Of a stretch of DNA of 64,000 nucleotides, positions 1 through 64,000 are shown in pieces. Both the position numbers and the translations under genes were made by a program. Under the pieces are notes generated by a model. It saw only the letters and a list, made by a program, of their open reading frames with translations. It made no database searches and was not told where the DNA came from. Source of the DNA: an uncultured Acidobacteriota bacterium (GTDB lineage Bacteria; Acidobacteriota; UBA6911; CAINFC01). Where the stretch lies: NCBI GenBank assembly GCA_964617125.1, contig CAZTVS010000004.1, forward strand, positions 12,196 to 76,195. Reading direction: 5' to 3'. The stretch's first letter is position 1; every line of letters starts with the position of its first letter.

Positions 1-148
1 GATTTTAGAAAAGATGTTCTGTACACTTGCCTCAACCATAGGAGATCCATCATAGTAACCCTCTATCGAAGATGACCTTATCCTTGCAGATCCGTTAGGA
101 GAAGATGCCTGTTAATACTAATATGCTTCCCGGGATTGATAGAAGATT

Positions 149-1648
149 ATGAAGCTGCAACGTTTATTCCTGAGTAGCGTGCAAAAAGAGCTGGCGGAGG
201 AACGGCGCGCCTTGCGGGAGTACATCGAAGGAGATGCCCTGCTTGGCAAGTTCTTCGAGGTGTTTCTCTTCGAGCTGCTGCCGGCCTCGGATCGGCGCGC
301 GGACCAGGTCTATCTGGAACAGGTGGACCGCTGCGACGTCTATCTCGGCTTGTTTGCCGACGAATACGGTTACGAAAACAGCAGGGGAGTGTCGCCCACC
401 GAGCGCGAATTCGATCGTGCTACCGAGCTGGGCAAGCATAGGCTGATCTATGTCAAAGGAGCGGATGACCGTCGCCGCCATCCGAAAATGGCCGCACTGA
501 TCCGCAAGGCGAGCGGGCAACTGATCCGACGGCGCTTCGGATCCACGGCGGAATTAATGGCCGGCGTTTATGCCAGCCTGATTCAGATCCTTGAAGAGAA
601 GGAACTGATCCGGAGTGGACCATTCGATGCCGCTTTTTGCCGTGAGGCCGTCTTTCAGGATCTGGACGAAGACCGCATCCGTGCCTTTGTAGGATTGGCC
701 AGGAGCGCGCGCGGATTTCCCCTGCCGGAGGAATCCAGGCCGCTCGACGTTCTTACCCATTTGAATCTGCTGGATAAAGATCGCCCGACCCACGCAGCCA
801 TCCTTTTGTTCGGAAAAAGGCCCCAACGTTTTTTGTTGTCGTCGGAGGTCAAGTGCGCCCATTTCCATGGAACGGAGGTGGAGAAACCGATTCCGTCCTT
901 CCAGGTGTACAAGGGTACGGTCTTCGAGTTGACGGATCAGGCGATTGACTTCGTCCTGTCCAAGATCAACCGCTGGGTTGGCACCCGGGCAGAGAGTTCT
1001 CAGGCCCCTACCCTCTATGAGATACCCCGTGAAGTGGTCGGCGAGGCCCTGGTCAATGCCGTCGCTCACCGCGACTACACCAGCCCGGCCAGCGTGCAGG
1101 TGATGTTGTTTGCCGACCGGCTGGAGATATGGAATCCGGGCACCCTGCCCCCGGCGCTCACTTTGGAGAAGCTACGCCAGCCCCATGCCTCTTTTCCCGC
1201 CAATCCACTGCTGGCGGAATCGCTCTATCTGGCAAAATATATCGAACGGATGGGTACGGGCACCAGCGACATGATTCGGCGTTGCCGGGAGGCCGGGCTT
1301 CCCGAGCCTGAGTTCCGCCTCGATGCCGGCTGCTTCGTTATCACCCTCCGGCGCCGGGCCATACAAGTCACCCCCGAAGTCACCCCCGAAGTCACCCCCG
1401 AAGTCACCCCCGAAGTCACCCCCGAAGTACTGAAGATGCTCGGCGTCCTCCAAGGGGAGATGGGGCGTCAGGAAATCCAGGCCCGTCTGGGGCTGACGGA
1501 CGAGAAACATTTCCGAGAGCATTACCAGCAACCGGCCATAGCCCAAGGGCTCATCGAGATGACTCTCCCCGACAAGCCGACCAGCCGCCTCCAAAAGTAC
1601 CGCCTGACCGCCAAAGGCCGCACCCTGCTGGTAAAGACAAATCCATAG
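149..1648 (+). CDS. Multidomain ATP-binding / putative DNA-binding protein: DUF4062-like N-terminus, Schlafen/AlbA_2-like domain, HATPase_c_4-like domain, C-terminal winged-HTH
   Basis: Intact 499-aa ORF. The N-terminus (…VFLFELLP…DRCDVYLGLFADEYGY) resembles DUF4062. The middle (AAILLFGKRPQRF…SEVKCAHFHGTE) resembles the AlbA_2 divergent-AAA/Schlafen-like DNA-binding domain. ALVNAVAHRDYTSPASVQVMLFADRLEIWNPG resembles the HATPase_c_4 (RecG C-terminal-like) domain. The C-terminus looks HTH-like. An internal (TPEV)5 linker is present. Confidence 0.7.
   Translation: MKLQRLFLSSVQKELAEERRALREYIEGDALLGKFFEVFLFELLPASDRRADQVYLEQVDRCDVYLGLFADEYGYENSRGVSPTEREFDRATELGKHRLIYVKGADDRRRHPKMAALIRKASGQLIRRRFGSTAELMAGVYASLIQILEEKELIRSGPFDAAFCREAVFQDLDEDRIRAFVGLARSARGFPLPEESRPLDVLTHLNLLDKDRPTHAAILLFGKRPQRFLLSSEVKCAHFHGTEVEKPIPSFQVYKGTVFELTDQAIDFVLSKINRWVGTRAESSQAPTLYEIPREVVGEALVNAVAHRDYTSPASVQVMLFADRLEIWNPGTLPPALTLEKLRQPHASFPANPLLAESLYLAKYIERMGTGTSDMIRRCREAGLPEPEFRLDAGCFVITLRRRAIQVTPEVTPEVTPEVTPEVTPEVLKMLGVLQGEMGRQEIQARLGLTDEKHFREHYQQPAIAQGLIEMTLPDKPTSRLQKYRLTAKGRTLLVKTNP
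1367..1428 (+). repeat. Perfect 12-bp tandem repeat (GTCACCCCCGAA) x5 inside the CDS, encoding the (TPEV)5 linker
   Basis: Five exact head-to-tail copies of gtcacccccgaa at 1367-1426. The repeat is in frame (4 codons per unit). Confidence 0.95.
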
Positions 1649-1693
1649 GTATTCTCGTAGAAAAATAACAATCTGACTTATTTTAAAACTTCA

Positions 1694-4600
1694 ATGGTTA
1701 AGAAAATAAGTGAAAACCAAAAAGCGGGTTATATCGGCGAAGATGAGTTCCGACTATGGGCCAGTAAAATTGGCTGGCATCCGACAAAAACTGCTCCTGA
1801 TCATGGATTAGACTTTTTCTGTCAACTCGAGGGTGAAAAGGTAAGCGAAAAGTCTTATACAATGCCTGGCAAGATTGTGGCTGTCTCTGTTCGGTCTACT
1901 GAAAAAGACAAAGATGTAGTTAGGATCACCCGAGATGATGCCCAACTTTTTTTGACAACAAATACACCCATGGTTTTTGCGGTCGTTCGCAGAGGTTCCG
2001 TTGAAGAGAGTGGAGAAATATCCATTCAGTTCCCAGATGAAAAATTCATTCGAGAACTAGATAATTTCTTACAAAGTAGTGCGGAACACTATTTGCTACG
2101 TTTCTCTGATGCGATTTCGAAATTGGACACGATTCAACAATACGCCGTTAATTTATTCAAGGAGGCTCCAGGGGATAGAATCGCCCGTATAAGGGCTAAT
2201 ATAAGACTCCAGCCTCTAATGCCAGATTCCCACGTAGAAATTTTACACACAGATCAAGGTATACATGGGTTGGTTAGAACAAACCAGATAACAACACCTT
2301 GCCTAATCGAGAAAAGGCCTGATGTTAAGAGTGTATTGAGTGATATCGGCTTCCCATTCAAAGAGATTCTTCCAATAGAGAATTCTGATTTTCAAAATAC
2401 TGAAAGAGATCTGATTATAGGTCAACTTCGAGACGAACTTTCCAAATGGAATGTTCATGAGGCAATAGTCTTATCAGAACAGATAGAGTCTACTGAGTTG
2501 GATGTCGAACGAGATCTGGATCTTACTTTGGCTGAAATCATAATTTTGTTAGCAAGAACACATATATTTTTTGGAGAAGAGAAAGGAACCCAACAGCAGC
2601 AACATATCGAACGTGCCAGGAAATTGATATCAAAAACGGTCCCGCTATTATCGATTTCAAAAGAGCTCCTTGAGGAAATCATAGCACTCAACGCATCTAT
2701 TGAAAACATAGAAAACGGTCCAGATAGTGCAATAGCCATGCTTGAAGGGCGGGTAGATTCTTTTGCCATTCGTTCACGCACAGCCATCCTCATCCAACAA
2801 CAGAAATATACCGAAGCATTATGCGTAGTTGAAGGCCGGGAACCGCATGAGCGCTGGTGTGATGTGGCTGTAACCGCTTATGCTATGAACGATCGTATCG
2901 AAGAGGCTCAAACCTTGGTCAGATGGGCGGCCGGGTTGTCGGATCGGAGTCGCTACTGGCAGTGCCTGGTACGATTGGCTGAGGCTCTGCTGGCGAGGGC
3001 AACCGCCGGACATAAAACGGGTATCCCGATTCAGTTGCATGATCTCACTCCGGGAGAACTTGGAAAGCTAAAGGTCGCAACGGAGACGGTTCAACCGATT
3101 CTTCAACTCGTTCGGGCCGCAGGCAAGCCGAGTTCCGGCCTCGATATGGCCGCCTTGCAAGTCGACTGGCAGGCCAATCACCTTCTGCAGCTACGCAAGG
3201 CTGCCGGTGAATCCCTCCGTCTGATGCTTCCATGGACGCCCGTACCACTGGATGTGGCCCGTGGAGTGCTGAACGGTTATCTGGAGGCTCCCTCCGATCT
3301 TCCGGATCGACTCCGTAGGGATCACCCCGGCGATTTCACTGCCGGAATGCTGGCGGCGCTTGTCGAATCGATTGGTCAGAAACATTTTATCGAAGCATTC
3401 GCCAGAGCTAAAGGATTGCTAACGATCGTTGACAATGACGAAAAGAAGGAGGAACTTTCCAGTCTTTTTTCGCAGATCTGGCAATATCTCGAGGATCCTG
3501 AAGTTACGGAATGCCAGACCCTCGTTAGAACTCTTACGGCGCACAATCCCCAGCTCTATGCCATATTTGAAGGAGCGGTCGCCCTTCGACAGGGCAATTC
3601 CGATCAGGCTATGGATATCCTTGACGCCTATAAGTCAGAGGATGACCCCTATTGGCTGCAGCTTCGAGCCAATGCACTACTGCAGAAACGTCAACCGGCC
3701 GAGGCGGTGGGACTTCTTTTCCAGGCGGCGAAAATGACCTGCGATGCCGGTCTGCTGCGCCAGACGGGAGATTTGGCCATCCAGGCCGAACGGAACGATC
3801 TGGCCACCTGGTGCTACGAAAGGCTGGCGGAACTGGGGCCACAGGATTCCGCAATACACGGCAATCTCGCTTATATCTACATGTCCGTGCTTCACGATCT
3901 GGAGAAGGCCGCCGTCCAATTCCGGACCCTGCATGCGGCCGAACCGTCCAATCCCACCCATACACAGAATCTGGCCATCTGCCTGGCCCAATTGTATCGA
4001 CCGGAGGAAAGCCTGTCGTTCTATAACGAATTATGCCGGTGGGAGAATCCGCCCCTGGCGGCGGTCCTGGGCCGGGCCCGGCTGCATCACAGCCTGGGAC
4101 GGCCAGATAGGGCACTGGAATCGCTGGAACCTTTCCAGGAACGCTTTGGAGGGGAAACTGACTTTCTGACTACCTATTGGATGATCCTGCAAGCGGCCGG
4201 AAAGGAAGAGAAGGGGCAGGCTGTCCTGAGAGAGCTGATCCGATTGCAGGAGGAAGGGAAGATCGATCCGGAAGTCATGCAAAGGCTGCAAACGGACGAG
4301 ATGCAGGAGATGATCCTGCAAACCTCCCGGCAGATCCGGGATCGCGACGAACATCTCCATAGCCAGATGGTGCAGGGACGCATGCCCTGGATCTGGGCCG
4401 AGCTGACATCGGGAAATGCCATATACCTGGGTTGGCGTATTCGAACACAGGAGATGGACTGGATCGGGGATGACCCTGCCAACCGGGCCCGTTTTGGCAT
4501 CTACTCGACCAACGGATTCCATCCTCGCGAATCGGAACACGGCCGGCGGGAACTGTTACCGCTGGAATGCCCTCCGGCAGGAACAAGCATTGTCGCGGAT

Positions 4601-7600
4601 ATCTCCGCCCTGGTAACCCTCCATCGTCTGAATCTTCTAGGTGCCGCAGCGGAGTACTTCGGCGAGATACTGGTTCCTGTCGGCTATCTGCCTGCAGTCC
4701 TGGAAGAGAGCGCCAAGATGATGCTTCCCCAGCTCTCGCAGCGACAAATCGCGGAACAGATCGTCAAACATATTACCGCCGGGCGGATTCTGGTAATAAA
4801 AGAAGGAGACAGATCGTCCGAAACCATACCGATCGTCGACGAATATGGCGAATCTCCGGATCAGAAGTACCGACTACGGGATCTGATCGATCCGATCTAT
4901 CGGGTTGGATTAATAAACGATGAAGAGTATGCCAAGGTTTTAAAGGTCTGCTCCAAGCCATCTTCCGTGGACGGGAAACATCCCGGGCTGGAACAATTCC
5001 AGGACGTGTGCATGGAACTGATGACACTGGAAACCGTGGCACGCCTTGGCATGCTGGATACGGTTGCGCAATTTTACCGGGTGCATCTTACTTCAACGGC
5101 CCGACAGGAAATAGTCCAGCGCCTGGAGGCCTTCGCCCGGCAGGAAGAGACCCGTCAATGGCATATGGACATGTGGAGCCGGCTTCGTAGTAACTCACAT
5201 TTCCGTTTCGTGCCCCACACCGTTCCCGAAACGATGCGCAAAGCAGACTGGGAGACCGGTGATTATCTGCCGTTTCTTGCATGTTTCATCTCCCTGGAGA
5301 CTAAGCTGCCGCTTCTGGCCGATGATCGGGTTTGCCAGGTGTTCACCCTGAACGAGTCAGCAGACACGGTACCGGCGGCTTTCGGTTCCGATGTGGTGGT
5401 GACAGCCTTGATGATCTCCGGTAAGCTGGAGCCGAGAAAAGCGGCAGATGCCCTTTTGCAGCTTATGGCATGGCGTTATCGTTTCCTCATTCCACGGCCG
5501 GAGATGCTGGAAATCCTGGCCGCCCGGCACCGAGGCAATCCGCCTGGGCATCTCCTGCAAGTTGTCGCCGAATACGTTCAGGATTGCATGCGCGATGAAG
5601 GTCTCTTCCGCGGATCGGAAAACACCATGCTGCAGGAATCCATGGCTATACGGCTTCATATGACATGGATCTCGACCATCGCCGAGTTTTTGGTCCTGGT
5701 GTGGACCGATGAGAATTTCAGTGCCGAGTGTGCAATGCGTTTGACCGACTGGAGTTGCCGCGAATTACTGCCCTCCGCTCCTAAAGTGATGAACACATGC
5801 CAGAAGGTGCAGGCCGGCGAGGTGGTGCTTCGTATGCTCCTGTCGCGCACCCTTCTGTTGACTCACAGCCATTATAAGAATCCGCGCATGGCGGAGGCCC
5901 TGTTCGCAGTCAAGAAAGCCATGCATCTGAGCAATGAAACCTACTTGCGAATCGTATTGGAAATCCTGAAAGATGCCGCAGGTTCGGTGCCTTCGGCACC
6001 AGAAGCCGAATCGGAAGAAATACGGAAAGCGTTTCACAACCTGCAACTGCAGATGTGGAATTGCGCCTTTCGTTCTTTTCAGCGCATCGATCCTCGCACT
6101 CTGACGGCACTCCTGGATCTGGACCTCTTTAAAGAGTCTATCGATCCTATCGGCGGCGATATCGATATGGAAATCCTTCGCGATCCGCATCATGAGCAAC
6201 GCATCCCTCTCTCTCCCGGCCCGCTGCTATTGTACCGGAACCAGGAGAAAGAGCCGAAACGAATTATCCTGGATGTTTCGCTGCTTCTTTTCTCATCGAT
6301 ATCGGCAGTACGAAATACTGCCTTCATGTACCTCGACCGGCAGATATCTGACGGATTGTTGCGGATCACACCGAAGACCAGAGATGTGCTGCAAAAGATG
6401 CGAACGCCAATCTCGTCGGATGCATCGCATGAGTGGCGTCCGGCGGCCATCGCTCTGAGCGATGCCATGAATGACGATCTGCTGGTGGCACTTCAGGCCG
6501 TTCGTCAAAGCCTCACTTGCGATACGATCATCCAGGATAGCCTGAATACTTATGTTCCGCGCATCCTCCATCCGGCCGTGTCTTCCTTTGACTCCCTCAG
6601 CTTTGAGGTTGCTAATCCTGAATCGGAGCATTCACAGTTAACGGATATTGTTTCATCCGTGGTCAGCGGAGCGGGCACCCTACAAGAAGCTTGTGACGGG
6701 TATTATGCAAGATTGGGTTACCTGCCTTTGGCGCCTTCTTTTGCCATGGTAGAGGTTGTAAGCAAATGGATTGCCGAACATCCCTCTGTCGAGGTGTGGC
6801 CGGAAATCTGGCAATGGGCACAGCGAGCCTCCGGACCTATCCCTCGATATCATGCCTGCTCGGTTTTTGTCCTTCGTCCGGAATGGATCCCGGAAGGAAA
6901 GCTTGCGGAACTCTGGCGGGAGATACTGGATGTCGTAAATGGATCAGGAGAACGAAGTGACGATGGCTTAGATCAAGAGCCTTGGGCCCTGCGGCGCGAT
7001 CTGTCTCGCCACTTCATACGCCATCTGGAAGCGCATCTGCCGGAGAGCGAAGGAACCAAGATCGCCTGTTTCTCCTGGTGGCTTTCCGAGCAAGTGGCAT
7101 CGTTGTTTCCAGAAGACCCGGAGTCGGTGCGGTTCTATCGGAAAAACTGGATCGTCCCGGCATCGGAACAATCACTGGGCGTTTGGTTGGTCGCTCGCTC
7201 TCCGATCGGTTGTTCATTCTTCAGGTATGTGACGACCACCATCTCCTCTCCCTGGGCAATGGCGTTGTTGGCAATCATGGGCAGAAAGATGGAACCATTG
7301 AAACCGCAGGAACAGGATGAAGGAATAAAATCTCAATTTCATGAAGCACTGATAAGATGCCTTATCGATGCTCTTCCGATTATCGTGGAACCTCCGACAG
7401 ACCCGACCTATGCCCTGGAGTGTGATTTAGGGGAAACCGCTCTCCAGTGGGCTGCATTCCAAGCTGAGTCTCAGCGCACAGCCCTGGAACAGATCATAAC
7501 CACCAGCCGAACGCTGAACTCGGTGGAGCAACTGTGCGCGACTCTGCGCCAGCTGGCGGACAAATCCCTCCCCGACCAGATCGCCATCGCTTTTATTCTC

Positions 7601-8032
7601 AGGATGAAAGCCTATACCAATAAGGCTCTGGAGGGTTCGATGGGAGAGATCCTTTCCGATAACGACTGGCGAAAACAGGTCTTCGGATCGACCGAGGAGA
7701 ATGTGCTTGGAATACTGATGGGAGCCTTGACCATCCTTCAAGTTCGTACTCAGGAAAAATGGAGTCTGCTGCTTCCTCATTTTCTCGCTGAGATATGTGA
7801 GCAGGCGGAAGATGAGGATCGATGCCATCAACTTTTTCTGTTTTTGCTCTACTCGTCCCTGGCATCGGAAACCGTCAGTGCTGTCCAACGTCTGCTCAAG
7901 GGCGATAGGAAGGCCAGTTTTAAAAAGTATTCGGAAGAATTTATAAAGTATATAGAGGCAAAGTGGCCACATTTCCCTCCTTGGGTTCAAGGACGCCTGA
8001 GAGGACTGATGGCATGCTTATTGGTAACGTGA
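1694..8032 (+). CDS. Giant 2112-aa protein with an N-terminal PD-(D/E)XK-like (DUF4365-like) module and a long TPR/alpha-solenoid region; no P-loop seen
   Basis: Single uninterrupted 6.3-kb ORF. The N-terminus (GYIGEDEFRLWASKIGWHPTKTAPDHGLDFFCQLEGEK) fits a D…(E/Q)xK restriction-endonuclease-like core reminiscent of DUF4365. The remainder is rich in TPR-like helical-repeat signatures (A..Y..G…AL). No Walker A motif was found by eye. The first ~1.1 kb is AT-rich and the rest GC-rich. Confidence 0.65.
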   Translation: MVKKISENQKAGYIGEDEFRLWASKIGWHPTKTAPDHGLDFFCQLEGEKVSEKSYTMPGKIVAVSVRSTEKDKDVVRITRDDAQLFLTTNTPMVFAVVRRGSVEESGEISIQFPDEKFIRELDNFLQSSAEHYLLRFSDAISKLDTIQQYAVNLFKEAPGDRIARIRANIRLQPLMPDSHVEILHTDQGIHGLVRTNQITTPCLIEKRPDVKSVLSDIGFPFKEILPIENSDFQNTERDLIIGQLRDELSKWNVHEAIVLSEQIESTELDVERDLDLTLAEIIILLARTHIFFGEEKGTQQQQHIERARKLISKTVPLLSISKELLEEIIALNASIENIENGPDSAIAMLEGRVDSFAIRSRTAILIQQQKYTEALCVVEGREPHERWCDVAVTAYAMNDRIEEAQTLVRWAAGLSDRSRYWQCLVRLAEALLARATAGHKTGIPIQLHDLTPGELGKLKVATETVQPILQLVRAAGKPSSGLDMAALQVDWQANHLLQLRKAAGESLRLMLPWTPVPLDVARGVLNGYLEAPSDLPDRLRRDHPGDFTAGMLAALVESIGQKHFIEAFARAKGLLTIVDNDEKKEELSSLFSQIWQYLEDPEVTECQTLVRTLTAHNPQLYAIFEGAVALRQGNSDQAMDILDAYKSEDDPYWLQLRANALLQKRQPAEAVGLLFQAAKMTCDAGLLRQTGDLAIQAERNDLATWCYERLAELGPQDSAIHGNLAYIYMSVLHDLEKAAVQFRTLHAAEPSNPTHTQNLAICLAQLYRPEESLSFYNELCRWENPPLAAVLGRARLHHSLGRPDRALESLEPFQERFGGETDFLTTYWMILQAAGKEEKGQAVLRELIRLQEEGKIDPEVMQRLQTDEMQEMILQTSRQIRDRDEHLHSQMVQGRMPWIWAELTSGNAIYLGWRIRTQEMDWIGDDPANRARFGIYSTNGFHPRESEHGRRELLPLECPPAGTSIVADISALVTLHRLNLLGAAAEYFGEILVPVGYLPAVLEESAKMMLPQLSQRQIAEQIVKHITAGRILVIKEGDRSSETIPIVDEYGESPDQKYRLRDLIDPIYRVGLINDEEYAKVLKVCSKPSSVDGKHPGLEQFQDVCMELMTLETVARLGMLDTVAQFYRVHLTSTARQEIVQRLEAFARQEETRQWHMDMWSRLRSNSHFRFVPHTVPETMRKADWETGDYLPFLACFISLETKLPLLADDRVCQVFTLNESADTVPAAFGSDVVVTALMISGKLEPRKAADALLQLMAWRYRFLIPRPEMLEILAARHRGNPPGHLLQVVAEYVQDCMRDEGLFRGSENTMLQESMAIRLHMTWISTIAEFLVLVWTDENFSAECAMRLTDWSCRELLPSAPKVMNTCQKVQAGEVVLRMLLSRTLLLTHSHYKNPRMAEALFAVKKAMHLSNETYLRIVLEILKDAAGSVPSAPEAESEEIRKAFHNLQLQMWNCAFRSFQRIDPRTLTALLDLDLFKESIDPIGGDIDMEILRDPHHEQRIPLSPGPLLLYRNQEKEPKRIILDVSLLLFSSISAVRNTAFMYLDRQISDGLLRITPKTRDVLQKMRTPISSDASHEWRPAAIALSDAMNDDLLVALQAVRQSLTCDTIIQDSLNTYVPRILHPAVSSFDSLSFEVANPESEHSQLTDIVSSVVSGAGTLQEACDGYYARLGYLPLAPSFAMVEVVSKWIAEHPSVEVWPEIWQWAQRASGPIPRYHACSVFVLRPEWIPEGKLAELWREILDVVNGSGERSDDGLDQEPWALRRDLSRHFIRHLEAHLPESEGTKIACFSWWLSEQVASLFPEDPESVRFYRKNWIVPASEQSLGVWLVARSPIGCSFFRYVTTTISSPWAMALLAIMGRKMEPLKPQEQDEGIKSQFHEALIRCLIDALPIIVEPPTDPTYALECDLGETALQWAAFQAESQRTALEQIITTSRTLNSVEQLCATLRQLADKSLPDQIAIAFILRMKAYTNKALEGSMGEILSDNDWRKQVFGSTEENVLGILMGALTILQVRTQEKWSLLLPHFLAEICEQAEDEDRCHQLFLFLLYSSLASETVSAVQRLLKGDRKASFKKYSEEFIKYIEAKWPHFPPWVQGRLRGLMACLLVT

Positions 8033-8075
8033 ATAGAATCGGTGTGTTTCTTCATTTCCTCCATAAGCCGGGTGG

Positions 8076-9636
8076 CATGATGGTATCGATGTTTAGGGAA
8101 AAACGATTTCCGATCCTTGCAATAGGTGTAGGGCCGGTCCTGTCCTTATTCTTGTGGGTCGCCGGGTGTGTCTCTCCCGGTTCCGGCCTTTTGGTTGCAG
8201 CGCTGGAGGAGTTCTCTCTGCCTCTGGGGCAGGTGCTGGAACGCGTCCCCTGTCAGGGGGATTCGACCCAGAGCTATGCGCTGTTTCTGCCTTCGACGTA
8301 CCGTCCCGATCGATCCTGGCCGATCCTCTATGCCTTCGATCCGGGAGCCCGCGGAGTGATTCCGGTGCGGCTTTTCGGGAAGACAGCCGAGCGTTTGGGG
8401 TACATCGTCGCCGCCTCCAATAATGCGCGAAACGGGCCCGGTCTTCCGATCAAGAAGGCCATAGAAGCCGTCTGGCACGATACGCATGCACGACTGAACC
8501 TCGATCCGGCGCGTATCTATACGACGGGCATGTCCGGGGGGACATCGCCGGCTTGGATGCTGGCCGAGGGGTATGGGAGTGGAATCATCGCCTGTGCCGG
8601 GGCTATCCTTCCGGAAGAGCTGGTACCGGAGAAGATACGTTTCGCCTGGTTCGGCATCGCCGGCGATGCCGATTTCAACTACGACCTTACCCGGTCGGTG
8701 GTGGAGAAATTATTATCCCGTGATATCCGGGCGCGTTTTGCTACCTTTGAGGGCGGGCATGACTGGCCGCCGGAGGATCTGGCTTCCTATGCCTTGGAGT
8801 GGCTGGAACTCATGGCCATGCAGGCCGGAAGGATTTCTCGGAACACACACTTTATCGATGACCAATTCCAGCGGAGATCCTCGAGAGTAAACGACCTGAA
8901 AGCCGCCGGAAAGATGCAGGAGGCGGCGGAAGAGTGCGAAGCGATGTCCCGGGATTTCTCCGGGTTAAAACCGATCGACGAATTCTCTGTGGAAGCCAAA
9001 CATCTGTATCAACTGCCGGAAGCCTCCCGGATGCGTAAGCAATCCAGGACCCGCAGCCAAAAAGAAAAACTGTTGTTGACCCGCCTGGAAAATTTGCGCC
9101 TTCAACTGGAGCGGCTCTCGGAAACACAATCCGAATCTTACTCCAGCAGGATTCTTTCCGACCTGCCGTCGAAAGAACCTTACGGCGGGGAAGAGTCTTA
9201 TGACAGCGGCAGCAATCGACAGGAAATTCTTTTCCAGATCCAGCAGCGTGTCTCCGGACTGGAGCATGACCGGAAGGCGAAAAATGGCGACACTCGCCTG
9301 GTGGCGGTTCGAGTGCTGGATGCCTTTTATATCGGAACCTACTATCTCGGTTGGGAACGGCGTGAAAGGAGCCAATTCGAAGCGGCCTTGGCCGATTTTG
9401 CTATTTGTGCTTTGATGCGTCCCAAGAGTCCTGTCCCTGTGTATGAAACAGCTCGAACTCATGCCAAGCGAAACGAACATAAAAAAGCATTGGCTGAGTT
9501 GCGCCGGGCGTTGAAGATGGGTTTCGGCGATCGCAGCCGGCTGGTCGAGGACCCTGAATGGGAATCCCTGCGCAGTATGCCCGACTTTCAGGGTATTCTG
9601 GGTGAGCTGGAAGCGAAATCCACTATGAAACCTTAG
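8076..9636 (+). CDS. Alpha/beta-hydrolase (esterase/peptidase-like) lipoprotein with a C-terminal helical/TPR-like extension
   Basis: The ORF runs from 7963, but the likely start is the ATG at 8076 (MMVSMF…), giving a signal peptide with lipobox LWVAGC. A GxSxG nucleophile elbow (GMSGG) lies in an esterase-like context (LPSTYRPDRSWPILYAFDPG…). The gene begins 44 nt after the giant ORF ends. Confidence 0.55.
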
Positions 9637-9928
9637 CACGCTCAACCCTGCACCGGAGGCGAATGGAGTCGGGTGTTCCACTCGGATAGTACTGGCTTCG
9701 ATGAGTTGCGTATTCCAGCGGGCAGGATGGTAAATCGTCGGTCAAGTTGGAAGCCATCTGGTGATGACCAAACCGAATTGTCGTGTGAATCTTTCCATAC
9801 CACAGCACAAAGAACTATCTATCGGTACCCTTCGGGCTTTGATTCGTAATGCAGGGATGAGTGTGGAAGAGTTTCTGCATTCGCTTTAATCGGTGGGTAA
9901 TCCTGTAGCCTCGTCGGGTCAGTTCTTG

Positions 9929-12046
9929 TTAACGGAACCGGATCTGGTGTTCCACCGGATTGCCATCCCGGAATTCGAAGGGGCAGCGTACCACCAGGGT
10001 GTGGTCGTTGGCGTCCTTGGCCAGCCACAGGCCGGCCGGATCTTTCAACGACATTTCTTTGGGAACGGTGAGGTATACATTGCCCTGCAATCCCGCCGGG
10101 CGTTGCGCCCGGATGGTTAAGGTCTTTTCCGACTCATTCCATAGGCACGACTCGATCTCCGCCTGGCCCTGGCGGATATGCATATCGGTGGAAAGGAGCC
10201 AGGGGTGCCTCTGTCGCCCGGCAATCCGCCATAACTTTACCGACTGCGGCGGTACCGAGCCCTGGAAATGTCCCGTATGTACTCCCATGTACTTGCCGGC
10301 CCAATAATCCCACACCGTGCAGTCGGCGTTTTCCGGCAGTCCCAGCCGGAGAAAATCGATGACCGGTTGCAGTGACTCTTTTCCATAGTTGAAGACCGCT
10401 ACCAGGTCCCACTCGCCCCATTCCCGCGCCACATGCAGGTGGAATGTCTTCGGATACTCCGGGTCGGGTGCCTCGAACAGGTCCAGCGGCCGGCCGGCTT
10501 CCGGCAGCCGGGGAAAGACTTGACGGATCATCTCCAGCCGCGAGGGATCGATGCGGTCGATGTCGTCTCCCAGCATCAACGGGCCGCCGTTCATGCCGAA
10601 GATGGTGGAGGCAATCTCGGCATCGGCCAGAGGTAATGGCTTATCGACGGTCAGCACGTTGCCCGAGTCGGCCAGAAACAGCCGACGATGCATGAACCAG
10701 TGTGTCGCCCAGGCATCGGTTGCCCGTCGGTGGGATGTCCAGTAGGAGGCGTTGTTGATGACAAAGGTGCCGGGGTAGAAACCCTTGCCCTCTCCGTCCA
10801 GCGGCCGTCCCTCCCCGTAGTCGGTGCCTACGCGTGCGGCATTCACCAGTCCTACCCCTTGCATTGTCGGGCCGGTGCTGGAAAGCAAATAAGTATCTTC
10901 GCCGGCCGCAGCCCGGATGGCTTGAAGTCCCTGGCGAAAGGTCTCCGGGCCGGGAACGAGAGACCGGTCGAAGAAGCCGTCCGGCCGGTAGGTACCGGGA
11001 GTCGATCCGCCGATGGCATTCAGAAAATCGATCATGTAATAGCGCACTCCCCAGCGGCGATAGGTCTCGAATACCCGCCGGATGTGCTCCTGGGTTTTGG
11101 GATGTGTCGGATCGAGTATATAGGACGTTCCCCATTGGGAACTCGGCACGGTGATCGGTTGGCCGTCGCGAAGGAGTACCGCATCCTTCAGCCGCTCATA
11201 GTCTTCCAGTTCGGAATTCAGCCAGTAGGCGCCGGCCCAGAGTCCCAGCTGGAAATCCAGCCGCCCCAACTCGGTGATGAGTGCTTCCGGCCCGCTGGGG
11301 AACAGCTTCCGGTTCCACCGCAGCCAGTTTCCCGGACGGCGATCTTCCAGGTTGCCGAGGCTGACCCAAATATAATCGATGTCGAATCCAGCCAGTTTTT
11401 TCCGCACAGCCTGGGCATTGCGCCGTACCACATCCTCGTATCGCTCGATGTTGAAGCTGTCGACCCATGACCATCCTACCCAACCGGCCGGGATTTTGGG
11501 CCAAAGCGGCGGACGATAATGGGCGGCTACAGCTTCCGCCCAATGCTCCAGGGCGACATAGGGATCGGTCCCTCTCTCGATTCGCAGCGTTTCGGTGGCA
11601 ATCTCGGCCCCAGGTGCCAAGCGGTATCCCTCGAAATCGCAATAAGAGACTACGACTATACTATTTCGGCTTTCATCCCAGCGTATCTCGTGTTCGGTAG
11701 CCACACGGTCGAAGGTCACGAATCCCGTCTGCCATGCCGCTTTTCCGTCCGATAGCTGCACCAGGGTCTTGCTCCACAGCGGTTTCTCGCCACGAACTCT
11801 CTTGACGACGGAAGGTCCCTGCCATCCGGACATGACTAGGGCTACGGCATCGGCGGAAAGTTGTACGGTCTCCTCATGCAATGGATAACGGCCCAGAAGT
11901 TCCGCCTGAGCGCCTGTATTCCGGGCGATCGCCTGCACCAGTTTTATTCCTCGCTCATCCCTGGTCGTAACCTTCCAGCGCACCTCTGCCGGCATCTCCT
12001 GTATCAGACCGAGGAGTGCCCATATCAGCCAATACCATTTCTTCAT
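9929..12046 (-). CDS. Secreted glycoside hydrolase (alpha-galactosidase / clan GH-D-like, tentative)
   Basis: 705-aa ORF with an N-terminal signal peptide (MKKWYWLIWALLGLIQ). Motifs such as GVRYYMIDF and DYIWVS recall the melibiase/GH36-27 (beta/alpha)8 fold. The family assignment is by eye only. Confidence 0.45.
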   Translation of the reverse strand: MKKWYWLIWALLGLIQEMPAEVRWKVTTRDERGIKLVQAIARNTGAQAELLGRYPLHEETVQLSADAVALVMSGWQGPSVVKRVRGEKPLWSKTLVQLSDGKAAWQTGFVTFDRVATEHEIRWDESRNSIVVVSYCDFEGYRLAPGAEIATETLRIERGTDPYVALEHWAEAVAAHYRPPLWPKIPAGWVGWSWVDSFNIERYEDVVRRNAQAVRKKLAGFDIDYIWVSLGNLEDRRPGNWLRWNRKLFPSGPEALITELGRLDFQLGLWAGAYWLNSELEDYERLKDAVLLRDGQPITVPSSQWGTSYILDPTHPKTQEHIRRVFETYRRWGVRYYMIDFLNAIGGSTPGTYRPDGFFDRSLVPGPETFRQGLQAIRAAAGEDTYLLSSTGPTMQGVGLVNAARVGTDYGEGRPLDGEGKGFYPGTFVINNASYWTSHRRATDAWATHWFMHRRLFLADSGNVLTVDKPLPLADAEIASTIFGMNGGPLMLGDDIDRIDPSRLEMIRQVFPRLPEAGRPLDLFEAPDPEYPKTFHLHVAREWGEWDLVAVFNYGKESLQPVIDFLRLGLPENADCTVWDYWAGKYMGVHTGHFQGSVPPQSVKLWRIAGRQRHPWLLSTDMHIRQGQAEIESCLWNESEKTLTIRAQRPAGLQGNVYLTVPKEMSLKDPAGLWLAKDANDHTLVVRCPFEFRDGNPVEHQIRFR

Positions 12047-12175
12047 TTTTATCTCCCAACCCTGTTCCTGTCATTAAAGTACAGGGTTTATCATACAATG
12101 AGGAAGCCATATAATCTGATGGATATTTAGCAATGACAGGATTCACTATTGGTGCTTAGTAAAAAATTCAATTCT

Positions 12176-13207
12176 ATGAGAACCATCAAACCAGCTCTTT
12201 TTGTCCTTTGGGCGATAACCTTCCTGCTTGCCTTCCCTGGCTGCCGGCTGAAAGATCGCACAAAAATCGAATCCAATCATACGAAGGAACACCGGTATAA
12301 AAGCAAAATCGATCTTTCCGATATAAAAGTCGGTTATTGTACGCCTTCCCTGAATGCACCCTACTACATGGTACTGACGGAAGAGATTAAAAAAAATGTT
12401 GAATCGTATGGCATGCAATTCCTTTCCGCTGACGGGCAGGATGATATCGCCAGGCAGATCACGGCCGTGGAAGACCTCGTAGCCTCCGGGGTAAAGATTT
12501 TAATCGTAAATCCACTCGATCCGCTGGCCATCGTCACCTCGGTAAATTCCGCGGTCAGGAGCGGCATTCCTGTATTTACCATCGACAGCGGTATTGATCC
12601 CTCCGCGGAAATCACTTCCGGCGTGAAAGCCGACAATACCGGCAATGGATATTTAATCGGGGAATGGATGGCCGGAAAAATGGGAAAAGCAAACGTGAAC
12701 GCTGCCATCATAAGCGGAAGACAGGGCAATCCCGTGGGGAAAATGAAAAGGCTCGGTTTTATTCAGGGTTTTATGGAAACGCAGTTAAGGACCCTGGGAA
12801 GCTCAAACCTGAAAATCGTTTCCCAGGGATGGGGTAATTGGACAAACAATGGTGGCCTGAAGGCTATGGAAGATATCCTTGTGGCTCAACCGGAAGTCAA
12901 CCTCCTGTTTGCCGAAAACGATGCCATGGCAATGGGAGCCCTGAAGGCAATCAAGGAAGCCGGCCTGGAAGGCAAGGTACTGGTCGCCGGAGTCGACGGG
13001 CAAAAAGAGGCCGATCAGCTCATCCTGTCCGGTAAGCTGGGAGCTACTGCCTTGAACAGTCCTGGCGTTATGGCAGAAATGATGATGGAAACGATCGTGA
13101 GATATTTAAACGGAGAAAGAAATATCGATAAGCATATATTGACCCCGGCCGTTTTAATCACCAAAGAGAACGTGGAACAGTATTACGATCCCAAGGCATT
13201 CTTTTAA
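12176..13207 (+). CDS. Sugar ABC transporter substrate-binding lipoprotein (RbsB/periplasmic-binding-protein type I-like)
   Basis: The ORF begins with TTG at 12149, but the likely ATG start is at 12176 (MRTIKPALFVLWAITFLLAFPGC, lipobox). A periplasmic sugar-binding fold is suggested by VKILIVNPLDP…IPVFTIDSG. It is followed by an ABC ATPase and a permease. Confidence 0.7.
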   Translation: MRTIKPALFVLWAITFLLAFPGCRLKDRTKIESNHTKEHRYKSKIDLSDIKVGYCTPSLNAPYYMVLTEEIKKNVESYGMQFLSADGQDDIARQITAVEDLVASGVKILIVNPLDPLAIVTSVNSAVRSGIPVFTIDSGIDPSAEITSGVKADNTGNGYLIGEWMAGKMGKANVNAAIISGRQGNPVGKMKRLGFIQGFMETQLRTLGSSNLKIVSQGWGNWTNNGGLKAMEDILVAQPEVNLLFAENDAMAMGALKAIKEAGLEGKVLVAGVDGQKEADQLILSGKLGATALNSPGVMAEMMMETIVRYLNGERNIDKHILTPAVLITKENVEQYYDPKAFF

Positions 13208-13223
13208 AAAAAATAAAACCCGT

Positions 13224-14714
13224 ATGAATACCATCAACAGGGTTGAATTGTTGCATATCGCCAAATCGTTCGGCGGAGTCAGGGCTTTGAAAGATGTGAG
13301 TCTGCAAGTTCAACCGGGTGAGGTGCACGCTTTGCTGGGTGAGAACGGTGCCGGGAAATCTACCCTGATGAAGGTTCTTTCGGGAGCCCATCAAAAGGAC
13401 AGCGGCAAAATCCTTATCGACGGTCACGAGGTACACATCAAGAACACAGCCGACAGCAAAAAACTGGGGATCGGAATCATTTATCAGGAGTTTTCCCTTG
13501 TACCCGATTTGTCGGTTTCCGAAAATATCTACCTGAACCGGCTGAACAGGCATTTCCGGGTACCCTGGAAGAAGATCGCCAGGGATTCTTCCGAACTGAT
13601 TCAAAGAATGGGATTCAACATCGATCCTCTTCGTAAAGTGAGTTCCTTGACCGTAGCCGAACAACAGATTGTTGAAATAGCGAAAGCCCTGTCGGAAAAA
13701 GTAAAAGTCCTGATCCTGGATGAGCCATCGGCTGTGTTGGGAACCAGGGAGATCGAAAGACTATTCGCGATCATCAGAGAATTAAAAGAGCAGGATGTGT
13801 CCGTCATTTATATTTCGCACCATCTCAGTGAAATCTTTTCTATTGCCGACAGGGTTACGGTCATTAAAGATGGTGTGACGGCAGGAAGCCGCTATATCAA
13901 TGAGACCGATAAGGATTCCCTGATCGCCCTGATGCTGGGCCGGAACCTTGGAACTATGTTTGCGGAAAGAACGGTCCAACCGGGCGAAGAGATCATCTCA
14001 GTCCAGAACATCCGTTATAAAGACCGGGTGAAAGATGTTTCGTTCTCCATACGCTCGGGTGAGGTGCTCGGCCTCGCCGGCCTGGTTGGGAGCGGAAGAA
14101 CGGAAGTGGCAGAAACTGTTTTCGCGGCAGTGAAAAAAGATAAAGGAACCATAAGGCTGAACCACAGAGAGGTCAACGCCGGTTCACCCAGCGGGTCGGT
14201 AAAACTGGGAATCGGGATGGTGAATGAAGACAGAAAACAGAAAGGAGTTCTGCTCGATCTTCTGGTTTCACAAAATATCACACTTACCAGTTTGGGATCC
14301 GTCAGTAACCGGTTGGGATTTATTAACAGGAAAAAGGAGAAGAAGATTGCAGAGGAACTGATTGCAAGGTTGAGGATCAAAGTTTCCGGCCGGGAAATGA
14401 TCGTGGGTAATTTAAGCGGCGGCAACCAGCAAAAAGTCGCCATAGCCAAATGGGTGAACCGGAGCTGCCAATTTTTAATTGTTGATGAACCAACCCGGGG
14501 AGTGGATGTCGGCGCCAGGGTGGAAATTTATGCTTTGATCAATGAACTGGCGGAAAGCGGGGTGGCGATCCTGGTCATTTCCTCGGAGACCAGTGAACTG
14601 ATGGGATTGTGTGATCGGATCCTGGTGATGAAAAACGGATCCGTACAGGGGGCGTTATCGAAAAATGAATTTTCGGAAGAACAAATATTACGACTGGCTA
14701 TTGGAGTTCGATAG
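13224..14714 (+). CDS. Sugar ABC transporter ATP-binding protein with duplicated NBDs (RbsA/MglA-like)
   Basis: Walker A GENGAGKSTLMKVLSG and signature LSGGNQQKVAIAKW. Two nucleotide-binding domains in 496 aa. Confidence 0.85.
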   Translation: MNTINRVELLHIAKSFGGVRALKDVSLQVQPGEVHALLGENGAGKSTLMKVLSGAHQKDSGKILIDGHEVHIKNTADSKKLGIGIIYQEFSLVPDLSVSENIYLNRLNRHFRVPWKKIARDSSELIQRMGFNIDPLRKVSSLTVAEQQIVEIAKALSEKVKVLILDEPSAVLGTREIERLFAIIRELKEQDVSVIYISHHLSEIFSIADRVTVIKDGVTAGSRYINETDKDSLIALMLGRNLGTMFAERTVQPGEEIISVQNIRYKDRVKDVSFSIRSGEVLGLAGLVGSGRTEVAETVFAAVKKDKGTIRLNHREVNAGSPSGSVKLGIGMVNEDRKQKGVLLDLLVSQNITLTSLGSVSNRLGFINRKKEKKIAEELIARLRIKVSGREMIVGNLSGGNQQKVAIAKWVNRSCQFLIVDEPTRGVDVGARVEIYALINELAESGVAILVISSETSELMGLCDRILVMKNGSVQGALSKNEFSEEQILRLAIGVR

Positions 14715-14719
14715 ACAGA

Positions 14720-15679
14720 TTGAACGAAATAGAAATACCTGCCATGACAAAAAAGTATATTCAGCTTCTGATTCAATATAATACGGAAGTCATCTTTTTC
14801 ATCATGCTGTTCGTATCGGCATGTTTCTCGGATGCTTTCTTCACTACTTCCAATCTTTTCAACCTCCTCCGACAGGTAACACCCGTAGGGATTATCAGCA
14901 TGGGGATGTTGCTGGTCATACTGACCGGCGGAATTGATTTGAGCGTGGGATCGGTTGTAGCCACGTCAGGAGTGTTGGTTGCTTTTTTCACACAGCTGAT
15001 GGACTGGCCCTCTTCCGTATTTCTAAGCTTGACTGCGGGTCTGGTCGTCGGGTTCATATCCGGTTTTTTTGTTGCCTATCAGAAAATGGCTCCCTTTATC
15101 GTGACACTGGCTCTGATGACAATTGTCAGGGGGACCGGTTTTATTATTTCCAAGGGAGCTCCGATTATGGTTCATGAAGATGAGCTGGCCCTGGTTCATT
15201 TCGGAAGCGGATATTTTCTTGGCCTGCCTAATCCGGCCATCGTCCTGTTTGCTGTTTTCGGAATCGTTCTGGTGATATTAAACTACAATGTCTTTGGACG
15301 GGTTGTGATCGCGATCGGAAGCAATGAAGAGGCAGTGCGCCTGTCGGGGATCAAGGTACAGCGGTATAAGTTTGCCGTTTATATGATTGCCGGTGTTTTA
15401 TCTTCCCTTGCAGGAATTATGTTGGTATCAAGATCCTCCGTCGGTTCACCCGTCATGGCGATAGGAATGGAACTCGATGTGATTGCGGCCGTGGTCATAG
15501 GAGGTGCTTCGCTGAAAGGGGGGAAGGGATCTGCCCTGAATACCCTTCTGGGCGTTCTCATCTTAGGCATGATCGGAAATATCATGAACTTAAAGAACGT
15601 ACCTGCCTATCCGCAGCAGGTCATCAAAGGAGTAATCATTTTATTTGCCGTTTTGCTTCAGCGTTACCAGGAGAAATAA
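14720..15679 (+). CDS. Sugar ABC transporter permease (RbsC-like)
   Basis: 319-aa hydrophobic ORF that sits after the binding-protein and ATPase genes. The start could be TTG at 14720 or ATG at 14744. Confidence 0.75.
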   Translation: MNEIEIPAMTKKYIQLLIQYNTEVIFFIMLFVSACFSDAFFTTSNLFNLLRQVTPVGIISMGMLLVILTGGIDLSVGSVVATSGVLVAFFTQLMDWPSSVFLSLTAGLVVGFISGFFVAYQKMAPFIVTLALMTIVRGTGFIISKGAPIMVHEDELALVHFGSGYFLGLPNPAIVLFAVFGIVLVILNYNVFGRVVIAIGSNEEAVRLSGIKVQRYKFAVYMIAGVLSSLAGIMLVSRSSVGSPVMAIGMELDVIAAVVIGGASLKGGKGSALNTLLGVLILGMIGNIMNLKNVPAYPQQVIKGVIILFAVLLQRYQEK

Positions 15680-15699
15680 TTGACCATACAGAGAAAGAT

Positions 15700-16722
15700 A
15701 TGAGACAGGCAGTTATGACAGCACCCGGGAAGATTGTGTTCCGGGAGGCAGAAAAACCGGGGCCTTTAAAAGAGAAGGAAATATTGCTTTGTATCCGAAG
15801 AATTGGTATCTGCGGCTCGGATATTCATGTTTATCACGGAAAACATCCGGCAACCCCATACCCGGTGGTCCAGGGTCATGAGTATTCCGGTGTGGTGGAA
15901 GCGATAGGAAGTGCCGTAACCCGGGCCAGGGTAGGTATGCAGGCTACGGCAAGGCCCCAACTGGTTTGCGGGAAATGCGGCCCGTGTTTAAGAGGACAAT
16001 ACAACGCCTGTCAGAACCTGAAGGTACAGGGATTCCAGGCTCCAGGTGTGGCTCAGGATTATTTTGTCGTTGAGGAAGACCGCCTGGTGGTGCTTCCCGA
16101 TTCCATGAGCCTCGACCAGGGGGCCATGGTGGAACCCGCTTCCGTAGGGGCGCATGCGACCGGGCGGGCCAATGATTTAAGGGGTAAAAATGTCGTGGTC
16201 AGCGGGGCCGGAACCATCGGGAACATGGTGGCGCAATTCGCCAAGGCAAGAGGGGCCAAAAAAGTGCTGATCACCGACCTGAGTGAATACAGGCTGGCCA
16301 GGGCGAAGGAATGTGGTATTGATGAAGTGCTCAGTCTTAGGGGAACCGCCTTCGCCGAGGGGGTTAAAAAGTGCTTTGGGAAGGAGGGATTCCAGGCAGG
16401 CTTTGAATCGGCCGGAGTGCAGGCTTCCCTCGATGTCCTGATTGAGAATATCGAAAAAGGGGGTGACGTCGTCATCCTTGGAGTGTATGCAAAAAATCCG
16501 GTTGTAAACATGTATTACGTCGGAGAACATGAATTGAATCTCTTTGGATCCATGATGTACCGTCAGGAAGATTACCTGCTGGCCGTCGATAGCATAGCCT
16601 CCGGAAAGATCAAGACCGCACCGTTGTTGACCGATCGTTTCCCGTTTGAGAAATATGCGGAGGCATATCGGCATATTGAAAACCAGGGCGACAAAACCTT
16701 AAAAGTGATCATCGACCTGTAA
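15700..16722 (+). CDS. Zinc-dependent medium-chain alcohol/polyol dehydrogenase (sorbitol/L-iditol dehydrogenase-like)
   Basis: Contains GICGSDIHVYHG (zinc ADH signature) and a structural-zinc Cys cluster (CGKCGPCLRGQYNAC). A Rossmann motif (GAGTIG) is also present. Confidence 0.8.
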   Translation: MRQAVMTAPGKIVFREAEKPGPLKEKEILLCIRRIGICGSDIHVYHGKHPATPYPVVQGHEYSGVVEAIGSAVTRARVGMQATARPQLVCGKCGPCLRGQYNACQNLKVQGFQAPGVAQDYFVVEEDRLVVLPDSMSLDQGAMVEPASVGAHATGRANDLRGKNVVVSGAGTIGNMVAQFAKARGAKKVLITDLSEYRLARAKECGIDEVLSLRGTAFAEGVKKCFGKEGFQAGFESAGVQASLDVLIENIEKGGDVVILGVYAKNPVVNMYYVGEHELNLFGSMMYRQEDYLLAVDSIASGKIKTAPLLTDRFPFEKYAEAYRHIENQGDKTLKVIIDL

Positions 16723-16735
16723 TATTTTTTAAGAC

Positions 16736-18205
16736 ATGCGACTTAACCAAAACACCCTTTCCAGACTGGATAAGCGAATCCATATTCCAACGTATGCTCG
16801 TTCCTCTTTATCGGCCGGAATGGTTCACATTGGTCTTGGGAATTTTCACCGGTCCCACCAGGCGTATATCATGGACCGATACATGCAGGAAACAAATGCC
16901 ACCGACTGGGGTATTTGCGCCATAGGATTACTCCCGCAGGACGAATCCATCTGCAAAAGAATGGAACAGCAGGATTGTTTATATACACTTTCGGAGAAAA
17001 AAGAGGACGGAACCGTTAAGGTGAGTGTCATTGGTTCCATTATTCAATGTTTGCATGCCCCGCCGAATCCGCAGGCGGCCATGAACCGGATGGCCGCACC
17101 GGAAACCAGGCTGATCACACTGACCATTACGGAAGGGGGTTACAACTTCGATTCTTCTACGGGTCGGTTTCTGTCGGATCATCCGCTTGTACTATGGGAC
17201 ATGGAAAATCCCGGAACCCCCAAAACGGTATTTGGCTACCTGTCGGGTGCACTGGACCGGAGAAGGAAATCAGGTTCGGGTAGGGTTACCATCCTGTCGT
17301 GCGATAATATCCAGCACAACGGGGATATACTGCGGAAGATGCTCCTGACCTATATATCGTTGGCGTATCCCGATTTGAAAGAGTGGGTTCTGGAAAATGT
17401 CGCTTTCCCCAACAGCATGGTGGACAGGATTACTCCCGCATCGGTCAGAGAGGATACAGATTTTTTAGCGCATACATTTCAAATCGAAGATCTTTGTCCT
17501 GTTGTCTCGGAACCTTTTTTCCAGTGGGTTGTGGAAGACAATTTTAAAAACGATCGGCCCCTGCTGGAAACGGTGGGTGCAGAATTCGTGAGGAATGTTA
17601 CCCCTTATGAAAACATGAAGCTGAGACTATTGAATGCAGGACATTCCTTCCTGGGTTTTCTGGGGAAACGGGCAGGTTGCCGGTTCATTCATGAAGCGGT
17701 CGCCGACCCATCCATCTTGGATTCCCTTATGAAATTTTATAACGAGGAAGCTGTTCCCAATATCGACGATTTTCAGGTCTCGGAATTGAATGATTACGTG
17801 AAGACGCTGATCGGCCGATTTGGAAATCCGTATATCAGGGATTCCGTTGACAGGATACTTTCAGGCTCCTCTGCGAAGATTCCGAAATTCCTGATACCCA
17901 CCATATCCGACCAGATGCTAAAAGATCAAAAGGCCGAAATGGGCGTTTTGGTTATCGCTGCGTGGTATTGCTATCTGGAGAGCATGGGTGACCCGGCAGA
18001 AATACAGGATGACATGGGCACTCTGCTCTTTGAAAAAGTACATAATCAGGGTTCCCGGGGTCATCTGGAATTCATTGAAACGGTTCCTGTTTTTGGCGAC
18101 CTGGCAAAAAATATTTCCTTTGTCAACCAGTATGAGTCGGCTCTTAGCCATCTTCACTGCCAGATTCCACCTCCGACTTCTGGCTGCAATAGCCGGAAGC
18201 CTTAA
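16736..18205 (+). CDS. Mannitol dehydrogenase family oxidoreductase (fructuronate/mannonate reductase UxuB / mannitol 2-dehydrogenase-like)
   Basis: The N-terminus (VHIGLGNFHRSHQAYIMD) matches the mannitol-dehydrogenase Rossmann domain. 489 aa, which is typical for the family. Confidence 0.7.
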   Translation: MRLNQNTLSRLDKRIHIPTYARSSLSAGMVHIGLGNFHRSHQAYIMDRYMQETNATDWGICAIGLLPQDESICKRMEQQDCLYTLSEKKEDGTVKVSVIGSIIQCLHAPPNPQAAMNRMAAPETRLITLTITEGGYNFDSSTGRFLSDHPLVLWDMENPGTPKTVFGYLSGALDRRRKSGSGRVTILSCDNIQHNGDILRKMLLTYISLAYPDLKEWVLENVAFPNSMVDRITPASVREDTDFLAHTFQIEDLCPVVSEPFFQWVVEDNFKNDRPLLETVGAEFVRNVTPYENMKLRLLNAGHSFLGFLGKRAGCRFIHEAVADPSILDSLMKFYNEEAVPNIDDFQVSELNDYVKTLIGRFGNPYIRDSVDRILSGSSAKIPKFLIPTISDQMLKDQKAEMGVLVIAAWYCYLESMGDPAEIQDDMGTLLFEKVHNQGSRGHLEFIETVPVFGDLAKNISFVNQYESALSHLHCQIPPPTSGCNSRKP

Positions 18206-18327
18206 CCATATTCGCTGATGGCATAGGCTTTTTAAGCCTGTAAGATCGATATCCGGGAGCTCTTTCCAATCCGTTCAGGAAATAGGGTGCCGAAGAGAAA
18301 GAAACCCTTCAGGCTGGGAAGCGGATT

Positions 18328-20010
18328 TCAATCGGAGGAGAAGATTTGCATACCCTCCAGCAGGACGGCTCCGGCGGGGAGGGGAGGATCGATGGCCAGT
18401 TTTCCGGAATGGTCCACTCTCTCGCACAGTACCGATTCCTGTACCTTCAAGGAATGGAGAAAATACTCTTTGATCGCTTGGATGCGATTCTTGGCCATTT
18501 CGGATTCTTCCGGCGAGGGGGCCTCGCAGTAAATGACCATTCGAAAATCGATTCCGGAACGGTCCAGCCGCCGATAAAAATCGGCCAGTTTCTGCTGTAT
18601 TTCCAGGGTAAGCCGGATGGTGCCTTTTTTAAACCGGGAAAAATCGAGAACCAGGGAATACTCCGGGGCCCGTAGGCGGCTCTCTCCCTCGATGCGCACT
18701 GGCCGGGCCAGTCGCGTACTCAGCAGGTTTTGCAGTATCTGCCGTCCCTGTTCCGTAACCGGTTGAGCGGATTCCATGGCACAGCGCAGAATCATAGGCC
18801 GGTCGGTGGATTCCAGAACGATTTGCGTCTGCTGCAGCCGTATGTCCGGCAGTACGGAGAAGGTTTCCCGGGCTGCCTGGGAGATGGAATCCAGAATCCT
18901 CTGCTCGAAGTTACGCAAGGGCATACGGGCTATCTCGGCGCGTACATATTCGCGAACCGCCTCTCCGCCGCCTTTCAGGATATCGAGCTTGCGGGCGGTG
19001 TCTCCTACTCCGGCCTCTTCCACAATGATCTGCTGTATGTCCAGCCGAACACTTTTTCCGATTCTTGCCGACAGGCTTCGGGATACGTCGTCGATGGTTT
19101 CCTTATCGAAGCGATTGATGGTATGGATGATCACCTCGATAGGGACCGGATCCTGGGTTTCGTCGAAGTTCATCTCGACGATCCGGGATTTTTTCTTTTG
19201 TTCCATTTCGTTTTGCAGGATTCGGGAGATTTCCCGCTGTAAACGGGCGTGTCCCGCGGCCAGGGAGAGAGTGTGGATCAGCGGGATGGACATGAGAATC
19301 AATACGATAGATGCCACCAGGATGCGGTTTCGTACCATCAGCCGGTGTTTCTGTGGCACCATCTGCTGCCGCGGGCGAAAACCGGCCACCAGGAAGATCA
19401 GATCGGCGCTGATGATGATCGACATCAGGTTGGTGAAAAACAGCATGAAACCGCCGGAAGCCACCTGCCATTGCATGGTGCTCAGTCCATAGCCGACCAC
19501 GGCCAACGGCGGCATGATGGCGGTGGCGATGGCCACCCCGGGAATGATGGTCAATCCTTTCTGCCATTTGACCAGGGCCACCGTTCCCGCGATACCGGAA
19601 AAGAAGGCAATGAGCAGATCCATCAGATTGGGGTGGGTACGAGCCAGAATCTCCGGGGTCAATTCCTTCAGGGGAGAAAGCCAGGTTGCTATCGCGGCAA
19701 TGGTAATAGCCTCGATAACGCTCAGCAGGACATTCTTCAGAGCCTTTTTGCCCAGCTGCCAGTCCGCCAGGGTCAAGGCCAGTCCGCAACACAGGATGGG
19801 TCCCATCAACGGGGAGATAAGCATGGCGCCGATGATGACCGCCGGGCTGTTGGTCAGCAGTCCCAGAAGGGCGATCATACAGGCCAGGAATAGCATCAGC
19901 AGGTAGGTCGGCCCGAAGCGCCTGCTTTCATCGATTTCCCGATAAATCTCCTCCAGTTGCGAGTCGTCCAGCTGTGGAAAAAGCACCTGGTAAATCTGCA
20001 TTATGCCCAT
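18328..20010 (-). CDS. DUF389-family integral membrane protein with a large C-terminal soluble domain
   Basis: The TM core (ISPLMGPILCCGLAL…) is typical of DUF389/TIGR00341. The six-frame ORF extends to 20538, but that N-terminal extension is Arg-rich junk overlapping the upstream gene. A real ATG (MGIMQIYQ) lies 2 nt after the upstream stop. Confidence 0.6.
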   Translation of the reverse strand: MGIMQIYQVLFPQLDDSQLEEIYREIDESRRFGPTYLLMLFLACMIALLGLLTNSPAVIIGAMLISPLMGPILCCGLALTLADWQLGKKALKNVLLSVIEAITIAAIATWLSPLKELTPEILARTHPNLMDLLIAFFSGIAGTVALVKWQKGLTIIPGVAIATAIMPPLAVVGYGLSTMQWQVASGGFMLFFTNLMSIIISADLIFLVAGFRPRQQMVPQKHRLMVRNRILVASIVLILMSIPLIHTLSLAAGHARLQREISRILQNEMEQKKKSRIVEMNFDETQDPVPIEVIIHTINRFDKETIDDVSRSLSARIGKSVRLDIQQIIVEEAGVGDTARKLDILKGGGEAVREYVRAEIARMPLRNFEQRILDSISQAARETFSVLPDIRLQQTQIVLESTDRPMILRCAMESAQPVTEQGRQILQNLLSTRLARPVRIEGESRLRAPEYSLVLDFSRFKKGTIRLTLEIQQKLADFYRRLDRSGIDFRMVIYCEAPSPEESEMAKNRIQAIKEYFLHSLKVQESVLCERVDHSGKLAIDPPLPAGAVLLEGMQIFSSD

Positions 20011-20012
20011 GA

Positions 20013-20717
20013 TTATAAATGATGGAAATCGTCTTCTTCCACCTCTTTCTTCTTCTCCACCCTTTCCTCGATGATCCGCCGGGCGACATCCCTGCCGCCA
20101 AGGCCGAAGGCGATCGCCAGGCTGAGCATGACCGAACCGAAGGCGATGGAGAAGGCGGCGGTGACGATGTTGCCGGCGATCTTCAATTCTTCCAGGGCCA
20201 TGGCAAAAGCAAGGATGAAGATGGTGTATTTGACGATCGATCCGATGATCCGGGGAGAAGGAAAATTCCTGTTGACCGCCGTAAGCAGGGCGGCTCGGGA
20301 CAGAAAGGCTCCGATCAACATCCCGAGGATCAGGATGAAAAGGGCCATGATCAGATTGGGCAGGTACAGGAAAATCTTGGAGATCATCTCCCGGAAGATT
20401 TCCAGGCCCAGGGCATTCAGCCCGAAAAAGACCACAAACAGGAATACAACCCAGAAGATCATTTTTCCGGCCAGAATACGGGGAGGAGTTTGAATGTCGG
20501 CGCGACTGAGCACATGGGTCAGCCCGGAATTGCCGCAATAGCGATCAAATCTGGCCATCCGTAAAGCCCGGCAAACCGACCAGCTTAAAAGTTTTGCCAG
20601 TACCCATCCGGAAAAAAAGAGGATGACCAGGGCCAGGAAGCCGGGCAGAAACGCCGTCAAACCTTCCTGGTAGCTTTTCCAAACGACCGATAAGGTATCG
20701 ATGAACATATCCGTCAT
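20013..20717 (-). CDS. Small membrane protein with repeated 'conserved TM helix' segments (MscS-like N-terminal type)
   Basis: Hydrophobic repeats (ALFILILGMLIGAF…, ILAFAMALEELKIAGNIV…) with an acidic C-terminal tail. The start ATG at 20715-17 is preceded by AGGAGGAAAAG and overlaps the upstream stop (ATGA). Confidence 0.55.
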   Translation of the reverse strand: MTDMFIDTLSVVWKSYQEGLTAFLPGFLALVILFFSGWVLAKLLSWSVCRALRMARFDRYCGNSGLTHVLSRADIQTPPRILAGKMIFWVVFLFVVFFGLNALGLEIFREMISKIFLYLPNLIMALFILILGMLIGAFLSRAALLTAVNRNFPSPRIIGSIVKYTIFILAFAMALEELKIAGNIVTAAFSIAFGSVMLSLAIAFGLGGRDVARRIIEERVEKKKEVEEDDFHHL

Positions 20718-21997
20718 GTTACTTTTCCTCCTTGGGAATCCCAACGTTCCAGCAGATAAGGCTTGGTCGCTTCATAGCAAAGACATAGATCCTCCAGGCA
20801 GTTTTCGACCTCTTCTGCCTGGGCCTCGGCGTTTTCCAGTACGAAGGAAGCGGTTCGGGCGAGATAGAGCGGAGTGAGCGCTTTCAGGATGTGCTCCCGG
20901 TGGATACGATGGGCACGCCAGGCTAATGCGAAATCGTAAACGGTTCGAACCCAGAGATTTGCAGGATATCGAAACGACGGATTGGGGTTCCGGTCAAGAT
21001 CCCGTATCTCCTTCCAGGTTTCTGCCGACAGGACGATTTCCCAGATGGAAGCGAGATCGCGGACGCCGGATTGAAAATTGGTAATCATCCGTTCTACGTT
21101 GACATGTACCGGTTCCAGTCCGACGGTGTAATTGAAACCGAAAACCGGCACCGGTTCCGTGGTATGTATCTCCCGCCAGAAGGAGTGATAGTTTTCCATC
21201 AATGCGAAAACGGAGCTCACCACCTGGGTCAACATGGCGCTCAGATCGGAGCCGGGATCCTTGGTATCATGGATCTTGGCCCCTAAAAAGGATTGACAGA
21301 CACGGTATCCTCCGGTGATGGCGGTGGTCGTCAGCCATATATCGATGCCGAAACGGGCGACATCGGTATGCCAAACATCCTGCGTCAGATAGTGATCGAT
21401 CAACCGGCCTGAGAATCCGAAGTCTCCTCCGATAGGCTGGCGAACCCGCCGGCCATAAAGCGTTCTGGTCAGCGGATACACGATGCTGTTGGTGATGGTT
21501 CCATCGAACTTGTGGCGGTGATAGAGCGGCGCCACAAAATCGAATTCCTTCTGTAAGACCGGGCGCAGCAGCAGATCGATCCATTCGGGGGTGATGCTCC
21601 TGAGATCCGCATCCACAACGGCACAGGCCCTTGCCTGTAATGCCTCGGCCACCTGCAGAACCAGTCGGATAGCACTCCCTTTTCCCCGTATCCCGTGATA
21701 AGGGGAGATGATGCGGTGAATGGGAAAAAGCGGGTGAGTCACCAGCAGGGTATGGTAGTCCTCGATGTTGGTTCGGCTCACTACCGCAGGGGTATCGTCG
21801 GTCGATCCTCCATCGGAATTGATCAGAATGGCCCGGGATTCGGGGAAATATTTGGCGAATCCAAGCTGTATAGCCCGGACGACATGCCCTATGGTTCGGG
21901 CATTGTTGTAACTGGGTATACCGACTACGATATCCGCCGTGCCGATCTCGCCGAGCTGTTGCTGCACTTCTTTGGATAACGTTGATTTCTGGATCAT
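20714..21997 (-). CDS. GT-A fold glycosyltransferase (family 2-like; possibly a glycosyl-glycerate-pathway transferase)
   Basis: The N-terminus (VVGIPSYNNARTIGHVVRAI…INSDGGSTDDTPAV) fits a GT-A nucleotide-sugar binding region. 427 aa. The start overlaps the upstream stop (ATGA). Confidence 0.6.
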   Translation of the reverse strand: MIQKSTLSKEVQQQLGEIGTADIVVGIPSYNNARTIGHVVRAIQLGFAKYFPESRAILINSDGGSTDDTPAVVSRTNIEDYHTLLVTHPLFPIHRIISPYHGIRGKGSAIRLVLQVAEALQARACAVVDADLRSITPEWIDLLLRPVLQKEFDFVAPLYHRHKFDGTITNSIVYPLTRTLYGRRVRQPIGGDFGFSGRLIDHYLTQDVWHTDVARFGIDIWLTTTAITGGYRVCQSFLGAKIHDTKDPGSDLSAMLTQVVSSVFALMENYHSFWREIHTTEPVPVFGFNYTVGLEPVHVNVERMITNFQSGVRDLASIWEIVLSAETWKEIRDLDRNPNPSFRYPANLWVRTVYDFALAWRAHRIHREHILKALTPLYLARTASFVLENAEAQAEEVENCLEDLCLCYEATKPYLLERWDSQGGKVT

Positions 21998-22926
21998 GTG
22001 CCTGTTTCCTCACACTCTGAACAGGATCGAACGGAAAGGGTGGAAGCCGGCGGATTTCCTTCCAACAAGGGGACCACCATGTCCAGTACGGCCCGATTCC
22101 ATCCGACCGGACCTATCCCGGGTGCCAGGCTTATCTCAGGTATTCGGGCTGTCAGATCGGGATGGTACTGCCCTCCGAGACGCTGCACCAGGATCGGGAG
22201 ATCTACGGTCTGTAACATGGGAAGGTCATTGGGGCTATCTCCGATCCCTACAGTAACGATGGCCGGCAGTTTTTTGCGGAACAGGTGGACGGCGGTTCTG
22301 ATCGCATGGCCCTTATTGTTGTTGCCGGTGACGTGGAAAAAACGGCCGCCACGGGTGATGGTTAATCCTTCCCGAGCGGCGGCCGCAAGGATTCTCTCCA
22401 TCTTGTACTCTTCCGAAGACGGCAGCAGAAAGGGTTCGTCATACTCTCTTGCCTTGGCTCTCTCCGCTTGCAAAAGGGAAAATCCACACATACAGGCGAT
22501 CTCGACCGCTTGCAGATCGTGAAATCCGGTGAGAGGGATATTCAGCTCTTTCCGTATGCGGGAGAGAAAATCGACCAGTTTGCGGTACGGCACTCCCAGT
22601 TCGACCCGGATCCAGCGACGGACATCGTATTGCGAAGAATCGGCGATTCCGGCAATGCTTTCCGGAAAGTAAACCGCCCCGCCGTTCTCTACGATGAAAG
22701 GATGCTGAAAGTCCAGCTCCTCCAGGATGGGTAAAAGCTCCGCACGGGTTTTACTGGAGCAGGGAACCAGGTAGATCGGCAGGGATCGTATGCGATCCAG
22801 TGCCGGACGGGCCGCTTCCCAGGAGTAGGTGGTTTCCTCCAGCAGAGTGCCGTCCAGATCGGTGAAAAGGATGATGGCTCTGGTTTCCGACATGACTGTC
22901 TCCTCCTTTTCCTTGGACCGGATCAT
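21994..22926 (-). CDS. HAD-IIB phosphatase of the mannosyl-3-phosphoglycerate phosphatase (YedP/MpgP) family
   Basis: ILFTDLDGTLLEETTYSWEAARPALDRIRSLPIYLVPCSSKTRAEL closely resembles the YedP/MpgP N-terminus. HAD motif I (DLDGT) is present. ATGA overlaps occur at both ends. Confidence 0.6.
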   Translation of the reverse strand: MIRSKEKEETVMSETRAIILFTDLDGTLLEETTYSWEAARPALDRIRSLPIYLVPCSSKTRAELLPILEELDFQHPFIVENGGAVYFPESIAGIADSSQYDVRRWIRVELGVPYRKLVDFLSRIRKELNIPLTGFHDLQAVEIACMCGFSLLQAERAKAREYDEPFLLPSSEEYKMERILAAAAREGLTITRGGRFFHVTGNNNKGHAIRTAVHLFRKKLPAIVTVGIGDSPNDLPMLQTVDLPILVQRLGGQYHPDLTARIPEISLAPGIGPVGWNRAVLDMVVPLLEGNPPASTLSVRSCSECEETGT

Positions 22927-24131
22927 GCATTGTCCAGTTTGACCGCTTCTTTCAGTTCGTCCAGGAAGGTCGGCAAAGCCGAGGTGATCCGGTTCCAGTT
23001 CGGGATCAGGGGTTGTCCCAGCGGATCCTCCATGAAGGCCTCTCCGGCGATGCGAACGCTTTTCGCAAAGGTTTCTACGGCCACCTCTTCTTCATGCCGG
23101 TCGAAATAGAGTCCATTGATGGCGGCATCGGCATGGTACCGTGTGATGGTATCTTCGGCGATGCGTATATAGGTCGACAGTAAGGTGCGGAAAACCCCTG
23201 AGGAGAAGACCGCTCCTTCGGCGGAGAGCGTCCGCAACATCGTTTTAGTGATATCGACGGCCATTTTCATCAGACCTTTCCCCGGATCGGTCGGTGAGAG
23301 ATCCTGGTGTTTGTGCTCGTAGTTTCGGCAGAGTTCCGTCTGACAGACCCGCTTGACGGAACAGTTGCGGTGGATTTCAGCCAGGACGCCCACCTCCAGG
23401 CCCCAGTCTGCAGGGATACGGTTGACTCGGGCCAGGTCCGTTCTCATGGCAAACTCACCGGATAGGGGATAACGGAAGCTGTCCAGAAAAACCAGGAAAG
23501 GCAGCTGTCCGAATATCTTTTGCAGGGCACGGATCAGGGGAGTCATCAGCAGACGGGTGACACGGCCATGCATGCGGTCGGTGACCCGGGCATAAAAGCC
23601 CTTGCTGAATTCGAAGTTGATGTTGGGATTGGTGATCGGATAGCAGAGCCGGGCCAGCAATTCCCGATTGTAGGTCAGGACATCGCAATCGTGGAGAGCA
23701 ATGACCTCACTCTTGCGATCGGCCAGGATGTATCCGTAGGCCATCCAGCAGGAACGCCCCTTTCCCCGGTCTCCGATGGGTAGATTGTTCTCCCGCAGCC
23801 GATCCATCAGGGCCAGTATGCGCGGTCCGCTGTTCCATATAAAACGAACTTCCTGAGGGAGTGCGGACATCATGGAGCGCGCATAGGTATACTGTTCGCG
23901 GTCGGCGGCATCGAGGGTTACGACGATCTGTCGCAGATAGGGAACCGTTTTCAGCTCTTCCAGGATGGATGGCAGTGCTTTTCCTTCGAATTCACGGAAG
24001 AGCGCCGGAAGGACCAGGGCAATCGGACGCTGTTCGGCGTAACCGGTCAGCTCTTTTTCCAGTATCAGATAGTCGTTCTCCACCAGCCGATGCAATGTAG
24101 CGACGATTCCGACTTGATAAAAATCTGACAT
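22923..24131 (-). CDS. Glycosyltransferase, tentatively glucosyl-/mannosyl-3-phosphoglycerate synthase-like
   Basis: 402-aa GT-A-like protein (IALHDCDVLTYNRELL with a DxD-like motif). It lies immediately upstream of, and is translationally coupled to, the MpgP-like phosphatase. The specific family is not verified. Confidence 0.45.
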   Translation of the reverse strand: MSDFYQVGIVATLHRLVENDYLILEKELTGYAEQRPIALVLPALFREFEGKALPSILEELKTVPYLRQIVVTLDAADREQYTYARSMMSALPQEVRFIWNSGPRILALMDRLRENNLPIGDRGKGRSCWMAYGYILADRKSEVIALHDCDVLTYNRELLARLCYPITNPNINFEFSKGFYARVTDRMHGRVTRLLMTPLIRALQKIFGQLPFLVFLDSFRYPLSGEFAMRTDLARVNRIPADWGLEVGVLAEIHRNCSVKRVCQTELCRNYEHKHQDLSPTDPGKGLMKMAVDITKTMLRTLSAEGAVFSSGVFRTLLSTYIRIAEDTITRYHADAAINGLYFDRHEEEVAVETFAKSVRIAGEAFMEDPLGQPLIPNWNRITSALPTFLDELKEAVKLDNA

Positions 24132-24146
24132 GGTTTCCTCCTTGGA

Positions 24147-24779
24147 TTATTGGGTTTTGTTTGTTTGGGATGATGTCGGAAGGCGGTTTTTCGCCGAGGT
24201 GCCTGGTATTCCGGAGGTGGCCGTTTGCAGCACCAGATCGAGGTCGAGGGGGAAGCCGGCGGCATAGGCGAAGGAGCGATAACCGGATACCAGTCCAGCC
24301 AGAATGACGGCTTGCTGAAGCACCTCTTCTTTGGGCGATTCCTCGGATCGGGGATGGGATGGCAGATAGCGGGCCATACACCGTATGTAATCGCGAAAGG
24401 CATGGTTCAGTTCCGCCGATCCGCCTTCCAGGAGCAGAAGACCGCGGGACTGGTGGAAAAGTAGGGCATAGTCCGGGTGGTCCCGCCAAAAAGATTCCTG
24501 CTGTACGAGTACTTCCCGGATCCGGTTTTTACCCCGTATGCGGCCGTCGATCTTCTGCAGGTAGGATTTTTCCAGCAGCAGCACTCCCTGAGACAGCAGT
24601 TCGGCAATCAGGCGATTTTTGGAAGGGAAATAATTATAAAAAACCCCTTTGGCCACATCGGCGGCTTCGGTGATATCTTCGACCCGTGTGGCATAAATGC
24701 CATGGCGGGCAAAGCGTTCCATGGCAATCTGCAGAAGATGAAGGCGGGTTTTTTCTTTTTTTCGATCGCGACGGTTCAT
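24147..24779 (-). CDS. TetR/AcrR family transcriptional regulator
   Basis: The N-terminal HTH (LLQIAMERFARHGIYATRVEDITEAADVAKGVFYNYFPSKNRLIAEL) is a canonical TetR_N domain. The gene lies 15 nt upstream of the coupled operon. Confidence 0.85.
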   Translation of the reverse strand: MNRRDRKKEKTRLHLLQIAMERFARHGIYATRVEDITEAADVAKGVFYNYFPSKNRLIAELLSQGVLLLEKSYLQKIDGRIRGKNRIREVLVQQESFWRDHPDYALLFHQSRGLLLLEGGSAELNHAFRDYIRCMARYLPSHPRSEESPKEEVLQQAVILAGLVSGYRSFAYAAGFPLDLDLVLQTATSGIPGTSAKNRLPTSSQTNKTQ

Positions 24780-25266
24780 GAATAATCCTCATAAATGAAC
24801 GAGAGTCATATATGAATCATGTACCATGCAAATCGGACGAAGTCAAACAAAAAAGCTGGGATCGTCAGCCGCCGGAAAAAAGCTAATCCTACTGAAAGCG
24901 ATGAGTCCGATCCTCGATGGAAAGCCCTGCCGTGGCCGAAGACGTCCCTAAACAAACCGAAAGAATGAATCGTAAGGGCAAGGCCGGTCCTTGCCCTGTG
25001 AATTTTCCATTCGTTCCTGCAGTGTCTCTGAAAATTGAGGAGGACATGCGTTACCGGGCTCCTGTCCCCATAACCACGATCACCATGTTTTGGGATCCAA
25101 GACAGAATAGTGGATAGAAATACTCCCAATCCAACTCTGCATTTATTAAATTTTCCCCACTGTTGATACTGATTTATCTGGCATTTTATAAAGAAATACA
25201 ATAAGATATGGAATTCGAGGGTGCATCAGGAGTTGATCGGTTGGTCGATTCTTTCCGGGAGTTTTT

Positions 25267-27957
25267 ATGTATCGATCTGCATTAAAGCAGTATGTGGAAT
25301 CTTTAAAACAACTACCTACTCTGCCGCCTGTGGCTGTCAAATTGATCGAAATCGCCGGGAAGGATAACACCAACCTGCAGGAAATCATCCAATTAATCGA
25401 AGTCGACCCGGCATTATCTTCCAAAATTTTATTCGTCAGCAATTCTATTCACTTCAATGCCTGTAGAAAAGTAAGTACTGTCGGACATGCGGTCAACCTG
25501 ATGGGGATCAACCTGATTCGTACGATCACCCTGTCTTTAATCGTTTTTCGTTTGTTCAAAGATCTGCCCAGCGGTACCAAGTTCGATCTGGCGGGTTTCT
25601 GGCATCATTGTATCGCCACCGCCATAGCCGCCGAACTTCTGGCACAACGATTCGATTATCCGCAACCCCAGGAGGCCTTTACCGCCGGATTGTTACATGA
25701 TATAGGCAAGCTGGTTCTCTACCAATGGAACAATACGCTCTACGAACAAACGCTGGAAGATGCTCAAAGTGAATCGATGAGGCTCCTGGAAAAAGAAGAG
25801 ATCGTTTATGGTATCGGTCATACCGATATCGCTTACCATCTGATGACGCACTGGCGTTTTCCGGAGCCTTTGGCCATGGCGGTCTGGTTGCATCATCAAC
25901 CGGCCGATCAACTGGATCGAAGAAAGGGAATGAGACTCCCCTGGATTGTCAAGTGTGCCAACTGTCTGTGCAATATTCAGCGGTTTGGATGCAGCGGCGA
26001 TCTCTTTGCCGAAGACGATACCCATCGTCTTTCGGAACTTTCCGGGCTGAGCAGCAAAGAAATCGATTCCCTGAGCCGGGAGATACTGAATCGATTTGAA
26101 GAGGTTTCCGGCTGGTTTGATTTTAAAGGGACTTCTCTCGAGCTCTATCTATCCGCAGTCAATCAAGCCAACAATGAGATTAGCCGCATTATGACCGACA
26201 TGACCGAAAACAACCATCGTTTAGCACAACAGTGCCAGGTGCTGGATGCCATCCGGAGGATGACGGAATCCCTGCCGAATTCCATTACTTCCAGCCGTGC
26301 TTTACTAACCATCCTTGAGTTGTTGAGTGCTACCGCCAGGCATCATCGTATACTCGGTTTTATTCCCCGTCCGGAAGCGAAAGCTCTGGAAGGCTATATG
26401 AAAGTCGATTTTCAGTCGCCATGGGAAAAGATACTGCTGCCCATTCGTTGCGACCTGACGATCGATTATACCCGTCTCTCGCAACGCCAGCAGGTTTCCT
26501 TGGTGGAAAAGGCCGTGGCCGATCTGGGTAACCAGGTGGCCGTAGGTGTGGAAGTTGCCGCCGCCCTGGCCGGCATGGAGATCAGTGCCGCTTTGCATGA
26601 AGGCAAACTGATTGTCCTCTCCATGGAGGCCAACGGCAGCAATCAAGGACAGATCCTCCTGGAACTGGCCGATGCCGTCTGGGACAATCGGGAGAGCATC
26701 GACCTCTTACGCCAGTTTGGCCGGGCGGCAGGATTGGCACTGCAAAAAATACTCCTGCAGGAAGCCAATCAACAGCAGGCAGACGAGCTGGTGCGGACTA
26801 TCCGGCAAATCGAGGAGGCAAAAACAAAACTGATACACATGGAACGATTGTCTTCCGTCGGACGTCTGGCCGCCGGAGCCGCTCATGAAATCAACAATCC
26901 GCTCACGGTGATATCCGGAAGGGCACAGCTCCTCTTTTCCCATGCGGCCAACGAGAGCGAGAAGAGATCGCTGCGGCTGATCATCGAACAGTCGGCACGA
27001 ATCGCCAAGATCATTCACGATATGATGGGATTGGCCCGTCCGGCGGAACCCAAGTTCGAATCGATTGCCATCGAGCCGATCATCAGCCATGTGGTCAGTC
27101 TCCTGAGCCAGCGGATGAAGAGTACGGGCATCCTGCTGCAGGAGGAATATGCATCCGATTTACCGCCGGTTTATGCGGATGAGAAACAGATGGAGCAGGT
27201 ATTTCTCAACCTGATGGTCAATGCCATTCAGGCCATGAACGAGGGTGGTGTTTTAGGGATCGCCATCCGCGCGGAGAAGGGGAACAAAAAGATCCGGGTC
27301 GAGATCAGCGATACCGGCGTCGGCATTCGGGAAGAAGATTTGAAATCGGTTTTCGATCCCTTCTTCACCACCAAGAAGGATGGAGAAGGCAACGGCCTCG
27401 GATTGGCCATCTGTCAATCGATCGTGCTTTCCCACCAGGGAGAGATCGGAGTGAGCAGCCGTCTGGGGCAGGGTTCCACCTTTCGTATCACGCTTCCGGC
27501 CACATCCTGTCTGTTGCCGCAATCCGTCTCCGATAAATCAAACCTCTACAACCTGGCATGGAAACAGGCAGACCATTCTCTCGGCTCTATCCTGGTGGTC
27601 GATGATGAAGAAGATATCTGTCACATCATAGAGGACGCTCTCACCCTAAAAGGTTACCGGATTGAAACCGCCAGGGATGGGGTTCAGGGACTGGAGAAGG
27701 TGGGACGGCAGTATTTCGATCTGATGTTGTTGGACCTGCGTATGCCGAAAAAGGCCGGGTTGGAGGTGTTGAAAATCACGCGCAAGACTCACCCCAATCT
27801 TCCGATCGTGATCATCAGCGGTGTGGCTCATGAGAGTGAATTTACCGAAGCTCTGAAGTTGGGAGCCAGCGCCTGTCTGAAAAAACCGTTCGATATCCTG
27901 GAGTTGCTCTCCATCATCAAATCCTTGCTGCATCCGGCCGAATCGATGAAAGCATAA
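25267..27957 (+). CDS. Hybrid signalling protein: HDOD domain, histidine kinase (HisKA+HATPase), and a C-terminal receiver domain
   Basis: The N-terminal HDOD (LPTLPPVAVKLIEIAG…GLLHDIGKLVL) is followed by an H-box (AAGAAHEINNPL) and N/G boxes (NLMVNAIQAM…DTGVGI…GLGLAI). The receiver domain (ILVVDDEEDI…DLRMP) completes the protein. Confidence 0.85.
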   Translation: MYRSALKQYVESLKQLPTLPPVAVKLIEIAGKDNTNLQEIIQLIEVDPALSSKILFVSNSIHFNACRKVSTVGHAVNLMGINLIRTITLSLIVFRLFKDLPSGTKFDLAGFWHHCIATAIAAELLAQRFDYPQPQEAFTAGLLHDIGKLVLYQWNNTLYEQTLEDAQSESMRLLEKEEIVYGIGHTDIAYHLMTHWRFPEPLAMAVWLHHQPADQLDRRKGMRLPWIVKCANCLCNIQRFGCSGDLFAEDDTHRLSELSGLSSKEIDSLSREILNRFEEVSGWFDFKGTSLELYLSAVNQANNEISRIMTDMTENNHRLAQQCQVLDAIRRMTESLPNSITSSRALLTILELLSATARHHRILGFIPRPEAKALEGYMKVDFQSPWEKILLPIRCDLTIDYTRLSQRQQVSLVEKAVADLGNQVAVGVEVAAALAGMEISAALHEGKLIVLSMEANGSNQGQILLELADAVWDNRESIDLLRQFGRAAGLALQKILLQEANQQQADELVRTIRQIEEAKTKLIHMERLSSVGRLAAGAAHEINNPLTVISGRAQLLFSHAANESEKRSLRLIIEQSARIAKIIHDMMGLARPAEPKFESIAIEPIISHVVSLLSQRMKSTGILLQEEYASDLPPVYADEKQMEQVFLNLMVNAIQAMNEGGVLGIAIRAEKGNKKIRVEISDTGVGIREEDLKSVFDPFFTTKKDGEGNGLGLAICQSIVLSHQGEIGVSSRLGQGSTFRITLPATSCLLPQSVSDKSNLYNLAWKQADHSLGSILVVDDEEDICHIIEDALTLKGYRIETARDGVQGLEKVGRQYFDLMLLDLRMPKKAGLEVLKITRKTHPNLPIVIISGVAHESEFTEALKLGASACLKKPFDILELLSIIKSLLHPAESMKA

Positions 27958-27977
27958 AAGAATGGGTGGAGGGCCGT

Positions 27978-28946
27978 TCAGATGTTATCGGAATCGGCCA
28001 TGTGAAAGGGAACTCGCGTGATCCGGGCGAAATCCGTAGAAGGATCCAGGAGGCGGATGACTACCGGTTTTTTCCGTACGGCGGCAAAGCCATGGCCCGC
28101 CAGAGAGATCGGATCCAGGATGGCGGTCTGCACCCAGGCGGCCATCAGGGAAATTCCCCGTCGATGAAAATATCTCCTGGCCGACTGCAGCGCGTTTAAA
28201 ATTCCATTTCTGTTTCCCCGGCCTTGTATCTGGTCGGCAAGATAGCCGATCTTTCGGTGCCCCCAAAAACCCTCTTTCAGTACCAAATGGTCGGGGCTGA
28301 AATGATAGGAATCCGGGTTGGCGATAAAGCGCCAGCGCAAATACTCTTCATCATGAACGATCTCGAGGATATCCTGTGCCTGTACCGATTTCTCTTCAGC
28401 CATCAGGGAGGACAGGAGCGTCGGAGTCTTTTTCTCCGTGTCTACTCCTTCCCTCCGGTATCGATGGGATTTCCATGGGAAGGGACAGCAATACCCGAGA
28501 ACCATCTGCACCCGGCAATGAGGAAGTTCCGAGAATCCGAGTTTGTGCCGGAAAACCGGATAGGAAATGGGATTGGGTGTTCCGTAGAGGAGACGGATCC
28601 CTTTCTGCCGGGCCTCCTCCAGGATCATATCTGCCAGCGTGCGAAAGATGCCCTGGCCCTGAAATTCCCGGGAGACGAAAGCGTCATCGATTTCTGCGCC
28701 GAGCAAGGACTCTCCATGGAGACGGATTCGCTTGGGTGTCAGGGCGAAACATCCGACTAATCGCCCGTTCTCTTCGGCCAGGGCGATGCTGCCCCGGCCG
28801 AAAGGGTTGAGGTCATTTCGCCAGAGGTAATATTCCGGCTCCTGCGATCGTCTCAAGGAGGGATGTCTCGGATCCAGGAAGGTTTTGGTGAAGCGGGACA
28901 AGGCCGGCGCATCCTCCGCAGAAAAGAAACGGTATTTAATGGTCAT
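27978..28946 (-). CDS. GNAT family N-acetyltransferase
   Basis: GNAT core (IDDAFVSREFQGQGIFRTLADMILEEARQKGIRLLYGTPNP). The probable start is the internal ATG at 28944-46 (MTIKYRFF…). The longer ORF to 29186 overlaps the upstream gene. Confidence 0.65.
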   Translation of the reverse strand: MTIKYRFFSAEDAPALSRFTKTFLDPRHPSLRRSQEPEYYLWRNDLNPFGRGSIALAEENGRLVGCFALTPKRIRLHGESLLGAEIDDAFVSREFQGQGIFRTLADMILEEARQKGIRLLYGTPNPISYPVFRHKLGFSELPHCRVQMVLGYCCPFPWKSHRYRREGVDTEKKTPTLLSSLMAEEKSVQAQDILEIVHDEEYLRWRFIANPDSYHFSPDHLVLKEGFWGHRKIGYLADQIQGRGNRNGILNALQSARRYFHRRGISLMAAWVQTAILDPISLAGHGFAAVRKKPVVIRLLDPSTDFARITRVPFHMADSDNI

Positions 28947-29943
28947 GGGCGGAGGAGAATGTACGATGAAAAAGGTTTTGCCATGAGCCGCCGCCGAGCG
29001 ATTGTCCGGTGATACGGCATAGTACGTCGATTCCTTGATCGCCATAACGGATCGGAAAGCGGGGAAGAAAGTAGCGGTCCTGCGAAGAACGGAATGTGCC
29101 TTCCTCTCCCGTGCAGGATGCCAGATAACCGGCCTGAGACAAACAGGATGCAGACTCCGCCCGATAGGCGCCATAGCGTCCGACACCGAACGGATAGCTG
29201 AAGATGGTGACCTTTTTCCCGGTATGCTTTTCCAGTGTCTGTCTGGAGGCGATCATTTCTTCCAGGGCTTCCTCTGGGGCCAGCCTCCCCAGCAAGCGAT
29301 GGGTTTGGCTGTGGGACCCTATCTCCATCCGTTCACTTTGCGCCATTTCCTTGATTTCGTCCCAGGTACAGGGATCCCATAGGGATGCAGTCCGGGAGAA
29401 GGCCCGGCATAATCTCGCATCTTTTATTCCCCAGGGAGGTCGAGTGTTTCCGGCGAGAAAACCGACGGTGACGAACAGGGTCGCTTTGGCCTGGTATTTT
29501 TGCAGCAGGGGATAGGCATAGCGGTAGACGCTCGCGTAACCGTCATCAAAAGTAATGGCCGCGCACTTCTCCCTCTGCGATTGGGAAATCAACTCAGATA
29601 TGGTTACCAAACGGTAACCGGCGCCAAGGAGCTGCCGCAGATGTTCCTCGAAATCGATGGTGCGCGCGGTTTCCCCCTGCAGGCAAACAGGGACCGGTTC
29701 CCGTCGGCATAAGGTGTGATAGGCCAGAATGACGGAAGGGTCGTCCGGGTTTTGTCGTTTGCTGCCGAAAAGGCGGTACGCCAGGCGGTCCGCTCTCCGC
29801 TGGGCGGCCAGAAAAAGGCTTTTACTTAGATACCTCACGGCTTCTTTATCCATAGCCGGAAAAGCCCGCAGATCAACCCTATCGAATTCATAAGCGTAGA
29901 CAGTGGGGCAAGGAGCAAGGCAATCGGACCGGATTTCAGACAT
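28936..29943 (-). CDS. Polysaccharide deacetylase (NodB/CE4-like)
   Basis: ITFDDGYASVYRYAYPLLQKYQAKATLFVTVGF (NodB motif) and HSQTH. The start is uncertain, either ATG at 29941-43 or 29851-53. The ORF 5' extension to 30180 overlaps the GT2 gene. Confidence 0.6.
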   Translation of the reverse strand: MSEIRSDCLAPCPTVYAYEFDRVDLRAFPAMDKEAVRYLSKSLFLAAQRRADRLAYRLFGSKRQNPDDPSVILAYHTLCRREPVPVCLQGETARTIDFEEHLRQLLGAGYRLVTISELISQSQREKCAAITFDDGYASVYRYAYPLLQKYQAKATLFVTVGFLAGNTRPPWGIKDARLCRAFSRTASLWDPCTWDEIKEMAQSERMEIGSHSQTHRLLGRLAPEEALEEMIASRQTLEKHTGKKVTIFSYPFGVGRYGAYRAESASCLSQAGYLASCTGEEGTFRSSQDRYFLPRFPIRYGDQGIDVLCRITGQSLGGGSWQNLFHRTFSSAHDH

Positions 29944-30785
29944 AAAGGAACCGATGTAGCCAGAAGCGCTCCGAGGATGGCCAGCCCTCCCGTCAGACCG
30001 AAGTAAAACAGACCGGGGAGAAGGAGAAACCATAATCCGATGGCCATCAACTGGGTTCGGGGTGTGCGGGTGTTTTCGGCGATACGGCCACGATACCGGC
30101 GATAGATACCGGCTAGATAAAAAGCATACCGGTATTTGCGGCGCAGCAGGGAAAGGATCCGTGTCGGATGCCGATGCCAAACAGCCGGGGAGGTTACATA
30201 GAGAAGTCGGTACCCCCTGGCCCGCAGGCGAAAAGCGAGTTCGGTGTCTTCTCCGGCAATCAGGCTGGTGTCGAAACCCTTTGTCTCTGTCAGAACCTGT
30301 CGGCGATAGGCGCAGTTGCCGCTGCTGATCAGGGCGATCTCTCCATGGGCGGCCAGGCGGCTCTGCCGTTGTTCGAATTCCGCTTGAATGTAACGTGCTA
30401 CCGGATGTGTCTGACGGCTGAGAATGGGTCCCTGAATGCCGTCGGCCCCGGTGTCACGCATCTGCTGCAGCATCCGTTGCACCCAATCCGCCTCCGGGAT
30501 GCAGTCGGAATCCATGAAAAAGAGGAACTCTCCCTGGGCTTCACGAATGCCTCGATTACGGGCTGCGGCAGCACCCGGAACTTTTTCCCTGAGCCATTTC
30601 ACGCTCCGGTCAGACACAGGCGGAGTCGAGGGTTCTCTCCGGTTGTCGACGACCAGGATCTCCATCCAGGGAGCAGAACCGAGAATGTTCAGACTCTCTT
30701 CGATTTCCTTTTCGCCGCACCAGGGCAGAATGACACTGACCACAATGCTTTCAGCCGGTAGAGGCGTTTCCGTCGGGGATTTCAT
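29835..30785 (-). CDS. Glycosyltransferase family 2 with C-terminal TM segments
   Basis: VSVILPWCGEKEIEESL…LVVDN…FMDSDCIP (GT2 DxD region) with a hydrophobic C-terminus. Confidence 0.7.
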   Translation of the reverse strand: MKSPTETPLPAESIVVSVILPWCGEKEIEESLNILGSAPWMEILVVDNRREPSTPPVSDRSVKWLREKVPGAAAARNRGIREAQGEFLFFMDSDCIPEADWVQRMLQQMRDTGADGIQGPILSRQTHPVARYIQAEFEQRQSRLAAHGEIALISSGNCAYRRQVLTETKGFDTSLIAGEDTELAFRLRARGYRLLYVTSPAVWHRHPTRILSLLRRKYRYAFYLAGIYRRYRGRIAENTRTPRTQLMAIGLWFLLLPGLFYFGLTGGLAILGALLATSVPLCLKSGPIALLLAPLSTLMNSIGLICGLFRLWIKKP

Positions 30786-30806
30786 AGGACAGTCTTAGCC
30801 GGACCG

Positions 30807-31217
30807 TTATCTGCGGATTTCCGCGGTTCCGAAACGGTTGACGGGGTGGAGAGAAGAACCTCGGTCCTGTCGCTGACAGGCAGAGCATGTAGCGACGGTG
30901 GAAATCCTTTCATACATGAGTCCCTTTTCCTGGAGATAGGTTTCCAACCCGGGCACGAAGTGACTGGGCAGTTCGATGACGACGGCGTTGATGCGTGCGT
31001 GAGTATGGCGTATCGATATATCGAACCGGTTCAGGCATTCTTCCAGGATTCCCGAAGAAAGAGTTGCCTGAATCGCCTCCTTTGGCCGAAGCCTTCCATC
31101 GACCGATCGGGGCACTCTTCCCGGCGGAGTGACGGCCAGGCGTGTATATTCCTTTTTACCGTATCTTCGGGATTTTTTTTCCAAAGCGTTGGCTCCATTC
31201 CGTTTATGTATCATCAT
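30807..31217 (-). CDS. Small hypothetical protein (about 136 aa) with a C-terminal CxxC
   Basis: The distal part of ORF 30807..31556 begins MMIHKRNG… 30 nt after the upstream gene's stop. No convincing RBS. The upstream two-thirds of the six-frame ORF is low-complexity and overlaps the 741-aa gene. Confidence 0.25.
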   Translation of the reverse strand: MMIHKRNGANALEKKSRRYGKKEYTRLAVTPPGRVPRSVDGRLRPKEAIQATLSSGILEECLNRFDISIRHTHARINAVVIELPSHFVPGLETYLQEKGLMYERISTVATCSACQRQDRGSSLHPVNRFGTAEIRR

Positions 31218-31249
31218 CTTGGGCCGGGGTTGGTTGATCTCACGGCGTA

Positions 31250-33475
31250 TTACAGCATCGGGAGCAAACCCTCCCAGCGCACCTTCCATCCCTTTTTCTT
31301 GGGAAATCCGGGCGCATCCCTGTCCGGATTTCCTTGCCAGCCGGCGGCCATCATGGCCACGGCGGAAAGAAGTCCTCCGTTTCCCGGGAGATAGAGCGGG
31401 AGGTTGGGCCGCTGGTAATTGTGACCGTTGGGCAGGTATCGGTTTTTTGGACTTTCCAGCAACAGCGCCTGCACGGCGATCTCCGGTTCCTGCAATCGTG
31501 CCGCCGTCATGGCGGTCATGGGAAAGTCCCAGCCCCAGCTGGTCTCCCATTTCCAATCCTGCATCACCCGATGCAAAGTATTCTTCATAACAGTTCGATC
31601 TACCTCCTTTTCCTTCCCGGGCAAGACACCCAAGGCCCCGAGCATGGAGGGATGATCGCTGTTTTTCGCGGTAAAGGTGTCGGGACAGTTTTCATGGGCG
31701 AGATAGAGCCCGTCGCCGATGGGAAGAGCCGAAAGCTTCTGCTGGACCCTGGCCCATCCCGCATGCATTTCCATTCCCAGGAGTCTACGCCAGGTCTGAG
31801 CGGTTTCCAAACCCCATCGCCAATAGACAAGTTCGTAGGTGGGGTTCCAGGTGGTTTTGGGATCGTGATTTTCCTGTGCCGGGATCACCGGCGGTCCCAG
31901 AACGTATCGGTCTTTCTCTTTCTGGTGGAAGGCGTAGGAAGCCATGAATTCGGCACTCGCGAAGACAATATCCTTCAGCTGCTGCAAGGTCTTCCCGGAG
32001 GCATCCGCCTGCCGGCAGAGCTCGGCGTAGTAGATGGGATGCGGTTGTTGCCATATCAGCAGAGGCCCGATGGGAGAAGGGCTGTCGACCCCATTTGGAC
32101 CCGTCATTTTCGGCCAGCGAGCACCGGCATATCCCTGCCGCTCCGCCGTGCGACAGGCCTCGGGAAGGATGGTCCGATACCATTCCAGACTCCGATGGAG
32201 GAGAGGGTGACGATTCCATTGGGCAAAGTGAGCCGCATGCCACCAGTGCATTTCCAGGTGATATTTGCCGTTCCAGCTGTTGCAGGTCAGACCGGTCTCC
32301 TGTGGCGGAAGCGATCCGCAGCATTGAATGGCTGTCAGATATTGCGATAGGACGATGCGCCGTTCCAGTTCCTCGGCCTGGGGATGAGTGCTTCCTTCCA
32401 GATCTACGGCACCTCCCTCGGACCAGAACTGCTGCCAATGCTTATCGCTGTCGGCAAAGACCCTTTGGGGGGAGAGAGATTGTCCCCGATGCGGACCGGA
32501 GGAAAAACGACAGAGGAAGCGAAATCCGGAATCAGCCGTCCCCTTGGGGATCAGGGTAAAGGAATGGGGCTCTTTTTTCTGCCACTCGCTGTCACCTTCC
32601 CAGCACAATTCCAGCGCATAATGATCTGCGTCCAGTTGACGGAAAAGCCGTATACGGTTTTTTTCCTGCGCTTCGATCGTCGTGGTATGCCGGTCGGGTT
32701 GTTTCCAGTCGCAACCGTCGATGGCCGGAGAGCCGTAAGGGAAGGACAAACATAGTTCTATTTTTCCGCCGGTCAGCATCGCCGTATGGATCTCAACCGC
32801 AATGGCATCTTCGTTGGGATGGCAGCAGGTGCGGACTTCCACCGGTGTCCCTTCGATACGGTAGCGACTCGAGAGAACACCGGTCCACAGATCCAGGGTC
32901 TGCTCCATTTCCCGAAGGTCCTCCATGCGGGCGATGGCTCCGTCCGTTTTCCGGTAGCGAAAGCCGATACGACCCAGATTCAATCGATGCGGATTCTCCC
33001 TCAGCCATCGGTAGAGTTGCTCCTGCCCGTCCGCTTTGATCGGGTAACCTACGGCACGGCCGTAAGTGTCATAAGGGGTCATGCGGAAGTCTTCCTTGCG
33101 AACTCCGGCAGGCAAGGGAAAGGAATGCCAGCCCCAGTTGGATTGAGTGCAGAGGGGGATCGCCGAGGCATAGGCCTCGGGAAAAGATTGCAGTCCGCTG
33201 ATATCGGCGGTAAAGGCGAATTCTCCATTGCCGACCGAAAAGGGAGAAAACGGATCCGGATTGCGGAGGATGGGATTATGCCGGCGGACCAGTCGTTCCC
33301 GTTGTATCTTTTTTCTGTCGGCCGCATGCCCCAAGCCGGCACTCAAGGCGACGGCTACCGGGGTTTGCAGCAGCGTGCGCCGGTTCAGGGCAAAAGCCGA
33401 ATTCGTATGATGGGGAGTTTCCTCTCGGGATATCCTGTCTTCCGTTTTCATGAGCGCAGCCAATCCTTTTTCCAT
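31250..33475 (-). CDS. Tat-secreted glycoside-hydrolase-like protein ((alpha/alpha)6-barrel type, family unassigned)
   Basis: 741 aa with a twin-arginine-like leader (NRRTLLQTPVAVALSAGLGHA). A W/H-rich catalytic-domain-like region is present (HMWWHAAHFAQWNRHPLL…). The family was not determined. Confidence 0.45.
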   Translation of the reverse strand: MEKGLAALMKTEDRISREETPHHTNSAFALNRRTLLQTPVAVALSAGLGHAADRKKIQRERLVRRHNPILRNPDPFSPFSVGNGEFAFTADISGLQSFPEAYASAIPLCTQSNWGWHSFPLPAGVRKEDFRMTPYDTYGRAVGYPIKADGQEQLYRWLRENPHRLNLGRIGFRYRKTDGAIARMEDLREMEQTLDLWTGVLSSRYRIEGTPVEVRTCCHPNEDAIAVEIHTAMLTGGKIELCLSFPYGSPAIDGCDWKQPDRHTTTIEAQEKNRIRLFRQLDADHYALELCWEGDSEWQKKEPHSFTLIPKGTADSGFRFLCRFSSGPHRGQSLSPQRVFADSDKHWQQFWSEGGAVDLEGSTHPQAEELERRIVLSQYLTAIQCCGSLPPQETGLTCNSWNGKYHLEMHWWHAAHFAQWNRHPLLHRSLEWYRTILPEACRTAERQGYAGARWPKMTGPNGVDSPSPIGPLLIWQQPHPIYYAELCRQADASGKTLQQLKDIVFASAEFMASYAFHQKEKDRYVLGPPVIPAQENHDPKTTWNPTYELVYWRWGLETAQTWRRLLGMEMHAGWARVQQKLSALPIGDGLYLAHENCPDTFTAKNSDHPSMLGALGVLPGKEKEVDRTVMKNTLHRVMQDWKWETSWGWDFPMTAMTAARLQEPEIAVQALLLESPKNRYLPNGHNYQRPNLPLYLPGNGGLLSAVAMMAAGWQGNPDRDAPGFPKKKGWKVRWEGLLPML

Positions 33476-33617
33476 TCCATGGTTCTATCCGATTGTTTCC
33501 TTTTCCTGCTCCTCCCTTTTTATCACAATTCCCGAAAACAGGGAAAATGTTTTCCCCGCGGTCGGTTGACTTACCATTCTTCGGCGCAATATAGTATTCC
33601 TAAACAGAAAGGGGAAT

Positions 33618-35144
33618 ATGGACCGACGAGAATTTTTCGCCTGTATGGCCTCCTCGGCGCTTCCGGCCGGAGGGTTGCAGGCAATCGATCGTTCAGCGCA
33701 AAAGCCCAATATAGTCCTGATCTACGCCGATGACCTCGGATATGGTGACATCAGCTGTTATGGGGCCAAGCGGGTGTCTACGCCCCATATCGATCGCCTG
33801 GCAACCGAAGGCCTGCGCTTTCTCAATGCTCATGCCCCTTCGGCGACCTGCACCCCTTCCCGATACGCCATGTTGACCGGAGAATATGCCTGGCGCCGAA
33901 AGGGTACGGGAGTTCTTCCGGGAGATGCCCGGTTGATCATTGAACCGGGCCGCACCACCCTGCCATCCGTTCTGAAAAAAGCCGGATATCGTTGCGGTGT
34001 TGTCGGGAAATGGCATCTGGGACTGGGGGAAGGAAATGTCGATTGGAACCGGGAGATCAAGCCCGGACCATCCGAGATCGGTTTCGATTATCATTTTCTC
34101 CTTCCGGCAACAGGCGATCGTGTGCCCTGTGTGTTTGTGGAAGACCATCACGTGGTCGATGCGGACCCTGCAGATCCCATACGGGTCAGCTACTCCGATC
34201 CGGTGGGCCAAGAACCCACCGGGAGAGATCATCCCGAATTGTTGAAGATGCATCCCAGCCATGGCCACGATCAGACAATCGTGAACGGGATCAGCCGCAT
34301 CGGGTATATGAGCGGAGGTAAAAAAGCCAGGTGGAAGGATGAAGAAATCGCCGATGTCATCACCGGAAAAGCCATACGATTTCTGCAGGATAACCGGGAG
34401 CGTCCCTTCTTTCTTTATTTTGCCACACACGATATTCACGTGCCCCGCGTTCCTCATCCTCGTTTTGCTGGCCGGAGCGGTATGGGACCGCGTGGCGACG
34501 CCATCGTGCAGCTCGATGAGTCTGTCGGGCAAATCTTGGAAACCATAGATCGCCTGCAGCTCAGGGAGAACACCCTGGTCCTTTTTACCAGCGATAACGG
34601 CCCTGTGGTCGATGACGGATACAGGGATCAGGCAGTGGAAAAACTCGACGGACACCGTCCTGCCGGGCCATTGCGGGGAGGCAAGTACAGTGCTTTCGAT
34701 GCCGGGACCAGGATTCCCTTTCTAGTGCGCTGGCCGGGGCAAGTCAAAATAGGGGATTCTCCTGCCTTGATGGGCCAGATCGATCTGCTTTCTTCCTTTT
34801 CGGCCCTGATCGGGCAGAATCTGGCCGAGGAGGATGCTCCCGACAGTCTCAATCATCTTGCGGCCCTTCTCGGCAGATCGAAAACCGGACGGGATCACCT
34901 GGTGGAGCATGCCGGAACCCTTGCTCTGCTGCAGGGTAAGTGGAAATATATCGAACCGGGAAAAGGAGCCAGGTACAATCGATATACCGATATCGAACTG
35001 GGGAATGATACGGAGCCTCAGCTTTACGATTTGAGCAAGGATCTGGGTGAGCGCAACAACCTGGCCGGCCGCTATCCGCAGCAGACGGCCCGGATGGCGG
35101 CCACGCTTCAGTCCCTGCGGCAAAGAGGGCGTACCCGCCGCTGA
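33618..35144 (+). CDS. Arylsulfatase-family sulfatase (formylglycine-dependent)
   Basis: N-terminal metal-binding motif (IYADDLGYGDISCYG) and sulfatase signature CTPSRYAMLTGEY (C-x-P-x-R). A Tat-like leader (MDRREFFACMASSALPAGG) precedes them. Confidence 0.85.
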   Translation: MDRREFFACMASSALPAGGLQAIDRSAQKPNIVLIYADDLGYGDISCYGAKRVSTPHIDRLATEGLRFLNAHAPSATCTPSRYAMLTGEYAWRRKGTGVLPGDARLIIEPGRTTLPSVLKKAGYRCGVVGKWHLGLGEGNVDWNREIKPGPSEIGFDYHFLLPATGDRVPCVFVEDHHVVDADPADPIRVSYSDPVGQEPTGRDHPELLKMHPSHGHDQTIVNGISRIGYMSGGKKARWKDEEIADVITGKAIRFLQDNRERPFFLYFATHDIHVPRVPHPRFAGRSGMGPRGDAIVQLDESVGQILETIDRLQLRENTLVLFTSDNGPVVDDGYRDQAVEKLDGHRPAGPLRGGKYSAFDAGTRIPFLVRWPGQVKIGDSPALMGQIDLLSSFSALIGQNLAEEDAPDSLNHLAALLGRSKTGRDHLVEHAGTLALLQGKWKYIEPGKGARYNRYTDIELGNDTEPQLYDLSKDLGERNNLAGRYPQQTARMAATLQSLRQRGRTRR

Positions 35145-35167
35145 CTGCCTGTTCCGTCAGGTCCCCG

Positions 35168-36064
35168 GTGATTTCTCTCTCTTGGCGTGAATGGAAGGAG
35201 GTGATAAACTTCTTTCCTTTGATCTTCGTTTGGGGGATCGCGAAACGACATACATTCAGAAAAGGCTCGGCGGATTTGACGGGAAACGAACTGCGCAAAA
35301 TCATTTTGGCACAATCCTATCGTGCCGGAGTCGGGCATATCGGATCCGCTTTGTCGGTGGCCGATATGATCGCCGTGCTCTATGGAAAACACCTCTATCT
35401 TCCCGACAGGGAGGATCCGGCAAGAGACCGGTTTCTTCTATCCAAAGGGCATGCTGCCCTGGCTTTATATGCTGCCCTGTATCGGAAGGGCATCCTCTCC
35501 TCCGATGAATTGAACACCTTCTGCGGCGACGATACCCTCCTGGGGGTTCATCCGGAGCATGGCCTACCCGGGGTGGAGTGTTCCACCGGTTCCTTGGGGC
35601 AGGGCCTTTCCATTGCCACCGGAATGGCGTTGGGCCTGCGCCATCAGAAAATCCCCGGTCGCATATTTGTTCTGATCAGCGATGCCGAGTGCAATGAAGG
35701 ATCCTTGTGGGAAGCCATGATGTTTGCTGCTCATCACCGGCTTTCCCATCTGACGGTCCTGGTCGATAAAAACGAACAGCAGGCCTTCGGCTATACCCGG
35801 GACGTAATCTCTCTCGATCCGCTGTCGGATCGATGGAAGGCCATGGGGTGGGATGTTTGGGAAATCAACGGCCATGATGAGGAAGAGATCGCCGATCGAC
35901 TGCAGGGCCTGGATTATGACGGCGGTCCGCCGCATGTTCTTATCGCTCACACCCTATTCGGTAAAGGCGTCTCCTTCATGGAGGGACAGATTCGCTGGCA
36001 CTACTGGCCGATGAACGAGGAACAGTACCGACAGGCTATGCTGGAAGTGGAATCGGCATCATGA
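35168..36064 (+). CDS. Transketolase, N-terminal (TPP-binding) subunit of a split transketolase
   Basis: GHIGSALSVADMIAVLY…GSLGQGLSIATGMAL is the transketolase TPP-binding signature. The true start may be an alternative codon downstream of 35168. Confidence 0.75.
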   Translation: MISLSWREWKEVINFFPLIFVWGIAKRHTFRKGSADLTGNELRKIILAQSYRAGVGHIGSALSVADMIAVLYGKHLYLPDREDPARDRFLLSKGHAALALYAALYRKGILSSDELNTFCGDDTLLGVHPEHGLPGVECSTGSLGQGLSIATGMALGLRHQKIPGRIFVLISDAECNEGSLWEAMMFAAHHRLSHLTVLVDKNEQQAFGYTRDVISLDPLSDRWKAMGWDVWEINGHDEEEIADRLQGLDYDGGPPHVLIAHTLFGKGVSFMEGQIRWHYWPMNEEQYRQAMLEVESAS

Positions 36065-36981
36065 GAAGGAGCGTTCTTGCAACCCTGGTGGAAATGGCGG
36101 CGAAGGATGACCGCATCCTGCTGCTTACAGCGGATTTGGGTTATACGGTTTTGGAACCATTTGCTGATGCCTATCCGGACCGGTTCTTCAACGTCGGGGT
36201 CGCAGAGCAGAACATGATCGGTCTGGCCACCGGCCTGGCCCAGAGCGGTCTAAAACCCTACTGCTACTCCATGGCTACTTTCTCTTCTTTGCGTCCCTAT
36301 GAATTTATCCGCAACGGCCCGGTTTTTCATCGACTGCCGGTCCGGATCTTTGGAGTCGGAGGAGGTTTCGAATACGGACCAGCCGGCTTTACCCATTATG
36401 GACTGGAAGATGTTGGAGTGATGCGCCTGCAGCCGGATATGACCGTGCTGGTGCCGGCGGATCACCGGCAGGCGGCCGAGGCAGTGAGGATGACCGCTGA
36501 TCTGCCGGGGCCCATTTATTTCCGACTGGGTAAAGATGATCAGAGGACCGTACCTGGGCTGGAGGGGCGTTTCCGCCTGGGATGCATTGACCTGCTGCGT
36601 CAGGGGAAAGAGTGTTTGCTGCTGAGCATGGGACCGGTTGCCGGAGATGCCCTGAAGGCGGCGGAAATACTGCAACAACGAGATATTTCGGCCACCGTGG
36701 CCTCGGTGGCAACCCTGAATCCGGCACCGATCGAAGACCTGCGGCATGTATTGGCTGCTCACCGGATGGTGCTCACCGTGGAAGCACATTTCCTCAATGG
36801 CGGATTGGGCTCCATGGTTGCTGAGATCATCGCCGAAGAGTCCATCCCTTGTCGCTTGCATCGTGTTGGAGTTGCCGCTACTCCCCGAGGCCGGATCGGA
36901 AAAGAGGCCTTTATGAACGATCGTTATGGGCTATCCGGCGAAAAGATCGCTGCCGCTCTTCTGGCGCTCCATAATAGATGA
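36061..36981 (+). CDS. Transketolase, C-terminal (pyrimidine-binding) subunit
   Basis: FFNVGVAEQNMIGLATGLA is a transketolase Pyr domain. The gene overlaps the N-subunit stop by 4 nt. Confidence 0.75.
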   Translation: MRRSVLATLVEMAAKDDRILLLTADLGYTVLEPFADAYPDRFFNVGVAEQNMIGLATGLAQSGLKPYCYSMATFSSLRPYEFIRNGPVFHRLPVRIFGVGGGFEYGPAGFTHYGLEDVGVMRLQPDMTVLVPADHRQAAEAVRMTADLPGPIYFRLGKDDQRTVPGLEGRFRLGCIDLLRQGKECLLLSMGPVAGDALKAAEILQQRDISATVASVATLNPAPIEDLRHVLAAHRMVLTVEAHFLNGGLGSMVAEIIAEESIPCRLHRVGVAATPRGRIGKEAFMNDRYGLSGEKIAAALLALHNR

Positions 36982-37705
36982 GGGTGGTCCCTTGAACGAG
37001 ATCGATTACTCCATTATCCTGCCCGTCTACAACCAGGCCGACCATATTCAAAGCGTTGTCGGCGAGTATGTGGCGGCCCTGGAGCGTTTCCCCGCTGCCT
37101 GGGAGCTGATCCTGGCGGTAAACGGAAGCCGGGATGACTCCTGGATCCGATGTCGGGATGTGTCTGCAGGAGAGCCTCGGATGCGGGCCCTACAGTGTCC
37201 GCATGCCGGATGGGGAAGTGCCGTCTGTACCGGTATACGGGAATCCCGGGGCGTTCACATCTGTTATACCAATTCGGCCCGTACCAGTGCCTCCGATCTG
37301 TTGTTGATGCTTTTATATGCCCACACCAACCCCGATGTGGTCATCAAGGCCAATCGCAAAATTCGGGAAAGCCGGAGCCGCCGTCTGGGATCTCTCCTTT
37401 ACAATATGGAATGTCGGGCGCTGTTTGATCTGCCTTACTGGGACATCAACGGTACCCCGAAGATATTTCCCCGGAAATTTCATCATCTGGTGCACCTTTC
37501 CTCGCAGGATGACCTGATCGATCTGGAATTCCATGTCATATGCCGCAGACATAATTATCCGGTGCTGGAGGTCCCCATCCTATCCGTTAAGCGGCATGGA
37601 GGCCGTTCCACTACCCGCTGGCGTTCGGCCTTGCGCATGTACCTGGGGGCTTATCGTATGTGGCGCAAGTTTCCCGGGCATGTTGCCTCAAGTACCAACC
37701 CATGA
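36926..37705 (+). CDS. Glycosyltransferase family 2
   Basis: YSIILPVYNQADHIQSVVGEY (GT2 N-terminus). The annotated ATG overlaps the previous gene by 56 nt, so an alternative start near 36990 is possible. Confidence 0.65.
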   Translation: MGYPAKRSLPLFWRSIIDEGGPLNEIDYSIILPVYNQADHIQSVVGEYVAALERFPAAWELILAVNGSRDDSWIRCRDVSAGEPRMRALQCPHAGWGSAVCTGIRESRGVHICYTNSARTSASDLLLMLLYAHTNPDVVIKANRKIRESRSRRLGSLLYNMECRALFDLPYWDINGTPKIFPRKFHHLVHLSSQDDLIDLEFHVICRRHNYPVLEVPILSVKRHGGRSTTRWRSALRMYLGAYRMWRKFPGHVASSTNP

Positions 37706-38907
37706 GTTCCCGAAGAGCCCTCCTTCACGAGCAGATGAATCGGACCTGGCGCCGGTGCGAAGATGTCCTATCCTCATGTCGGGAGGCTTCCGGTCTGGAC
37801 AAGGGATTCTTGTCCTATCGCGTGAGCGGGGACTGGTGGGACGCACTGGCCTCCACCCGGTCCGTTCTCCTGGTTGCCAGGGAATACGAACATCTGCTGC
37901 TGGCCCTCCGTTCCGATGCTTGCGGAGAAGAGATCAGCTACCTGTCCCTGCCACACCCTTCCGGCATCGCCGTGGATGAGGTAACCCGATCGGTTTATCT
38001 GGCATGTACAAGGAACCCCAACCAGATTGTGCAGCTGCAGCCTGTCGTTCTCCAGAACGAATCCGGAACCAGAACCTGTGTCAGCCGGGAGCGGGAAGAG
38101 ATTCTCCTCCCGTTGCACAACACCTTTTACCCCGGTTCGCTCTATCTTCACGATCTGGCCTGGATCCAGGGAAAGTTGTATGGTGCCGCTGCCGGACATA
38201 ACGCCATCGTGGAACTGAAGAAGGACGGGACCTTTCTCCACCGCTGGTGGCCGCCGTCGATCGAGACCGAGGCGGGTCCGCGATTCGATAGAAATTATCT
38301 GCAATGTAATTCCATCGCGCCCGGGCGGTCCCTGCGGGATTCTTATTTCTCGACCTCCGCGGAATATCCCGGACATCGCCGCCCGGGTCACCGGAATTTT
38401 CCGGTGGATGGACGCGGAGTGATCTTCTCCGGAAAAGACAGGAGGATCATCGCCCGTGGGCTGACCCGTCCCCATTCAGCCCGGCAGTGGCAGGGCAAGG
38501 TGTGGATTGACAACAGTGGATACGGGGAGATAGGATTTGCCGAAGAAGGCCGGTTCCGATGCGTCGGACGTCTTCCCGGATGGACACGGGGATTATGTTT
38601 CCGTGGAGATGTGGCTTTTGTCGGTGTGTCCCGCATCCTGCCCAGGTTTTTCCGTTATGCCCCGGGGCTCGATCCCCGGCGGAGCTGTTGCGGTGTCTTC
38701 GCTATGGATATACGGAACGGAGACATTCTGGGTGGCATTACCTGGCCTCTGGGCAATCAGATCTTCTCTGTAGAACTGCTTCCGGAAGGATGGCCCGTGC
38801 GGTTGCCGTTGCTAAAGGGACAAAGAAACGGGGAATCGCAGCTGAGAGATCTTTGTTCTTCTTTTTCTCTGGGGCAAAAAGAAAAAGGAAAGATCGGGGC
38901 AAAATAG
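37660..38907 (+). CDS. Hypothetical protein (conserved-looking, about 400 aa)
   Basis: Long ORF with no recognised catalytic motif. The start is probably the ATG at ~37702 (MSSRRALL…), which abuts the GT2 stop. The gene sits between the GT2 and sulfotransferase genes. Confidence 0.4.
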   Translation: MAQVSRACCLKYQPMSSRRALLHEQMNRTWRRCEDVLSSCREASGLDKGFLSYRVSGDWWDALASTRSVLLVAREYEHLLLALRSDACGEEISYLSLPHPSGIAVDEVTRSVYLACTRNPNQIVQLQPVVLQNESGTRTCVSREREEILLPLHNTFYPGSLYLHDLAWIQGKLYGAAAGHNAIVELKKDGTFLHRWWPPSIETEAGPRFDRNYLQCNSIAPGRSLRDSYFSTSAEYPGHRRPGHRNFPVDGRGVIFSGKDRRIIARGLTRPHSARQWQGKVWIDNSGYGEIGFAEEGRFRCVGRLPGWTRGLCFRGDVAFVGVSRILPRFFRYAPGLDPRRSCCGVFAMDIRNGDILGGITWPLGNQIFSVELLPEGWPVRLPLLKGQRNGESQLRDLCSSFSLGQKEKGKIGAK

Positions 38908-38960
38908 CGGTCGCGGCGGACGATATCCAATGTGGATACAATTTATTATGGAGTTGAGGC

Positions 38961-39884
38961 ATGCAAACTGATTTTCGACTGTTGATGATTTCGGCAATGT
39001 ATGAAAACGGCGGGAATACGACCCACCGTTTTCTGGATGGACATCCGCAGATGTGGGTTTACCCCTTTGAATCCCAACTGGGTACCCGGTATGTTGTGGA
39101 TGCCCTCTCCTCTACCTTTCCGGTCAAATACCGGTGGCCCGAGTTCCTGACCGAAGCCACCGCCGCAGACGATTACGCGGCCATCATCGACGAGGAGGCC
39201 AAAGTGCGTTCGAAGACGCCGCGGGTCAGCAAGTTCCGCCATATGCCCTTCGAGTTTTCCGACGGCGACCGCCTTTCCATTTTCACCGAAATCATGCGTT
39301 GCCTGCCGCGTTCGCGGGGCAATAATGTCGCCGCCTTCTTCCGTGCCACCTTCGATGCCTGGCAGGATTACCGGAAGAGCGGACAGGAAAAGGTATATGT
39401 GGGTTACAGCCCGATTGTTGTCGTCGACACGGAGAAGATCCTGCAGGACCTGCCCAAGGCCCACGTGCTGCATGTAGTCCGCAATCCATGGTCGGCCTAT
39501 GCCGATACCAAAAAACGGCCTATGCCCCTCTCCATGAAACACTATATGCTCGGTTGGACGCTCAATCAATACTATGCCCTGCAATTCCGGGAGAAATATC
39601 CGGAAAGATTCCATCTGTTGCGATTGGAGGACATTCTTTCCCATCCGGAAAAGGTATTGGGCGGTCTATGCCGAGCGTTAGGTTTGGAAGGGTGTTCCAC
39701 TTTGGCCCAGCCTTCCTGGAATGGGAATCTTTTAGAGGAGGTGTATCCCTGGGGTACCTTGCGCAAAGTCTCCCCGGAGGAGAATCGGGCGACCGCCGAA
39801 GAACTCGGCCTGCAGGAAAGGAAGGATGTACGCGCCCTGGCCGGCCTCTATCTGGAAGCGCTCGATTATAGCGATTATTTATAG
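38961..39884 (+). CDS. Sulfotransferase family protein
   Basis: N-terminal 5'-PSB-like region (MISAMYENGGNTTHRFL) and C-terminal RLEDILSHPEKVLGGLCRALGLE are typical of sulfotransferases. 307 aa. Confidence 0.55.
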   Translation: MQTDFRLLMISAMYENGGNTTHRFLDGHPQMWVYPFESQLGTRYVVDALSSTFPVKYRWPEFLTEATAADDYAAIIDEEAKVRSKTPRVSKFRHMPFEFSDGDRLSIFTEIMRCLPRSRGNNVAAFFRATFDAWQDYRKSGQEKVYVGYSPIVVVDTEKILQDLPKAHVLHVVRNPWSAYADTKKRPMPLSMKHYMLGWTLNQYYALQFREKYPERFHLLRLEDILSHPEKVLGGLCRALGLEGCSTLAQPSWNGNLLEEVYPWGTLRKVSPEENRATAEELGLQERKDVRALAGLYLEALDYSDYL

Positions 39885-39893
39885 AGAAAACCT

Positions 39894-40871
39894 ATGAGAT
39901 CCTCTGCGCTGGTGACCGGCGCTGCCGGCTTTCTCGGGGCCAATCTGGCCTTCCGCCTGGTGGACGAGGGAGTGGAAACCCATTTGCTGATCCGTCCCGC
40001 TGCCAATCCCTGGCGTCTGCGGAAGATCGGTAAGGCGGAGCTGCACGAGATCGATCTTTGCGATGCCCGGGCCGTGGATTCACTGATCCGGAAGGTGCGC
40101 CCACAAAGGATTTATCATCTGGCGACCCACGGTGCCTATTCTTCCCAGACGGATACCCAGCGTATGATCGATACCAACCTGTCGGGTACCATACACCTTC
40201 TGGAAGCCTGCCGCCGTCAGAAATTCCTATCTTTTGTCTGTGCCGGATCTTCTTCGGAATACGGTTTTCAGGACCATCCGCCCAGGGAAACAAAGGCACT
40301 GGAACCCAATAGCATGTATGCCGTCACCAAAGCCGCCGCTACCCATTTCTGCCGCTACCTGGCGAGACGGGAGTCCCTGCCCGTTGCTGTCCTGCGCCTT
40401 TATTCCATCTACGGCCCATGGGAGGAACCGACTCGCCTGATGCCGACGCTGGTCCTGCATGCCATGGAGGGAAAGCTTCCGCCGCTGGTTCATCCGGATA
40501 CGGCCAGAGATTTCGTTTATGTCGACGATGCCGTAGAAGCATTTCTGCAGACAGCTCATGCACAGCATCTTTCTCCGGGGGAGATCTTCAATTTGGGCAG
40601 TGGAAGGCAGGTCACTCTGCGCCGGCTGGTGACACTTGCCTGTCGCCTTTTCCTCGTGAAAGAAGAGCCGCGCTGGGGCGAAATGCCGAATCGCTGTTGG
40701 GACACTCATTCCTGGGTGTCTCAGCCGGAAAAGATCGCGAAAACACTGGGGTGGAAAGCGACTACCGATCTCCGAAGCGGGCTGCGGGCCATGGCGGAAT
40801 GGTTTGCCTCCGATCCCGAACGAAGGAGTTTTTATTGGCAACAAATCAGGAATCGGACCCTCCCCGCCTGA
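39894..40871 (+). CDS. NAD-dependent epimerase/dehydratase (SDR, UDP-sugar 4-epimerase-like)
   Basis: ALVTGAAGFLGANLAFRLVDEG is a Rossmann motif, and YAVTKAA is the YxxxK catalytic motif. Confidence 0.8.
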   Translation: MRSSALVTGAAGFLGANLAFRLVDEGVETHLLIRPAANPWRLRKIGKAELHEIDLCDARAVDSLIRKVRPQRIYHLATHGAYSSQTDTQRMIDTNLSGTIHLLEACRRQKFLSFVCAGSSSEYGFQDHPPRETKALEPNSMYAVTKAAATHFCRYLARRESLPVAVLRLYSIYGPWEEPTRLMPTLVLHAMEGKLPPLVHPDTARDFVYVDDAVEAFLQTAHAQHLSPGEIFNLGSGRQVTLRRLVTLACRLFLVKEEPRWGEMPNRCWDTHSWVSQPEKIAKTLGWKATTDLRSGLRAMAEWFASDPERRSFYWQQIRNRTLPA

Positions 40872-41122
40872 CATGGGACCACTGTAAAACATCCTGGGAG
40901 CGCCGGCATCCCGCCGGCATCCTCTTTCGAATCAGTACAGAATTTTCGAATCGACACAAAATACCGACTTTTTGCCGCTTTGTCATTGATGCGGGTGTCC
41001 CCATTTGACCGGCGTTATGCTTTCTGTTATATTGCGATGACCGTACTACATACAGCCGAAACGATCATGAATGACAAGGTGGCAAAGAAACATACGATAG
41101 GATTTATTATCAGCTGTTGTAG

Positions 41123-41190
41123 GGGCACGGCGTGCCGTGCCCAAAAGAAGCTCCCATCCTACGGTCGCCAGGGCACGGCGCGCCGTGCCC
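41123..41190. repeat. Two copies of a GC-rich ~20-bp palindrome (GGGCACGGCG(T/C)GCCGTGCCC) 48 bp apart in the intergenic region
   Basis: 41123-41142 is GGGCACGGC-GT-GCCGTGCCC. 41171-41190 is a perfect palindrome GGGCACGGCGCGCCGTGCCC. Both lie upstream of the heparinase-like gene. Confidence 0.9.
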
Positions 41191-41229
41191 CTACTCCAAA
41201 TTTTAGAGTCAGTTAAGAAATATCTGAAA

Positions 41230-43242
41230 ATGTTTACTAGAAGGGAATTACTGAATTCGGGAGCTGTCTCGCCGCTTGTGCTTCTCCGGTCGGCTACCCA
41301 GAGTGGCCCGGAACCGGCTGCCGGTAAAACAGCGGTGAAAAAGGGACTTCTCTTCGATGTCGGCGATTTGCCGCGTATACGGCAGACGATCGCTCATCCG
41401 CGTTTCGCTCCCTTGTGGGATTCCTATGTTAAGGCAGATCTGGCGGCAGATAAGATATTTCTTCTCGAGGAACTCCGCCTGAACAATCACGTACGTCATC
41501 TGGCCAGAGCCTGGCAGACTCTGGAACGTTCTTCCTTTGTCTACGCCGTCAACAAAGATCCGGGTCACCTGGAGATTGCCAGGCTGGCGATCGGGAAAAT
41601 ACTGGAATTCAAACGTTGGGATTATTTTCTCGAAGGCGGCAAACACACCATCGCCCTGCAGCGAGCCTCTGAAACCAGCGTGGCCATATCGCTGGCTTGT
41701 GACTGGTTGCGCGATGCCCTCGAAGCGAAAATGCTTTCCGAAATGGAACGTCAACTGGGAGAGAAGGGTGCCCCGGCCTGCTACATGACTCTCTATGGGA
41801 TGAAATATCCCGATCGGGTGCGCGGGTGGGGGTTCGATCCGGAATCGGATTATCCCTATCGTGTCGATCTCAGCCGTTGGCCGTTCATCCTCAACGCCAC
41901 CAATCTCAAGGTCATTCCTATTGCCGGATTGGGCTTGTCCGCCTGCTATCTGCTCGGACGGCATCCGCAGGCGGAGCAGTGGCTGGATATGGCGCGGCAA
42001 AGCGCCAGGGCGTTCGCCACCATGTTCCATGCAGACGGAAGCTATGATGAAGGGGCGGGCTATTGGGGGTATACAACCCTCTACTATTCCCTTTTCCTGG
42101 AAGTGCTTTATCGTACTACCGGAATCGATGAAAGGAATCTGATCAACTATCCCGGAACCATCCGCTATGCCCTGCAGATGTCCATGCCCACGCAAAACGA
42201 TCCGGAAGGGGTGGTGAATTTCAGCGATGCCCGTCGTTTGGGGGAACCCTCCTCTGCCGCCTGGGTGGCCAGGATTCACCGGGATTCGATCGCTCAGTAT
42301 GTGGCCATGAATACCGGCAAGATCGCCCACTATACGGGAATGATCTGGTTCGATCCCCAGCTGCCGGCCAAACCGCCGGGAAAGGACCTGCTCGATGTCC
42401 GTTTTGCCAACGACATCGTCGTATCGCGCTGCGGATGGGGACCGGAAAGCCCGCTGCTGGCCCTGCGCAGCGGCGGACCGGCCAATCACGAACATGCCGA
42501 CCGCAACAGTCTGATTTATTCCGCCTTTGGGCAGCGGCTGCTGCACGATCCTTTTGGGGCCGGATATCACAATCATGTACCGCAATGGCTGCTGCGACAG
42601 ACGGAGGCTCATACAGCCATTCTGATCCATGGAAAAGGGCATCAATATCATGACGGCAAGGAGGGCACCAATTCCTCCTGGGCCTTTGCCCGTATCCTTT
42701 TCTACCAGGCAACGGATAGGTGGATGGTCCTGACCAGCGATGCCTCCGAGCCTTATCAACTGGTCCAGGAGGACGTCAAAAGAGTTTTGCGTTCGGTCCT
42801 CTTCCTCAAACCGGACGTGTTTCTTATCCTGGATCAAATTTCCATGCGTACCTCACCTGCCGCCGTACAGGCCCGATTCCAGGTATTCAATGACGACCGG
42901 CAGGGAAAGGTGTCAACCACGGACGGGACCTTCCTGATCGAGCGTCCCGGCGCGAGTTTGCAGGGAAAGGTATTCTCCGGTGTGCCCGTCAACGTTCGCA
43001 GCGGAAAACTGGCTTTGCCGGAGGATCTGGGTGTCTATCCTTTCGCTGAAGTGAACTCAGGCCCGGCACAGGAGCACGTCCTGCTCACCCTTTGCACGGC
43101 CCAGTCCGGCCATGGACCCCACGGCAAGTGCAGCCTTCGCCAAGACGGCAGTCGCTGGATTTTGGAAGGAAAACACAATCAGACCGATATTCACCTGACC
43201 ATCGATACGGCGGGAGAAATACCCGTTTGCAAACCATCATGA
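41230..43242 (+). CDS. Heparinase II/III-like protein (polysaccharide lyase-like), Tat-secreted
   Basis: The start at 41230 (MFTRRELLNSGAV) is Tat-like. The C-terminal GPANHEHADRNSLIYSAFGQRLLHDPF matches the heparinase II/III His-rich motif. The N-terminus looks like an alpha/alpha toroid. Confidence 0.65.
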   Translation: MFTRRELLNSGAVSPLVLLRSATQSGPEPAAGKTAVKKGLLFDVGDLPRIRQTIAHPRFAPLWDSYVKADLAADKIFLLEELRLNNHVRHLARAWQTLERSSFVYAVNKDPGHLEIARLAIGKILEFKRWDYFLEGGKHTIALQRASETSVAISLACDWLRDALEAKMLSEMERQLGEKGAPACYMTLYGMKYPDRVRGWGFDPESDYPYRVDLSRWPFILNATNLKVIPIAGLGLSACYLLGRHPQAEQWLDMARQSARAFATMFHADGSYDEGAGYWGYTTLYYSLFLEVLYRTTGIDERNLINYPGTIRYALQMSMPTQNDPEGVVNFSDARRLGEPSSAAWVARIHRDSIAQYVAMNTGKIAHYTGMIWFDPQLPAKPPGKDLLDVRFANDIVVSRCGWGPESPLLALRSGGPANHEHADRNSLIYSAFGQRLLHDPFGAGYHNHVPQWLLRQTEAHTAILIHGKGHQYHDGKEGTNSSWAFARILFYQATDRWMVLTSDASEPYQLVQEDVKRVLRSVLFLKPDVFLILDQISMRTSPAAVQARFQVFNDDRQGKVSTTDGTFLIERPGASLQGKVFSGVPVNVRSGKLALPEDLGVYPFAEVNSGPAQEHVLLTLCTAQSGHGPHGKCSLRQDGSRWILEGKHNQTDIHLTIDTAGEIPVCKPS

Positions 43243-44486
43243 AAATCTCCGATCAACTTTTTGAAAAGGCCTGTGCCCTCATACCCTGGGGTACGCAGAC
43301 GAATGCCAAACGTCCGATCCCCTTTTTCCAGGAGACCATGCCGAAATTCATCGAACGCGGCAAGGGCTGCCGCCTCTGGGACATGGAGGGGAAGGAATAC
43401 ATCGATTTCCGCCTGGCCCTTGGTCCGGTGACCCTAGGCTACGGCTACGATGAAGTGGATGATGCCGTGCGGGAACAGATGCAGAAGGGCGTGCTCTTCA
43501 GCATGGCCAGCCCACGCGAGGTGGAACTGGCCGAGATGATCTGCTCGCTGGTGCCCAATGCCGACATGGTACGTTTCATGAAAACGGGCGAAGACGCCAA
43601 CCTCAGCAACTTGCGGCTCGCCCGGGCCTATACCCGAAGAGATATGGTCCTGATGACCGGGTATCACGGCTATTCGGACTGGTTTGCCACCGAGGACAGC
43701 CCGAACAACGGCGTACCGGAAATTCTGAAGGATTGTGTGCGGATGATTCCCTGGGGCGACCAGGAGGCAGCGGAAAAACTGGTGCGGCAATACGGGGACC
43801 GCATCGCCTGCATCCTTTCCATCCCTTACGATTTTGGCGAAGATACCAGCGGGTCGTATATTCGATTCCTGCGCAAGCTTACGCGGGAAAACGGAATTCT
43901 TCTGGTGTTGGATGAAATTCTGACCGGCTTTCGCCTGGCTCTCGGAGGGGCGCAGGAATATTTCGGCGTCGATGCCGATCTGGCCGGCTACGCCAAGGCG
44001 ATTGCCAATGGATATCCCCTTTCGACCTATGTCGGCCGGCGCGAGATCATGAAGACCCTGGACCGATTCAAGATGACTACCACCTATGCCGGAGAAACGC
44101 TGTCTGTGGCCGCTGCCATCTCGACTTTGGGGATCATGAAACGGGAGAAGGTACACGAGCATATATGGTCGATGGGCAAGCTGCTGATGCATTACCTGGA
44201 CGACATGGCCAGGGAAATCGGCATCGAAGGAAAGGCCGTGGGTTTACCGCCGGCACCATGGCTGAAATTTACCACCCCGGACGAGGAGTTCAATCAGCGG
44301 CTGGTTTATCTGTGGCAGCGAGAGATGTACCGGGAAGGCATCTTTGCCAACATTCGCTGGTTCCTTTGCTATTCCCATAAACAAAGCGACATTCAGGAGG
44401 CCGCCGATAAGGCACTCCGGGCACTGCGCCATGCCCTGGAATGCGAACCCAAAGAACGGGACAAGGCGAAACCCTTTTACTGGTGA
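43239..44486 (+). CDS. Class-III (omega) aminotransferase, glutamate-1-semialdehyde aminomutase-like
   Basis: The start ATG at 43239 overlaps the heparinase stop (ATGA). LVLDEILTGFRLALGGAQEYFGV is the PLP-lysine region (AT-III). Confidence 0.75.
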   Translation: MKISDQLFEKACALIPWGTQTNAKRPIPFFQETMPKFIERGKGCRLWDMEGKEYIDFRLALGPVTLGYGYDEVDDAVREQMQKGVLFSMASPREVELAEMICSLVPNADMVRFMKTGEDANLSNLRLARAYTRRDMVLMTGYHGYSDWFATEDSPNNGVPEILKDCVRMIPWGDQEAAEKLVRQYGDRIACILSIPYDFGEDTSGSYIRFLRKLTRENGILLVLDEILTGFRLALGGAQEYFGVDADLAGYAKAIANGYPLSTYVGRREIMKTLDRFKMTTTYAGETLSVAAAISTLGIMKREKVHEHIWSMGKLLMHYLDDMAREIGIEGKAVGLPPAPWLKFTTPDEEFNQRLVYLWQREMYREGIFANIRWFLCYSHKQSDIQEAADKALRALRHALECEPKERDKAKPFYW

Positions 44487-44488
44487 TT

Positions 44489-46165
44489 ATGAGCGAACGG
44501 ATCTATATCGACAGCTTTGCCACAGTAGGCAAGATCGGCCGCAAGGATGTGGAGACGGAATATTCCACCGAGACCCTGCTGGCGGAGATGGAGTGGTGCG
44601 GTATCCATGGGGCTTTGGTCTCGCACGGGGCAGGGAAGGAATACGATCCCGCTTACGGCAATCGCATGCTGCTGCGGGAATTGGCCAAGAGCCCGCGCCT
44701 GCTGGGGGTCTGGTCGGTGATGCCTCACCAGACGGGAGAGATGCCTGCACCCAAGGATATCCTTGCCGAGATGAAGGACAACGGTATTTGTGCCGCCAAG
44801 ATGTACCCCCGGTTCCAGCACTACTTTTTTGACGAGTACACCTGCGGGCCGTTGCTGGCGGAGCTGGAAGATCATCAGATTCCCCTTCTGCTCGACGGCG
44901 GACATGCCTATGGACCGGATGTCCTCGAGCCTTCCAATCAGGTGCTGCTCACGGAACTCGACTCGATGTTGACCCTGCACCCTCAACTCCCCGTTCTGCT
45001 GCAGGGAGCCCGCTGGGATGCGAGCCGCTACCTGATTGCCCTCATGTCCAAGCATGCAAATCTCCATCTGGAATTCTCCAGCCATCAGGGAAACCGTGCC
45101 CTGGAAGATTTTGTCGCCCGATTCGGTGCCCGACGCCTTCTCTTCGGCAGCGGCGCCCTGGCCAAATCTCCCGGAGCGGCCAAGGCATTGATCGATTATT
45201 CGGTCCTGAGTCCTGAGGCCAAAGCGCTCATTGCCGGCGGGAATCTGGCCCGGCTGCTCCGTCTGCCGGCAATTCCGGCCGGGTACAAGAAGAAAAAAAA
45301 CAACGATCCGATCCTGGATCTCTCGAAAGCAGGAAAACCCCTGAAGGACATTGCGGTCATTGATGCCCATGCCCACATCTCCCATGAGGGCGCCTCCGGT
45401 GTCGGTTTCATGTACCAGCCCTTTTCGGATGCACCAAGCATGAAGGAAAGGGCGCGGACCATGGGAATCGATAAGGTATGTATCAGTTCCTGGCTCGGTC
45501 TCTGGTGCGACTATGAGGAAGGTAATCGAATCGTACATGACGCCGTGACCCGTTTTCCGAAATTCTATTGCGGCTATGCCACACTGCAGCCGCAATACAT
45601 CAAGGATTGGCCGGCGGAACTGAAAAGGGCCCATGAGGAATTCGGTTTCAAGGGGATCAAGCCCTACCAACCGCTGACCGGCCTGGCCTATAACGACAAG
45701 CTTTGGGACCCGTGGTACGAATATGCCGACCGCATGAGGGCTTTCGCCCTGATGCACCCCTCCCCGAATTTTGCGGCGGAAATCGACGACCTGGCCGGCC
45801 GCTATCCCAACATCATGTTCCTTTTAGCCCACAGCGGCGGCTCCTTCCGGGACGCACGCATCGCTATCGAAGCGGCCCAACGGCATGCCAATATCGTTCT
45901 GGAGATCACCTTGACCTCGGTCACCTATCGGATCATCGAATTCATGGTTCAGCACCTCGGGGCAGAACGGGTGGTGTTCGGCACGGACCAGCCGATGCGC
46001 GATCCGATCCCTCAATTCGGATGGGTGACCTATTGCCATTGCACGCCTGAAGAGAAGAGAAAAATCCTCGGAGAGAACATGCAGAAAATCCTCCGCCGGG
46101 TTCGCTCCCTGGCACCGCGAAAGAGAACGGCAACTTCGAACCCCTTGCCCCAATCCGGCCGATGA
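44489..46165 (+). CDS. Tandem-duplicated amidohydrolase-2 (metal-dependent TIM-barrel hydrolase) fusion protein
   Basis: The likely start (MSERIYID…) is 3 nt after the upstream stop. The second domain begins near IAVIDAHAHISHEG and is preceded by a KKKKNND linker. Each half resembles Amidohydro_2. Confidence 0.6.
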   Translation: MSERIYIDSFATVGKIGRKDVETEYSTETLLAEMEWCGIHGALVSHGAGKEYDPAYGNRMLLRELAKSPRLLGVWSVMPHQTGEMPAPKDILAEMKDNGICAAKMYPRFQHYFFDEYTCGPLLAELEDHQIPLLLDGGHAYGPDVLEPSNQVLLTELDSMLTLHPQLPVLLQGARWDASRYLIALMSKHANLHLEFSSHQGNRALEDFVARFGARRLLFGSGALAKSPGAAKALIDYSVLSPEAKALIAGGNLARLLRLPAIPAGYKKKKNNDPILDLSKAGKPLKDIAVIDAHAHISHEGASGVGFMYQPFSDAPSMKERARTMGIDKVCISSWLGLWCDYEEGNRIVHDAVTRFPKFYCGYATLQPQYIKDWPAELKRAHEEFGFKGIKPYQPLTGLAYNDKLWDPWYEYADRMRAFALMHPSPNFAAEIDDLAGRYPNIMFLLAHSGGSFRDARIAIEAAQRHANIVLEITLTSVTYRIIEFMVQHLGAERVVFGTDQPMRDPIPQFGWVTYCHCTPEEKRKILGENMQKILRRVRSLAPRKRTATSNPLPQSGR

Positions 46166-48003
46166 ATTTCAATACCGCCAACCTGACCGATTATCTGCTG
46201 ATCGGGCTCTACTTCATCATCATCATCTGGGTCGGCATCTTTTCTTCGAAAAAGAACAAGAACACCGACGATTATTTCAAAGGCGGCGGCAAGATCCCGT
46301 GGGTGCTGGCCGGCCTGTCCAACTGGGTTTCCGGCTTTTCGGCGTTCATGTTCGTAGCTGCCGCCGGATACACCTATGTCAACGGAGTCGGAGCCATCCC
46401 CATCTTCACCTCCGCTTTCTGGGCTTGCCTGGTCGGCTACTGGTATTTTGCCAAGATGTGGCGCCGATCGCGCATCGATACTCCTTTACAGTTCCTGACC
46501 CGGCGATTTTCGCCCTCCACCACCTACTTCTATTCGGTGACCGCCATCATCCCGCAAACAGTGGGCATCGGACAGGGACTCTACATCCTCTGTATCTTTG
46601 TCTCTTCGGCCCTCGGTTTCAGTGAACAGTCTTTCTCCTGGAACGGGATGCAGATCAGCGGTTTTCAACTTTCTATTCTTCTGGTCGGTTCCGTCATGGT
46701 CCTCTATACGGTCATCGGAGGCTTCTGGGCGGCCGTGCTCTCCGATGCGGTGCAATCGGTCATCATCGTGGTGATGACCCTGATCGTTTTCCCCGTTTCC
46801 TACCTGTATCTGGGACAGGGAAGCGGATTCTACGCCGGTTTTGTACGACTGTGGCAGGAGGCGCCGGAAGGGTATTTCCGGCTCACCGGAGAGACGGGCA
46901 ATCCTCTGTTTCTACTCTGTTACCTGATCAACACCCTGCTCGGTTACAATGTGGCCTGGGCTCAGGTGCAGCGCTATCATAGCGTGGCGGATGAGCGAGG
47001 GGCCAAGAAAATGGCCCTACTCTGCGCTATTCTTTTCCTGTTGGGTCCCCTCCTGTGGATACTGCCGGTGATGGCCTCGCGCATCATCTTCCCGGACATC
47101 AACAGCCTGTGGCCGTCCCTGGCCGTTCCCGCGGAAGCATCGTTTGTGAGCCTGGCCCTGCTTCTGTTGCCTCACGGTATGATCGGATTCGTCATTTCCG
47201 CCATCCTTTCGGCTACCCTGGGACAGGCCAACGATGCCTTTAACTGGCTGGCGGCCACAACCACCCATGATGTCTATGTGCCTTTGCATAAACGCTATGC
47301 CCGCTCGGAACCGTCGGTGAGCCGGCAGTTGAACGTTGCCCGTCTTACGATGCTGATCATCGGTGTTCTGGGTGTCACTGTAGCCTGGTATATTCCCCGT
47401 TTTGGCGGGGCTTTCCAATTCGCTTTACATTATTACTCCCTGGTGGCCGCCTTTTCCATGCCGGTGGCCCTGGGTATGATGTATCGGAAAACCCCCTGGT
47501 GGTCAGGGATCGCCTCCTGCTCGGCGGCCATTCTCGTCGCCGTGACCTTGATGGTATTCGGCGTTTGGAAAGAATATCCGTTTATCCGGAACATACTGAG
47601 CGAATCGATCGTCTCCTCTCTGGTCTTTTTCGGTTCGGCCTTCTGGTTTCGCCCCGAGGATCCCCGCCATGCTGAACTCGCCCGTCTCGACGCCGATTTG
47701 AAGATACCGGTCCTGAAAACCGAAGATGCGTACGATCCGGGAGCCATGGAGGTATATCGCCTCCTCGGCCAGGTGTGTTGCCTGCTCGGTGTCGTTCTGA
47801 CGGCTTGTATGTTTCTGCCGGGCTCCCGGTTGGCACCGGCTTCCATCAACTTGCTGGCGGGAGCTATGCTTCTGGGATTGGGGATAGCCCTGCTATGGTA
47901 CAGTCATAAGACAATCGTTTCTCAATCCGATAAGAGGAAGAATGACCATGGGCGACAAGGTGCGAGTCACCACGGTGCAGATGCCGGCCCTGCTGCAGGG
48001 TAA
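46162..48003 (+). CDS. Sodium:solute symporter (SSS) family transporter
   Basis: 613 aa with about 13-14 TM segments. SSS-like N-terminus (IGLYFIIIIWVGIFSSKK…DYFKGGGKIPWVLAGLS). Confidence 0.8.
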   Translation: MNFNTANLTDYLLIGLYFIIIIWVGIFSSKKNKNTDDYFKGGGKIPWVLAGLSNWVSGFSAFMFVAAAGYTYVNGVGAIPIFTSAFWACLVGYWYFAKMWRRSRIDTPLQFLTRRFSPSTTYFYSVTAIIPQTVGIGQGLYILCIFVSSALGFSEQSFSWNGMQISGFQLSILLVGSVMVLYTVIGGFWAAVLSDAVQSVIIVVMTLIVFPVSYLYLGQGSGFYAGFVRLWQEAPEGYFRLTGETGNPLFLLCYLINTLLGYNVAWAQVQRYHSVADERGAKKMALLCAILFLLGPLLWILPVMASRIIFPDINSLWPSLAVPAEASFVSLALLLLPHGMIGFVISAILSATLGQANDAFNWLAATTTHDVYVPLHKRYARSEPSVSRQLNVARLTMLIIGVLGVTVAWYIPRFGGAFQFALHYYSLVAAFSMPVALGMMYRKTPWWSGIASCSAAILVAVTLMVFGVWKEYPFIRNILSESIVSSLVFFGSAFWFRPEDPRHAELARLDADLKIPVLKTEDAYDPGAMEVYRLLGQVCCLLGVVLTACMFLPGSRLAPASINLLAGAMLLGLGIALLWYSHKTIVSQSDKRKNDHGRQGASHHGADAGPAAG

Positions 48004-48922
48004 ATCCATAGCGGAAAAGAAGAAAAACAATCATGCCTTCATCCGGCAGTATCTGGAGGAAGCGGGCAGGGCGTCTTCCGATATCGTTCTGTTCGGCGAG
48101 TATGCCAATCTATGGCATCGTGGAACCAGCGACCGGAAGAAGGATTATGTCCCGGAAACACTGCAGGCGCCGGTCGTCGGGATGGTTTCCTCCTATGCCA
48201 AACGATATGGCATGAACGTGATCTTTCCCATGCTGGCAACCATCGACGATGTTCCGGGCAACTATTGTGTAATCTTTGACAGGCAGGGGGCAATTCTGGG
48301 GGGCTATCGCAAGAGCCATCCGACCGTTCCCGAGCAGAAACTGGGGATGGTGCCAGGCGACAAGCTCACGGTTTTTACCCTGGATTGCATGCGTATCGGT
48401 ATTATGACCTGCATGGACATTGAATATCCGGAAGTGGCGATGGCTCTCATGCTGCAGGGTGCGGAGCTGCTCGCTTTTCCGCATGTACAGGGCAGTTGGG
48501 GGGACATCGAATGGGAAATCCGTTATCGCGCCCGGGCCATCGATACCGGGCTCTTTCTGGTCTCCTCCAGCTACGGTTATGAGGAAGGGGATTGGATGCC
48601 GGGGAAGATGACCGGCCGGAGCGGCATTGTAGGCAAGGATGGAACCATTCTGGCGGAAATGGGGCATCGCATCGGAACCTTGACCATGGATCTGGATCCG
48701 ATGCAAAAACGGATTACTCCGTTCTTTTTCAATCAGAAACTGGATCGGACACCGGCGGTTTGTGCTTCCCGTCGTCCCGAGCTGTATGGGGTTCTGACAG
48801 ATACCAGTGTGCGCCAGGCCGCCTGGAAACAAGTGGAATCTCTGATCCATCCCAGGAAGCAATCCGGCCGGATAACAGCCGGAAACCCATCCAAAACGAA
48901 GAACAGGTCAAGAAGAGCGTAA
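47942..48922 (+). CDS. Carbon-nitrogen hydrolase (nitrilase/amidase superfamily)
   Basis: VRVTTVQMPA…IVLFGEYAN (catalytic E region), plus a conserved Cys region (GIMTCMDIEYPE). The start overlaps the transporter's 3' end. Confidence 0.75.
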   Translation: MTMGDKVRVTTVQMPALLQGKSIAEKKKNNHAFIRQYLEEAGRASSDIVLFGEYANLWHRGTSDRKKDYVPETLQAPVVGMVSSYAKRYGMNVIFPMLATIDDVPGNYCVIFDRQGAILGGYRKSHPTVPEQKLGMVPGDKLTVFTLDCMRIGIMTCMDIEYPEVAMALMLQGAELLAFPHVQGSWGDIEWEIRYRARAIDTGLFLVSSSYGYEEGDWMPGKMTGRSGIVGKDGTILAEMGHRIGTLTMDLDPMQKRITPFFFNQKLDRTPAVCASRRPELYGVLTDTSVRQAAWKQVESLIHPRKQSGRITAGNPSKTKNRSRRA

Positions 48923-48924
48923 AG

Positions 48925-50124
48925 ATGAAAAAATTAGGTGTTTTTGCGATTTTATATTGGCAGCTGCTTTTACCGGGTTTGGTCTTGGGGCAGAAGGCGG
49001 ATTTCTCCGCCGTTCCCGGAGTGGTAGTGGCGCATTCGCCCAAATCGAGCGGCCTCTATATCGGCTCACCCAGCATCTGTATCCTGCCCGATCGCAGTTA
49101 CGTGGCCTCCCACGATCTTTTCGGTCCGGCATCCAAGGAGACGGATGAACCCGTGACTCAGATATATCGCTCATCGGACAAGGGAAAAACCTGGAAACAG
49201 ATAGCCACGGTGAAAAAGCAGTTCTGGTCCTCGCTTTTTGTCCATAAAGATAAACTCTATTTGTTCGGAACCTCCGGACACCCGGGCGCCGTTTCCTTGC
49301 GCCGGTCCTCGGACGGCGGGCGGACCTGGACAGATGCCGTCGACGCAGAACACGGACTGCTGACAAGTGATGCCGTCTACCATTGTGCTCCTGTTCCGGT
49401 CCTGGTTCACCAGGGTAGGATCTGGCGGGCGGTGGAGGATACTCTGGGAGAGGTCAAAGGGTGGGGGAAAGAGTTCAGGGCTCTGATGATGTCGATACCT
49501 CTCGATGCCGATCTGATGGATGCCGCCCAATGGACCTTCAGCAACCGGCTGCCCTTCGATCCGAATTATCTGGACGGCAATTTCGGTGGCTGGCTGGAAG
49601 GGAATGCGGTTGTCACTCCCCGAGGTGAACTGGTCGATCTTCTCCGGGTCGATTATCGTGTAGGGGATGTGGAAAAGGCGGCCATGATACGCATCTCGGC
49701 CGATGGAAAAACAGCCGGCTTCAACCCGGAATCGGGATTCATCAATTTCCCCGGAGGCTGTAAAAAATTTACCGTCCGCTATGACGAAAAATCGAAACTC
49801 TATTGGACGCTGAGCAATTACATCCCCGAGGAATTCAAGGGCGGAAATGTGGAGAGGACAAGAAACACCCAAGCGTTAGCCTGTTCCAGGGATTTGAAAA
49901 AATGGAGAATAGCAAAAATCGTCCTGCAGCACCCGGACGTGGCCCATCACGGTTTTCAGTATCTCGATTGGCAATGGGAGGGGGATGACCTGATTGCCCT
50001 CTCGCGAACGGCCTATGAGGACGGGTTGGGCGGTGCCGACAATCAGCACAATGCCAATTTGCTCACCTTTCACCGGATAAAGGATTTCAGAAAATATGCC
50101 AAGAAGGCGACGGTCTACCCTTAG
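48925..50124 (+). CDS. Secreted BNR/Asp-box repeat glycosyl hydrolase (sialidase-like)
   Basis: Real start ATG at 48925 (MKKLGVFAILYWQLLLPGLVLG signal). Asp-box repeats SSDKGKTW and SSDGGRTW are present. The six-frame ORF's 5' extension overlaps the CN-hydrolase gene. Confidence 0.65.
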   Translation: MKKLGVFAILYWQLLLPGLVLGQKADFSAVPGVVVAHSPKSSGLYIGSPSICILPDRSYVASHDLFGPASKETDEPVTQIYRSSDKGKTWKQIATVKKQFWSSLFVHKDKLYLFGTSGHPGAVSLRRSSDGGRTWTDAVDAEHGLLTSDAVYHCAPVPVLVHQGRIWRAVEDTLGEVKGWGKEFRALMMSIPLDADLMDAAQWTFSNRLPFDPNYLDGNFGGWLEGNAVVTPRGELVDLLRVDYRVGDVEKAAMIRISADGKTAGFNPESGFINFPGGCKKFTVRYDEKSKLYWTLSNYIPEEFKGGNVERTRNTQALACSRDLKKWRIAKIVLQHPDVAHHGFQYLDWQWEGDDLIALSRTAYEDGLGGADNQHNANLLTFHRIKDFRKYAKKATVYP

Positions 50125-51083
50125 GACTCCGCAGGCGGTGAGCCTTTTTCGTCAAAAAGACAGATGCGATTACGCCCTTCCTTCTTGGCCTGATACAATG
50201 CGGAATCGGCAGCGGAGATCAGCAGGTCCATCCCTTCCCCCGGATACATGAATTTGACGCCGATGCTGATGGTTATGGACAGATTTCCGACCCGGGTGGG
50301 GATCTGGCTTTTCATGATGGCCAGACGCAGGCGTTCATACAATTTATTTACGTCGTTCTCTTTGACACCGGGGGTGACCAGTAAAAATTCCTCTCCGCCA
50401 AAACGGCCAAAATGGTCGAAATCACGTATCTGTTCTTTCAGGAGTTTGGTAAAGCCGATCAGGACCTCATCTCCGATGATGTGACCCTGGGTATCGTTGA
50501 CCCTTTTAAAGAAATCGATATCGCAGATACCGATGGCCAGGCCACTGCGATAGCGGCTCTCTCTTGATATTTCCTGGGACAGGGAGGCTTCGATCGACCG
50601 GCGATTCAGAATACCCGTCAGGGGATCATGGGTGGCTTCATAAAGCAGGGCATTTTGTGCGGCAATCAACTCCGTCTGCATCTCGATGATCCTTCTCCCG
50701 ACTTCAACCCTGGCACGGAGTTCCCCGGGATGAAAAGGTTTGGAAAGGTAGTCGTCGGCCCCCATGTCCAGCCCAATCACGATGTCGTTCTTTTCGCTGC
50801 GGGATGTCAACATGATCAGATACGGTTTGTCTTTGACGTGATAGCGATTTTCTTCCGATATCTTCGCGGCCGGTAATGAACGGACGCGGCGCACGATCTC
50901 CAGTCCATCGATGCCGGGCATCATCCAGTCGAGAATGGCCAGCTGTGGAGCGTCCGGTTTCTGCAGCTCCTCCCAGGCAGACAATCCATCCCCCTTTTCT
51001 ACGACCTCGTAGCCGATTTTCTTCAACAAGGAGGCCAGCATGGTACGCGAGATGAAATCGTCGTCGGCGATCAGTATCCTCAT
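50121..51083 (-). CDS. Response regulator with receiver + GGDEF (diguanylate cyclase) domains (PleD-like)
   Basis: The receiver (MRILIADDDFISR…LDWMMPGIDG) is followed by a GGDEF domain with GGEEF. Confidence 0.85.
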   Translation of the reverse strand: MRILIADDDFISRTMLASLLKKIGYEVVEKGDGLSAWEELQKPDAPQLAILDWMMPGIDGLEIVRRVRSLPAAKISEENRYHVKDKPYLIMLTSRSEKNDIVIGLDMGADDYLSKPFHPGELRARVEVGRRIIEMQTELIAAQNALLYEATHDPLTGILNRRSIEASLSQEISRESRYRSGLAIGICDIDFFKRVNDTQGHIIGDEVLIGFTKLLKEQIRDFDHFGRFGGEEFLLVTPGVKENDVNKLYERLRLAIMKSQIPTRVGNLSITISIGVKFMYPGEGMDLLISAADSALYQAKKEGRNRICLFDEKGSPPAES

Positions 51084-51120
51084 GAAAACACCCCCGTCTG
51101 CTCTTTATCCATCGTACCTG

Positions 51121-54100
51121 TTATTCTAATGGCGGAATTTCTCTTTTCATCGCTTCCTGGAGTCGGGCAAATTGGACCTCCATCTCCGGGATTTGTGCCT
51201 TTACGGAATGCAGGTCGCCGACTTTGGCCGCTTTTTCCATGGCAGCAGCCACCGCCCGCAGCTGTTCTCCCCCCACATTGGCGCTGGTGCCCTTGATCGT
51301 GTGGGCCTGACGTTCTACTCCGTTCCTATCGTCACTTTCCAGCATAGTCTTCAAGGTGCGGATCTGACATGGAATGTCCTTGAGAAATTCTTCCATGATG
51401 GAATGGGCCAGTTCGATGTCATCCAGCAAGCGTTCCATATACCCTTTCCGGTCAAATACCGGTACTCCCCGATCTGCCGCTTCTACCTTGCGGGCCTCCT
51501 CCGACTGTGGTTTCGGTTCCGTTATTCTCAGCCATTTCTTCAGGGTATCGCAGAGAGTTTTCGGGTTCACCGGTTTGGAGACATAATCGTTCATGCCCGC
51601 CTGCAGGCATTTTTCTTTGTCCCCCTGCATGGCATGAGCGGTCATGGCGATAATGGGGATGGCATGGTTCAGGACTTCTGATTGTGGATTGCGAATCCTT
51701 CGGGTTGTCTCCATTCCATCCAGGGTGGGCATCTGTACATCCATGAGGACCAGATCATAGGGGGTGGTGGCCAGAGACTGCAGGGCTTCCTCTCCGTTCA
51801 TGACCGCATCCGCCTGTAATCCCAGTTTTTTCAATATACCCAGGGCAACCTGCTGGTTGGTGAGATTGTCTTCGGCCAGGAGGATACGGGCCTCGTTACC
51901 GGCAAGAGGCTGCACCGATTCCCGGACGGAAAAACGGGTCATCAAGGAGGGATGATGTGTCGTTTTCTCGGCTTCTTTGTTTCCCAGAACCATAGACAGT
52001 AAATGATAAAGTTCGTGATGTTTCAGCGGCTTGGTCAGATAGCCGGCAAAACCGAGCTCGGAAAAATGCCGGGCGTCACCCCGGGTTCCGACCGATGTCA
52101 GCAGAACCATGAGGGTATCGGCCATCCGTTTGTCCTCCCTGATGGCCTTTCCAAGCATTTCTCCATCCATACCTGGCATCTGCATGTCGATTAAAGCTAG
52201 CCGGTATGGGTCACCCTCCTCACACGCTTGCAACAGGGAGCGGAGTGCCGCCGGTCCATCCGATGCCTCCGCCGTGCGCATGCCCCAGGAAGTCAGATGA
52301 AGATTCAGGATATCGCGGCCGGCTGCATTGTCATCGACGATCAAAATCCTTACGCCTTGAAGGTCTGCAGAAGGATGGATTTCTGCAGCCATATCTTGGG
52401 ACGGTTTGAGAAATTGCACCTTGAACCAGAATACCGAGCCATGACCCTCTTCACTGTCGACTCCGATCATACCCCCCATCATCTCGACCAGTTGTTTGGA
52501 AATGGCCAAGCCCAGACCGGTGCCTCCGTACTGACGTGTCGTGGAGGCATCCACCTGGGTGAATTTCTTGAATAAGGTCCCAATCTTGCTTTTCGGAATT
52601 CCGATCCCGGTGTCCTGCACCTGGAAGCACAGGAGCGATTTTTCTTCGATCTCCGCTTCCAGCATAACACGGATGGACACTTCTCCTTCTCTGGTGAATT
52701 TAATGGCGTTGCCTACCAGATTGGTAAGGATCTGGCGCAGACGACCGGGATCGCCACGCAGTCGCGAGGGTACGCCGGCATCCGCATGGCACAGCAATTC
52801 CAGCCCCTTCTCGTTGGCTCGAAAAGCCATGGTGTGAATAAACTCATCCAGCAGATCATGGAGATCGAAATCCAGGATTTCTAGATCTAGTTTTCCGGCT
52901 TCTATCTTGGAGAAGTCGAGAATGTCGTTGATCAGGCTGAGAAGGGATTCCGCGCTGCTTTCCACGATCTCGGCGAAATGCCGCTGTTCCTCTGAAAGCT
53001 GAGTGTCCAGCAGCAGCCCGGTCATACCGATGATGCCGTTGATGGGAGTACGGATTTCGTGGCTCATATTGGCCAGGAAAGCGCTTTTGGCGGCATTGGC
53101 GATCTGGGCCTGCACGGCCATTTTCTTAGCCATGAGCGTCTGTTGTTCCAGAGCCAGATTCATTTCGCTCAATTCCGCTTCCGCCCGTTTACGGTCGGTG
53201 ATGTCGTGAATAATACAATACAGAATTTCTTTATGATCGGAGGGAATGGGACCGGCATGCACCTCCACGTCCCGGATTTGCCCATCGGCCAGGCGATTTT
53301 GGAATTGGAAAGAAAAACGCCGCTGACAACGGGCTTCCTCCATGACTTGCAACATTTCCTTTGGAGGAAGAAGGATGGTATCCGTGACCTTTTTCTGCCG
53401 TATAACCTCGAGCGGATGGCCATAATAGCTGCAGGCGGCCGGATTGGCATCGAGGATCTTTCCATCCACCGGGTCGAGCAGAACCTGAATGGATCGGTTC
53501 TTTTGGAACATGGCACGATATCGTTCTTCGCTCCTCTGCAACTCGATTCTCTTTTGAAATTCTTCGGTCACATCCCGGAAAACAAGTACGGATCCTAGGA
53601 TCTTCCCGTCGGCGCTGCGAATCGGGGCGCAATTCAAGGCAATACGGTATTCCGCACGGTTTTGGGATAGGAGTAGGATTTCATCGACCGTTTTCCCGGT
53701 GGTTCCCTCCTTCAAGGCATGGGAAATCAAAGTATCGGCCATGGTCTGCATGTCGGCATTCAAAAAGCGGAGTACATCCCGGATTGGACGGCCGATGGTT
53801 TCCGTGTTGCTGTATCCGGTCAATCGTTCGGCCACAGAATTCAGATTGGTGATTCGACCGTCGGCATCGGTGGTGATGACGCCGTCCCCGATAGACCTAA
53901 AAGTGGCTGAAAGCTGTTCTTCCCTCTCCTGCAACTCGGCGGTCCTTAGGGCAACCATCCTTTCCAGGAGCTGGCGCCGGCGAAGGCTTAGTCCCAGCAC
54001 TGCGGTCATCGAGGCAGTCAGCACCAATCCCGTCAAGGCAATGAGCCATCCTGTCCGCAGCGGATGAGTGCGTTCGAACTCCGGACCTGCATAGGTTCGA

Positions 54101-55623
54101 ACCGCCAGGACTTTGTTTAATAACAAAATGGGATGTTGCGAGGATAATCCCGTTGGGGGATGTTCGTTTGCAGGAAAAGAGGACACCAGGGGGTTGCTCT
54201 TGCCTTCCCGGTGAAGCATTAAGAGTTCGAAAGAGGTAAAGGCATCGGACTTGGCATCCGACAGCAGTCCATCCAGTCTCAGGATCAGAACGGCGAAGCC
54301 GCGTATCTGTTTCGTTCCCTTGCTCCCATAAACGGGTCGACACAGCAACATGCCCTTACGGTCACCGCCTTCGTGGGGTAGCAGAAACGGATCGGATCCT
54401 GTCATCAGGCCGGTATGCATCGCCTCTTCCAGGAACATCCTTCGATTCCGTTCCGAACCCAGATCGAATCCCAGAGTCATTTCTATTTCGGTCTGGCTGG
54501 TGCTCCGAGCGATCGGATAATACACATCGCGACCGGAAGCGGGAATTCGCTCCGCCGCCAGGCCTTCTTGCCAAATGGAAAAATCAGCCTGTCCATTCCG
54601 GCGAGATTCCATTTCGAATCGGGACTTATCGCTCTCGGTAATCGATGGAACCCATGCCCATGCCTGGGCCATCGGATTTTGCACCAGGTGGCGGGTATAG
54701 GATTGAAACTCCTCCGCCGAGTTTTCCACGGAGCTTTGGTAAAAACTGGCCAGACCTTCCAATTGCACTTTGCAGAGAACCGTCAGATTCTGAATGATAC
54801 GGGCCACTTTATTCTCAGCCAGGTTACGGAAGGAATTCGCCCGATTGCGGGCATCCATTTCCTGTATCGTCTGTGCGGCAAAAAGTGTCAGGATCAGACC
54901 GATCGCCACTGCCAGGATTTGTTCGAGAAACCACATCCAGTTGGGTGCCGCCGGATGCCGGGCGCGCCTTGCCAGCATCCACATACCGATGGAAAGCACG
55001 ATCGCCAGCATCAGAACGAGAAGAACTGTGGGCAGGAGAGCCTGAGCGATGTCTCGCCTCCAGGTGCTGGCATTAAAGTCCATTCCGACCACGGCGATGA
55101 TCTCGCCTGAAGCCTTGTCGATCATCGGTACCAGAGGGGAAACCCAGATCCCCCAGCGGTCGGAAATCGGGCCTTCGACAAGGGAGATGTGGTCGTTGAA
55201 AACCTGAAGAAGGTCTTCCGAAACATCTTCGTAGGTCTGTCCTGGAGGAGAATAGTCTTCCGATTCGGGCGGTTCGGAATCGACGAAGAAAAAAACCTCG
55301 CCGCTTTTTCTCCGGCCCATCAGATACAGAAAACGGCATTTGGGATCGTTCTGACGAAGCAGGATCAGTTGCTCTTTCAGCCTCAGGTAAATGGGCGATT
55401 CGAGATCCGCCTCCGTTCCGGTAAGCGACCGGATGGAATCGGTGTCCAGAGCTTCGACAATCAAGCGTGTGCGATATAGCTGATCATCCCGCAGGTCGCG
55501 GTCGGCGGTGACAGTCATCCACCATAGGCCGAAAATTCCGGCCGCTGCCGTGATCCCGAGGAGGATGACTGTGCACAGAAACCTGTACCTGAATGTTTTC
55601 TGAACCGGTCTGCTGGTACTCAT
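51121..55623 (-). CDS. Large multidomain hybrid sensor histidine kinase (TM/extracytoplasmic sensor, PAS, HisKA-HATPase, two REC, Hpt)
   Basis: 1500 aa with N-terminal TM helices and a PAS-like region. The H-box ([14 protein letters not shown]), HATPase (DTGIGI…[13 protein letters not shown]), two D-containing receiver domains and a C-terminal Hpt ([11 protein letters not shown]) follow. The gene lies upstream of the REC-GGDEF gene. Confidence 0.85.
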
Positions 55624-55872
55624 TTTCTTTTAAAAATTTTCGGGTTCGCTCTGAGATAAAAACGAACCTGTTTTCCCCTCTCTGCGGGAAGAACGCATGC
55701 GTAACTTTTCTTAGTATTATCCTACTTTTTTATTTGGTGCCATGGAATCACGATTTTTTTCCTGGTAAATGCCGGGAGCGCCGGCATCCTGCCGGCAAAA
55801 GCAACGGCATCTATATGGAATTAAGGAAAGAAACGGAACGAAGACTTAGGATGAAGTCGCAAAAAAGCATTT

Positions 55873-56009
55873 CCGGGAGCGCCGCACGCCAGTGCGGCAG
55901 GAGAACATGGATTACAAGGAATTCCTTTCTGTGCCATCCGATCCGGCGATGCAAGGAAGAAGAAAGGGATACACATCTACCTTGCCGCACTGGGGTGCGG
56001 CGCTCCCGG
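55873..56009. repeat. Imperfect ~29-bp inverted repeats (each with its own GCCGCAC-N4-GTGCGGC hairpin) flanking a 78-nt spacer; related GGGAGCGCCGGCATCC motif nearby (55771-55796)
   Basis: The reverse complement of the 55873-55901 arm (CCGGGAGCGCCGCACGCCAGTGCGGCAGG) matches 55980-56009 with 1 indel and 1 mismatch. The intergenic region is 466 nt long. Confidence 0.8.
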
Positions 56010-56089
56010 CATCCCATTTCGGATCGATACGGAATACGGAATAAAGTGAAATCGATTTTTTTACGACTCCATCGCTTATGACCGGTCCA

Positions 56090-57349
56090 TTACCTGACAT
56101 GGCGGCGTACGATGCCATCTCGGCGGGTGGGCATTCTCTGGTAGAGCTGGACCGCTTGATTGTGATCAGTCAAGTTGGCGGAAAATTGGTGCCCCCCGTC
56201 GCCCTTGGCCACGAAATAAAGATAATTGTTTTCTGCCGGATGCAGGGCTGCCTCCAGGGAAGCTTCTCCCGGACTGGCGATCGGACCGGGAGGGAGTCCC
56301 GGAAAACGATAGGTGTTGTAGGGGGAATCCAGATTCAAATCGCTTTGACGAATGACCCCATCGTATTTCCCGATCCGGCTGGAGGCATAGACGACCGTCG
56401 GATCGCATTGCAGGCGCATTCCCAGCTTCAATCTCCGGTGAAATACCGCGGAGACGAGGGGGCGTTCCACCGGCAGGGAGGTTTCTCTTTCAATCAGGGA
56501 TGCCAGCACCACCATGTCCCGCAGGCTGAATCCCATTTCCCGGGCCCGATTCTGTTTGGCCGGAGGAAAGGCACTCTGAAACCGCTGGACCATGCGCGTT
56601 ATCATTTCCCGGGCGCTTGTCCCCCGGGTATAGAAATAGGTGTCGGGAAAGAGATATCCTTCCAGGTCAACGGCTCGCGGATCCAGCTCTTGAATCGGTT
56701 CCGGATTGGCCAGCAGAGACCGGATCTCCTGCAGAGTGCCGAACCCCTTGGAGACCAGTATCTCTCCGATCTGGCGAAGGTCCCAGCCTTCGGGAATGGT
56801 GAGTGTGCGGTAGTGCACTTTTCCCTGGATCAAAATCTCCAGCACTTCCCGGAGGGATGGTGAAGGTGCAAACCGGTATTCTCCGGCCTTGAGGCCGCCA
56901 CGATTGTCGTTCCACCAGAGGTAAGCATAGGCAAGTGTCCGCCGCGAGGACGGGATGATCCCCTCCGTCACCAGCTGCTGGAGAATCTGCTGCGTATGAC
57001 TTCCCGGGGCTATCCAAATTACTTTGCCGGCGTCACCGGCTCTGGGGAAAGGGATGTCCAACTGATGTATCCACCCCCAGAAGCCTATGCTGCCTAAGGT
57101 CAAGGCAAGAACCGGAACGGCTGCAAGCAGGAGGAGGAGTTTGCTTTTTCTGGAAAATCGCCCCGGTTTTTCCGGAGTGTTTTCCGGATTTTCCCCTTCT
57201 GTCGTATGGACCGGTTCCAGCGGCAAAGGTGCTTTGGACCACCATTTCTCATGGAAAGCCCGGATACGGAGGAAGCGGTCCTTCAGGCGGGAAGAGAAGG
57301 CACGAAGTTGATCCACCATTCGAGCCGGATGTAAGATTCGGATTTTCAT
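56090..57349 (-). CDS. mltG: Endolytic murein transglycosylase MltG (YceG family)
   Basis: The YceG-like motif QCDPTVVYA and an N-terminal TM anchor are present. The gene is directly downstream of ruvX, which is the conserved yqgF-yceG arrangement. Confidence 0.75.
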   Translation of the reverse strand: MKIRILHPARMVDQLRAFSSRLKDRFLRIRAFHEKWWSKAPLPLEPVHTTEGENPENTPEKPGRFSRKSKLLLLLAAVPVLALTLGSIGFWGWIHQLDIPFPRAGDAGKVIWIAPGSHTQQILQQLVTEGIIPSSRRTLAYAYLWWNDNRGGLKAGEYRFAPSPSLREVLEILIQGKVHYRTLTIPEGWDLRQIGEILVSKGFGTLQEIRSLLANPEPIQELDPRAVDLEGYLFPDTYFYTRGTSAREMITRMVQRFQSAFPPAKQNRAREMGFSLRDMVVLASLIERETSLPVERPLVSAVFHRRLKLGMRLQCDPTVVYASSRIGKYDGVIRQSDLNLDSPYNTYRFPGLPPGPIASPGEASLEAALHPAENNYLYFVAKGDGGHQFSANLTDHNQAVQLYQRMPTRRDGIVRRHVR

Positions 57350-57375
57350 TGCAGTGACTCTCCCGCCGGCGACGA

Positions 57376-57828
57376 TCAGGGATGGGAGGGATCTTCTCCG
57401 TTAAGAAAACGCTGAAGAATGACAGCGGCGGCCTGGGAATCGAAATTCGTATTCGATGCGGCTGATGATCTTTTCCCGGGATCGCGATTTTCTTTGCAGT
57501 AGCTTTCCGCCTCCAGCGAAGAGAGGCGTTCATCCATCCAGTGAAGCGGAAGGGCAATCCTTTTCTGCAGTTTTCCGGCAAAGGACAGGACTCTTGGAGT
57601 CAGATGTCCGGCGGTCCCATCCATATTGAGAGGCAGGCCGATCACCATGGCCGTCACCCGCCACTCCTCGACCAATTGGCTCAGGCGGTCCAGAGCGGAG
57701 TGATCGGCCCGGCGATGTATGATCTCCAGAGGTGTAGCCAGAAGGTGCAGCTCATCGCTGACAGCCACACCGATGTTGACCTCCCCGAAATCGATACCCA
57801 TGATCCGTCCTGTAGTGATATCTTGCAT
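57376..57828 (-). CDS. ruvX: Putative pre-16S rRNA nuclease / Holliday-junction resolvase-like protein YqgF (RuvX)
   Basis: MGIDFGEVNIGVAVSD…PLEI is the RuvX signature. The start is possibly the internal ATG at 57799-57801. Confidence 0.8.
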   Translation of the reverse strand: MQDITTGRIMGIDFGEVNIGVAVSDELHLLATPLEIIHRRADHSALDRLSQLVEEWRVTAMVIGLPLNMDGTAGHLTPRVLSFAGKLQKRIALPLHWMDERLSSLEAESYCKENRDPGKRSSAASNTNFDSQAAAVILQRFLNGEDPSHP

Positions 57829-57846
57829 CCCAACTCCCGCTCAAAT

Positions 57847-57852
57847 TATAAT
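57847..57852 (+). promoter_or_regulatory. Candidate -10 element (TATAAT) in the AT-rich divergent ruvX/ctpA intergenic region
   Basis: tcaaattataatatagctgaaaggtgaaaaATG. TATAAT lies 19 nt upstream of the ctpA ATG, and an AGGTGA RBS-like element follows. Confidence 0.25.
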
Positions 57853-57870
57853 ATAGCTGAAAGGTGAAAA

Positions 57871-59205
57871 ATGAATTCTACAATAAAGTTTTTAATCGGG
57901 GTTTGTTCCTTGCTGGTGGTCGGATATGTGGCCATGGCCATGTTTTACGGACAGATGGTGGCGGTGGAGGGAGATGCCTACCGGGAACTGGCCATTTTCG
58001 TCGATGTGCTGAAAAAGGTGAGCGACGATTATGTAGAGGCCCCCAACATGTCCAAGGTGATGAATGGGGCCATGCGCGGGTTGGTGGAATCGCTGGATCC
58101 GTATGGTGGCTATTTCAGCAAAGAACAGCTGGCAGAAATCAACCGGAAGCTGGAACAGCAAAAAGGGGACATAGGAGTCGTGCTTGGGAAAAAGCCGGAG
58201 CTGGTCTATGCTCTTTCGGTTTTGGATGGCTCTTCCGGTCAGAAAGCAGGTATACGCCCGGGCGATTTTATCCTGTCGGTGAATGGCGTTTCCACCTATT
58301 CCCAGCACCTTAGGGAAACGGAAGCTGCCCTTCGCGGTCCTGTCGGTTCGGAGTTTACCTTGGAAGTCTTGCGCGGTTCGAGATCAGAGCCGATCGAACT
58401 GAAACTGGTACGAGAGGAGATGCGCTGGCCGGAAATTTCACAAAAATTGCTTTCCGACAGTATCGGTATCCTGAAAATCCCCTATCTTCATTCACAGGCA
58501 GCCGCCGAATTCAAAACAAAGTGGAAAACGCTGCAATCGGCCGGTGCCTCCAAATTCATTCTGGATTTGCGTTACACCGCCGCCGGCGATTTCGGACAGG
58601 CAATGGAAATCGCCAATTTCTTCATCGAGAAAGGCGTGCTTGCTTACACGCAGGGTAAAACCAAGGCGCGACGTGATATAAATGCCGATCCCGCCCTTTA
58701 CCTCTGCCGGCAACCGTTGGTCGTATTGACCAACAACTATACCGCCGGTCCGGCCGAGCTGCTCGCCGGGGCCATCAAGGACACCGGCCGGGGCAAAATT
58801 GTCGGCGAGAAAAGTTTCGGGCAGGGATCTCTTCTGGATACCATCGAGCTGAAGGACGGATCGGTTCTGCTGCTGACGACGGCTTTCTACTACACCCCTT
58901 CCGGAAAAGCGCTGCAGTCGGAGAACAACAAACAGACCGGTATTCTGCCGGACATCGTTTCTCCCGAAGAAAAGATCAAAGCGGACGTCATCCTGAAAAA
59001 TTATCTGCATAGTAAAGACGATGACAGCGATACCGGTTACAGGCAGCTGATGGAAGAGATCGAGGGACTGCAGCTGAAAAAAGCGCTGGAGATCCTTCAG
59101 GATGTGAAATCGGACCAGGTACCTAAAGCTGAAGGTCTCCCGCATCGGGAATCGAGGGAGAGGATACCCTCGCAAGGGTCCGTTATCCCTATGGAAGCAG
59201 CCTGA
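57871..59205 (+). CDS. ctpA: Carboxyl-terminal processing peptidase (S41 family, PDZ-containing)
   Basis: N-terminal TM/signal sequence, a PDZ region (GDFILSVNGVS) and an S41 catalytic region (LVVLTNNYTAGPAELLAGAIKDTGRGKIVGEKSFGQGS). Confidence 0.8.
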   Translation: MNSTIKFLIGVCSLLVVGYVAMAMFYGQMVAVEGDAYRELAIFVDVLKKVSDDYVEAPNMSKVMNGAMRGLVESLDPYGGYFSKEQLAEINRKLEQQKGDIGVVLGKKPELVYALSVLDGSSGQKAGIRPGDFILSVNGVSTYSQHLRETEAALRGPVGSEFTLEVLRGSRSEPIELKLVREEMRWPEISQKLLSDSIGILKIPYLHSQAAAEFKTKWKTLQSAGASKFILDLRYTAAGDFGQAMEIANFFIEKGVLAYTQGKTKARRDINADPALYLCRQPLVVLTNNYTAGPAELLAGAIKDTGRGKIVGEKSFGQGSLLDTIELKDGSVLLLTTAFYYTPSGKALQSENNKQTGILPDIVSPEEKIKADVILKNYLHSKDDDSDTGYRQLMEEIEGLQLKKALEILQDVKSDQVPKAEGLPHRESRERIPSQGSVIPMEAA

Positions 59206-59269
59206 TTGAGAAAAAGCCGGTTAAGATGTTGACAGAACCACCTAGTATTTGATATTTTAACACCCTCGT

Positions 59270-59344
59270 AGGTGCGTAGCTCAGGGGGAGAGCACTTCCC
59301 TGACACGGAAGGGGTCAGCGGTTCAAATCCGCTCGCACCTACCA
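59270..59344 (+). tRNA. tRNA-Val (anticodon GAC)
   Basis: A cloverleaf was folded by eye. The acceptor stem is AGGTGCG/CGCACCT and the D-arm AGCTCAGGGGGAGAGC. The anticodon stem CTTCC/GGAAG carries loop CTGACAC (anticodon GAC). The T-arm is GGTTCAAATCC, followed by discriminator A and an encoded CCA. Confidence 0.85.
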
Positions 59345-59467
59345 TTTTCTATCTCTAGCATATAGAAACATTGGAATACGGCGACAAAAGGGTCTTACAG
59401 GCTCTGAAGTCTGAGCTCAGATAGACTGAGTGCGGATGGAAGGGCTTTTTTATTATTTTAAAGAAGA

Positions 59468-61264
59468 ATGCAATCAATCAAAGTGAAATATGCCAACGGA
59501 GAAATGGGAGAAATCCCAATTTCTTCTGCTGAGGCGCTGGATGTACTTCGGCACAGTACGTCGCACCTCATGGCAGCGGCGGTTCAGGAGCTTTTTCCCA
59601 AGGCCCACCTGGGGATCGGACCCTCCACCGAGGACGGTTTCTATTACGATTTCGAGGTGACCGAACCCTTCTCTCAGGACGATCTGGCCAAAATCGAAAA
59701 GGTCATGCGAAAGATCGCCGGAAAGAAACTCGATTTTGAGCCGTTGCTCTGGGACAAACAGCAGGCCATCGAATACTTCCGCAGCCAGGGCGAGCGGCTC
59801 AAGGTGGAATTGATCGAAGAAAAGGCGGGCGATACGCTTTCCTGCTATCGTCTGGGCAATCTCGTTGATTTCTGCCGCGGGCCCCATGTATGCAATACGG
59901 AGATGCTGGGCCATTTCCAATTGATGACCAATGCCGCCTCCTACTGGCGCGGCGATGAGAACCGGGAGCAGCTGCAACGAATTTACGGAACCGCCTTCTT
60001 TTCCCAGGAAGAGCTGGACGCTTATCTCAAGAAACTGGAGGAGGCTCGCAAGCGCGATCACCGGAAACTGGGCAAGGAGCTGCAGCTCTTCCAGATCTTC
60101 GACATCGCCGGTCCGGGATTTGTCTACTGGCTGCCGAAAGGCACGGTGATGCGCCATGAACTGGAGAGTTTTACGCGCCAGGAACACCTGCGCCGCGGAT
60201 ACCAGTTTGTAACCATACCGCATATCGCCCGCAATACGCTGTTCAAGACTTCGGGACATTATGATTTCTTCCGGGAAAACATGTATGTGTTGGATATCGA
60301 GGAAGAAGAATATGTAATCAAGCCGATGAACTGTCCCGGCCACATTCTTATTTATAAAACGGATCTGCACAGCTATCGCGATCTGCCGATCCGGTATGCC
60401 GAGTTCGGGACGGTATATCGCTACGAAAAGTCGGGCACTCTGCATGGGACCATGCGGGTGCGCGGTTTCACCCAGGACGATGCCCACATATTCTGCACAC
60501 CGGACCAGGTCTATTCCGAGGTGCTGGGCGTCATCGATTTTGCCCAGTTCATACTGAAGACTTTCGGCTTTGAGGATTACCGTATCGAGCTTTCCGTCTG
60601 GGATCCCAGCAAGCCGGAAAACTACGCCGGGACCGCCGAAAACTGGCAGGCTGCGGAAGATGCTCTGAGGCGCGCCCTGCAGGAAAAAGGGCTGAATTAC
60701 GTTCGCAAAGAGGGAGAAGCCGCCTTCTACGGTCCCAAGATCGACATGAAGTTGATCGATGCCATCGGCCGCGAATGGCAAGCCACTACGATTCAGTTTG
60801 ACTTCAATCTGCCGGAACGGTTCGACGTCACCTATATCGGGCCCGACTCAGCCAAGCATCGTGTGATCATGATTCACCGGGCTCTTTTCGGTTCTATCGA
60901 ACGTTTCTCCGGTGTTCTGATCGAGCACTTTGCCGGGGCATTCCCGGTTTGGCTGGCCCCGGTCCAGGTCTCCCTGATCCCGATCAGCGAAAAACACCAC
61001 GAATACGCCCGCCAGGTGAGAGACCGTCTGACGGCACACGGTTTTCGAGTCTTCTTCGATGACCGCAACGAGAAAATGGGATTCAAAATCCGCGACGCCC
61101 AGGTGCAAAAGATCCCATACATGCTGGTCATGGGCGATAAGGAAGCGGCCGGCGGAGTCGTTTCCATCCGGAGCCGGGCACACGGCGATGAAGGGCAGCA
61201 GAGCCTGGAAGACTTTATAGCGAATTTGGACCGACAAGTCCGGGAACGGACGGTTTCCTCCTGA
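59468..61264 (+). CDS. thrS: Threonine--tRNA ligase
   Basis: 598 aa with class II aaRS motifs and ThrRS-specific regions (RDLPIRYAEFGTVYRYE…HGTMRVRGFTQDDAHIFC). The C-terminal anticodon-binding domain is present. The operon context thrS-infC-rpmI-rplT fits. Confidence 0.9.
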   Translation: MQSIKVKYANGEMGEIPISSAEALDVLRHSTSHLMAAAVQELFPKAHLGIGPSTEDGFYYDFEVTEPFSQDDLAKIEKVMRKIAGKKLDFEPLLWDKQQAIEYFRSQGERLKVELIEEKAGDTLSCYRLGNLVDFCRGPHVCNTEMLGHFQLMTNAASYWRGDENREQLQRIYGTAFFSQEELDAYLKKLEEARKRDHRKLGKELQLFQIFDIAGPGFVYWLPKGTVMRHELESFTRQEHLRRGYQFVTIPHIARNTLFKTSGHYDFFRENMYVLDIEEEEYVIKPMNCPGHILIYKTDLHSYRDLPIRYAEFGTVYRYEKSGTLHGTMRVRGFTQDDAHIFCTPDQVYSEVLGVIDFAQFILKTFGFEDYRIELSVWDPSKPENYAGTAENWQAAEDALRRALQEKGLNYVRKEGEAAFYGPKIDMKLIDAIGREWQATTIQFDFNLPERFDVTYIGPDSAKHRVIMIHRALFGSIERFSGVLIEHFAGAFPVWLAPVQVSLIPISEKHHEYARQVRDRLTAHGFRVFFDDRNEKMGFKIRDAQVQKIPYMLVMGDKEAAGGVVSIRSRAHGDEGQQSLEDFIANLDRQVRERTVSS

Positions 61265-61318
61265 GGAAGATAGGTCCCGGGCCAAGAGGAAAAACATTTT
61301 TTACACGGGAGGTCATCT

Positions 61319-61933
61319 ATTAAGCCGGCAAAAACTCGAATCAACGAAGAAATTCGCGCCCGATCTTTACGGGTGGTGGCCGATGATGGTTCTCAGGTCG
61401 GGATCCTGTCCAGTGAAGAAGCCCTGAAAATGGCAAAAGAGAAGGACCTGGACCTGGTGGAGGTCGCCCCGCAAGCCAATCCGCCGGTTTGCCGAATCAT
61501 GAACTTCGGCAAATACCAGTATCAGATGAGCAAGCGGTTGCATGAGGCCAAGAAGCACCAGAAACAGATCATCATGAAAGAGGTCAAGTTTCGGCCTCGA
61601 ATCGATGAACACGATTTCCAGTTCAAGAGCAACCACATCCGCCGCTTTCTGGCGGAAGGAAACAAGGCCAAGGCAACCGTGATGTTTCGGGGAAGGGAAA
61701 TGGCCCATACCGACATCGGTCACGAAATCCTGGGCCGATTGATCGAAGAACTTAAAAATGAGGCGGAAGTGGAACGGGAACCCAAACAGGAAGGGTACAC
61801 CCTTTCCACAATCCTGACGCCCAAGCGAAAACAACATCTGGAAAAGAGTGTCAAACCGGGTACGAAACCGACGGCCAAAGAGGATGGAAAAGAAGAAGGC
61901 CCGGTCAAAGGGACGCCGGCAAACCCGTCCTGA
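61319..61933 (+). CDS. infC: Translation initiation factor IF-3, apparently using a non-canonical AUU start codon
   Basis: The six-frame track starts at GTG 61373, but the conserved IF-3 N-terminus (KPAKTRINEEIRA…) is encoded in frame upstream. The reading frame is open from 61274. ATT at 61319 lies 7 nt downstream of GGGAGG (61306-61311). IF-3 from 61373 shows the PPVCRIMNFGKYQY motif. Confidence 0.7.
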   Translation: MKPAKTRINEEIRARSLRVVADDGSQVGILSSEEALKMAKEKDLDLVEVAPQANPPVCRIMNFGKYQYQMSKRLHEAKKHQKQIIMKEVKFRPRIDEHDFQFKSNHIRRFLAEGNKAKATVMFRGREMAHTDIGHEILGRLIEELKNEAEVEREPKQEGYTLSTILTPKRKQHLEKSVKPGTKPTAKEDGKEEGPVKGTPANPS

Positions 61934-62020
61934 AGATTGGATGTACGGATTGCAGGTAATTGAAACAGAAAGCAGGACAATCCTGCTTATGGAATTTATA
62001 AAGTGTAAGGAGTATCCCCT

Positions 62021-62254
62021 GTGAGAAAAGCAAAAGTAGATGCGCGTACCGGAAAAACTGCGCGCCGGCTGAAGACAAAAAGAGCCGCGGTCAAACGTTT
62101 CAAGGTTACGGCAGGCGGCAAAGTCATCCGCAGCCATAGTCATTCGCAGCACATTCTGACCAAGAAAACCTCGAAGCGCAAGCGGAAACTGGCGAAACGG
62201 GCCCTGGTCAGCGCACCGGAAGTAAAAACGGTACGGCGGATGCTGCTGGCTTAA
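62021..62254 (+). CDS. rpmI: 50S ribosomal protein L35
   Basis: GTG start 9 nt after AAGGAG. Lys/Arg-rich 77 aa with HSQHILTKKTSKRKRKL (L35 signature). Confidence 0.8.
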   Translation: MRKAKVDARTGKTARRLKTKRAAVKRFKVTAGGKVIRSHSHSQHILTKKTSKRKRKLAKRALVSAPEVKTVRRMLLA

Positions 62255-62299
62255 ATTTCTTGCATCGTCGGAACGACTCTGTAAATAACCATTTTGCCG

Positions 62300-62329
62300 C
62301 CGATCCGATAGACGCAGATCGGTTTTTTT
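62300..62329 (+). terminator. Hairpin (CCGATC…GATCGG) followed by a T7 tract between rpmI and rplT; candidate intrinsic terminator/attenuator
   Basis: ccgatccgatagacgcagatcggttttttt. The 6-bp stem and 7 T's lie 17 nt upstream of the rplT RBS. Confidence 0.4.
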
Positions 62330-62346
62330 GGATTCAGGAGTAAAGA

Positions 62347-62709
62347 ATGCCTCGCGTAAAACGTGGAAATAAACGCCTTCAAAGAAGGAAGAAGATCCTT
62401 GGGCTGGCCAAGGGTTTCGTAATGACCAAGAGCAAGCTGTATCGTGCCGCCAAGGGACAGGTGGAACGGTCTCTGGTATACAGCTACCGGGACCGGCGCA
62501 ACCGTAAACGGGACTTCCGCCGCCTGTGGATCATCCGCATCAATGCCGGAGCCAAAATCAATAATCTTTCCTACAGCCTTTTTATCCAGGGTTTGAAGCG
62601 AGCCGGGGTTCTGCTCAATCGCAAGATATTGGCAGACCTGGCCCTGCGTGATCCCAAAGCCTTTGCCTCTCTGGCCGATACCGCCAGGGGAGCTCTCTCC
62701 GCCGCCTAA
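62347..62709 (+). CDS. rplT: 50S ribosomal protein L20
   Basis: [24 protein letters not shown]… is canonical L20. AGGAG lies 7 nt upstream of the ATG. Confidence 0.92.
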
Positions 62710-62761
62710 CGGAGCACCGGAAATTAACGGATAATCATCATATCAGCATTCCGGTCGGGTA

Positions 62762-63781
62762 ATGAAAGAATTGACGGATTTAGAAGGGCAATTAGCCGCA
62801 GAGTACTCCAGGGTACAGGATTCTGCCTCTCTTCAGGATTTGAAAGATCGTTGGTTCAGCCGGGAGAAGGGATTGCTTTCTCTGCAGTTGCGTAAACTCG
62901 GAACTCTGGATAAGGCCCTCCGCCCCTCCTATGGCAACCGGCTGAATCAGCTGAAGGCCGAATTCAGCGAAAAGATCGAAGGCCTGCAAAAAAGCCTGCG
63001 GGAGCGGGAGGAGAAGGAGAAGCGCCTTCGCCGCCGTCAGGATGTCTATCTTCCCGGAAAACCTGCGCTGCGCGGCTTTGTCCATCCCCTGGTACAGGTC
63101 AAGGAGGAAATCGAATCAGTATTCGTGCGTATGGGTTTCACCCTTTACGATACGCCGGAAGTGGAAACCGATTTTCGTAATTTCGAGGGATTGAACATTC
63201 CCAAGGACCATCCCTCCCGGGATAGTCAGGACACCTTTTTCCTGGGCGGCGAATATCTGCTGCGCACGCACTGTACGGGAGTACAGATGCATGCCATGAA
63301 GACTATGAGTCCTCCCATGAGGGTGATCGCCACAGGCAAGGTTTATCGGCGGGACAGTCCCGATGCCACTCACTCGCCGGTTTTCCATCAATGCGACGGA
63401 TTTATCGTCGGTGAGAACATCACCCTGGGCGACCTGAAGGGTACCTTGGAAGCGGCCCTGAAAGAACTCTTTTCTCCGGATATTCAGGTACGGCTGCGCC
63501 CGAGCTACTTCCCTTTTGTCGAGCCCGGTGCGGAAGTGGATATCAGTTGTATTTTCTGTTCCGGCAAAGGATGCCGCATCTGCAAGGACAGCGGTTGGAT
63601 CGAGATTCTCGGCGCCGGAATGATCCATCCGCGAGTTTTCGAGTATGTCGGTTACGATCCGGCACGTTGGACCGGATTTGCCTGGGGAATGGGTATCGAC
63701 CGGATCGCTATCCTGAAATACGGAATCGACGACATCCGGCTGTTTTTTGAAAACGACATGCGCTTTCTTTCTCAATTCTGA
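62762..63781 (+). CDS. pheS: Phenylalanine--tRNA ligase alpha subunit
   Basis: 339 aa with class II motifs (FRPSYFPFVEPGAEVDI…GAGMIHPRV) and an N-terminal coiled-coil. Confidence 0.9.
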   Translation: MKELTDLEGQLAAEYSRVQDSASLQDLKDRWFSREKGLLSLQLRKLGTLDKALRPSYGNRLNQLKAEFSEKIEGLQKSLREREEKEKRLRRRQDVYLPGKPALRGFVHPLVQVKEEIESVFVRMGFTLYDTPEVETDFRNFEGLNIPKDHPSRDSQDTFFLGGEYLLRTHCTGVQMHAMKTMSPPMRVIATGKVYRRDSPDATHSPVFHQCDGFIVGENITLGDLKGTLEAALKELFSPDIQVRLRPSYFPFVEPGAEVDISCIFCSGKGCRICKDSGWIEILGAGMIHPRVFEYVGYDPARWTGFAWGMGIDRIAILKYGIDDIRLFFENDMRFLSQF

Positions 63782-63789
63782 GACCCGCC

Positions 63790-64000
63790 GTGAAAATTTT
63801 ATACTCCTGGCTTAAAGAATATGTTGCGGTTGCAGCCTCTCCCCGGCAGCTGGCCCGCGATTTGACGGATGTCGGATTTCCCCTGGAAAAGATCGAAGAA
63901 CCGGCAGGGGATGCTATTCTCGATATCGACGTCACCTCCAACCGCGGGGATTGTCTCTGCCATCTTGGCATGGCCCGGGAAGCGGCCGCCATCTACGGAC
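63790..64000 (+). CDS. pheT: Phenylalanine--tRNA ligase beta subunit, 5' partial (runs off window end)
   Basis: GTG at 63790 lies 9 nt after the pheS stop. The translation VKILYSWLKEYVAVAASPRQLARDLTDVGFPLEKIEE… matches the PheT N-terminus (MKFSYSWLKEY…). Confidence 0.75.
   Translation, partial: MKILYSWLKEYVAVAASPRQLARDLTDVGFPLEKIEEPAGDAILDIDVTSNRGDCLCHLGMAREAAAIYG

What the first reader, a model, noticed from the sequence alone, without database searches (positions are those of the whole stretch)
149..9636. Candidate undescribed conflict/defence module: DUF4062–Schlafen/AlbA_2–HATPase–HTH protein plus a 2112-aa PD-(D/E)XK–TPR giant
Two adjacent same-strand genes 45 nt apart combine domain types that recur in anti-phage and conflict systems. 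The first has a DUF4062 N-terminus fused to a Schlafen-like AlbA_2 domain, a HATPase_c_4 domain and a C-terminal HTH. The second is a 2112-aa protein whose first ~150 aa look like a PD-(D/E)XK (DUF4365-like) nuclease module (…DHGLDFFCQLEGEK…). Its remaining ~1900 aa are TPR/alpha-solenoid with no P-loop visible. This architecture is unlike STAND/Avs proteins and is not one I recognise as a named system. An esterase lipoprotein follows immediately downstream. None of the flanking genes are housekeeping.
Basis: partly seen in the sequence, partly recalled or inferred. Interest (0 to 1): 0.78.

Follow-up and report, generated by a model that had tools for sequence, protein, structure and literature searches.

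The report
Two separate known-type anti-phage genes
The two adjacent genes are most likely independent anti-phage genes from families already described, sitting side by side in a defence island, but the giant one carries an extra 680-residue helical module that turns out to be a conserved, so far unreported partner of its family.

Summary
Both ORFs exist as described (149-1648, 499 aa; 1694-8032, 2112 aa), but they do not form an undescribed two-gene system.

The giant protein is a fused member of the TPR-GreA/B-C-PIN ("TGP") conflict family. That family was catalogued by Kaur et al. 2021, and one member, Bab/Agp, has been shown to block phage T5. Its parts are:
- residues 1-240: a DUF4365-like restriction-endonuclease effector;
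- residues 241-1435: the TGP core, with conserved PIN acidic residues D969, E1050, D1210 and D1233;
- residues 1436-2112: an all-helical solenoid.

In about 25 related loci the solenoid is a separate ~682-aa gene directly downstream of the core. The profile search finds it in 538 protein clusters. The published catalogue lists these proteins as standalone genes.

Gene A carries a DUF4062 domain (a TIR-like NADase, as in Swarozyc and Evangelion), then HATPase_c_4 and a winged HTH. No Schlafen/AlbA_2 domain was detected. It has more than 6,900 homologues. All three homologues I looked up sit inside type I restriction-modification operons. It lies near a TGP relative in only 2 of about 25 independent loci.

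The esterase lipoprotein downstream is unrelated.

Verdict: a real defence locus built from known kinds. The one new element is the conserved third module and its full fusion here.

The parts
149..1648 (+). Gene A: a 499-aa protein with DUF4062 (TIR-like NADase), HATPase_c_4 and a winged HTH. It is an independent defence-type gene.
   Evidence: ORF. Pfam. More than 6,930 homologues at 60-91% identity across many phyla. Homologues sit inside type I R-M operons.
161..595 (+). DUF4062 / TIR-like domain of gene A (aa 5 to about 149). It includes S82-P-T-E85-R-E87-F, which aligns with the catalytic-Glu region of KpSwz.
   Evidence: Pfam PF13271, E 6.5e-20. PDB 10wc KpSwz, E 0.003; SPTEREF aligns with SFTEKAF. 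DUF4062 is a TIR-like NADase with catalytic E97 (10.64898/2026.05.01.722283).
1091..1348 (+). HATPase_c_4 domain of gene A (aa 315-400). Together with the preceding middle region (aa ~207-314) it matches the 'PNTD1-PNTD2' part of pAgo-associated SIR2 proteins.
   Evidence: Pfam E 7e-22. PADLOC Aga_SIR2-PNTD1-PNTD2, aa 207-407, E 2e-15. PDB 3lmm, aa 263-419.
1365..1428 (+). Perfect 12-nt x 5.3 tandem repeat encoding the (TPEV)5 linker of gene A.
   Evidence: translation.
1424..1609 (+). C-terminal winged HTH of gene A (Fic-like_C).
   Evidence: Pfam PF21247, E 5.8e-23. PDB 4rgl, E 1.4e-8.
1694..8032 (+). Gene B: a 2112-aa single-chain fusion of three modules, namely effector, TGP core and solenoid C-module.
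   Evidence: ORF. Modular homology. Homologues.
1694..2413 (+). N-terminal effector module (aa 1-240). It has a DUF4365-like PD-(D/E)XK fold in aa 1 to about 100. E16, D36 and D40 are invariant, but S65-V-R67 stands where DUF4365 has Q-V-K.
   Evidence: Alignment A3. DUF4365 hit in 6/14 members, best E 3.2e-5. PDB 9qbq, E 0.042. In relatives this module is replaced by PNP_UDP_1, Mrr-like, alpha/beta-hydrolase or Metallophos modules.
2414..4333 (+). Helical/TPR region of the TGP core (aa 241-880). Pfam TPR hits fall in aa 595-880.
4346..4573 (+). Small, highly conserved domain (aa 885-960, GRMPWxWAE...STNGFH). It lies in the position where the published architecture places GreA/B-C. Its identity was not established here.
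   Evidence: Invariant residues. No GreA signal. 7 of 18 members weakly hit PF24407 HTH_upst_double_PIN.
4574..5428 (+). PIN nuclease domain, possibly tandem, with a large insert (aa 961-1245). The acidic residues D969, E1050, D1210 and D1233 are conserved even in 30%-identical relatives.
   Evidence: PF20698 hit in 12/14 homologues, best E 5.5e-7. Window segment: E 2.1e-4, 22 bits. Conserved columns.
5429..5998 (+). Helical tail of the core (aa 1246-1435). In two-gene relatives the core gene ends here.
5999..8029 (+). C-module (aa 1436-2112): an all-alpha HEAT/ARM-like solenoid. In most relatives it is a separate ~682-aa downstream gene.
8077..9636 (+). Gene C: an esterase-like lipoprotein with a TPR end domain. 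It is not part of the system.
   Evidence: Found only in the 99%-identical contig L001 and in no other locus.

Best explanation
The region holds two independent single-gene defence elements next to each other, followed by an unrelated lipoprotein.

**Gene B.** It is a fully fused version of a three-part TGP (TPR-GreA/B-C-PIN) anti-phage system.
- Shown here: an N-terminal DUF4365-like nuclease module sits in the variable 'effector' slot.
- Shown here: the TPR region, a small domain and a PIN domain form the core, and the PIN acidic residues are conserved.
- Shown here: a C-terminal ~680-aa helical solenoid is a separate downstream gene in most relatives, usually overlapping the end of the core gene. 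In the four two-gene loci read base by base the overlap is 32 nt.
- Inferred from Kaur et al. 2021 and the Bab/Agp experiments: the TPR and solenoid surfaces sense a phage cue. The core engages RNA polymerase and cuts transcripts with PIN. On activation the N-terminal nuclease degrades nucleic acid and aborts the infection.
- Inferred by Rosetta-stone logic: effector, core and C-module are encoded as three, two or one gene in different genomes. They therefore probably act as one physical complex, with the C-module as a sensing or regulatory scaffold, not an enzyme.

**Gene A.** It is a DUF4062 TIR-like NADase fused to a HATPase_c_4 plus winged-HTH sensor region.
- Shown here: the domains, retention of both glutamates (E85 and E87, TEREF) in the stretch that aligns with the KpSwz catalytic-Glu region, and the habitual location inside type I R-M operons.
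- Inferred from Swarozyc and Evangelion: it acts alone, depleting NAD+ when its C-terminal region is triggered.

**Why they are adjacent.** Both genes tend to land beside type I restriction-modification loci in defence islands.
For: **Gene B is a TGP family member**
- 12 of 14 homologues hit PF20698. The window segment hits it at E 2.1e-4.
- D969, E1050, D1210 and D1233 are conserved down to 30% identity.
- The catalogue rows are.
- The 1613-aa ORF of L012 lies next to GX634_10455, which is identical to P0035. That ORF therefore corresponds to catalogue entry NLD90744.1 (GX634_10460, 1613 aa).

**The effector slot is variable**
- REase-like, PNP_UDP_1, Mrr-like, alpha/beta-hydrolase and Metallophos modules all occur there.

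**The C-module is a conserved partner**
- It directly follows the core in every locus with downstream sequence, about 25 independent loci.
- This also holds for relatives at 25-33% identity, L042 and L043.
- The profile search finds 538 clusters, about 10 of them fused.
- The 32-nt overlap recurs in all four two-gene loci read at the junction.
- The structure is a confident solenoid with no enzyme-like match.

**Defence context**
- Neighbours include type I, IIG and II R-M, DrmD/SNF2, PglX, AbiEii, SoFic, AAA_15, SMODS and transposases.

**Experimental precedent**
- Bab/Agp blocks phage T5, and its GreA/B-C and PIN mutants lose defence.

**Gene A**
- Domains. Alignment to KpSwz. The 2026 preprints are.
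- More than 6,930 homologues.
- Three of three contexts lie inside type I R-M operons.
- The L008/L009 homologue is flanked by hsdM-like and hsdS-like sequence.
- The window's gene A is closer to the homologue in the Thermoanaerobaculia R-M operon (69% identity) than to the homologue next to the TGP gene in L009 (59%). The two adjacencies therefore look independent and not inherited.
Against: - No experiment on these proteins exists.
- The GreA/B-C domain, a defining feature of the family, could not be recognised here by sequence. The structure model of that part is unreliable (pLDDT 30-75).
- The window protein's own PF20698 score (22 bits) is below Pfam's cut-off of 27.8. Its homologues only just reach it.
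- The nuclease module has S-x-R where the catalytic (E/Q)-x-K is expected, so it may not cleave.
- Gene A and gene B are 45 nt apart with no predicted terminator between them, so co-transcription is possible.
- A gene A homologue recurs near a TGP gene in a second lineage, and a gene A-like fragment lies 8 kb from a third. Some functional link is therefore not excluded.
- The upstream flank of the window is unknown.
Confidence: 0.78

Rival explanations
1. Gene A and gene B form one obligate two-gene defence system. Gene A would act as the sensor or NADase and gene B as the nuclease, or the reverse.
For: - The genes are on the same strand, 45 nt apart, with no terminator-like site between them.
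- A 59%-identical gene A homologue lies just upstream of a TGP relative in the Victivallales MAGs L008/L009.
- Gene A matches the PNTD1-PNTD2 part, and the gene B N-terminus the REase part, of related pAgo-associated PADLOC models.
Against: - No gene A homologue was found in about 23 of about 25 independent TGP+C-module loci.
- Three of three gene A homologue loci have no TGP gene and are embedded in type I R-M operons.
- The family sizes differ by one to two orders of magnitude.
- In L009 an HsdS-like segment lies between the two genes.
- The two gene A copies that sit next to TGP genes are not each other's closest relatives.
- Both families are reported to work as single genes or with other partners.
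Confidence: 0.08
2. Gene B's N-terminal DUF4365-like module is catalytically dead. It would serve as a nucleic-acid-binding or sensing domain, leaving the PIN domain as the only nuclease.
For: - S65-V66-R67 is invariant where the DUF4365 structure 9qbq has Q-V-K.
- The window protein gives no Pfam DUF4365 hit.
Against: - E16, D36 and D40 are invariant.
- The module occupies exactly the slot filled by bona fide enzymes (PNP_UDP_1, Metallophos, alpha/beta-hydrolase) in relatives.
- Arginine could substitute for the lysine.
Confidence: 0.3
3. Gene B is not an immune gene. It would be a housekeeping RNA-processing or scaffold protein of PVC-group bacteria.
For: - It contains long TPR/solenoid regions.
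- The downstream neighbours in the window are metabolic genes.
- PADLOC gives no significant hit.
Against: - The gene is rare and patchy: 8 loci in 185,579 species genomes, spread over several phyla.
- The effector slot is swapped between close relatives.
- Neighbours are dominated by R-M, Abi, SNF2 and transposase genes.
- A family member has been shown to block phage.
Confidence: 0.03

Closest known systems
TPR-GreA/B-C-PIN ('TGP') conflict systems (Kaur, Iyer, Burroughs & Aravind 2021, eLife, PMC8195603; Pfam PF20698)
   Same: [quoted passage not shown] - A protein of the same clade, NLD90744.1, is in the catalogue.
- The genomic setting is a defence island.
   Different: - Gene B carries an extra ~677-aa solenoid. 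In relatives this solenoid is a conserved, overlapping downstream gene.
- The paper describes the systems as mostly standalone with few conserved neighbours, and lists NLD90744.1 without a neighbour.
- The GreA/B-C domain could not be verified here.
Bab/Agp of E. coli ECOR25 (bioRxiv 10.1101/2024.11.07.622273)
   Same: Agp is a TGP protein shown to be required for defence against phage T5. Defence is lost on mutation of GreA/B-C residues and of a PIN catalytic residue.
   Different: - Agp is 1094 aa and signals through an N-terminal amyloid motif to a separate pore-forming Bell-domain protein.
- Gene B instead has a fused nuclease-like effector and no detected amyloid motif or Bab partner.
- Gene B adds the C-module.
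Swarozyc (KpSwz) and Evangelion DUF4062 defence proteins (bioRxiv 10.64898/2026.05.01.722283 and 10.64898/2026.06.25.731849)
   Same: - Gene A has an N-terminal DUF4062 TIR-like domain with both glutamates (TEREF) in the stretch aligned to the KpSwz catalytic-Glu region, followed by an auxiliary region.
- It has a single-gene layout, lies in a defence island and shows wide horizontal spread.
   Different: - The auxiliary region is a HATPase_c_4 plus winged-HTH module of the COG2865 type. It is not homologous to the KpSwz auxiliary domain; the alignment covers only aa 4-149.
- Gene A's habitual home is inside type I R-M operons.
- Neither paper's text mentions this architecture.
COG2865-type AlbA_2(Schlafen-like)+HATPase_c_4+HTH proteins of type I R-M operons
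   Same: - The HATPase_c_4 domain sits at the same position along the protein.
- Both have a C-terminal HTH and the same operon niche. In L040 both types occur in one R-M operon.
   Different: The N-terminal AlbA_2 domain is replaced by DUF4062.
DUF4365 / DREN-type PD-(D/E)XK nucleases (for example 9qbq; DREN-APAZ of SPARDA, 9jsb)
   Same: - The N-terminal ~100 aa of gene B align with them: G-E in helix 1, D-x-G-x-D, then a strand ending in ST.
- The PADLOC Aga_REase model is the only hit for gene B.
   Different: - S-V-R replaces the Q-V-K motif.
- The similarity is marginal for the window protein itself.

Membership tests
TGP (TPR-GreA/B-C-PIN) conflict system | TPR repeats upstream of the PIN domain | tested here: met
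   Pfam/NCBIfam TPR hits at aa 595-880. Ten to eleven of 14 homologues hit TPR models.
TGP (TPR-GreA/B-C-PIN) conflict system | Divergent PIN domain of the PF20698 type with conserved acidic residues | tested here: met
   - 12/14 homologues hit PF20698 (best E 5.5e-7). Three reach the 27.8-bit cut-off.
- The window segment scores E 2.1e-4 and 22 bits, below the cut-off.
- D969, E1050 and D1210 are invariant and D1233 is at least 90% conserved, including in 30%-identical relatives.
- The fold was not confirmed, because the model is poor.
TGP (TPR-GreA/B-C-PIN) conflict system | GreA/B C-terminal-like domain between the TPR region and PIN | tested here: inconclusive
   - A conserved ~75-aa domain sits in the right place (aa 885-960).
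- The profile gives no GreA hit in the PDB or Pfam.
- hhalign against the E. coli GreA C-domain gives probability 0.1%.
- Instead there are weak hits to PF24407 HTH_upst_double_PIN in 7/18 members.
- AF2 confidence is low here.
TGP (TPR-GreA/B-C-PIN) conflict system | The N-terminal effector domain varies between close relatives | tested here: met
   REase-like, PNP_UDP_1, Mrr-like, alpha/beta-hydrolase and Metallophos modules occur, fused or as a separate upstream gene.
TGP (TPR-GreA/B-C-PIN) conflict system | A close relative is listed in the published catalogue | tested here: met
   - NLD90744.1 (GX634_10460, 1613 aa, Lentisphaerae) is listed.
- Its neighbour GX634_10455 is identical to L012:5920-7968.
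- The L012 core is 55% identical to gene B.
TGP (TPR-GreA/B-C-PIN) conflict system | Protects against phage | not testable with these tools
   Shown only for Agp/Bab.
DUF4365 / PD-(D/E)XK nuclease | Sequence homology to DUF4365 | tested here: met
   - 6/14 family members hit PF14280, best E 3.2e-5.
- The profile's top PDB hit is 9qbq, E 0.042.
- PADLOC Aga_REase, E 0.029.
- The window protein alone gives no Pfam hit.
DUF4365 / PD-(D/E)XK nuclease | Catalytic E ... D ... (E/Q)-x-K signature | tested here: not met
   E16, D36 and D40 are invariant, but the third motif is an invariant S65-V66-R67.
DUF4062 TIR-like NADase defence proteins (Swarozyc/Evangelion superfamily) | DUF4062 domain with the catalytic glutamate | tested here: met
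   - PF13271, E 6.5e-20.
- S-P-T-E85-R-E87-F aligns with KpSwz S-F-T-E-K-A-F.
- I could not fix which of the two columns corresponds to KpSwz E97, but gene A has Glu at both.
DUF4062 TIR-like NADase defence proteins (Swarozyc/Evangelion superfamily) | Auxiliary region homologous to that of Swarozyc | tested here: not met
   The alignment to KpSwz stops at aa 149. The rest of gene A is HATPase_c_4 plus a Fic-like_C winged HTH. Homology to the Eva01 auxiliary region was not tested.
DUF4062 TIR-like NADase defence proteins (Swarozyc/Evangelion superfamily) | NAD+ hydrolysis and abortive infection | not testable with these tools
   Known only for KpSwz, Eva01 and TEP1.
Schlafen / AlbA_2 (PF04326) proteins | AlbA_2 domain present in gene A | tested here: not met
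   - No PF04326 hit at E<=1.
- None in the 120 listed homologues.
- A true AlbA_2+HATPase_c_4 protein aligns only over aa 292-394.
STAND / Avs NTPases | P-loop NTPase domain | tested here: not met
   No [AG]x4GK[ST] motif in either protein. No NTPase family hit.

The most novel reading that the evidence does not exclude
A large clade of TGP systems is really tripartite: effector, TGP core, and a ~680-aa solenoid protein not reported in the published catalogue. The solenoid would be the third obligatory subunit. It is usually encoded by a gene that overlaps the end of the core gene (by 32 nt, out of frame, in the four loci read at the junction) and is occasionally fused, as in this window. It would be the actual phage sensor or the autoinhibitory cap of the PIN/effector machine. 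This would revise the 'standalone gene' model of the family. A less likely reading is that gene A's NADase is functionally wired to this machine.
Probability: 0.45. Interest if true: 0.55.

Novelty: new variant of a known kind. Interest (0 to 1): 0.42.

Why it matters
TGP proteins are a widespread class of bacterial immune proteins. Only one member has been studied experimentally, and how they sense phage is unclear.

Part of the family always travels with a dedicated ~680-aa solenoid partner. Nature has repeatedly fused or split effector, core and partner. This points to a three-subunit complex. It also offers a natural single-chain version, this 2112-aa protein, that would suit expression and cryo-EM.

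Gene A adds a very common but untested architecture to the new DUF4062 NADase defence superfamily: DUF4062 joined to HATPase_c_4 and a winged HTH, embedded in type I R-M operons.

Neither point changes a paradigm. Both are incremental extensions of recent work.

Tried and rejected
- **Upstream flank of the window.** Exact-protein look-ups of gene B and of the 705-aa neighbour found nothing on record. The collection does hold them, from a 95,964-bp NCBI contig.
- **Structure of residues 893-2092.** The aim was to verify GreA/B-C and PIN and to see how the C-module docks. The core part came out at pLDDT 30-75. The Foldseek search returned only karyopherin-like solenoids with TM<=0.15.
- **PIN profile against the PDB (A7).** It was swamped by TPR matches, because two full-length distant cores were included.
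- **AFDB Foldseek.** The library was not available.
- **tblastn of the C-module and of the PIN region against plasmids.** No match.
- **Literature searches.** The HATPase_c_4 search found nothing relevant. The Kaur 2020 paper was the wrong source for the system.
- **Rejected: gene C as a third component.** It occurs only in the near-identical contig L001.
- **Rejected: the L002 upstream gene as a gene A homologue**.

Full report
**1. What is in the sequence**

Two same-strand ORFs are present exactly as reported. Gene A is at 149..1648 (499 aa). Gene B is at 1694..8032 (2112 aa), 45 nt downstream.

A third ORF follows (7963/8077..9636). It has a lipoprotein signal ending in VAGC, a GMSGG serine-hydrolase motif, weak PHB-depolymerase hits and a TPR end domain.

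The locus lies at the very start of the window, so the upstream context is missing. I could not retrieve it.

Downstream genes are ordinary carbohydrate-metabolism genes: an alpha-galactosidase-like protein, a sugar ABC transporter, an alcohol dehydrogenase and a mannitol dehydrogenase. This contradicts the statement that no flank is housekeeping.

**2. Gene B: domain anatomy**

Pfam sees only TPR repeats (aa 595-880) and a faint PF20698 'PIN-TPR-GreABC' match in the full protein. The homologues made the picture clear.

- A word-indexed search found only 14 relatives. Twelve of them hit PF20698.
- Local BLAST showed that gene B is made of three blocks.
  - aa 1-240 is an N-terminal module that differs between relatives.
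  - aa 241-1435 is a core of about 1200 aa.
  - aa 1436-2112 is a block that forms a separate gene in other genomes.
- Within the core, D969, E1050 and D1210 are invariant and D1233 nearly so. They form the D-E-D-D pattern expected of a PIN nuclease. This holds even in relatives that are only 30-33% identical.
- Neither protein has a Walker A motif.

**3. Gene B belongs to a described family**

PF20698 comes from Kaur, Iyer, Burroughs and Aravind 2021 (PMC8195603). They describe a conflict system with a constant region of TPR repeats, a GreA/B-C domain and a novel PIN domain. A variable N-terminal effector precedes it (REase, HNH, PNPase, TIR, SIR2, peptidases and others). They report that it occurs mostly as a standalone gene.

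- Their source table lists 'REase+TPR+GreAB-C+PIN' about 450 times, at 1113-1438 aa. This is the architecture of gene B residues 1-1435.
- Locus L012 carries a 1613-aa ORF whose core is 55% identical to gene B. The gene next to it is sequence-identical to GX634_10455.
- Gene B's own clade is therefore already in the catalogue.

A later preprint names the architecture TGP (10.1101/2024.11.07.622273). It shows that the E. coli ECOR25 TGP protein Agp, with the Bell-domain protein Bab, blocks phage T5. Defence is lost when GreA/B-C or PIN residues are mutated.

I could not confirm the GreA/B-C domain myself. A strongly conserved ~75-aa domain sits in the right slot (aa 885-960), but it gives no GreA signal. 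It weakly matches PF24407, 'HTH upstream of double PIN'. PF20698 also matches a second place around aa 1110-1160, so the PIN region may be a tandem. The structure model of this part was too poor to decide.

**4. The N-terminal module**

- 6 of 14 family members hit PF14280, best E 3.2e-5.
- The family profile's best PDB match is the DUF4365 protein 9qbq.
- PADLOC's only hit is the REase part of a pAgo-associated model.
- E16, D36 and D40 are invariant. Where 9qbq has Q-V-K, this family has an invariant S65-V66-R67. Catalytic competence is therefore uncertain.
- In relatives the same slot holds PNP_UDP_1, an Mrr-like domain, an alpha/beta-hydrolase or a calcineurin-like phosphoesterase. These are either fused or encoded by a separate upstream gene.

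**5. The C-terminal 677 aa: the new element**

- Scans of genomes (8 loci) and metagenomes (24 loci) gave about 25 independent loci.
- In every locus with downstream sequence, the block homologous to aa 1436-2112 directly follows the core. It is nearly always a separate 682-aa gene.
- Its ATG lies inside the end of the core gene. In the four two-gene loci read base by base (L003, L011, L012, L014) the overlap is the same 32 nt, out of frame.
- Among these loci the two are fused only in the window (and its twin L001), in L002 and in L015.
- A word-indexed search found 58 standalone homologues with no Pfam domain.
- An exhaustive profile search found 538 clusters at E<=1e-3. About ten of them are fused proteins of 1788-2360 aa.
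- Two distant members were looked up, and both keep the arrangement.
  - L042: HsdR, then Metallophos, then a 1113-aa core, then a 676-aa C-module.
  - L043: a type II R-M pair, then PNP_UDP_1, then a 1122-aa core, then a 679-aa C-module, then a Tn3 transposase.
- The published table lists NLD90744.1 without any neighbour, and the text speaks of few conserved neighbours. This partner therefore appears to be unreported.
- Effector, core and C-module are found as three, two or one gene. I infer that they work as one complex, and that the C-module is a non-enzymatic sensing or regulatory scaffold. This is inference, not demonstration.

**6. Gene A**

- It has DUF4062, HATPase_c_4 and a Fic-like C-terminal winged HTH.
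- AlbA_2/Schlafen is not detected in it or in any of its 120 best homologues.
- A genuine AlbA_2+HATPase_c_4 protein aligns with it in register only over HATPase_c_4. DUF4062 therefore stands where AlbA_2 usually does.
- Two 2026 preprints show that DUF4062 is a TIR-like NADase that acts in single-gene abortive-infection systems, Swarozyc and Evangelion. Each needs a C-terminal auxiliary region.
- Gene A's S-P-T-E-R-E-F aligns with the catalytic-glutamate region of KpSwz (PDB 10wc).
- The family is very large: more than 6,930 hits, at 60-77% identity across many phyla.
- In all three contexts I looked up, the gene sits inside a type I R-M operon, with the order hsdM-hsdS-[gene]-hsdR or a variant of it.

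**7. Are the two genes a pair?**

- A gene A homologue lies near a TGP+C-module locus only in the window/L001 and in the Victivallales MAGs L008/L009.
- In L008/L009 it is preceded by hsdM-like sequence and followed by an HsdS-like segment before the TGP gene.
- The window's gene A is closer to the copy in a Thermoanaerobaculia R-M operon (69%) than to the L009 copy (59%). The two adjacencies are therefore not inherited synteny.
- Other TGP loci also abut type I R-M genes (L003, L042).
- The neighbours of 24 non-redundant loci are rich in R-M, SNF2/DrmD, PglX, AbiEii, SoFic, AAA_15 and transposase genes.
- The simplest reading is co-location in defence islands around type I R-M loci.
- Co-transcription in this window remains possible, because no terminator was predicted between the genes.

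**8. Verdict**

The interpretation as an undescribed two-gene system is not supported.

The region holds two known kinds of single-gene defence elements. The one new element is the conserved solenoid partner of a TGP clade and its complete fusion here.

I rate it as a new variant of a known kind, of moderate interest.

Noticed in passing
window 1365-1428: A perfect 12-nt x 5.3 tandem repeat encodes a (TPEV)5 linker between HATPase_c_4 and the winged HTH of gene A. Homologues vary from 489 to 591 aa, and the L008/L009 copy has a much longer linker. The linker may expand and contract by slippage.
   Followed up: partly
L003 13605-13636, L011 5104-5135, L012 5920-5951, L014 12987-13012: In two-gene relatives the C-module gene starts at an ATG inside the last ~10 codons of the core gene (core ...ILNDTA..*, partner MTQ...). 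The overlap is out of frame, 32 nt in three of the four loci read and 26 nt in L014. This suggests translational coupling. A frameshift-made fusion product is conceivable.
   Followed up: partly
window ~9764-9889 (+): A 41-aa ORF with a weak HicA_toxin match was called on the 99%-identical contig L001 (8369-8494), just downstream of the lipoprotein gene.
   Followed up: no
L040 5646-15655: One type I R-M operon of a gammaproteobacterial MAG carries both a DUF4062-HATPase_c_4-wHTH gene and a SLFN_AlbA_2-HATPase_c_4 gene, between hsdM, hsdS and hsdR. The two look like interchangeable passengers of R-M operons.
   Followed up: partly
window 5999-8029 (gene B aa 1436-2112): The C-module has many invariant tryptophans. 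It also has conserved C232, H285, C287, H338, H342 and E344 (module numbering; motifs PRYHACSVFVL and RHFxYHLEA). These might form a metal or ligand site in an otherwise plain solenoid.
   Followed up: no
L036 20787-21020; L032 12890-13039: A partial second C-module-like fragment lies 5 kb downstream of an intact system in L036. A fragment 56-80% identical to gene A aa 213-250 lies about 8 kb downstream of another TGP locus in L032.
   Followed up: no
window 2001-4000 and 12001-16000: G+C content dips to 0.47-0.49, against about 0.55 elsewhere. The first dip lies inside gene B and is consistent with horizontal acquisition.
   Followed up: no
gene A aa 207-407 and gene B aa 1-98: Both proteins hit sibling PADLOC models of pAgo-associated proteins. 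Gene A matches the PNTD1-PNTD2 part of Aga_SIR2-PNTD1-PNTD2. Gene B matches the REase part of Aga_REase-PNTD1-PNTD2. The meaning of this coincidence is unclear.
   Followed up: no

Follow-up and report, generated by a model that had tools for sequence, protein, structure and literature searches.

A probable two-route glucosylglycerate operon of an uncultured acidobacterium, in which a GgS-family glycosyltransferase is paired with an MscS-type membrane protein

Introduction

Glucosylglycerate (GG) is a widespread stress solute. Fernandes and colleagues are said to have described, in 2007, an operon-like gpgS-gpgP-ggs arrangement in Persephonella marina. The pathway to GG in this bacterium is dual, and the reaction of glucosylglycerate synthase (GgS, EC 2.4.1.268) is that between ADP-glucose and D-glycerate (PMC3736172). 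GG is also the primer of mycobacterial methylglucose lipopolysaccharide (MGLP).

Among proteins of the MscS lineage, Escherichia coli YnaI is a channel with extra N-terminal helices and five transmembrane (TM) helices in all, and MscCG of Corynebacterium glutamicum is an MscS-type protein that exports an anionic metabolite, glutamate. The association of mscS with genes of ectoine synthesis is occasional. Ectoine clusters that include MscS-type channel genes are known, and their accepted reading is that of solute synthesis at osmotic up-shock combined with a release valve for down-shock (PMC13342039).

Here we describe a gene cluster found in a 64,000-nt stretch of DNA (the window; contig CAZTVS010000004.1) of an uncultured Acidobacteriota bacterium. 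While the trio of enzyme types predicted for this cluster is already known from P. marina, the steady pairing of its GgS-family enzyme with an uncharacterised membrane protein, TMh ('conserved TM helix' protein), appears to be new.

Results

The cluster comprises six co-directional genes on the minus strand (24779 to 18328), with intergenic gaps of -4 to +29 nt as read from the window sequence (Table 1). The gene order proposed in the sequence-only reading, namely a glycosyltransferase (GT), a HAD phosphatase, a GT-A transferase, an MscS-like TM protein and a DUF389 protein, is found in the sequence, as are the TetR gene 15 nt upstream of the first GT gene (this spacer contains AAGGAGGA) and the 2-nt gap between the TMh gene and the ATG of the fifth gene. 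All three ATGA motifs that had been taken for start/stop overlaps are present (22926-22923, 21997-21994, and 20717-20714), but the first of them is probably no true junction. The ATG at 22893 (Met12) of the phosphatase gene has a strong AGGAGGA 7 nt upstream, and the JGI gene call on an identical contig gives a phosphatase of 299 aa. Since the start is likely this ATG rather than that at 22926, the overlap of the gpgS and phosphatase genes is probably not real, and the true gap would be 29 nt.

On one side the operon is flanked by a divergent gene of an HDOD hybrid histidine kinase (25267-27957, plus strand), and on the other by convergent genes of mannitol dehydrogenase, Zn-ADH, and ABC permease (14720-18205, plus strand), which represent a polyol-utilisation cluster. 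Bounded by these oppositely oriented neighbours, the gpgS-gpgP-ggs-TMh-DUF389 cluster with its TetR gene is a discrete unit. The repeat finder detected in the convergent interval an inverted repeat with 13-nt arms, 77% complementary and spaced by 8 nt. Dense packing of genes is by itself ordinary in operons; what exceeds chance is that part of the gene order is kept in other loci.

Table 1. Coordinates of the operon genes and of adjacent candidate signals in the window
Feature	Position	Strand	Basis or remark
TetR-family regulator, 210 aa	24147..24779	-	First gene of operon; PF00440
GpgS-type glucosyl-3-phosphoglycerate synthase, 402 aa, GT81-like GT-A	22923..24131	-	NF040724
GpgP/MpgP-family HAD-IIB phosphatase	21994..22893 (likely, 299 aa); longest ORF from 22926, 310 aa	-	TIGR01486
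GgS-family GT-A, 427 aa, putative glucosylglycerate synthase (one-step route)	20714..21997	-	Names of homologues, remote likeness to GpgS
TMh ('conserved TM helix' protein), 234 aa, five TM	20013..20717	-	PF05552 twice, NF033912
DUF389/TIGR00341 membrane protein, long form, 560 aa	18328..20010	-	PF04087, TIGR00271, TIGR00341
Candidate promoter/operator region 5' of TetR gene	24789..24846	-	Read off sequence; candidate only
Inverted repeat, possible bidirectional terminator	18197..18230		Between convergent DUF389 and mannitol dehydrogenase genes

A check of the protein families by HMM searches returned TetR_N, the GpgS model NF040724, TIGR01486, weak GT2/GpgS-like matches, PF05552 twice, and DUF389/TIGR00341. 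The TetR protein matches PF00440 with 47.6 bits (cutoff 24, E 1.4e-12). Upstream of its gene, a TTGACT hexamer (24846-24841) was read off the sequence, and between this hexamer and the start codon lie two palindromes, TCATATATGA (24815-24806) and TCATTTATGA (24798-24789). Together they may represent a candidate promoter and operator, which were not detected by the consensus promoter scan or by the repeat finder. No TetR match at E<=1e-6 was reported in the other GgS/TMh loci, and in the most closely related block (locus L001) a GGDEF gene stands at the head in place of the TetR gene.

The GpgS protein aligns with its residues 3-400 to positions 2-398 of the 402-position model NF040724 (GpgS_Meth; 362.6 bits, E 2.3e-108), a score below the equivalog cutoff of 700 bits, and is 82% identical to its L001 homologue. 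It contains the RGKG motif at 122-125 and the DXD-type motif HDCDV at 147-151, and chains of solved mycobacterial GpgS structures match its residues 93-279 at E 0.002-0.009. By these matches, the catalytic core of GpgS is of the GT-A kind, carries a motif of the DXD type, and is related to the solved GpgS structures. The phosphatase scores 226.8 bits with the MPGP family model TIGR01486 (cutoff 164.75) and below the cutoff with all equivalog models for MPG phosphatase; its HAD motifs I and IV are DLDGT at 23-27 and GDSPND at 229-234 (310-aa numbering). The full-length match of GpgS and the above-cutoff TIGR01486 score corroborate the earlier view of these two proteins as a glycosyl-glycerate pair whose phosphatase belongs to the MpgP family.

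The second GT (GgS in the following text) has at least 8000 homologues. Several of them, including those 64-67% identical to it, are named by JGI as glucosylglycerate synthase, and many others bear the generic JGI name 'glycosyltransferase involved in cell wall biosynthesis'. HMM searches matched no curated Pfam or NCBIfam model as GgS. They matched PRK13915, a GpgS model, weakly (E 3.5e-13), and comparison with the neighbouring GpgS by BLASTP revealed 22% identity over the catalytic core (RGKG-DXD; E 8e-4), where the motifs RGKG (104-107) and VDADL (128-132) of GgS lie in regions that align with the RGKG and DXD motifs of GpgS. Thus, GgS appears to be a distant GT-A paralogue of GpgS, and in the window it is clustered with gpgS and gpgP. 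The order GpgS-HAD-GgS recurs in four other loci (L001, L008, L021, and L050), and the gene of GlgC (ADP-glucose pyrophosphorylase) is directly upstream of that of the GgS homologue in two (L011 and L013). The putative assignment of GgS is based on source annotation, remote homology, and gene context. Its identity with MggA (mannosylglucosyl-3-phosphoglycerate synthase) was rejected, as the HMM searches gave no match to a GT4 (GT-B) domain or Glycos_transf_1, and GT2/GpgS-like GT-A matches only.

In the case of TMh, the HMM search gave two PF05552 matches and a score of 83.5 bits with NF033912 (cutoff 100), and no match to PF00924 (beta domain) or PF21082. Residues 115-187 were aligned by hhalign to residues 24-98 of E. 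coli MscS (E 7e-4). Foldseek matches to MscS were local (probability 0.63-0.82; rmsd 2.8 A over 93 columns for 6vyk_A), and the TMh model is that of a monomer, of moderate confidence (pLDDT 76.8, pTM 0.51). After TM5 the chain continues for only 27 residues, to its end at residue 234. Its TM4-TM5 region and the GLGGRD kink are nearly invariant across homologues, and a C-terminal motif is conserved as well, the acidic tail ending with -S-(P/H)-L. Results of these comparisons indicate that TMh is a five-TM protein homologous to TM1-TM3 of MscS, and without the beta or alpha-beta cage. The possibility that it is a complete MscS channel was rejected, since the cytoplasmic beta and C-terminal alpha-beta vestibule domains are missing, unlike in the MscS encoded next to the pair in L012, which has all three MscS domains. 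The cytoplasmic cage helps to keep the MscS heptamer together, which counts against cage-less TMh as a channel. The TMh profile matches 609 cluster representatives at E<=1e-30, and among the best 150 of these 609 about a third are repeat proteins of ~500 aa, not of TMh length; for the whole PF05552 family, the number of representatives at E<=1e-10 is about 3,900.

In the window, the start codon of TMh overlaps the stop codon of GgS (ATGA), with GGAGGA 8 nt upstream. TMh is encoded right after GgS in seven of eight genome loci (Acidobacteriota, Thermodesulfovibrionia), and in 66 of the 68 metagenome loci retrieved with TMh it is immediately preceded by a same-strand GgS homologue of 29-67% identity; L074 holds two such pairs. 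The distance from the GgS stop to the TMh start in 74 pairs is mostly -4 to +26 nt, and the commonest gap is +7 (35 loci), with the TGA of GgS inside the TMh ribosome-binding site GTGAGG. Distance matrices of GgS and TMh are correlated with r = 0.96, as compared to 0.64-0.66 for either protein and the adjacent TreS, and the partial correlation with TreS controlled is 0.93, although adjacent genes that are inherited together can give a high mirror-tree correlation even when their products do not touch. The partner of TMh is not strictly GgS, because in L028 TMh comes after a TreT-like transferase. By its gene arrangement, TMh is coupled translationally to GgS and is its near-obligate partner in different phyla, and the two genes by themselves make up a conserved unit. 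The pair was seen across Acidobacteriota and Nitrospirota and appears widespread; no description of it was found in the literature searched. The GgS-TMh loci are mostly located within trehalose and alpha-glucan gene clusters, with TreS directly upstream of the pair in 50 loci and MalQ, TreY, OtsA, TreT, maltokinase, and GlgC as other neighbours. A canonical MscS gene adjoins the pair in L012 and is near it in L001, where genes of Usp and Na+/H+ exchangers are also close by.

The DUF389 protein matches PF04087 (139.7 bits, E 8e-41), TIGR00271 (146.8 bits, cutoff 146.5), and TIGR00341 (113.9 bits, cutoff 94.75) in the HMM search. Its TM domain (about 30-250) is followed by three beta-beta-alpha-beta modules, and its AlphaFold model (pLDDT 80.7) gave no more than weak fold matches. 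A DUF389 gene follows TMh only in the window and in one related lineage (L001), and in none of the 50 other TMh loci whose downstream sequence was long enough. Between the copies of the window and L001 the identity is 32%, with the similarity confined to the TM domain, and members of the long-form family are frequent in Terriglobales, in contexts that vary and are unrelated. The long DUF389 protein is a lineage-specific addition to the operon, but that two lineages have such a gene at the same place behind TMh, with so little identity, hints at selection for position. The link to two membrane proteins, which had been considered unusual, therefore stands for TMh, given its adjacency to GgS, and not for DUF389.

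Discussion

The reading that we favour, and regard as reasonably probable, is that of a TetR-headed operon for GG synthesis by two routes, with GgS coupled to the cage-less MscS-type TMh. As we infer from the enzyme families, in the first route GpgS would join NDP-glucose and 3-phosphoglycerate, and the MpgP-family GpgP would take off the phosphate to yield GG. In the second route, the GgS-family GT-A enzyme would make GG from ADP-glucose and D-glycerate in one step. The product would act as an anionic compatible solute, and TMh would tie its formation to membrane state. TMh might be a tension-gated outlet of GG at osmotic down-shift, as in ectoine clusters with mscS, or a membrane-bound sensor that switches GgS on or off. 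The conserved cytoplasmic loops and the acidic tail of TMh are candidate contacts with GgS. A simple release valve would be redundant, because canonical MscS genes adjoin the pair in some loci. TMh is likely a tension-linked valve or regulator for GgS, and a coupled synthesis and release or sensing module appears to be the best available reading for it. A bolder and rather doubtful proposal is that GgS and TMh form an undescribed two-component osmolyte module, in which the cage-less, MscS-derived membrane domain would bind the cytosolic GT and relay membrane tension or ionic state directly to the enzyme, so that solute synthesis would be under mechanosensitive control, or in which the enzyme would replace the missing vestibule to give a dedicated GG synthase-conduit.

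The presence of a second GT was taken in the sequence-only reading as a possible sign of a diglycosylated solute. In such a pathway, the second GT would add another hexose to the GG or GPG formed by GpgS and GpgP, giving mannosylglucosylglycerate or glucosylglucosylglycerate. One operon with two GTs and one phosphatase would suit such a pathway, mannosylglucosylglycerate (MGG) pathways exist in Petrotoga and Rhodopirellula, and P. marina accumulates glucosylglucosylglycerate, for which we know of no synthase. However, MggA of the MGG pathway belongs to GT4, and MggB of R. baltica is unrelated to MpgP (PMC3736172), whereas the window enzyme is a GT-A protein of a large family named in part by JGI as glucosylglycerate synthase. 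Moreover, within 4.5 kb of GgS-TMh, GpgS is encoded in 2 of 29 loci and a HAD protein in 3 of 29; because most loci are without GpgS/GpgP in this range, the GgS family is not generally dependent on a nearby GG or GPG supply. We thus abandon the diglycosylated solute as the meaning of the second GT and consider it very unlikely.

It is also unlikely, though conceivable, that GgS and TMh initiate a membrane-associated glycan or glycolipid, in which case they would synthesise or prime a glucan that is exported or linked to the membrane, such as a GG-primed alpha-glucan like mycobacterial MGLP, and not a free osmolyte. The 'cell wall biosynthesis' name of many family members, the obligate membrane partner of the GT, the alpha-glucan neighbours (TreS, MalQ, GH57, maltokinase, and glycogen phosphorylase), and the priming of MGLP by GG would agree with this. 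On the other hand, genes of flippases, polymerases, lipid carriers, or acyltransferases are not a recurrent feature of the GgS-TMh loci, the recurring neighbours are mainly osmolyte genes of trehalose synthesis (TreS, TreY/TreZ, OtsA, and TreT), the window GT is encoded beside GpgS and GpgP, and TMh resembles a channel domain and not a synthase or translocase. As to the idea that the TMh and DUF389 genes are mere neighbours of the GG genes, with a separate housekeeping function, we find it highly improbable for the two together. It is plausible for DUF389, given its distribution and divergence, although its conserved position speaks to the contrary, and it is excluded for TMh as far as gene linkage shows, by the adjacency counts, the conserved way in which the stop codon and the ribosome-binding site overlap, and the correlation of distance matrices.

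If the two-route operon with TMh as the partner of GgS is the true reading, this MscS-derived protein would give a concrete means of testing how GG is controlled post-translationally or released. It would also give a first function to standalone TMh-like proteins within the large uncharacterised PF05552 family, and would imply that an MscS membrane domain is able to work without its cytoplasmic cage. In current annotations the TMh partners are 'hypothetical' or 'mechanosensitive channel family' proteins, and many GgS homologues are 'cell wall glycosyltransferases'; the GgS-TMh pairing provides a better basis for annotating both.

The MGG pathway (GpgS-MggA-MggB) of Petrotoga mobilis and Rhodopirellula baltica also has GpgS first and a HAD phosphatase last, possibly in an operon-like cluster, but where it has MggA and MggB, the window encodes a GT-A enzyme of the GgS family and a phosphatase of the MpgP family. 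With the gpgS-gpgP-ggs genes of P. marina (Costa et al. 2007, Fernandes et al. 2007) the window shares the same three enzyme types, encoded co-directionally and corresponding to the two-step and one-step GG routes, and its GpgS is of the M. burtonii/P. marina type of about 400 aa. Probable differences from the P. marina cluster are TetR at the head and TMh and DUF389 at the end. TMh resembles MscS in the TM1-TM2-TM3a homology, the Gly/Ala-rich last TM, and the kink motif (GLGGRD vs. GLALQG), and with YnaI it shares the number of five TM helices. In comparison with YnaI and MscCG, it is missing the family-defining cytoplasmic vestibule. In ect-mscS clusters (Czech et al. 2022; Widderich et al. 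2016), a solute-synthesis operon likewise has an MscS-lineage gene physically linked to it, and in the window such a gene is contiguous and co-directional with the solute-synthesis genes. The products of the ect-linked genes are full MscS channels, whereas TMh corresponds to the membrane domain only, and in almost every locus its gene is translationally coupled to that of one particular enzyme, which is a much tighter association than that of ect and mscS.

Results

The operon under study comprises six genes, all co-directional on the minus strand. Its neighbour on one side is a divergently oriented HDOD hybrid histidine kinase gene; the other side abuts a convergent polyol/sugar-alcohol utilisation cluster (12149-18205, plus strand), which comprises genes of a periplasmic binding protein, ATPase and permease of an ABC transporter, a Zn-dependent dehydrogenase (Zn-ADH) and a mannitol dehydrogenase. 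DNA identical to this region is present in contigs of JGI metagenome 3300022666 and Logan assembly SRR6476076.

Genes of the operon in order along the minus strand
Product	Coordinates	Strand
TetR regulator	24779-24147	minus
402-aa glycosyltransferase (GpgS-type)	24131-22923	minus
HAD phosphatase (putative GpgP), ORF	22926-21994	minus
427-aa glycosyltransferase (putative glucosylglycerate synthase, GgS)	21997-20714	minus
234-aa membrane protein with "conserved TM helix" (TMh)	20717-20013	minus
560-aa DUF389 protein	20010-18328	minus

The 15-nt spacer between the genes of TetR and the first glycosyltransferase and the 2-nt gap before the DUF389 gene, both pointed out in the sequence-only reading of this DNA, are seen in the sequence. 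The ATGA overlaps that it described are also there, but the first of them, between the glycosyltransferase and phosphatase genes, is probably a 29-nt gap and not a start/stop overlap, since an internal ATG of the phosphatase gene at 22893 has a strong AGGAGGA 7 nt upstream, and JGI called the phosphatase as a 299-aa protein on the identical contig.

Elsewhere in the window, a gene of a DUF4062 / HATPase_c_4 / Fic-like_C protein (149-1648) is directly followed by two plus-strand ORFs of 2,112 aa (1694-8032) and 557 aa (7963-9636), neither of which has a Pfam match at E<=1e-5; the 149-9636 region is a possible site of defence or conflict genes. The minus-strand region 27978-30180 contains two ORFs that overlap by about 250 nt when called from their longest starts, one of a 402-aa GNAT acetyltransferase and one of a 414-aa polysaccharide deacetylase that also matches GH57 faintly; their true starts probably lie further downstream.

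Upstream of the TetR gene lie the hexamer TTGACT and, at 24789-24815, the sequence TCAT(A/T)TATGA in two copies, one of which is a perfect 10-bp palindrome; these copies are candidate operators. A scan for consensus promoters and terminators gave counts at or below the shuffled expectation, and an Rfam search for riboswitches or sRNAs in the 467-nt upstream intergenic region returned no match, even at E<=1. This region (24800-25266), which separates the TetR gene from the divergent histidine kinase gene, contains two terminator-like hairpins, one at 24975-24997 (9 bp, 6 GC pairs) and the other at 24870-24854, followed by a T-run and located just upstream of the putative -35, as well as a 131-aa minus-strand ORF (24806-25201) with no Pfam match. 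No TetR match was found in other GgS/TMh loci; in locus L001, which contains the closest related block, a GGDEF gene takes the place of TetR.

Against the curated GpgS model NF040724, the 402-aa glycosyltransferase gave a full-length match of 362.6 bits (E 2e-108), short of the equivalog cutoff (700), and it weakly matched solved mycobacterial GpgS chains. The earlier assignment of the phosphatase to the MpgP family is borne out by its score above the curated cutoff of TIGR01486 (mannosyl-3-phosphoglycerate phosphatase family) and by the presence of both HAD motifs I and IV. For the 427-aa glycosyltransferase, HMM searches gave GT2 and GpgS-like matches only, all weak, and a PDB sequence search gave nothing meaningful (best E 0.22). 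Its family has at least 8000 members, and several relatives, 64-67% identical, have been named "glucosylglycerate synthase" by JGI. It aligns with the neighbouring GpgS over the RGKG and DXD core (E 8e-4), which identifies it, at the sequence level, as a distant paralogue of GpgS. An ADP-glucose pyrophosphorylase gene (glgC) directly precedes the GgS homologue in two Thermodesulfovibrionales loci, L011 and L013, and this genomic context supports the putative assignment of the 427-aa protein as GgS. The proposal that a second glycosyltransferase points to a diglycosylated solute found no support, because MggA, the known second transferase, belongs to GT4 (PMC3736172), whereas the 427-aa protein is of the GT-A fold class, and because the GgS-family gene usually has no GpgS or GpgP genes nearby. 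Its role as an MggA-like diglycosyl transferase was rejected on the same difference in fold class.

TMh contains two PF05552 repeats and matches a subfamily model of MscS type with a score below its cutoff. Its AlphaFold model (pLDDT 76.8) has five TM helices and a short C-terminal amphipathic helix; Foldseek searches with this model returned local matches only, to MscS, and no global match. In a profile comparison, TMh residues 115-187 aligned (E 7e-4) to residues 24-98 of E. coli MscS, a stretch that takes in TM1, TM2 and the first part of TM3, and the beta domain and alpha-beta domain are absent from TMh. Owing to this TM homology and to the absence of both domains, TMh is best described, from its sequence and model, as an MscS/YnaI-like membrane domain that lacks the cytoplasmic cage: it clearly descends from the MscS family, yet one defining feature of the family is missing. 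Across 26 TMh homologues of 44-94% identity, TM4, TM5 and the GLGGRD kink motif hardly vary, and the cytoplasmic C-terminus ends with a conserved acidic tail, DE-x-S-(P/H)-L. Two cytoplasmic loops of TMh lie at residues 47-84 and 141-157. Longer relatives of 490-680 aa (P0394, P0397, P0401 and about 50 others) have four or more PF05552 repeat units, end in the same GLGxR(E/D) motif and are also devoid of the MscS beta domain. TMh is the short form of this larger, uncharacterised PF05552 repeat family, which has 3,946 cluster representatives at E<=1e-10.

A scan of representative genomes with GgS gave 8 loci with 57-67% identity, from Acidobacteriota, Thermodesulfovibrionia and Nitrospirota MAGs; TMh comes after GgS in 7 of them. 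A metagenome scan with the TMh alignment gave 80 loci, of which 68 had at least 300 nt of upstream sequence; a GgS homologue (29-67% identity) lies immediately upstream of TMh, on the same strand, in 66 of these 68. One exception is a divergent TMh without the C-terminal motif; the other is L028, in which TMh follows a gene of TreT-like trehalose synthase. The L028 homologue (6326-8702) keeps its C-terminal ...SLTHV tail, and its position suggests that the TMh partner may serve more than one osmolyte glycosyltransferase. Two independent GgS-TMh pairs are present on a single metagenome contig, L074, at 5874-7805 (plus strand) and 15785-12992 (minus strand); one is of the window type (GgS 57% identical, preceded by an MpgP-like HAD gene) and the other is divergent (37% identical).

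The distance from the GgS stop to the TMh start is mostly -4 to +26 nt (n=74 pairs). At the commonest spacing of +7 (35 loci), the TGA of GgS lies within the TMh Shine-Dalgarno sequence GTGAGG, and the junction has, as far as can be read from its layout, the classic arrangement for translational coupling. As matrices of pairwise distances, GgS and TMh correlate at r = 0.96, and each of the two correlates with the adjacent TreS at 0.64-0.66; the partial correlation of GgS and TMh given TreS is 0.93. This shows the co-inheritance and correlated divergence of both proteins, and would be compatible with their physical interaction. The 441-aa protein P0372 consists of GgS up to about residue 218, continued by TMh from about residue 22. 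It could be a genuine fusion or deletion, or else a chimera of assembly. As it contains only part of GgS, a deletion or a chimera seems the likelier origin, and it was not counted as Rosetta-stone evidence.

The setting of the pair is consistently that of compatible-solute and alpha-glucan metabolism. A TreS-like GH13 gene is directly upstream of it in 50 loci, and MalQ is nearby in 21 (convergent downstream in 14); genes of TreY (11 loci), OtsA-like (7), maltokinase-like (7) and TreT-like (6) proteins and of GpgS (5) also recur. A complete MscS gene lies between GpgS and the GgS-TMh pair in L012. Among the loci scanned, the full five-gene block was found outside the window in L001 only, with MscS and Usp genes upstream and genes of a sodium:solute symporter (SSF) and two Na+/H+ exchangers downstream. 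Inside trehalose clusters of Thermodesulfovibrionia / Nitrospirota MAGs (L010, L011, L013 and L014), the gene order is TreZ-TreY-GgS-TMh followed by a Na+/Ca2+ exchanger in L010, and GH57-TreY-GlgC-GgS-TMh in L011 and L013. Upstream in L010 there is a 449-aa multi-TM ORF, by eye a look-alike of ClC-type chloride channels.

After its hydrophobic DUF389 domain, the 560-aa protein has one more TM helix and three beta-beta-alpha-beta modules. The structures that Foldseek matched, all weakly and without pointing to a function, were CDF transporters (E 2.5e-3, TM-score 0.14-0.28) and ring-building or KH-like domains, and a literature search on DUF389 found nothing relevant. The family of this long DUF389 protein is common, especially in Terriglobales, and its neighbours vary; at four other loci they are unrelated. 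DUF389 genes are absent from all 50 TMh loci whose downstream sequence is long enough. In L001 such a gene likewise follows TMh, with 32% identity to the window copy in the TM domain only, whereas the other four proteins are 57-82% identical. We treat the DUF389 protein as a lineage-specific accessory. The gene of its closest homologue, P0242 (65% identity), lies on a 6.8-kb ERZ1426837 contig, its start overlapped by 4 nt by a cut upstream gene, and is followed by two Usp genes with a faint S6PP/Hydrolase_3-type HAD gene between them; here the DUF389 subfamily may sit in a further stress-solute setting.

Discussion

Most likely, the operon would make glucosylglycerate (GG) by two routes. Dual routes for related solutes have been described as differentially regulated in the R. 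baltica paper (PMC3736172). TMh probably links the one-step route with the membrane. Its strongly conserved TM core speaks for a role in a working membrane assembly and against that of a passive anchor. In MscS-containing ectoine clusters, the accepted logic is that of an outlet for the solute (PMC13342039); by analogy, TMh could be a tension-gated outlet for GG, an anionic solute. Alternatively, it could be a sensor that controls GgS. The occurrence of canonical MscS beside the pair in some loci and the tight stoichiometric coupling to one enzyme make us lean slightly towards a GgS-specific role of TMh over that of a general safety valve.

The GgS-TMh pairing was not found described in the literature searched on PF05552 or on glucosylglycerate in combination with mechanosensitive proteins. 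What appears new here, with no description found in the literature searched, is a cage-less MscS membrane domain, its near-obligate pairing, with translational coupling, to a single glycosyltransferase family in more than one phylum, and the habitual location of this pair in trehalose clusters.

The gpgS, gpgP and ggs genes of Persephonella marina reportedly form one operon-like structure (Fernandes et al. 2007). P. marina has the GpgS/GpgP route plus the GgS route (PMC3736172), and the enzyme trio of the window is of this same known kind. An osmolyte operon with a gene of MscS lineage is, in turn, already known from the ectoine systems.
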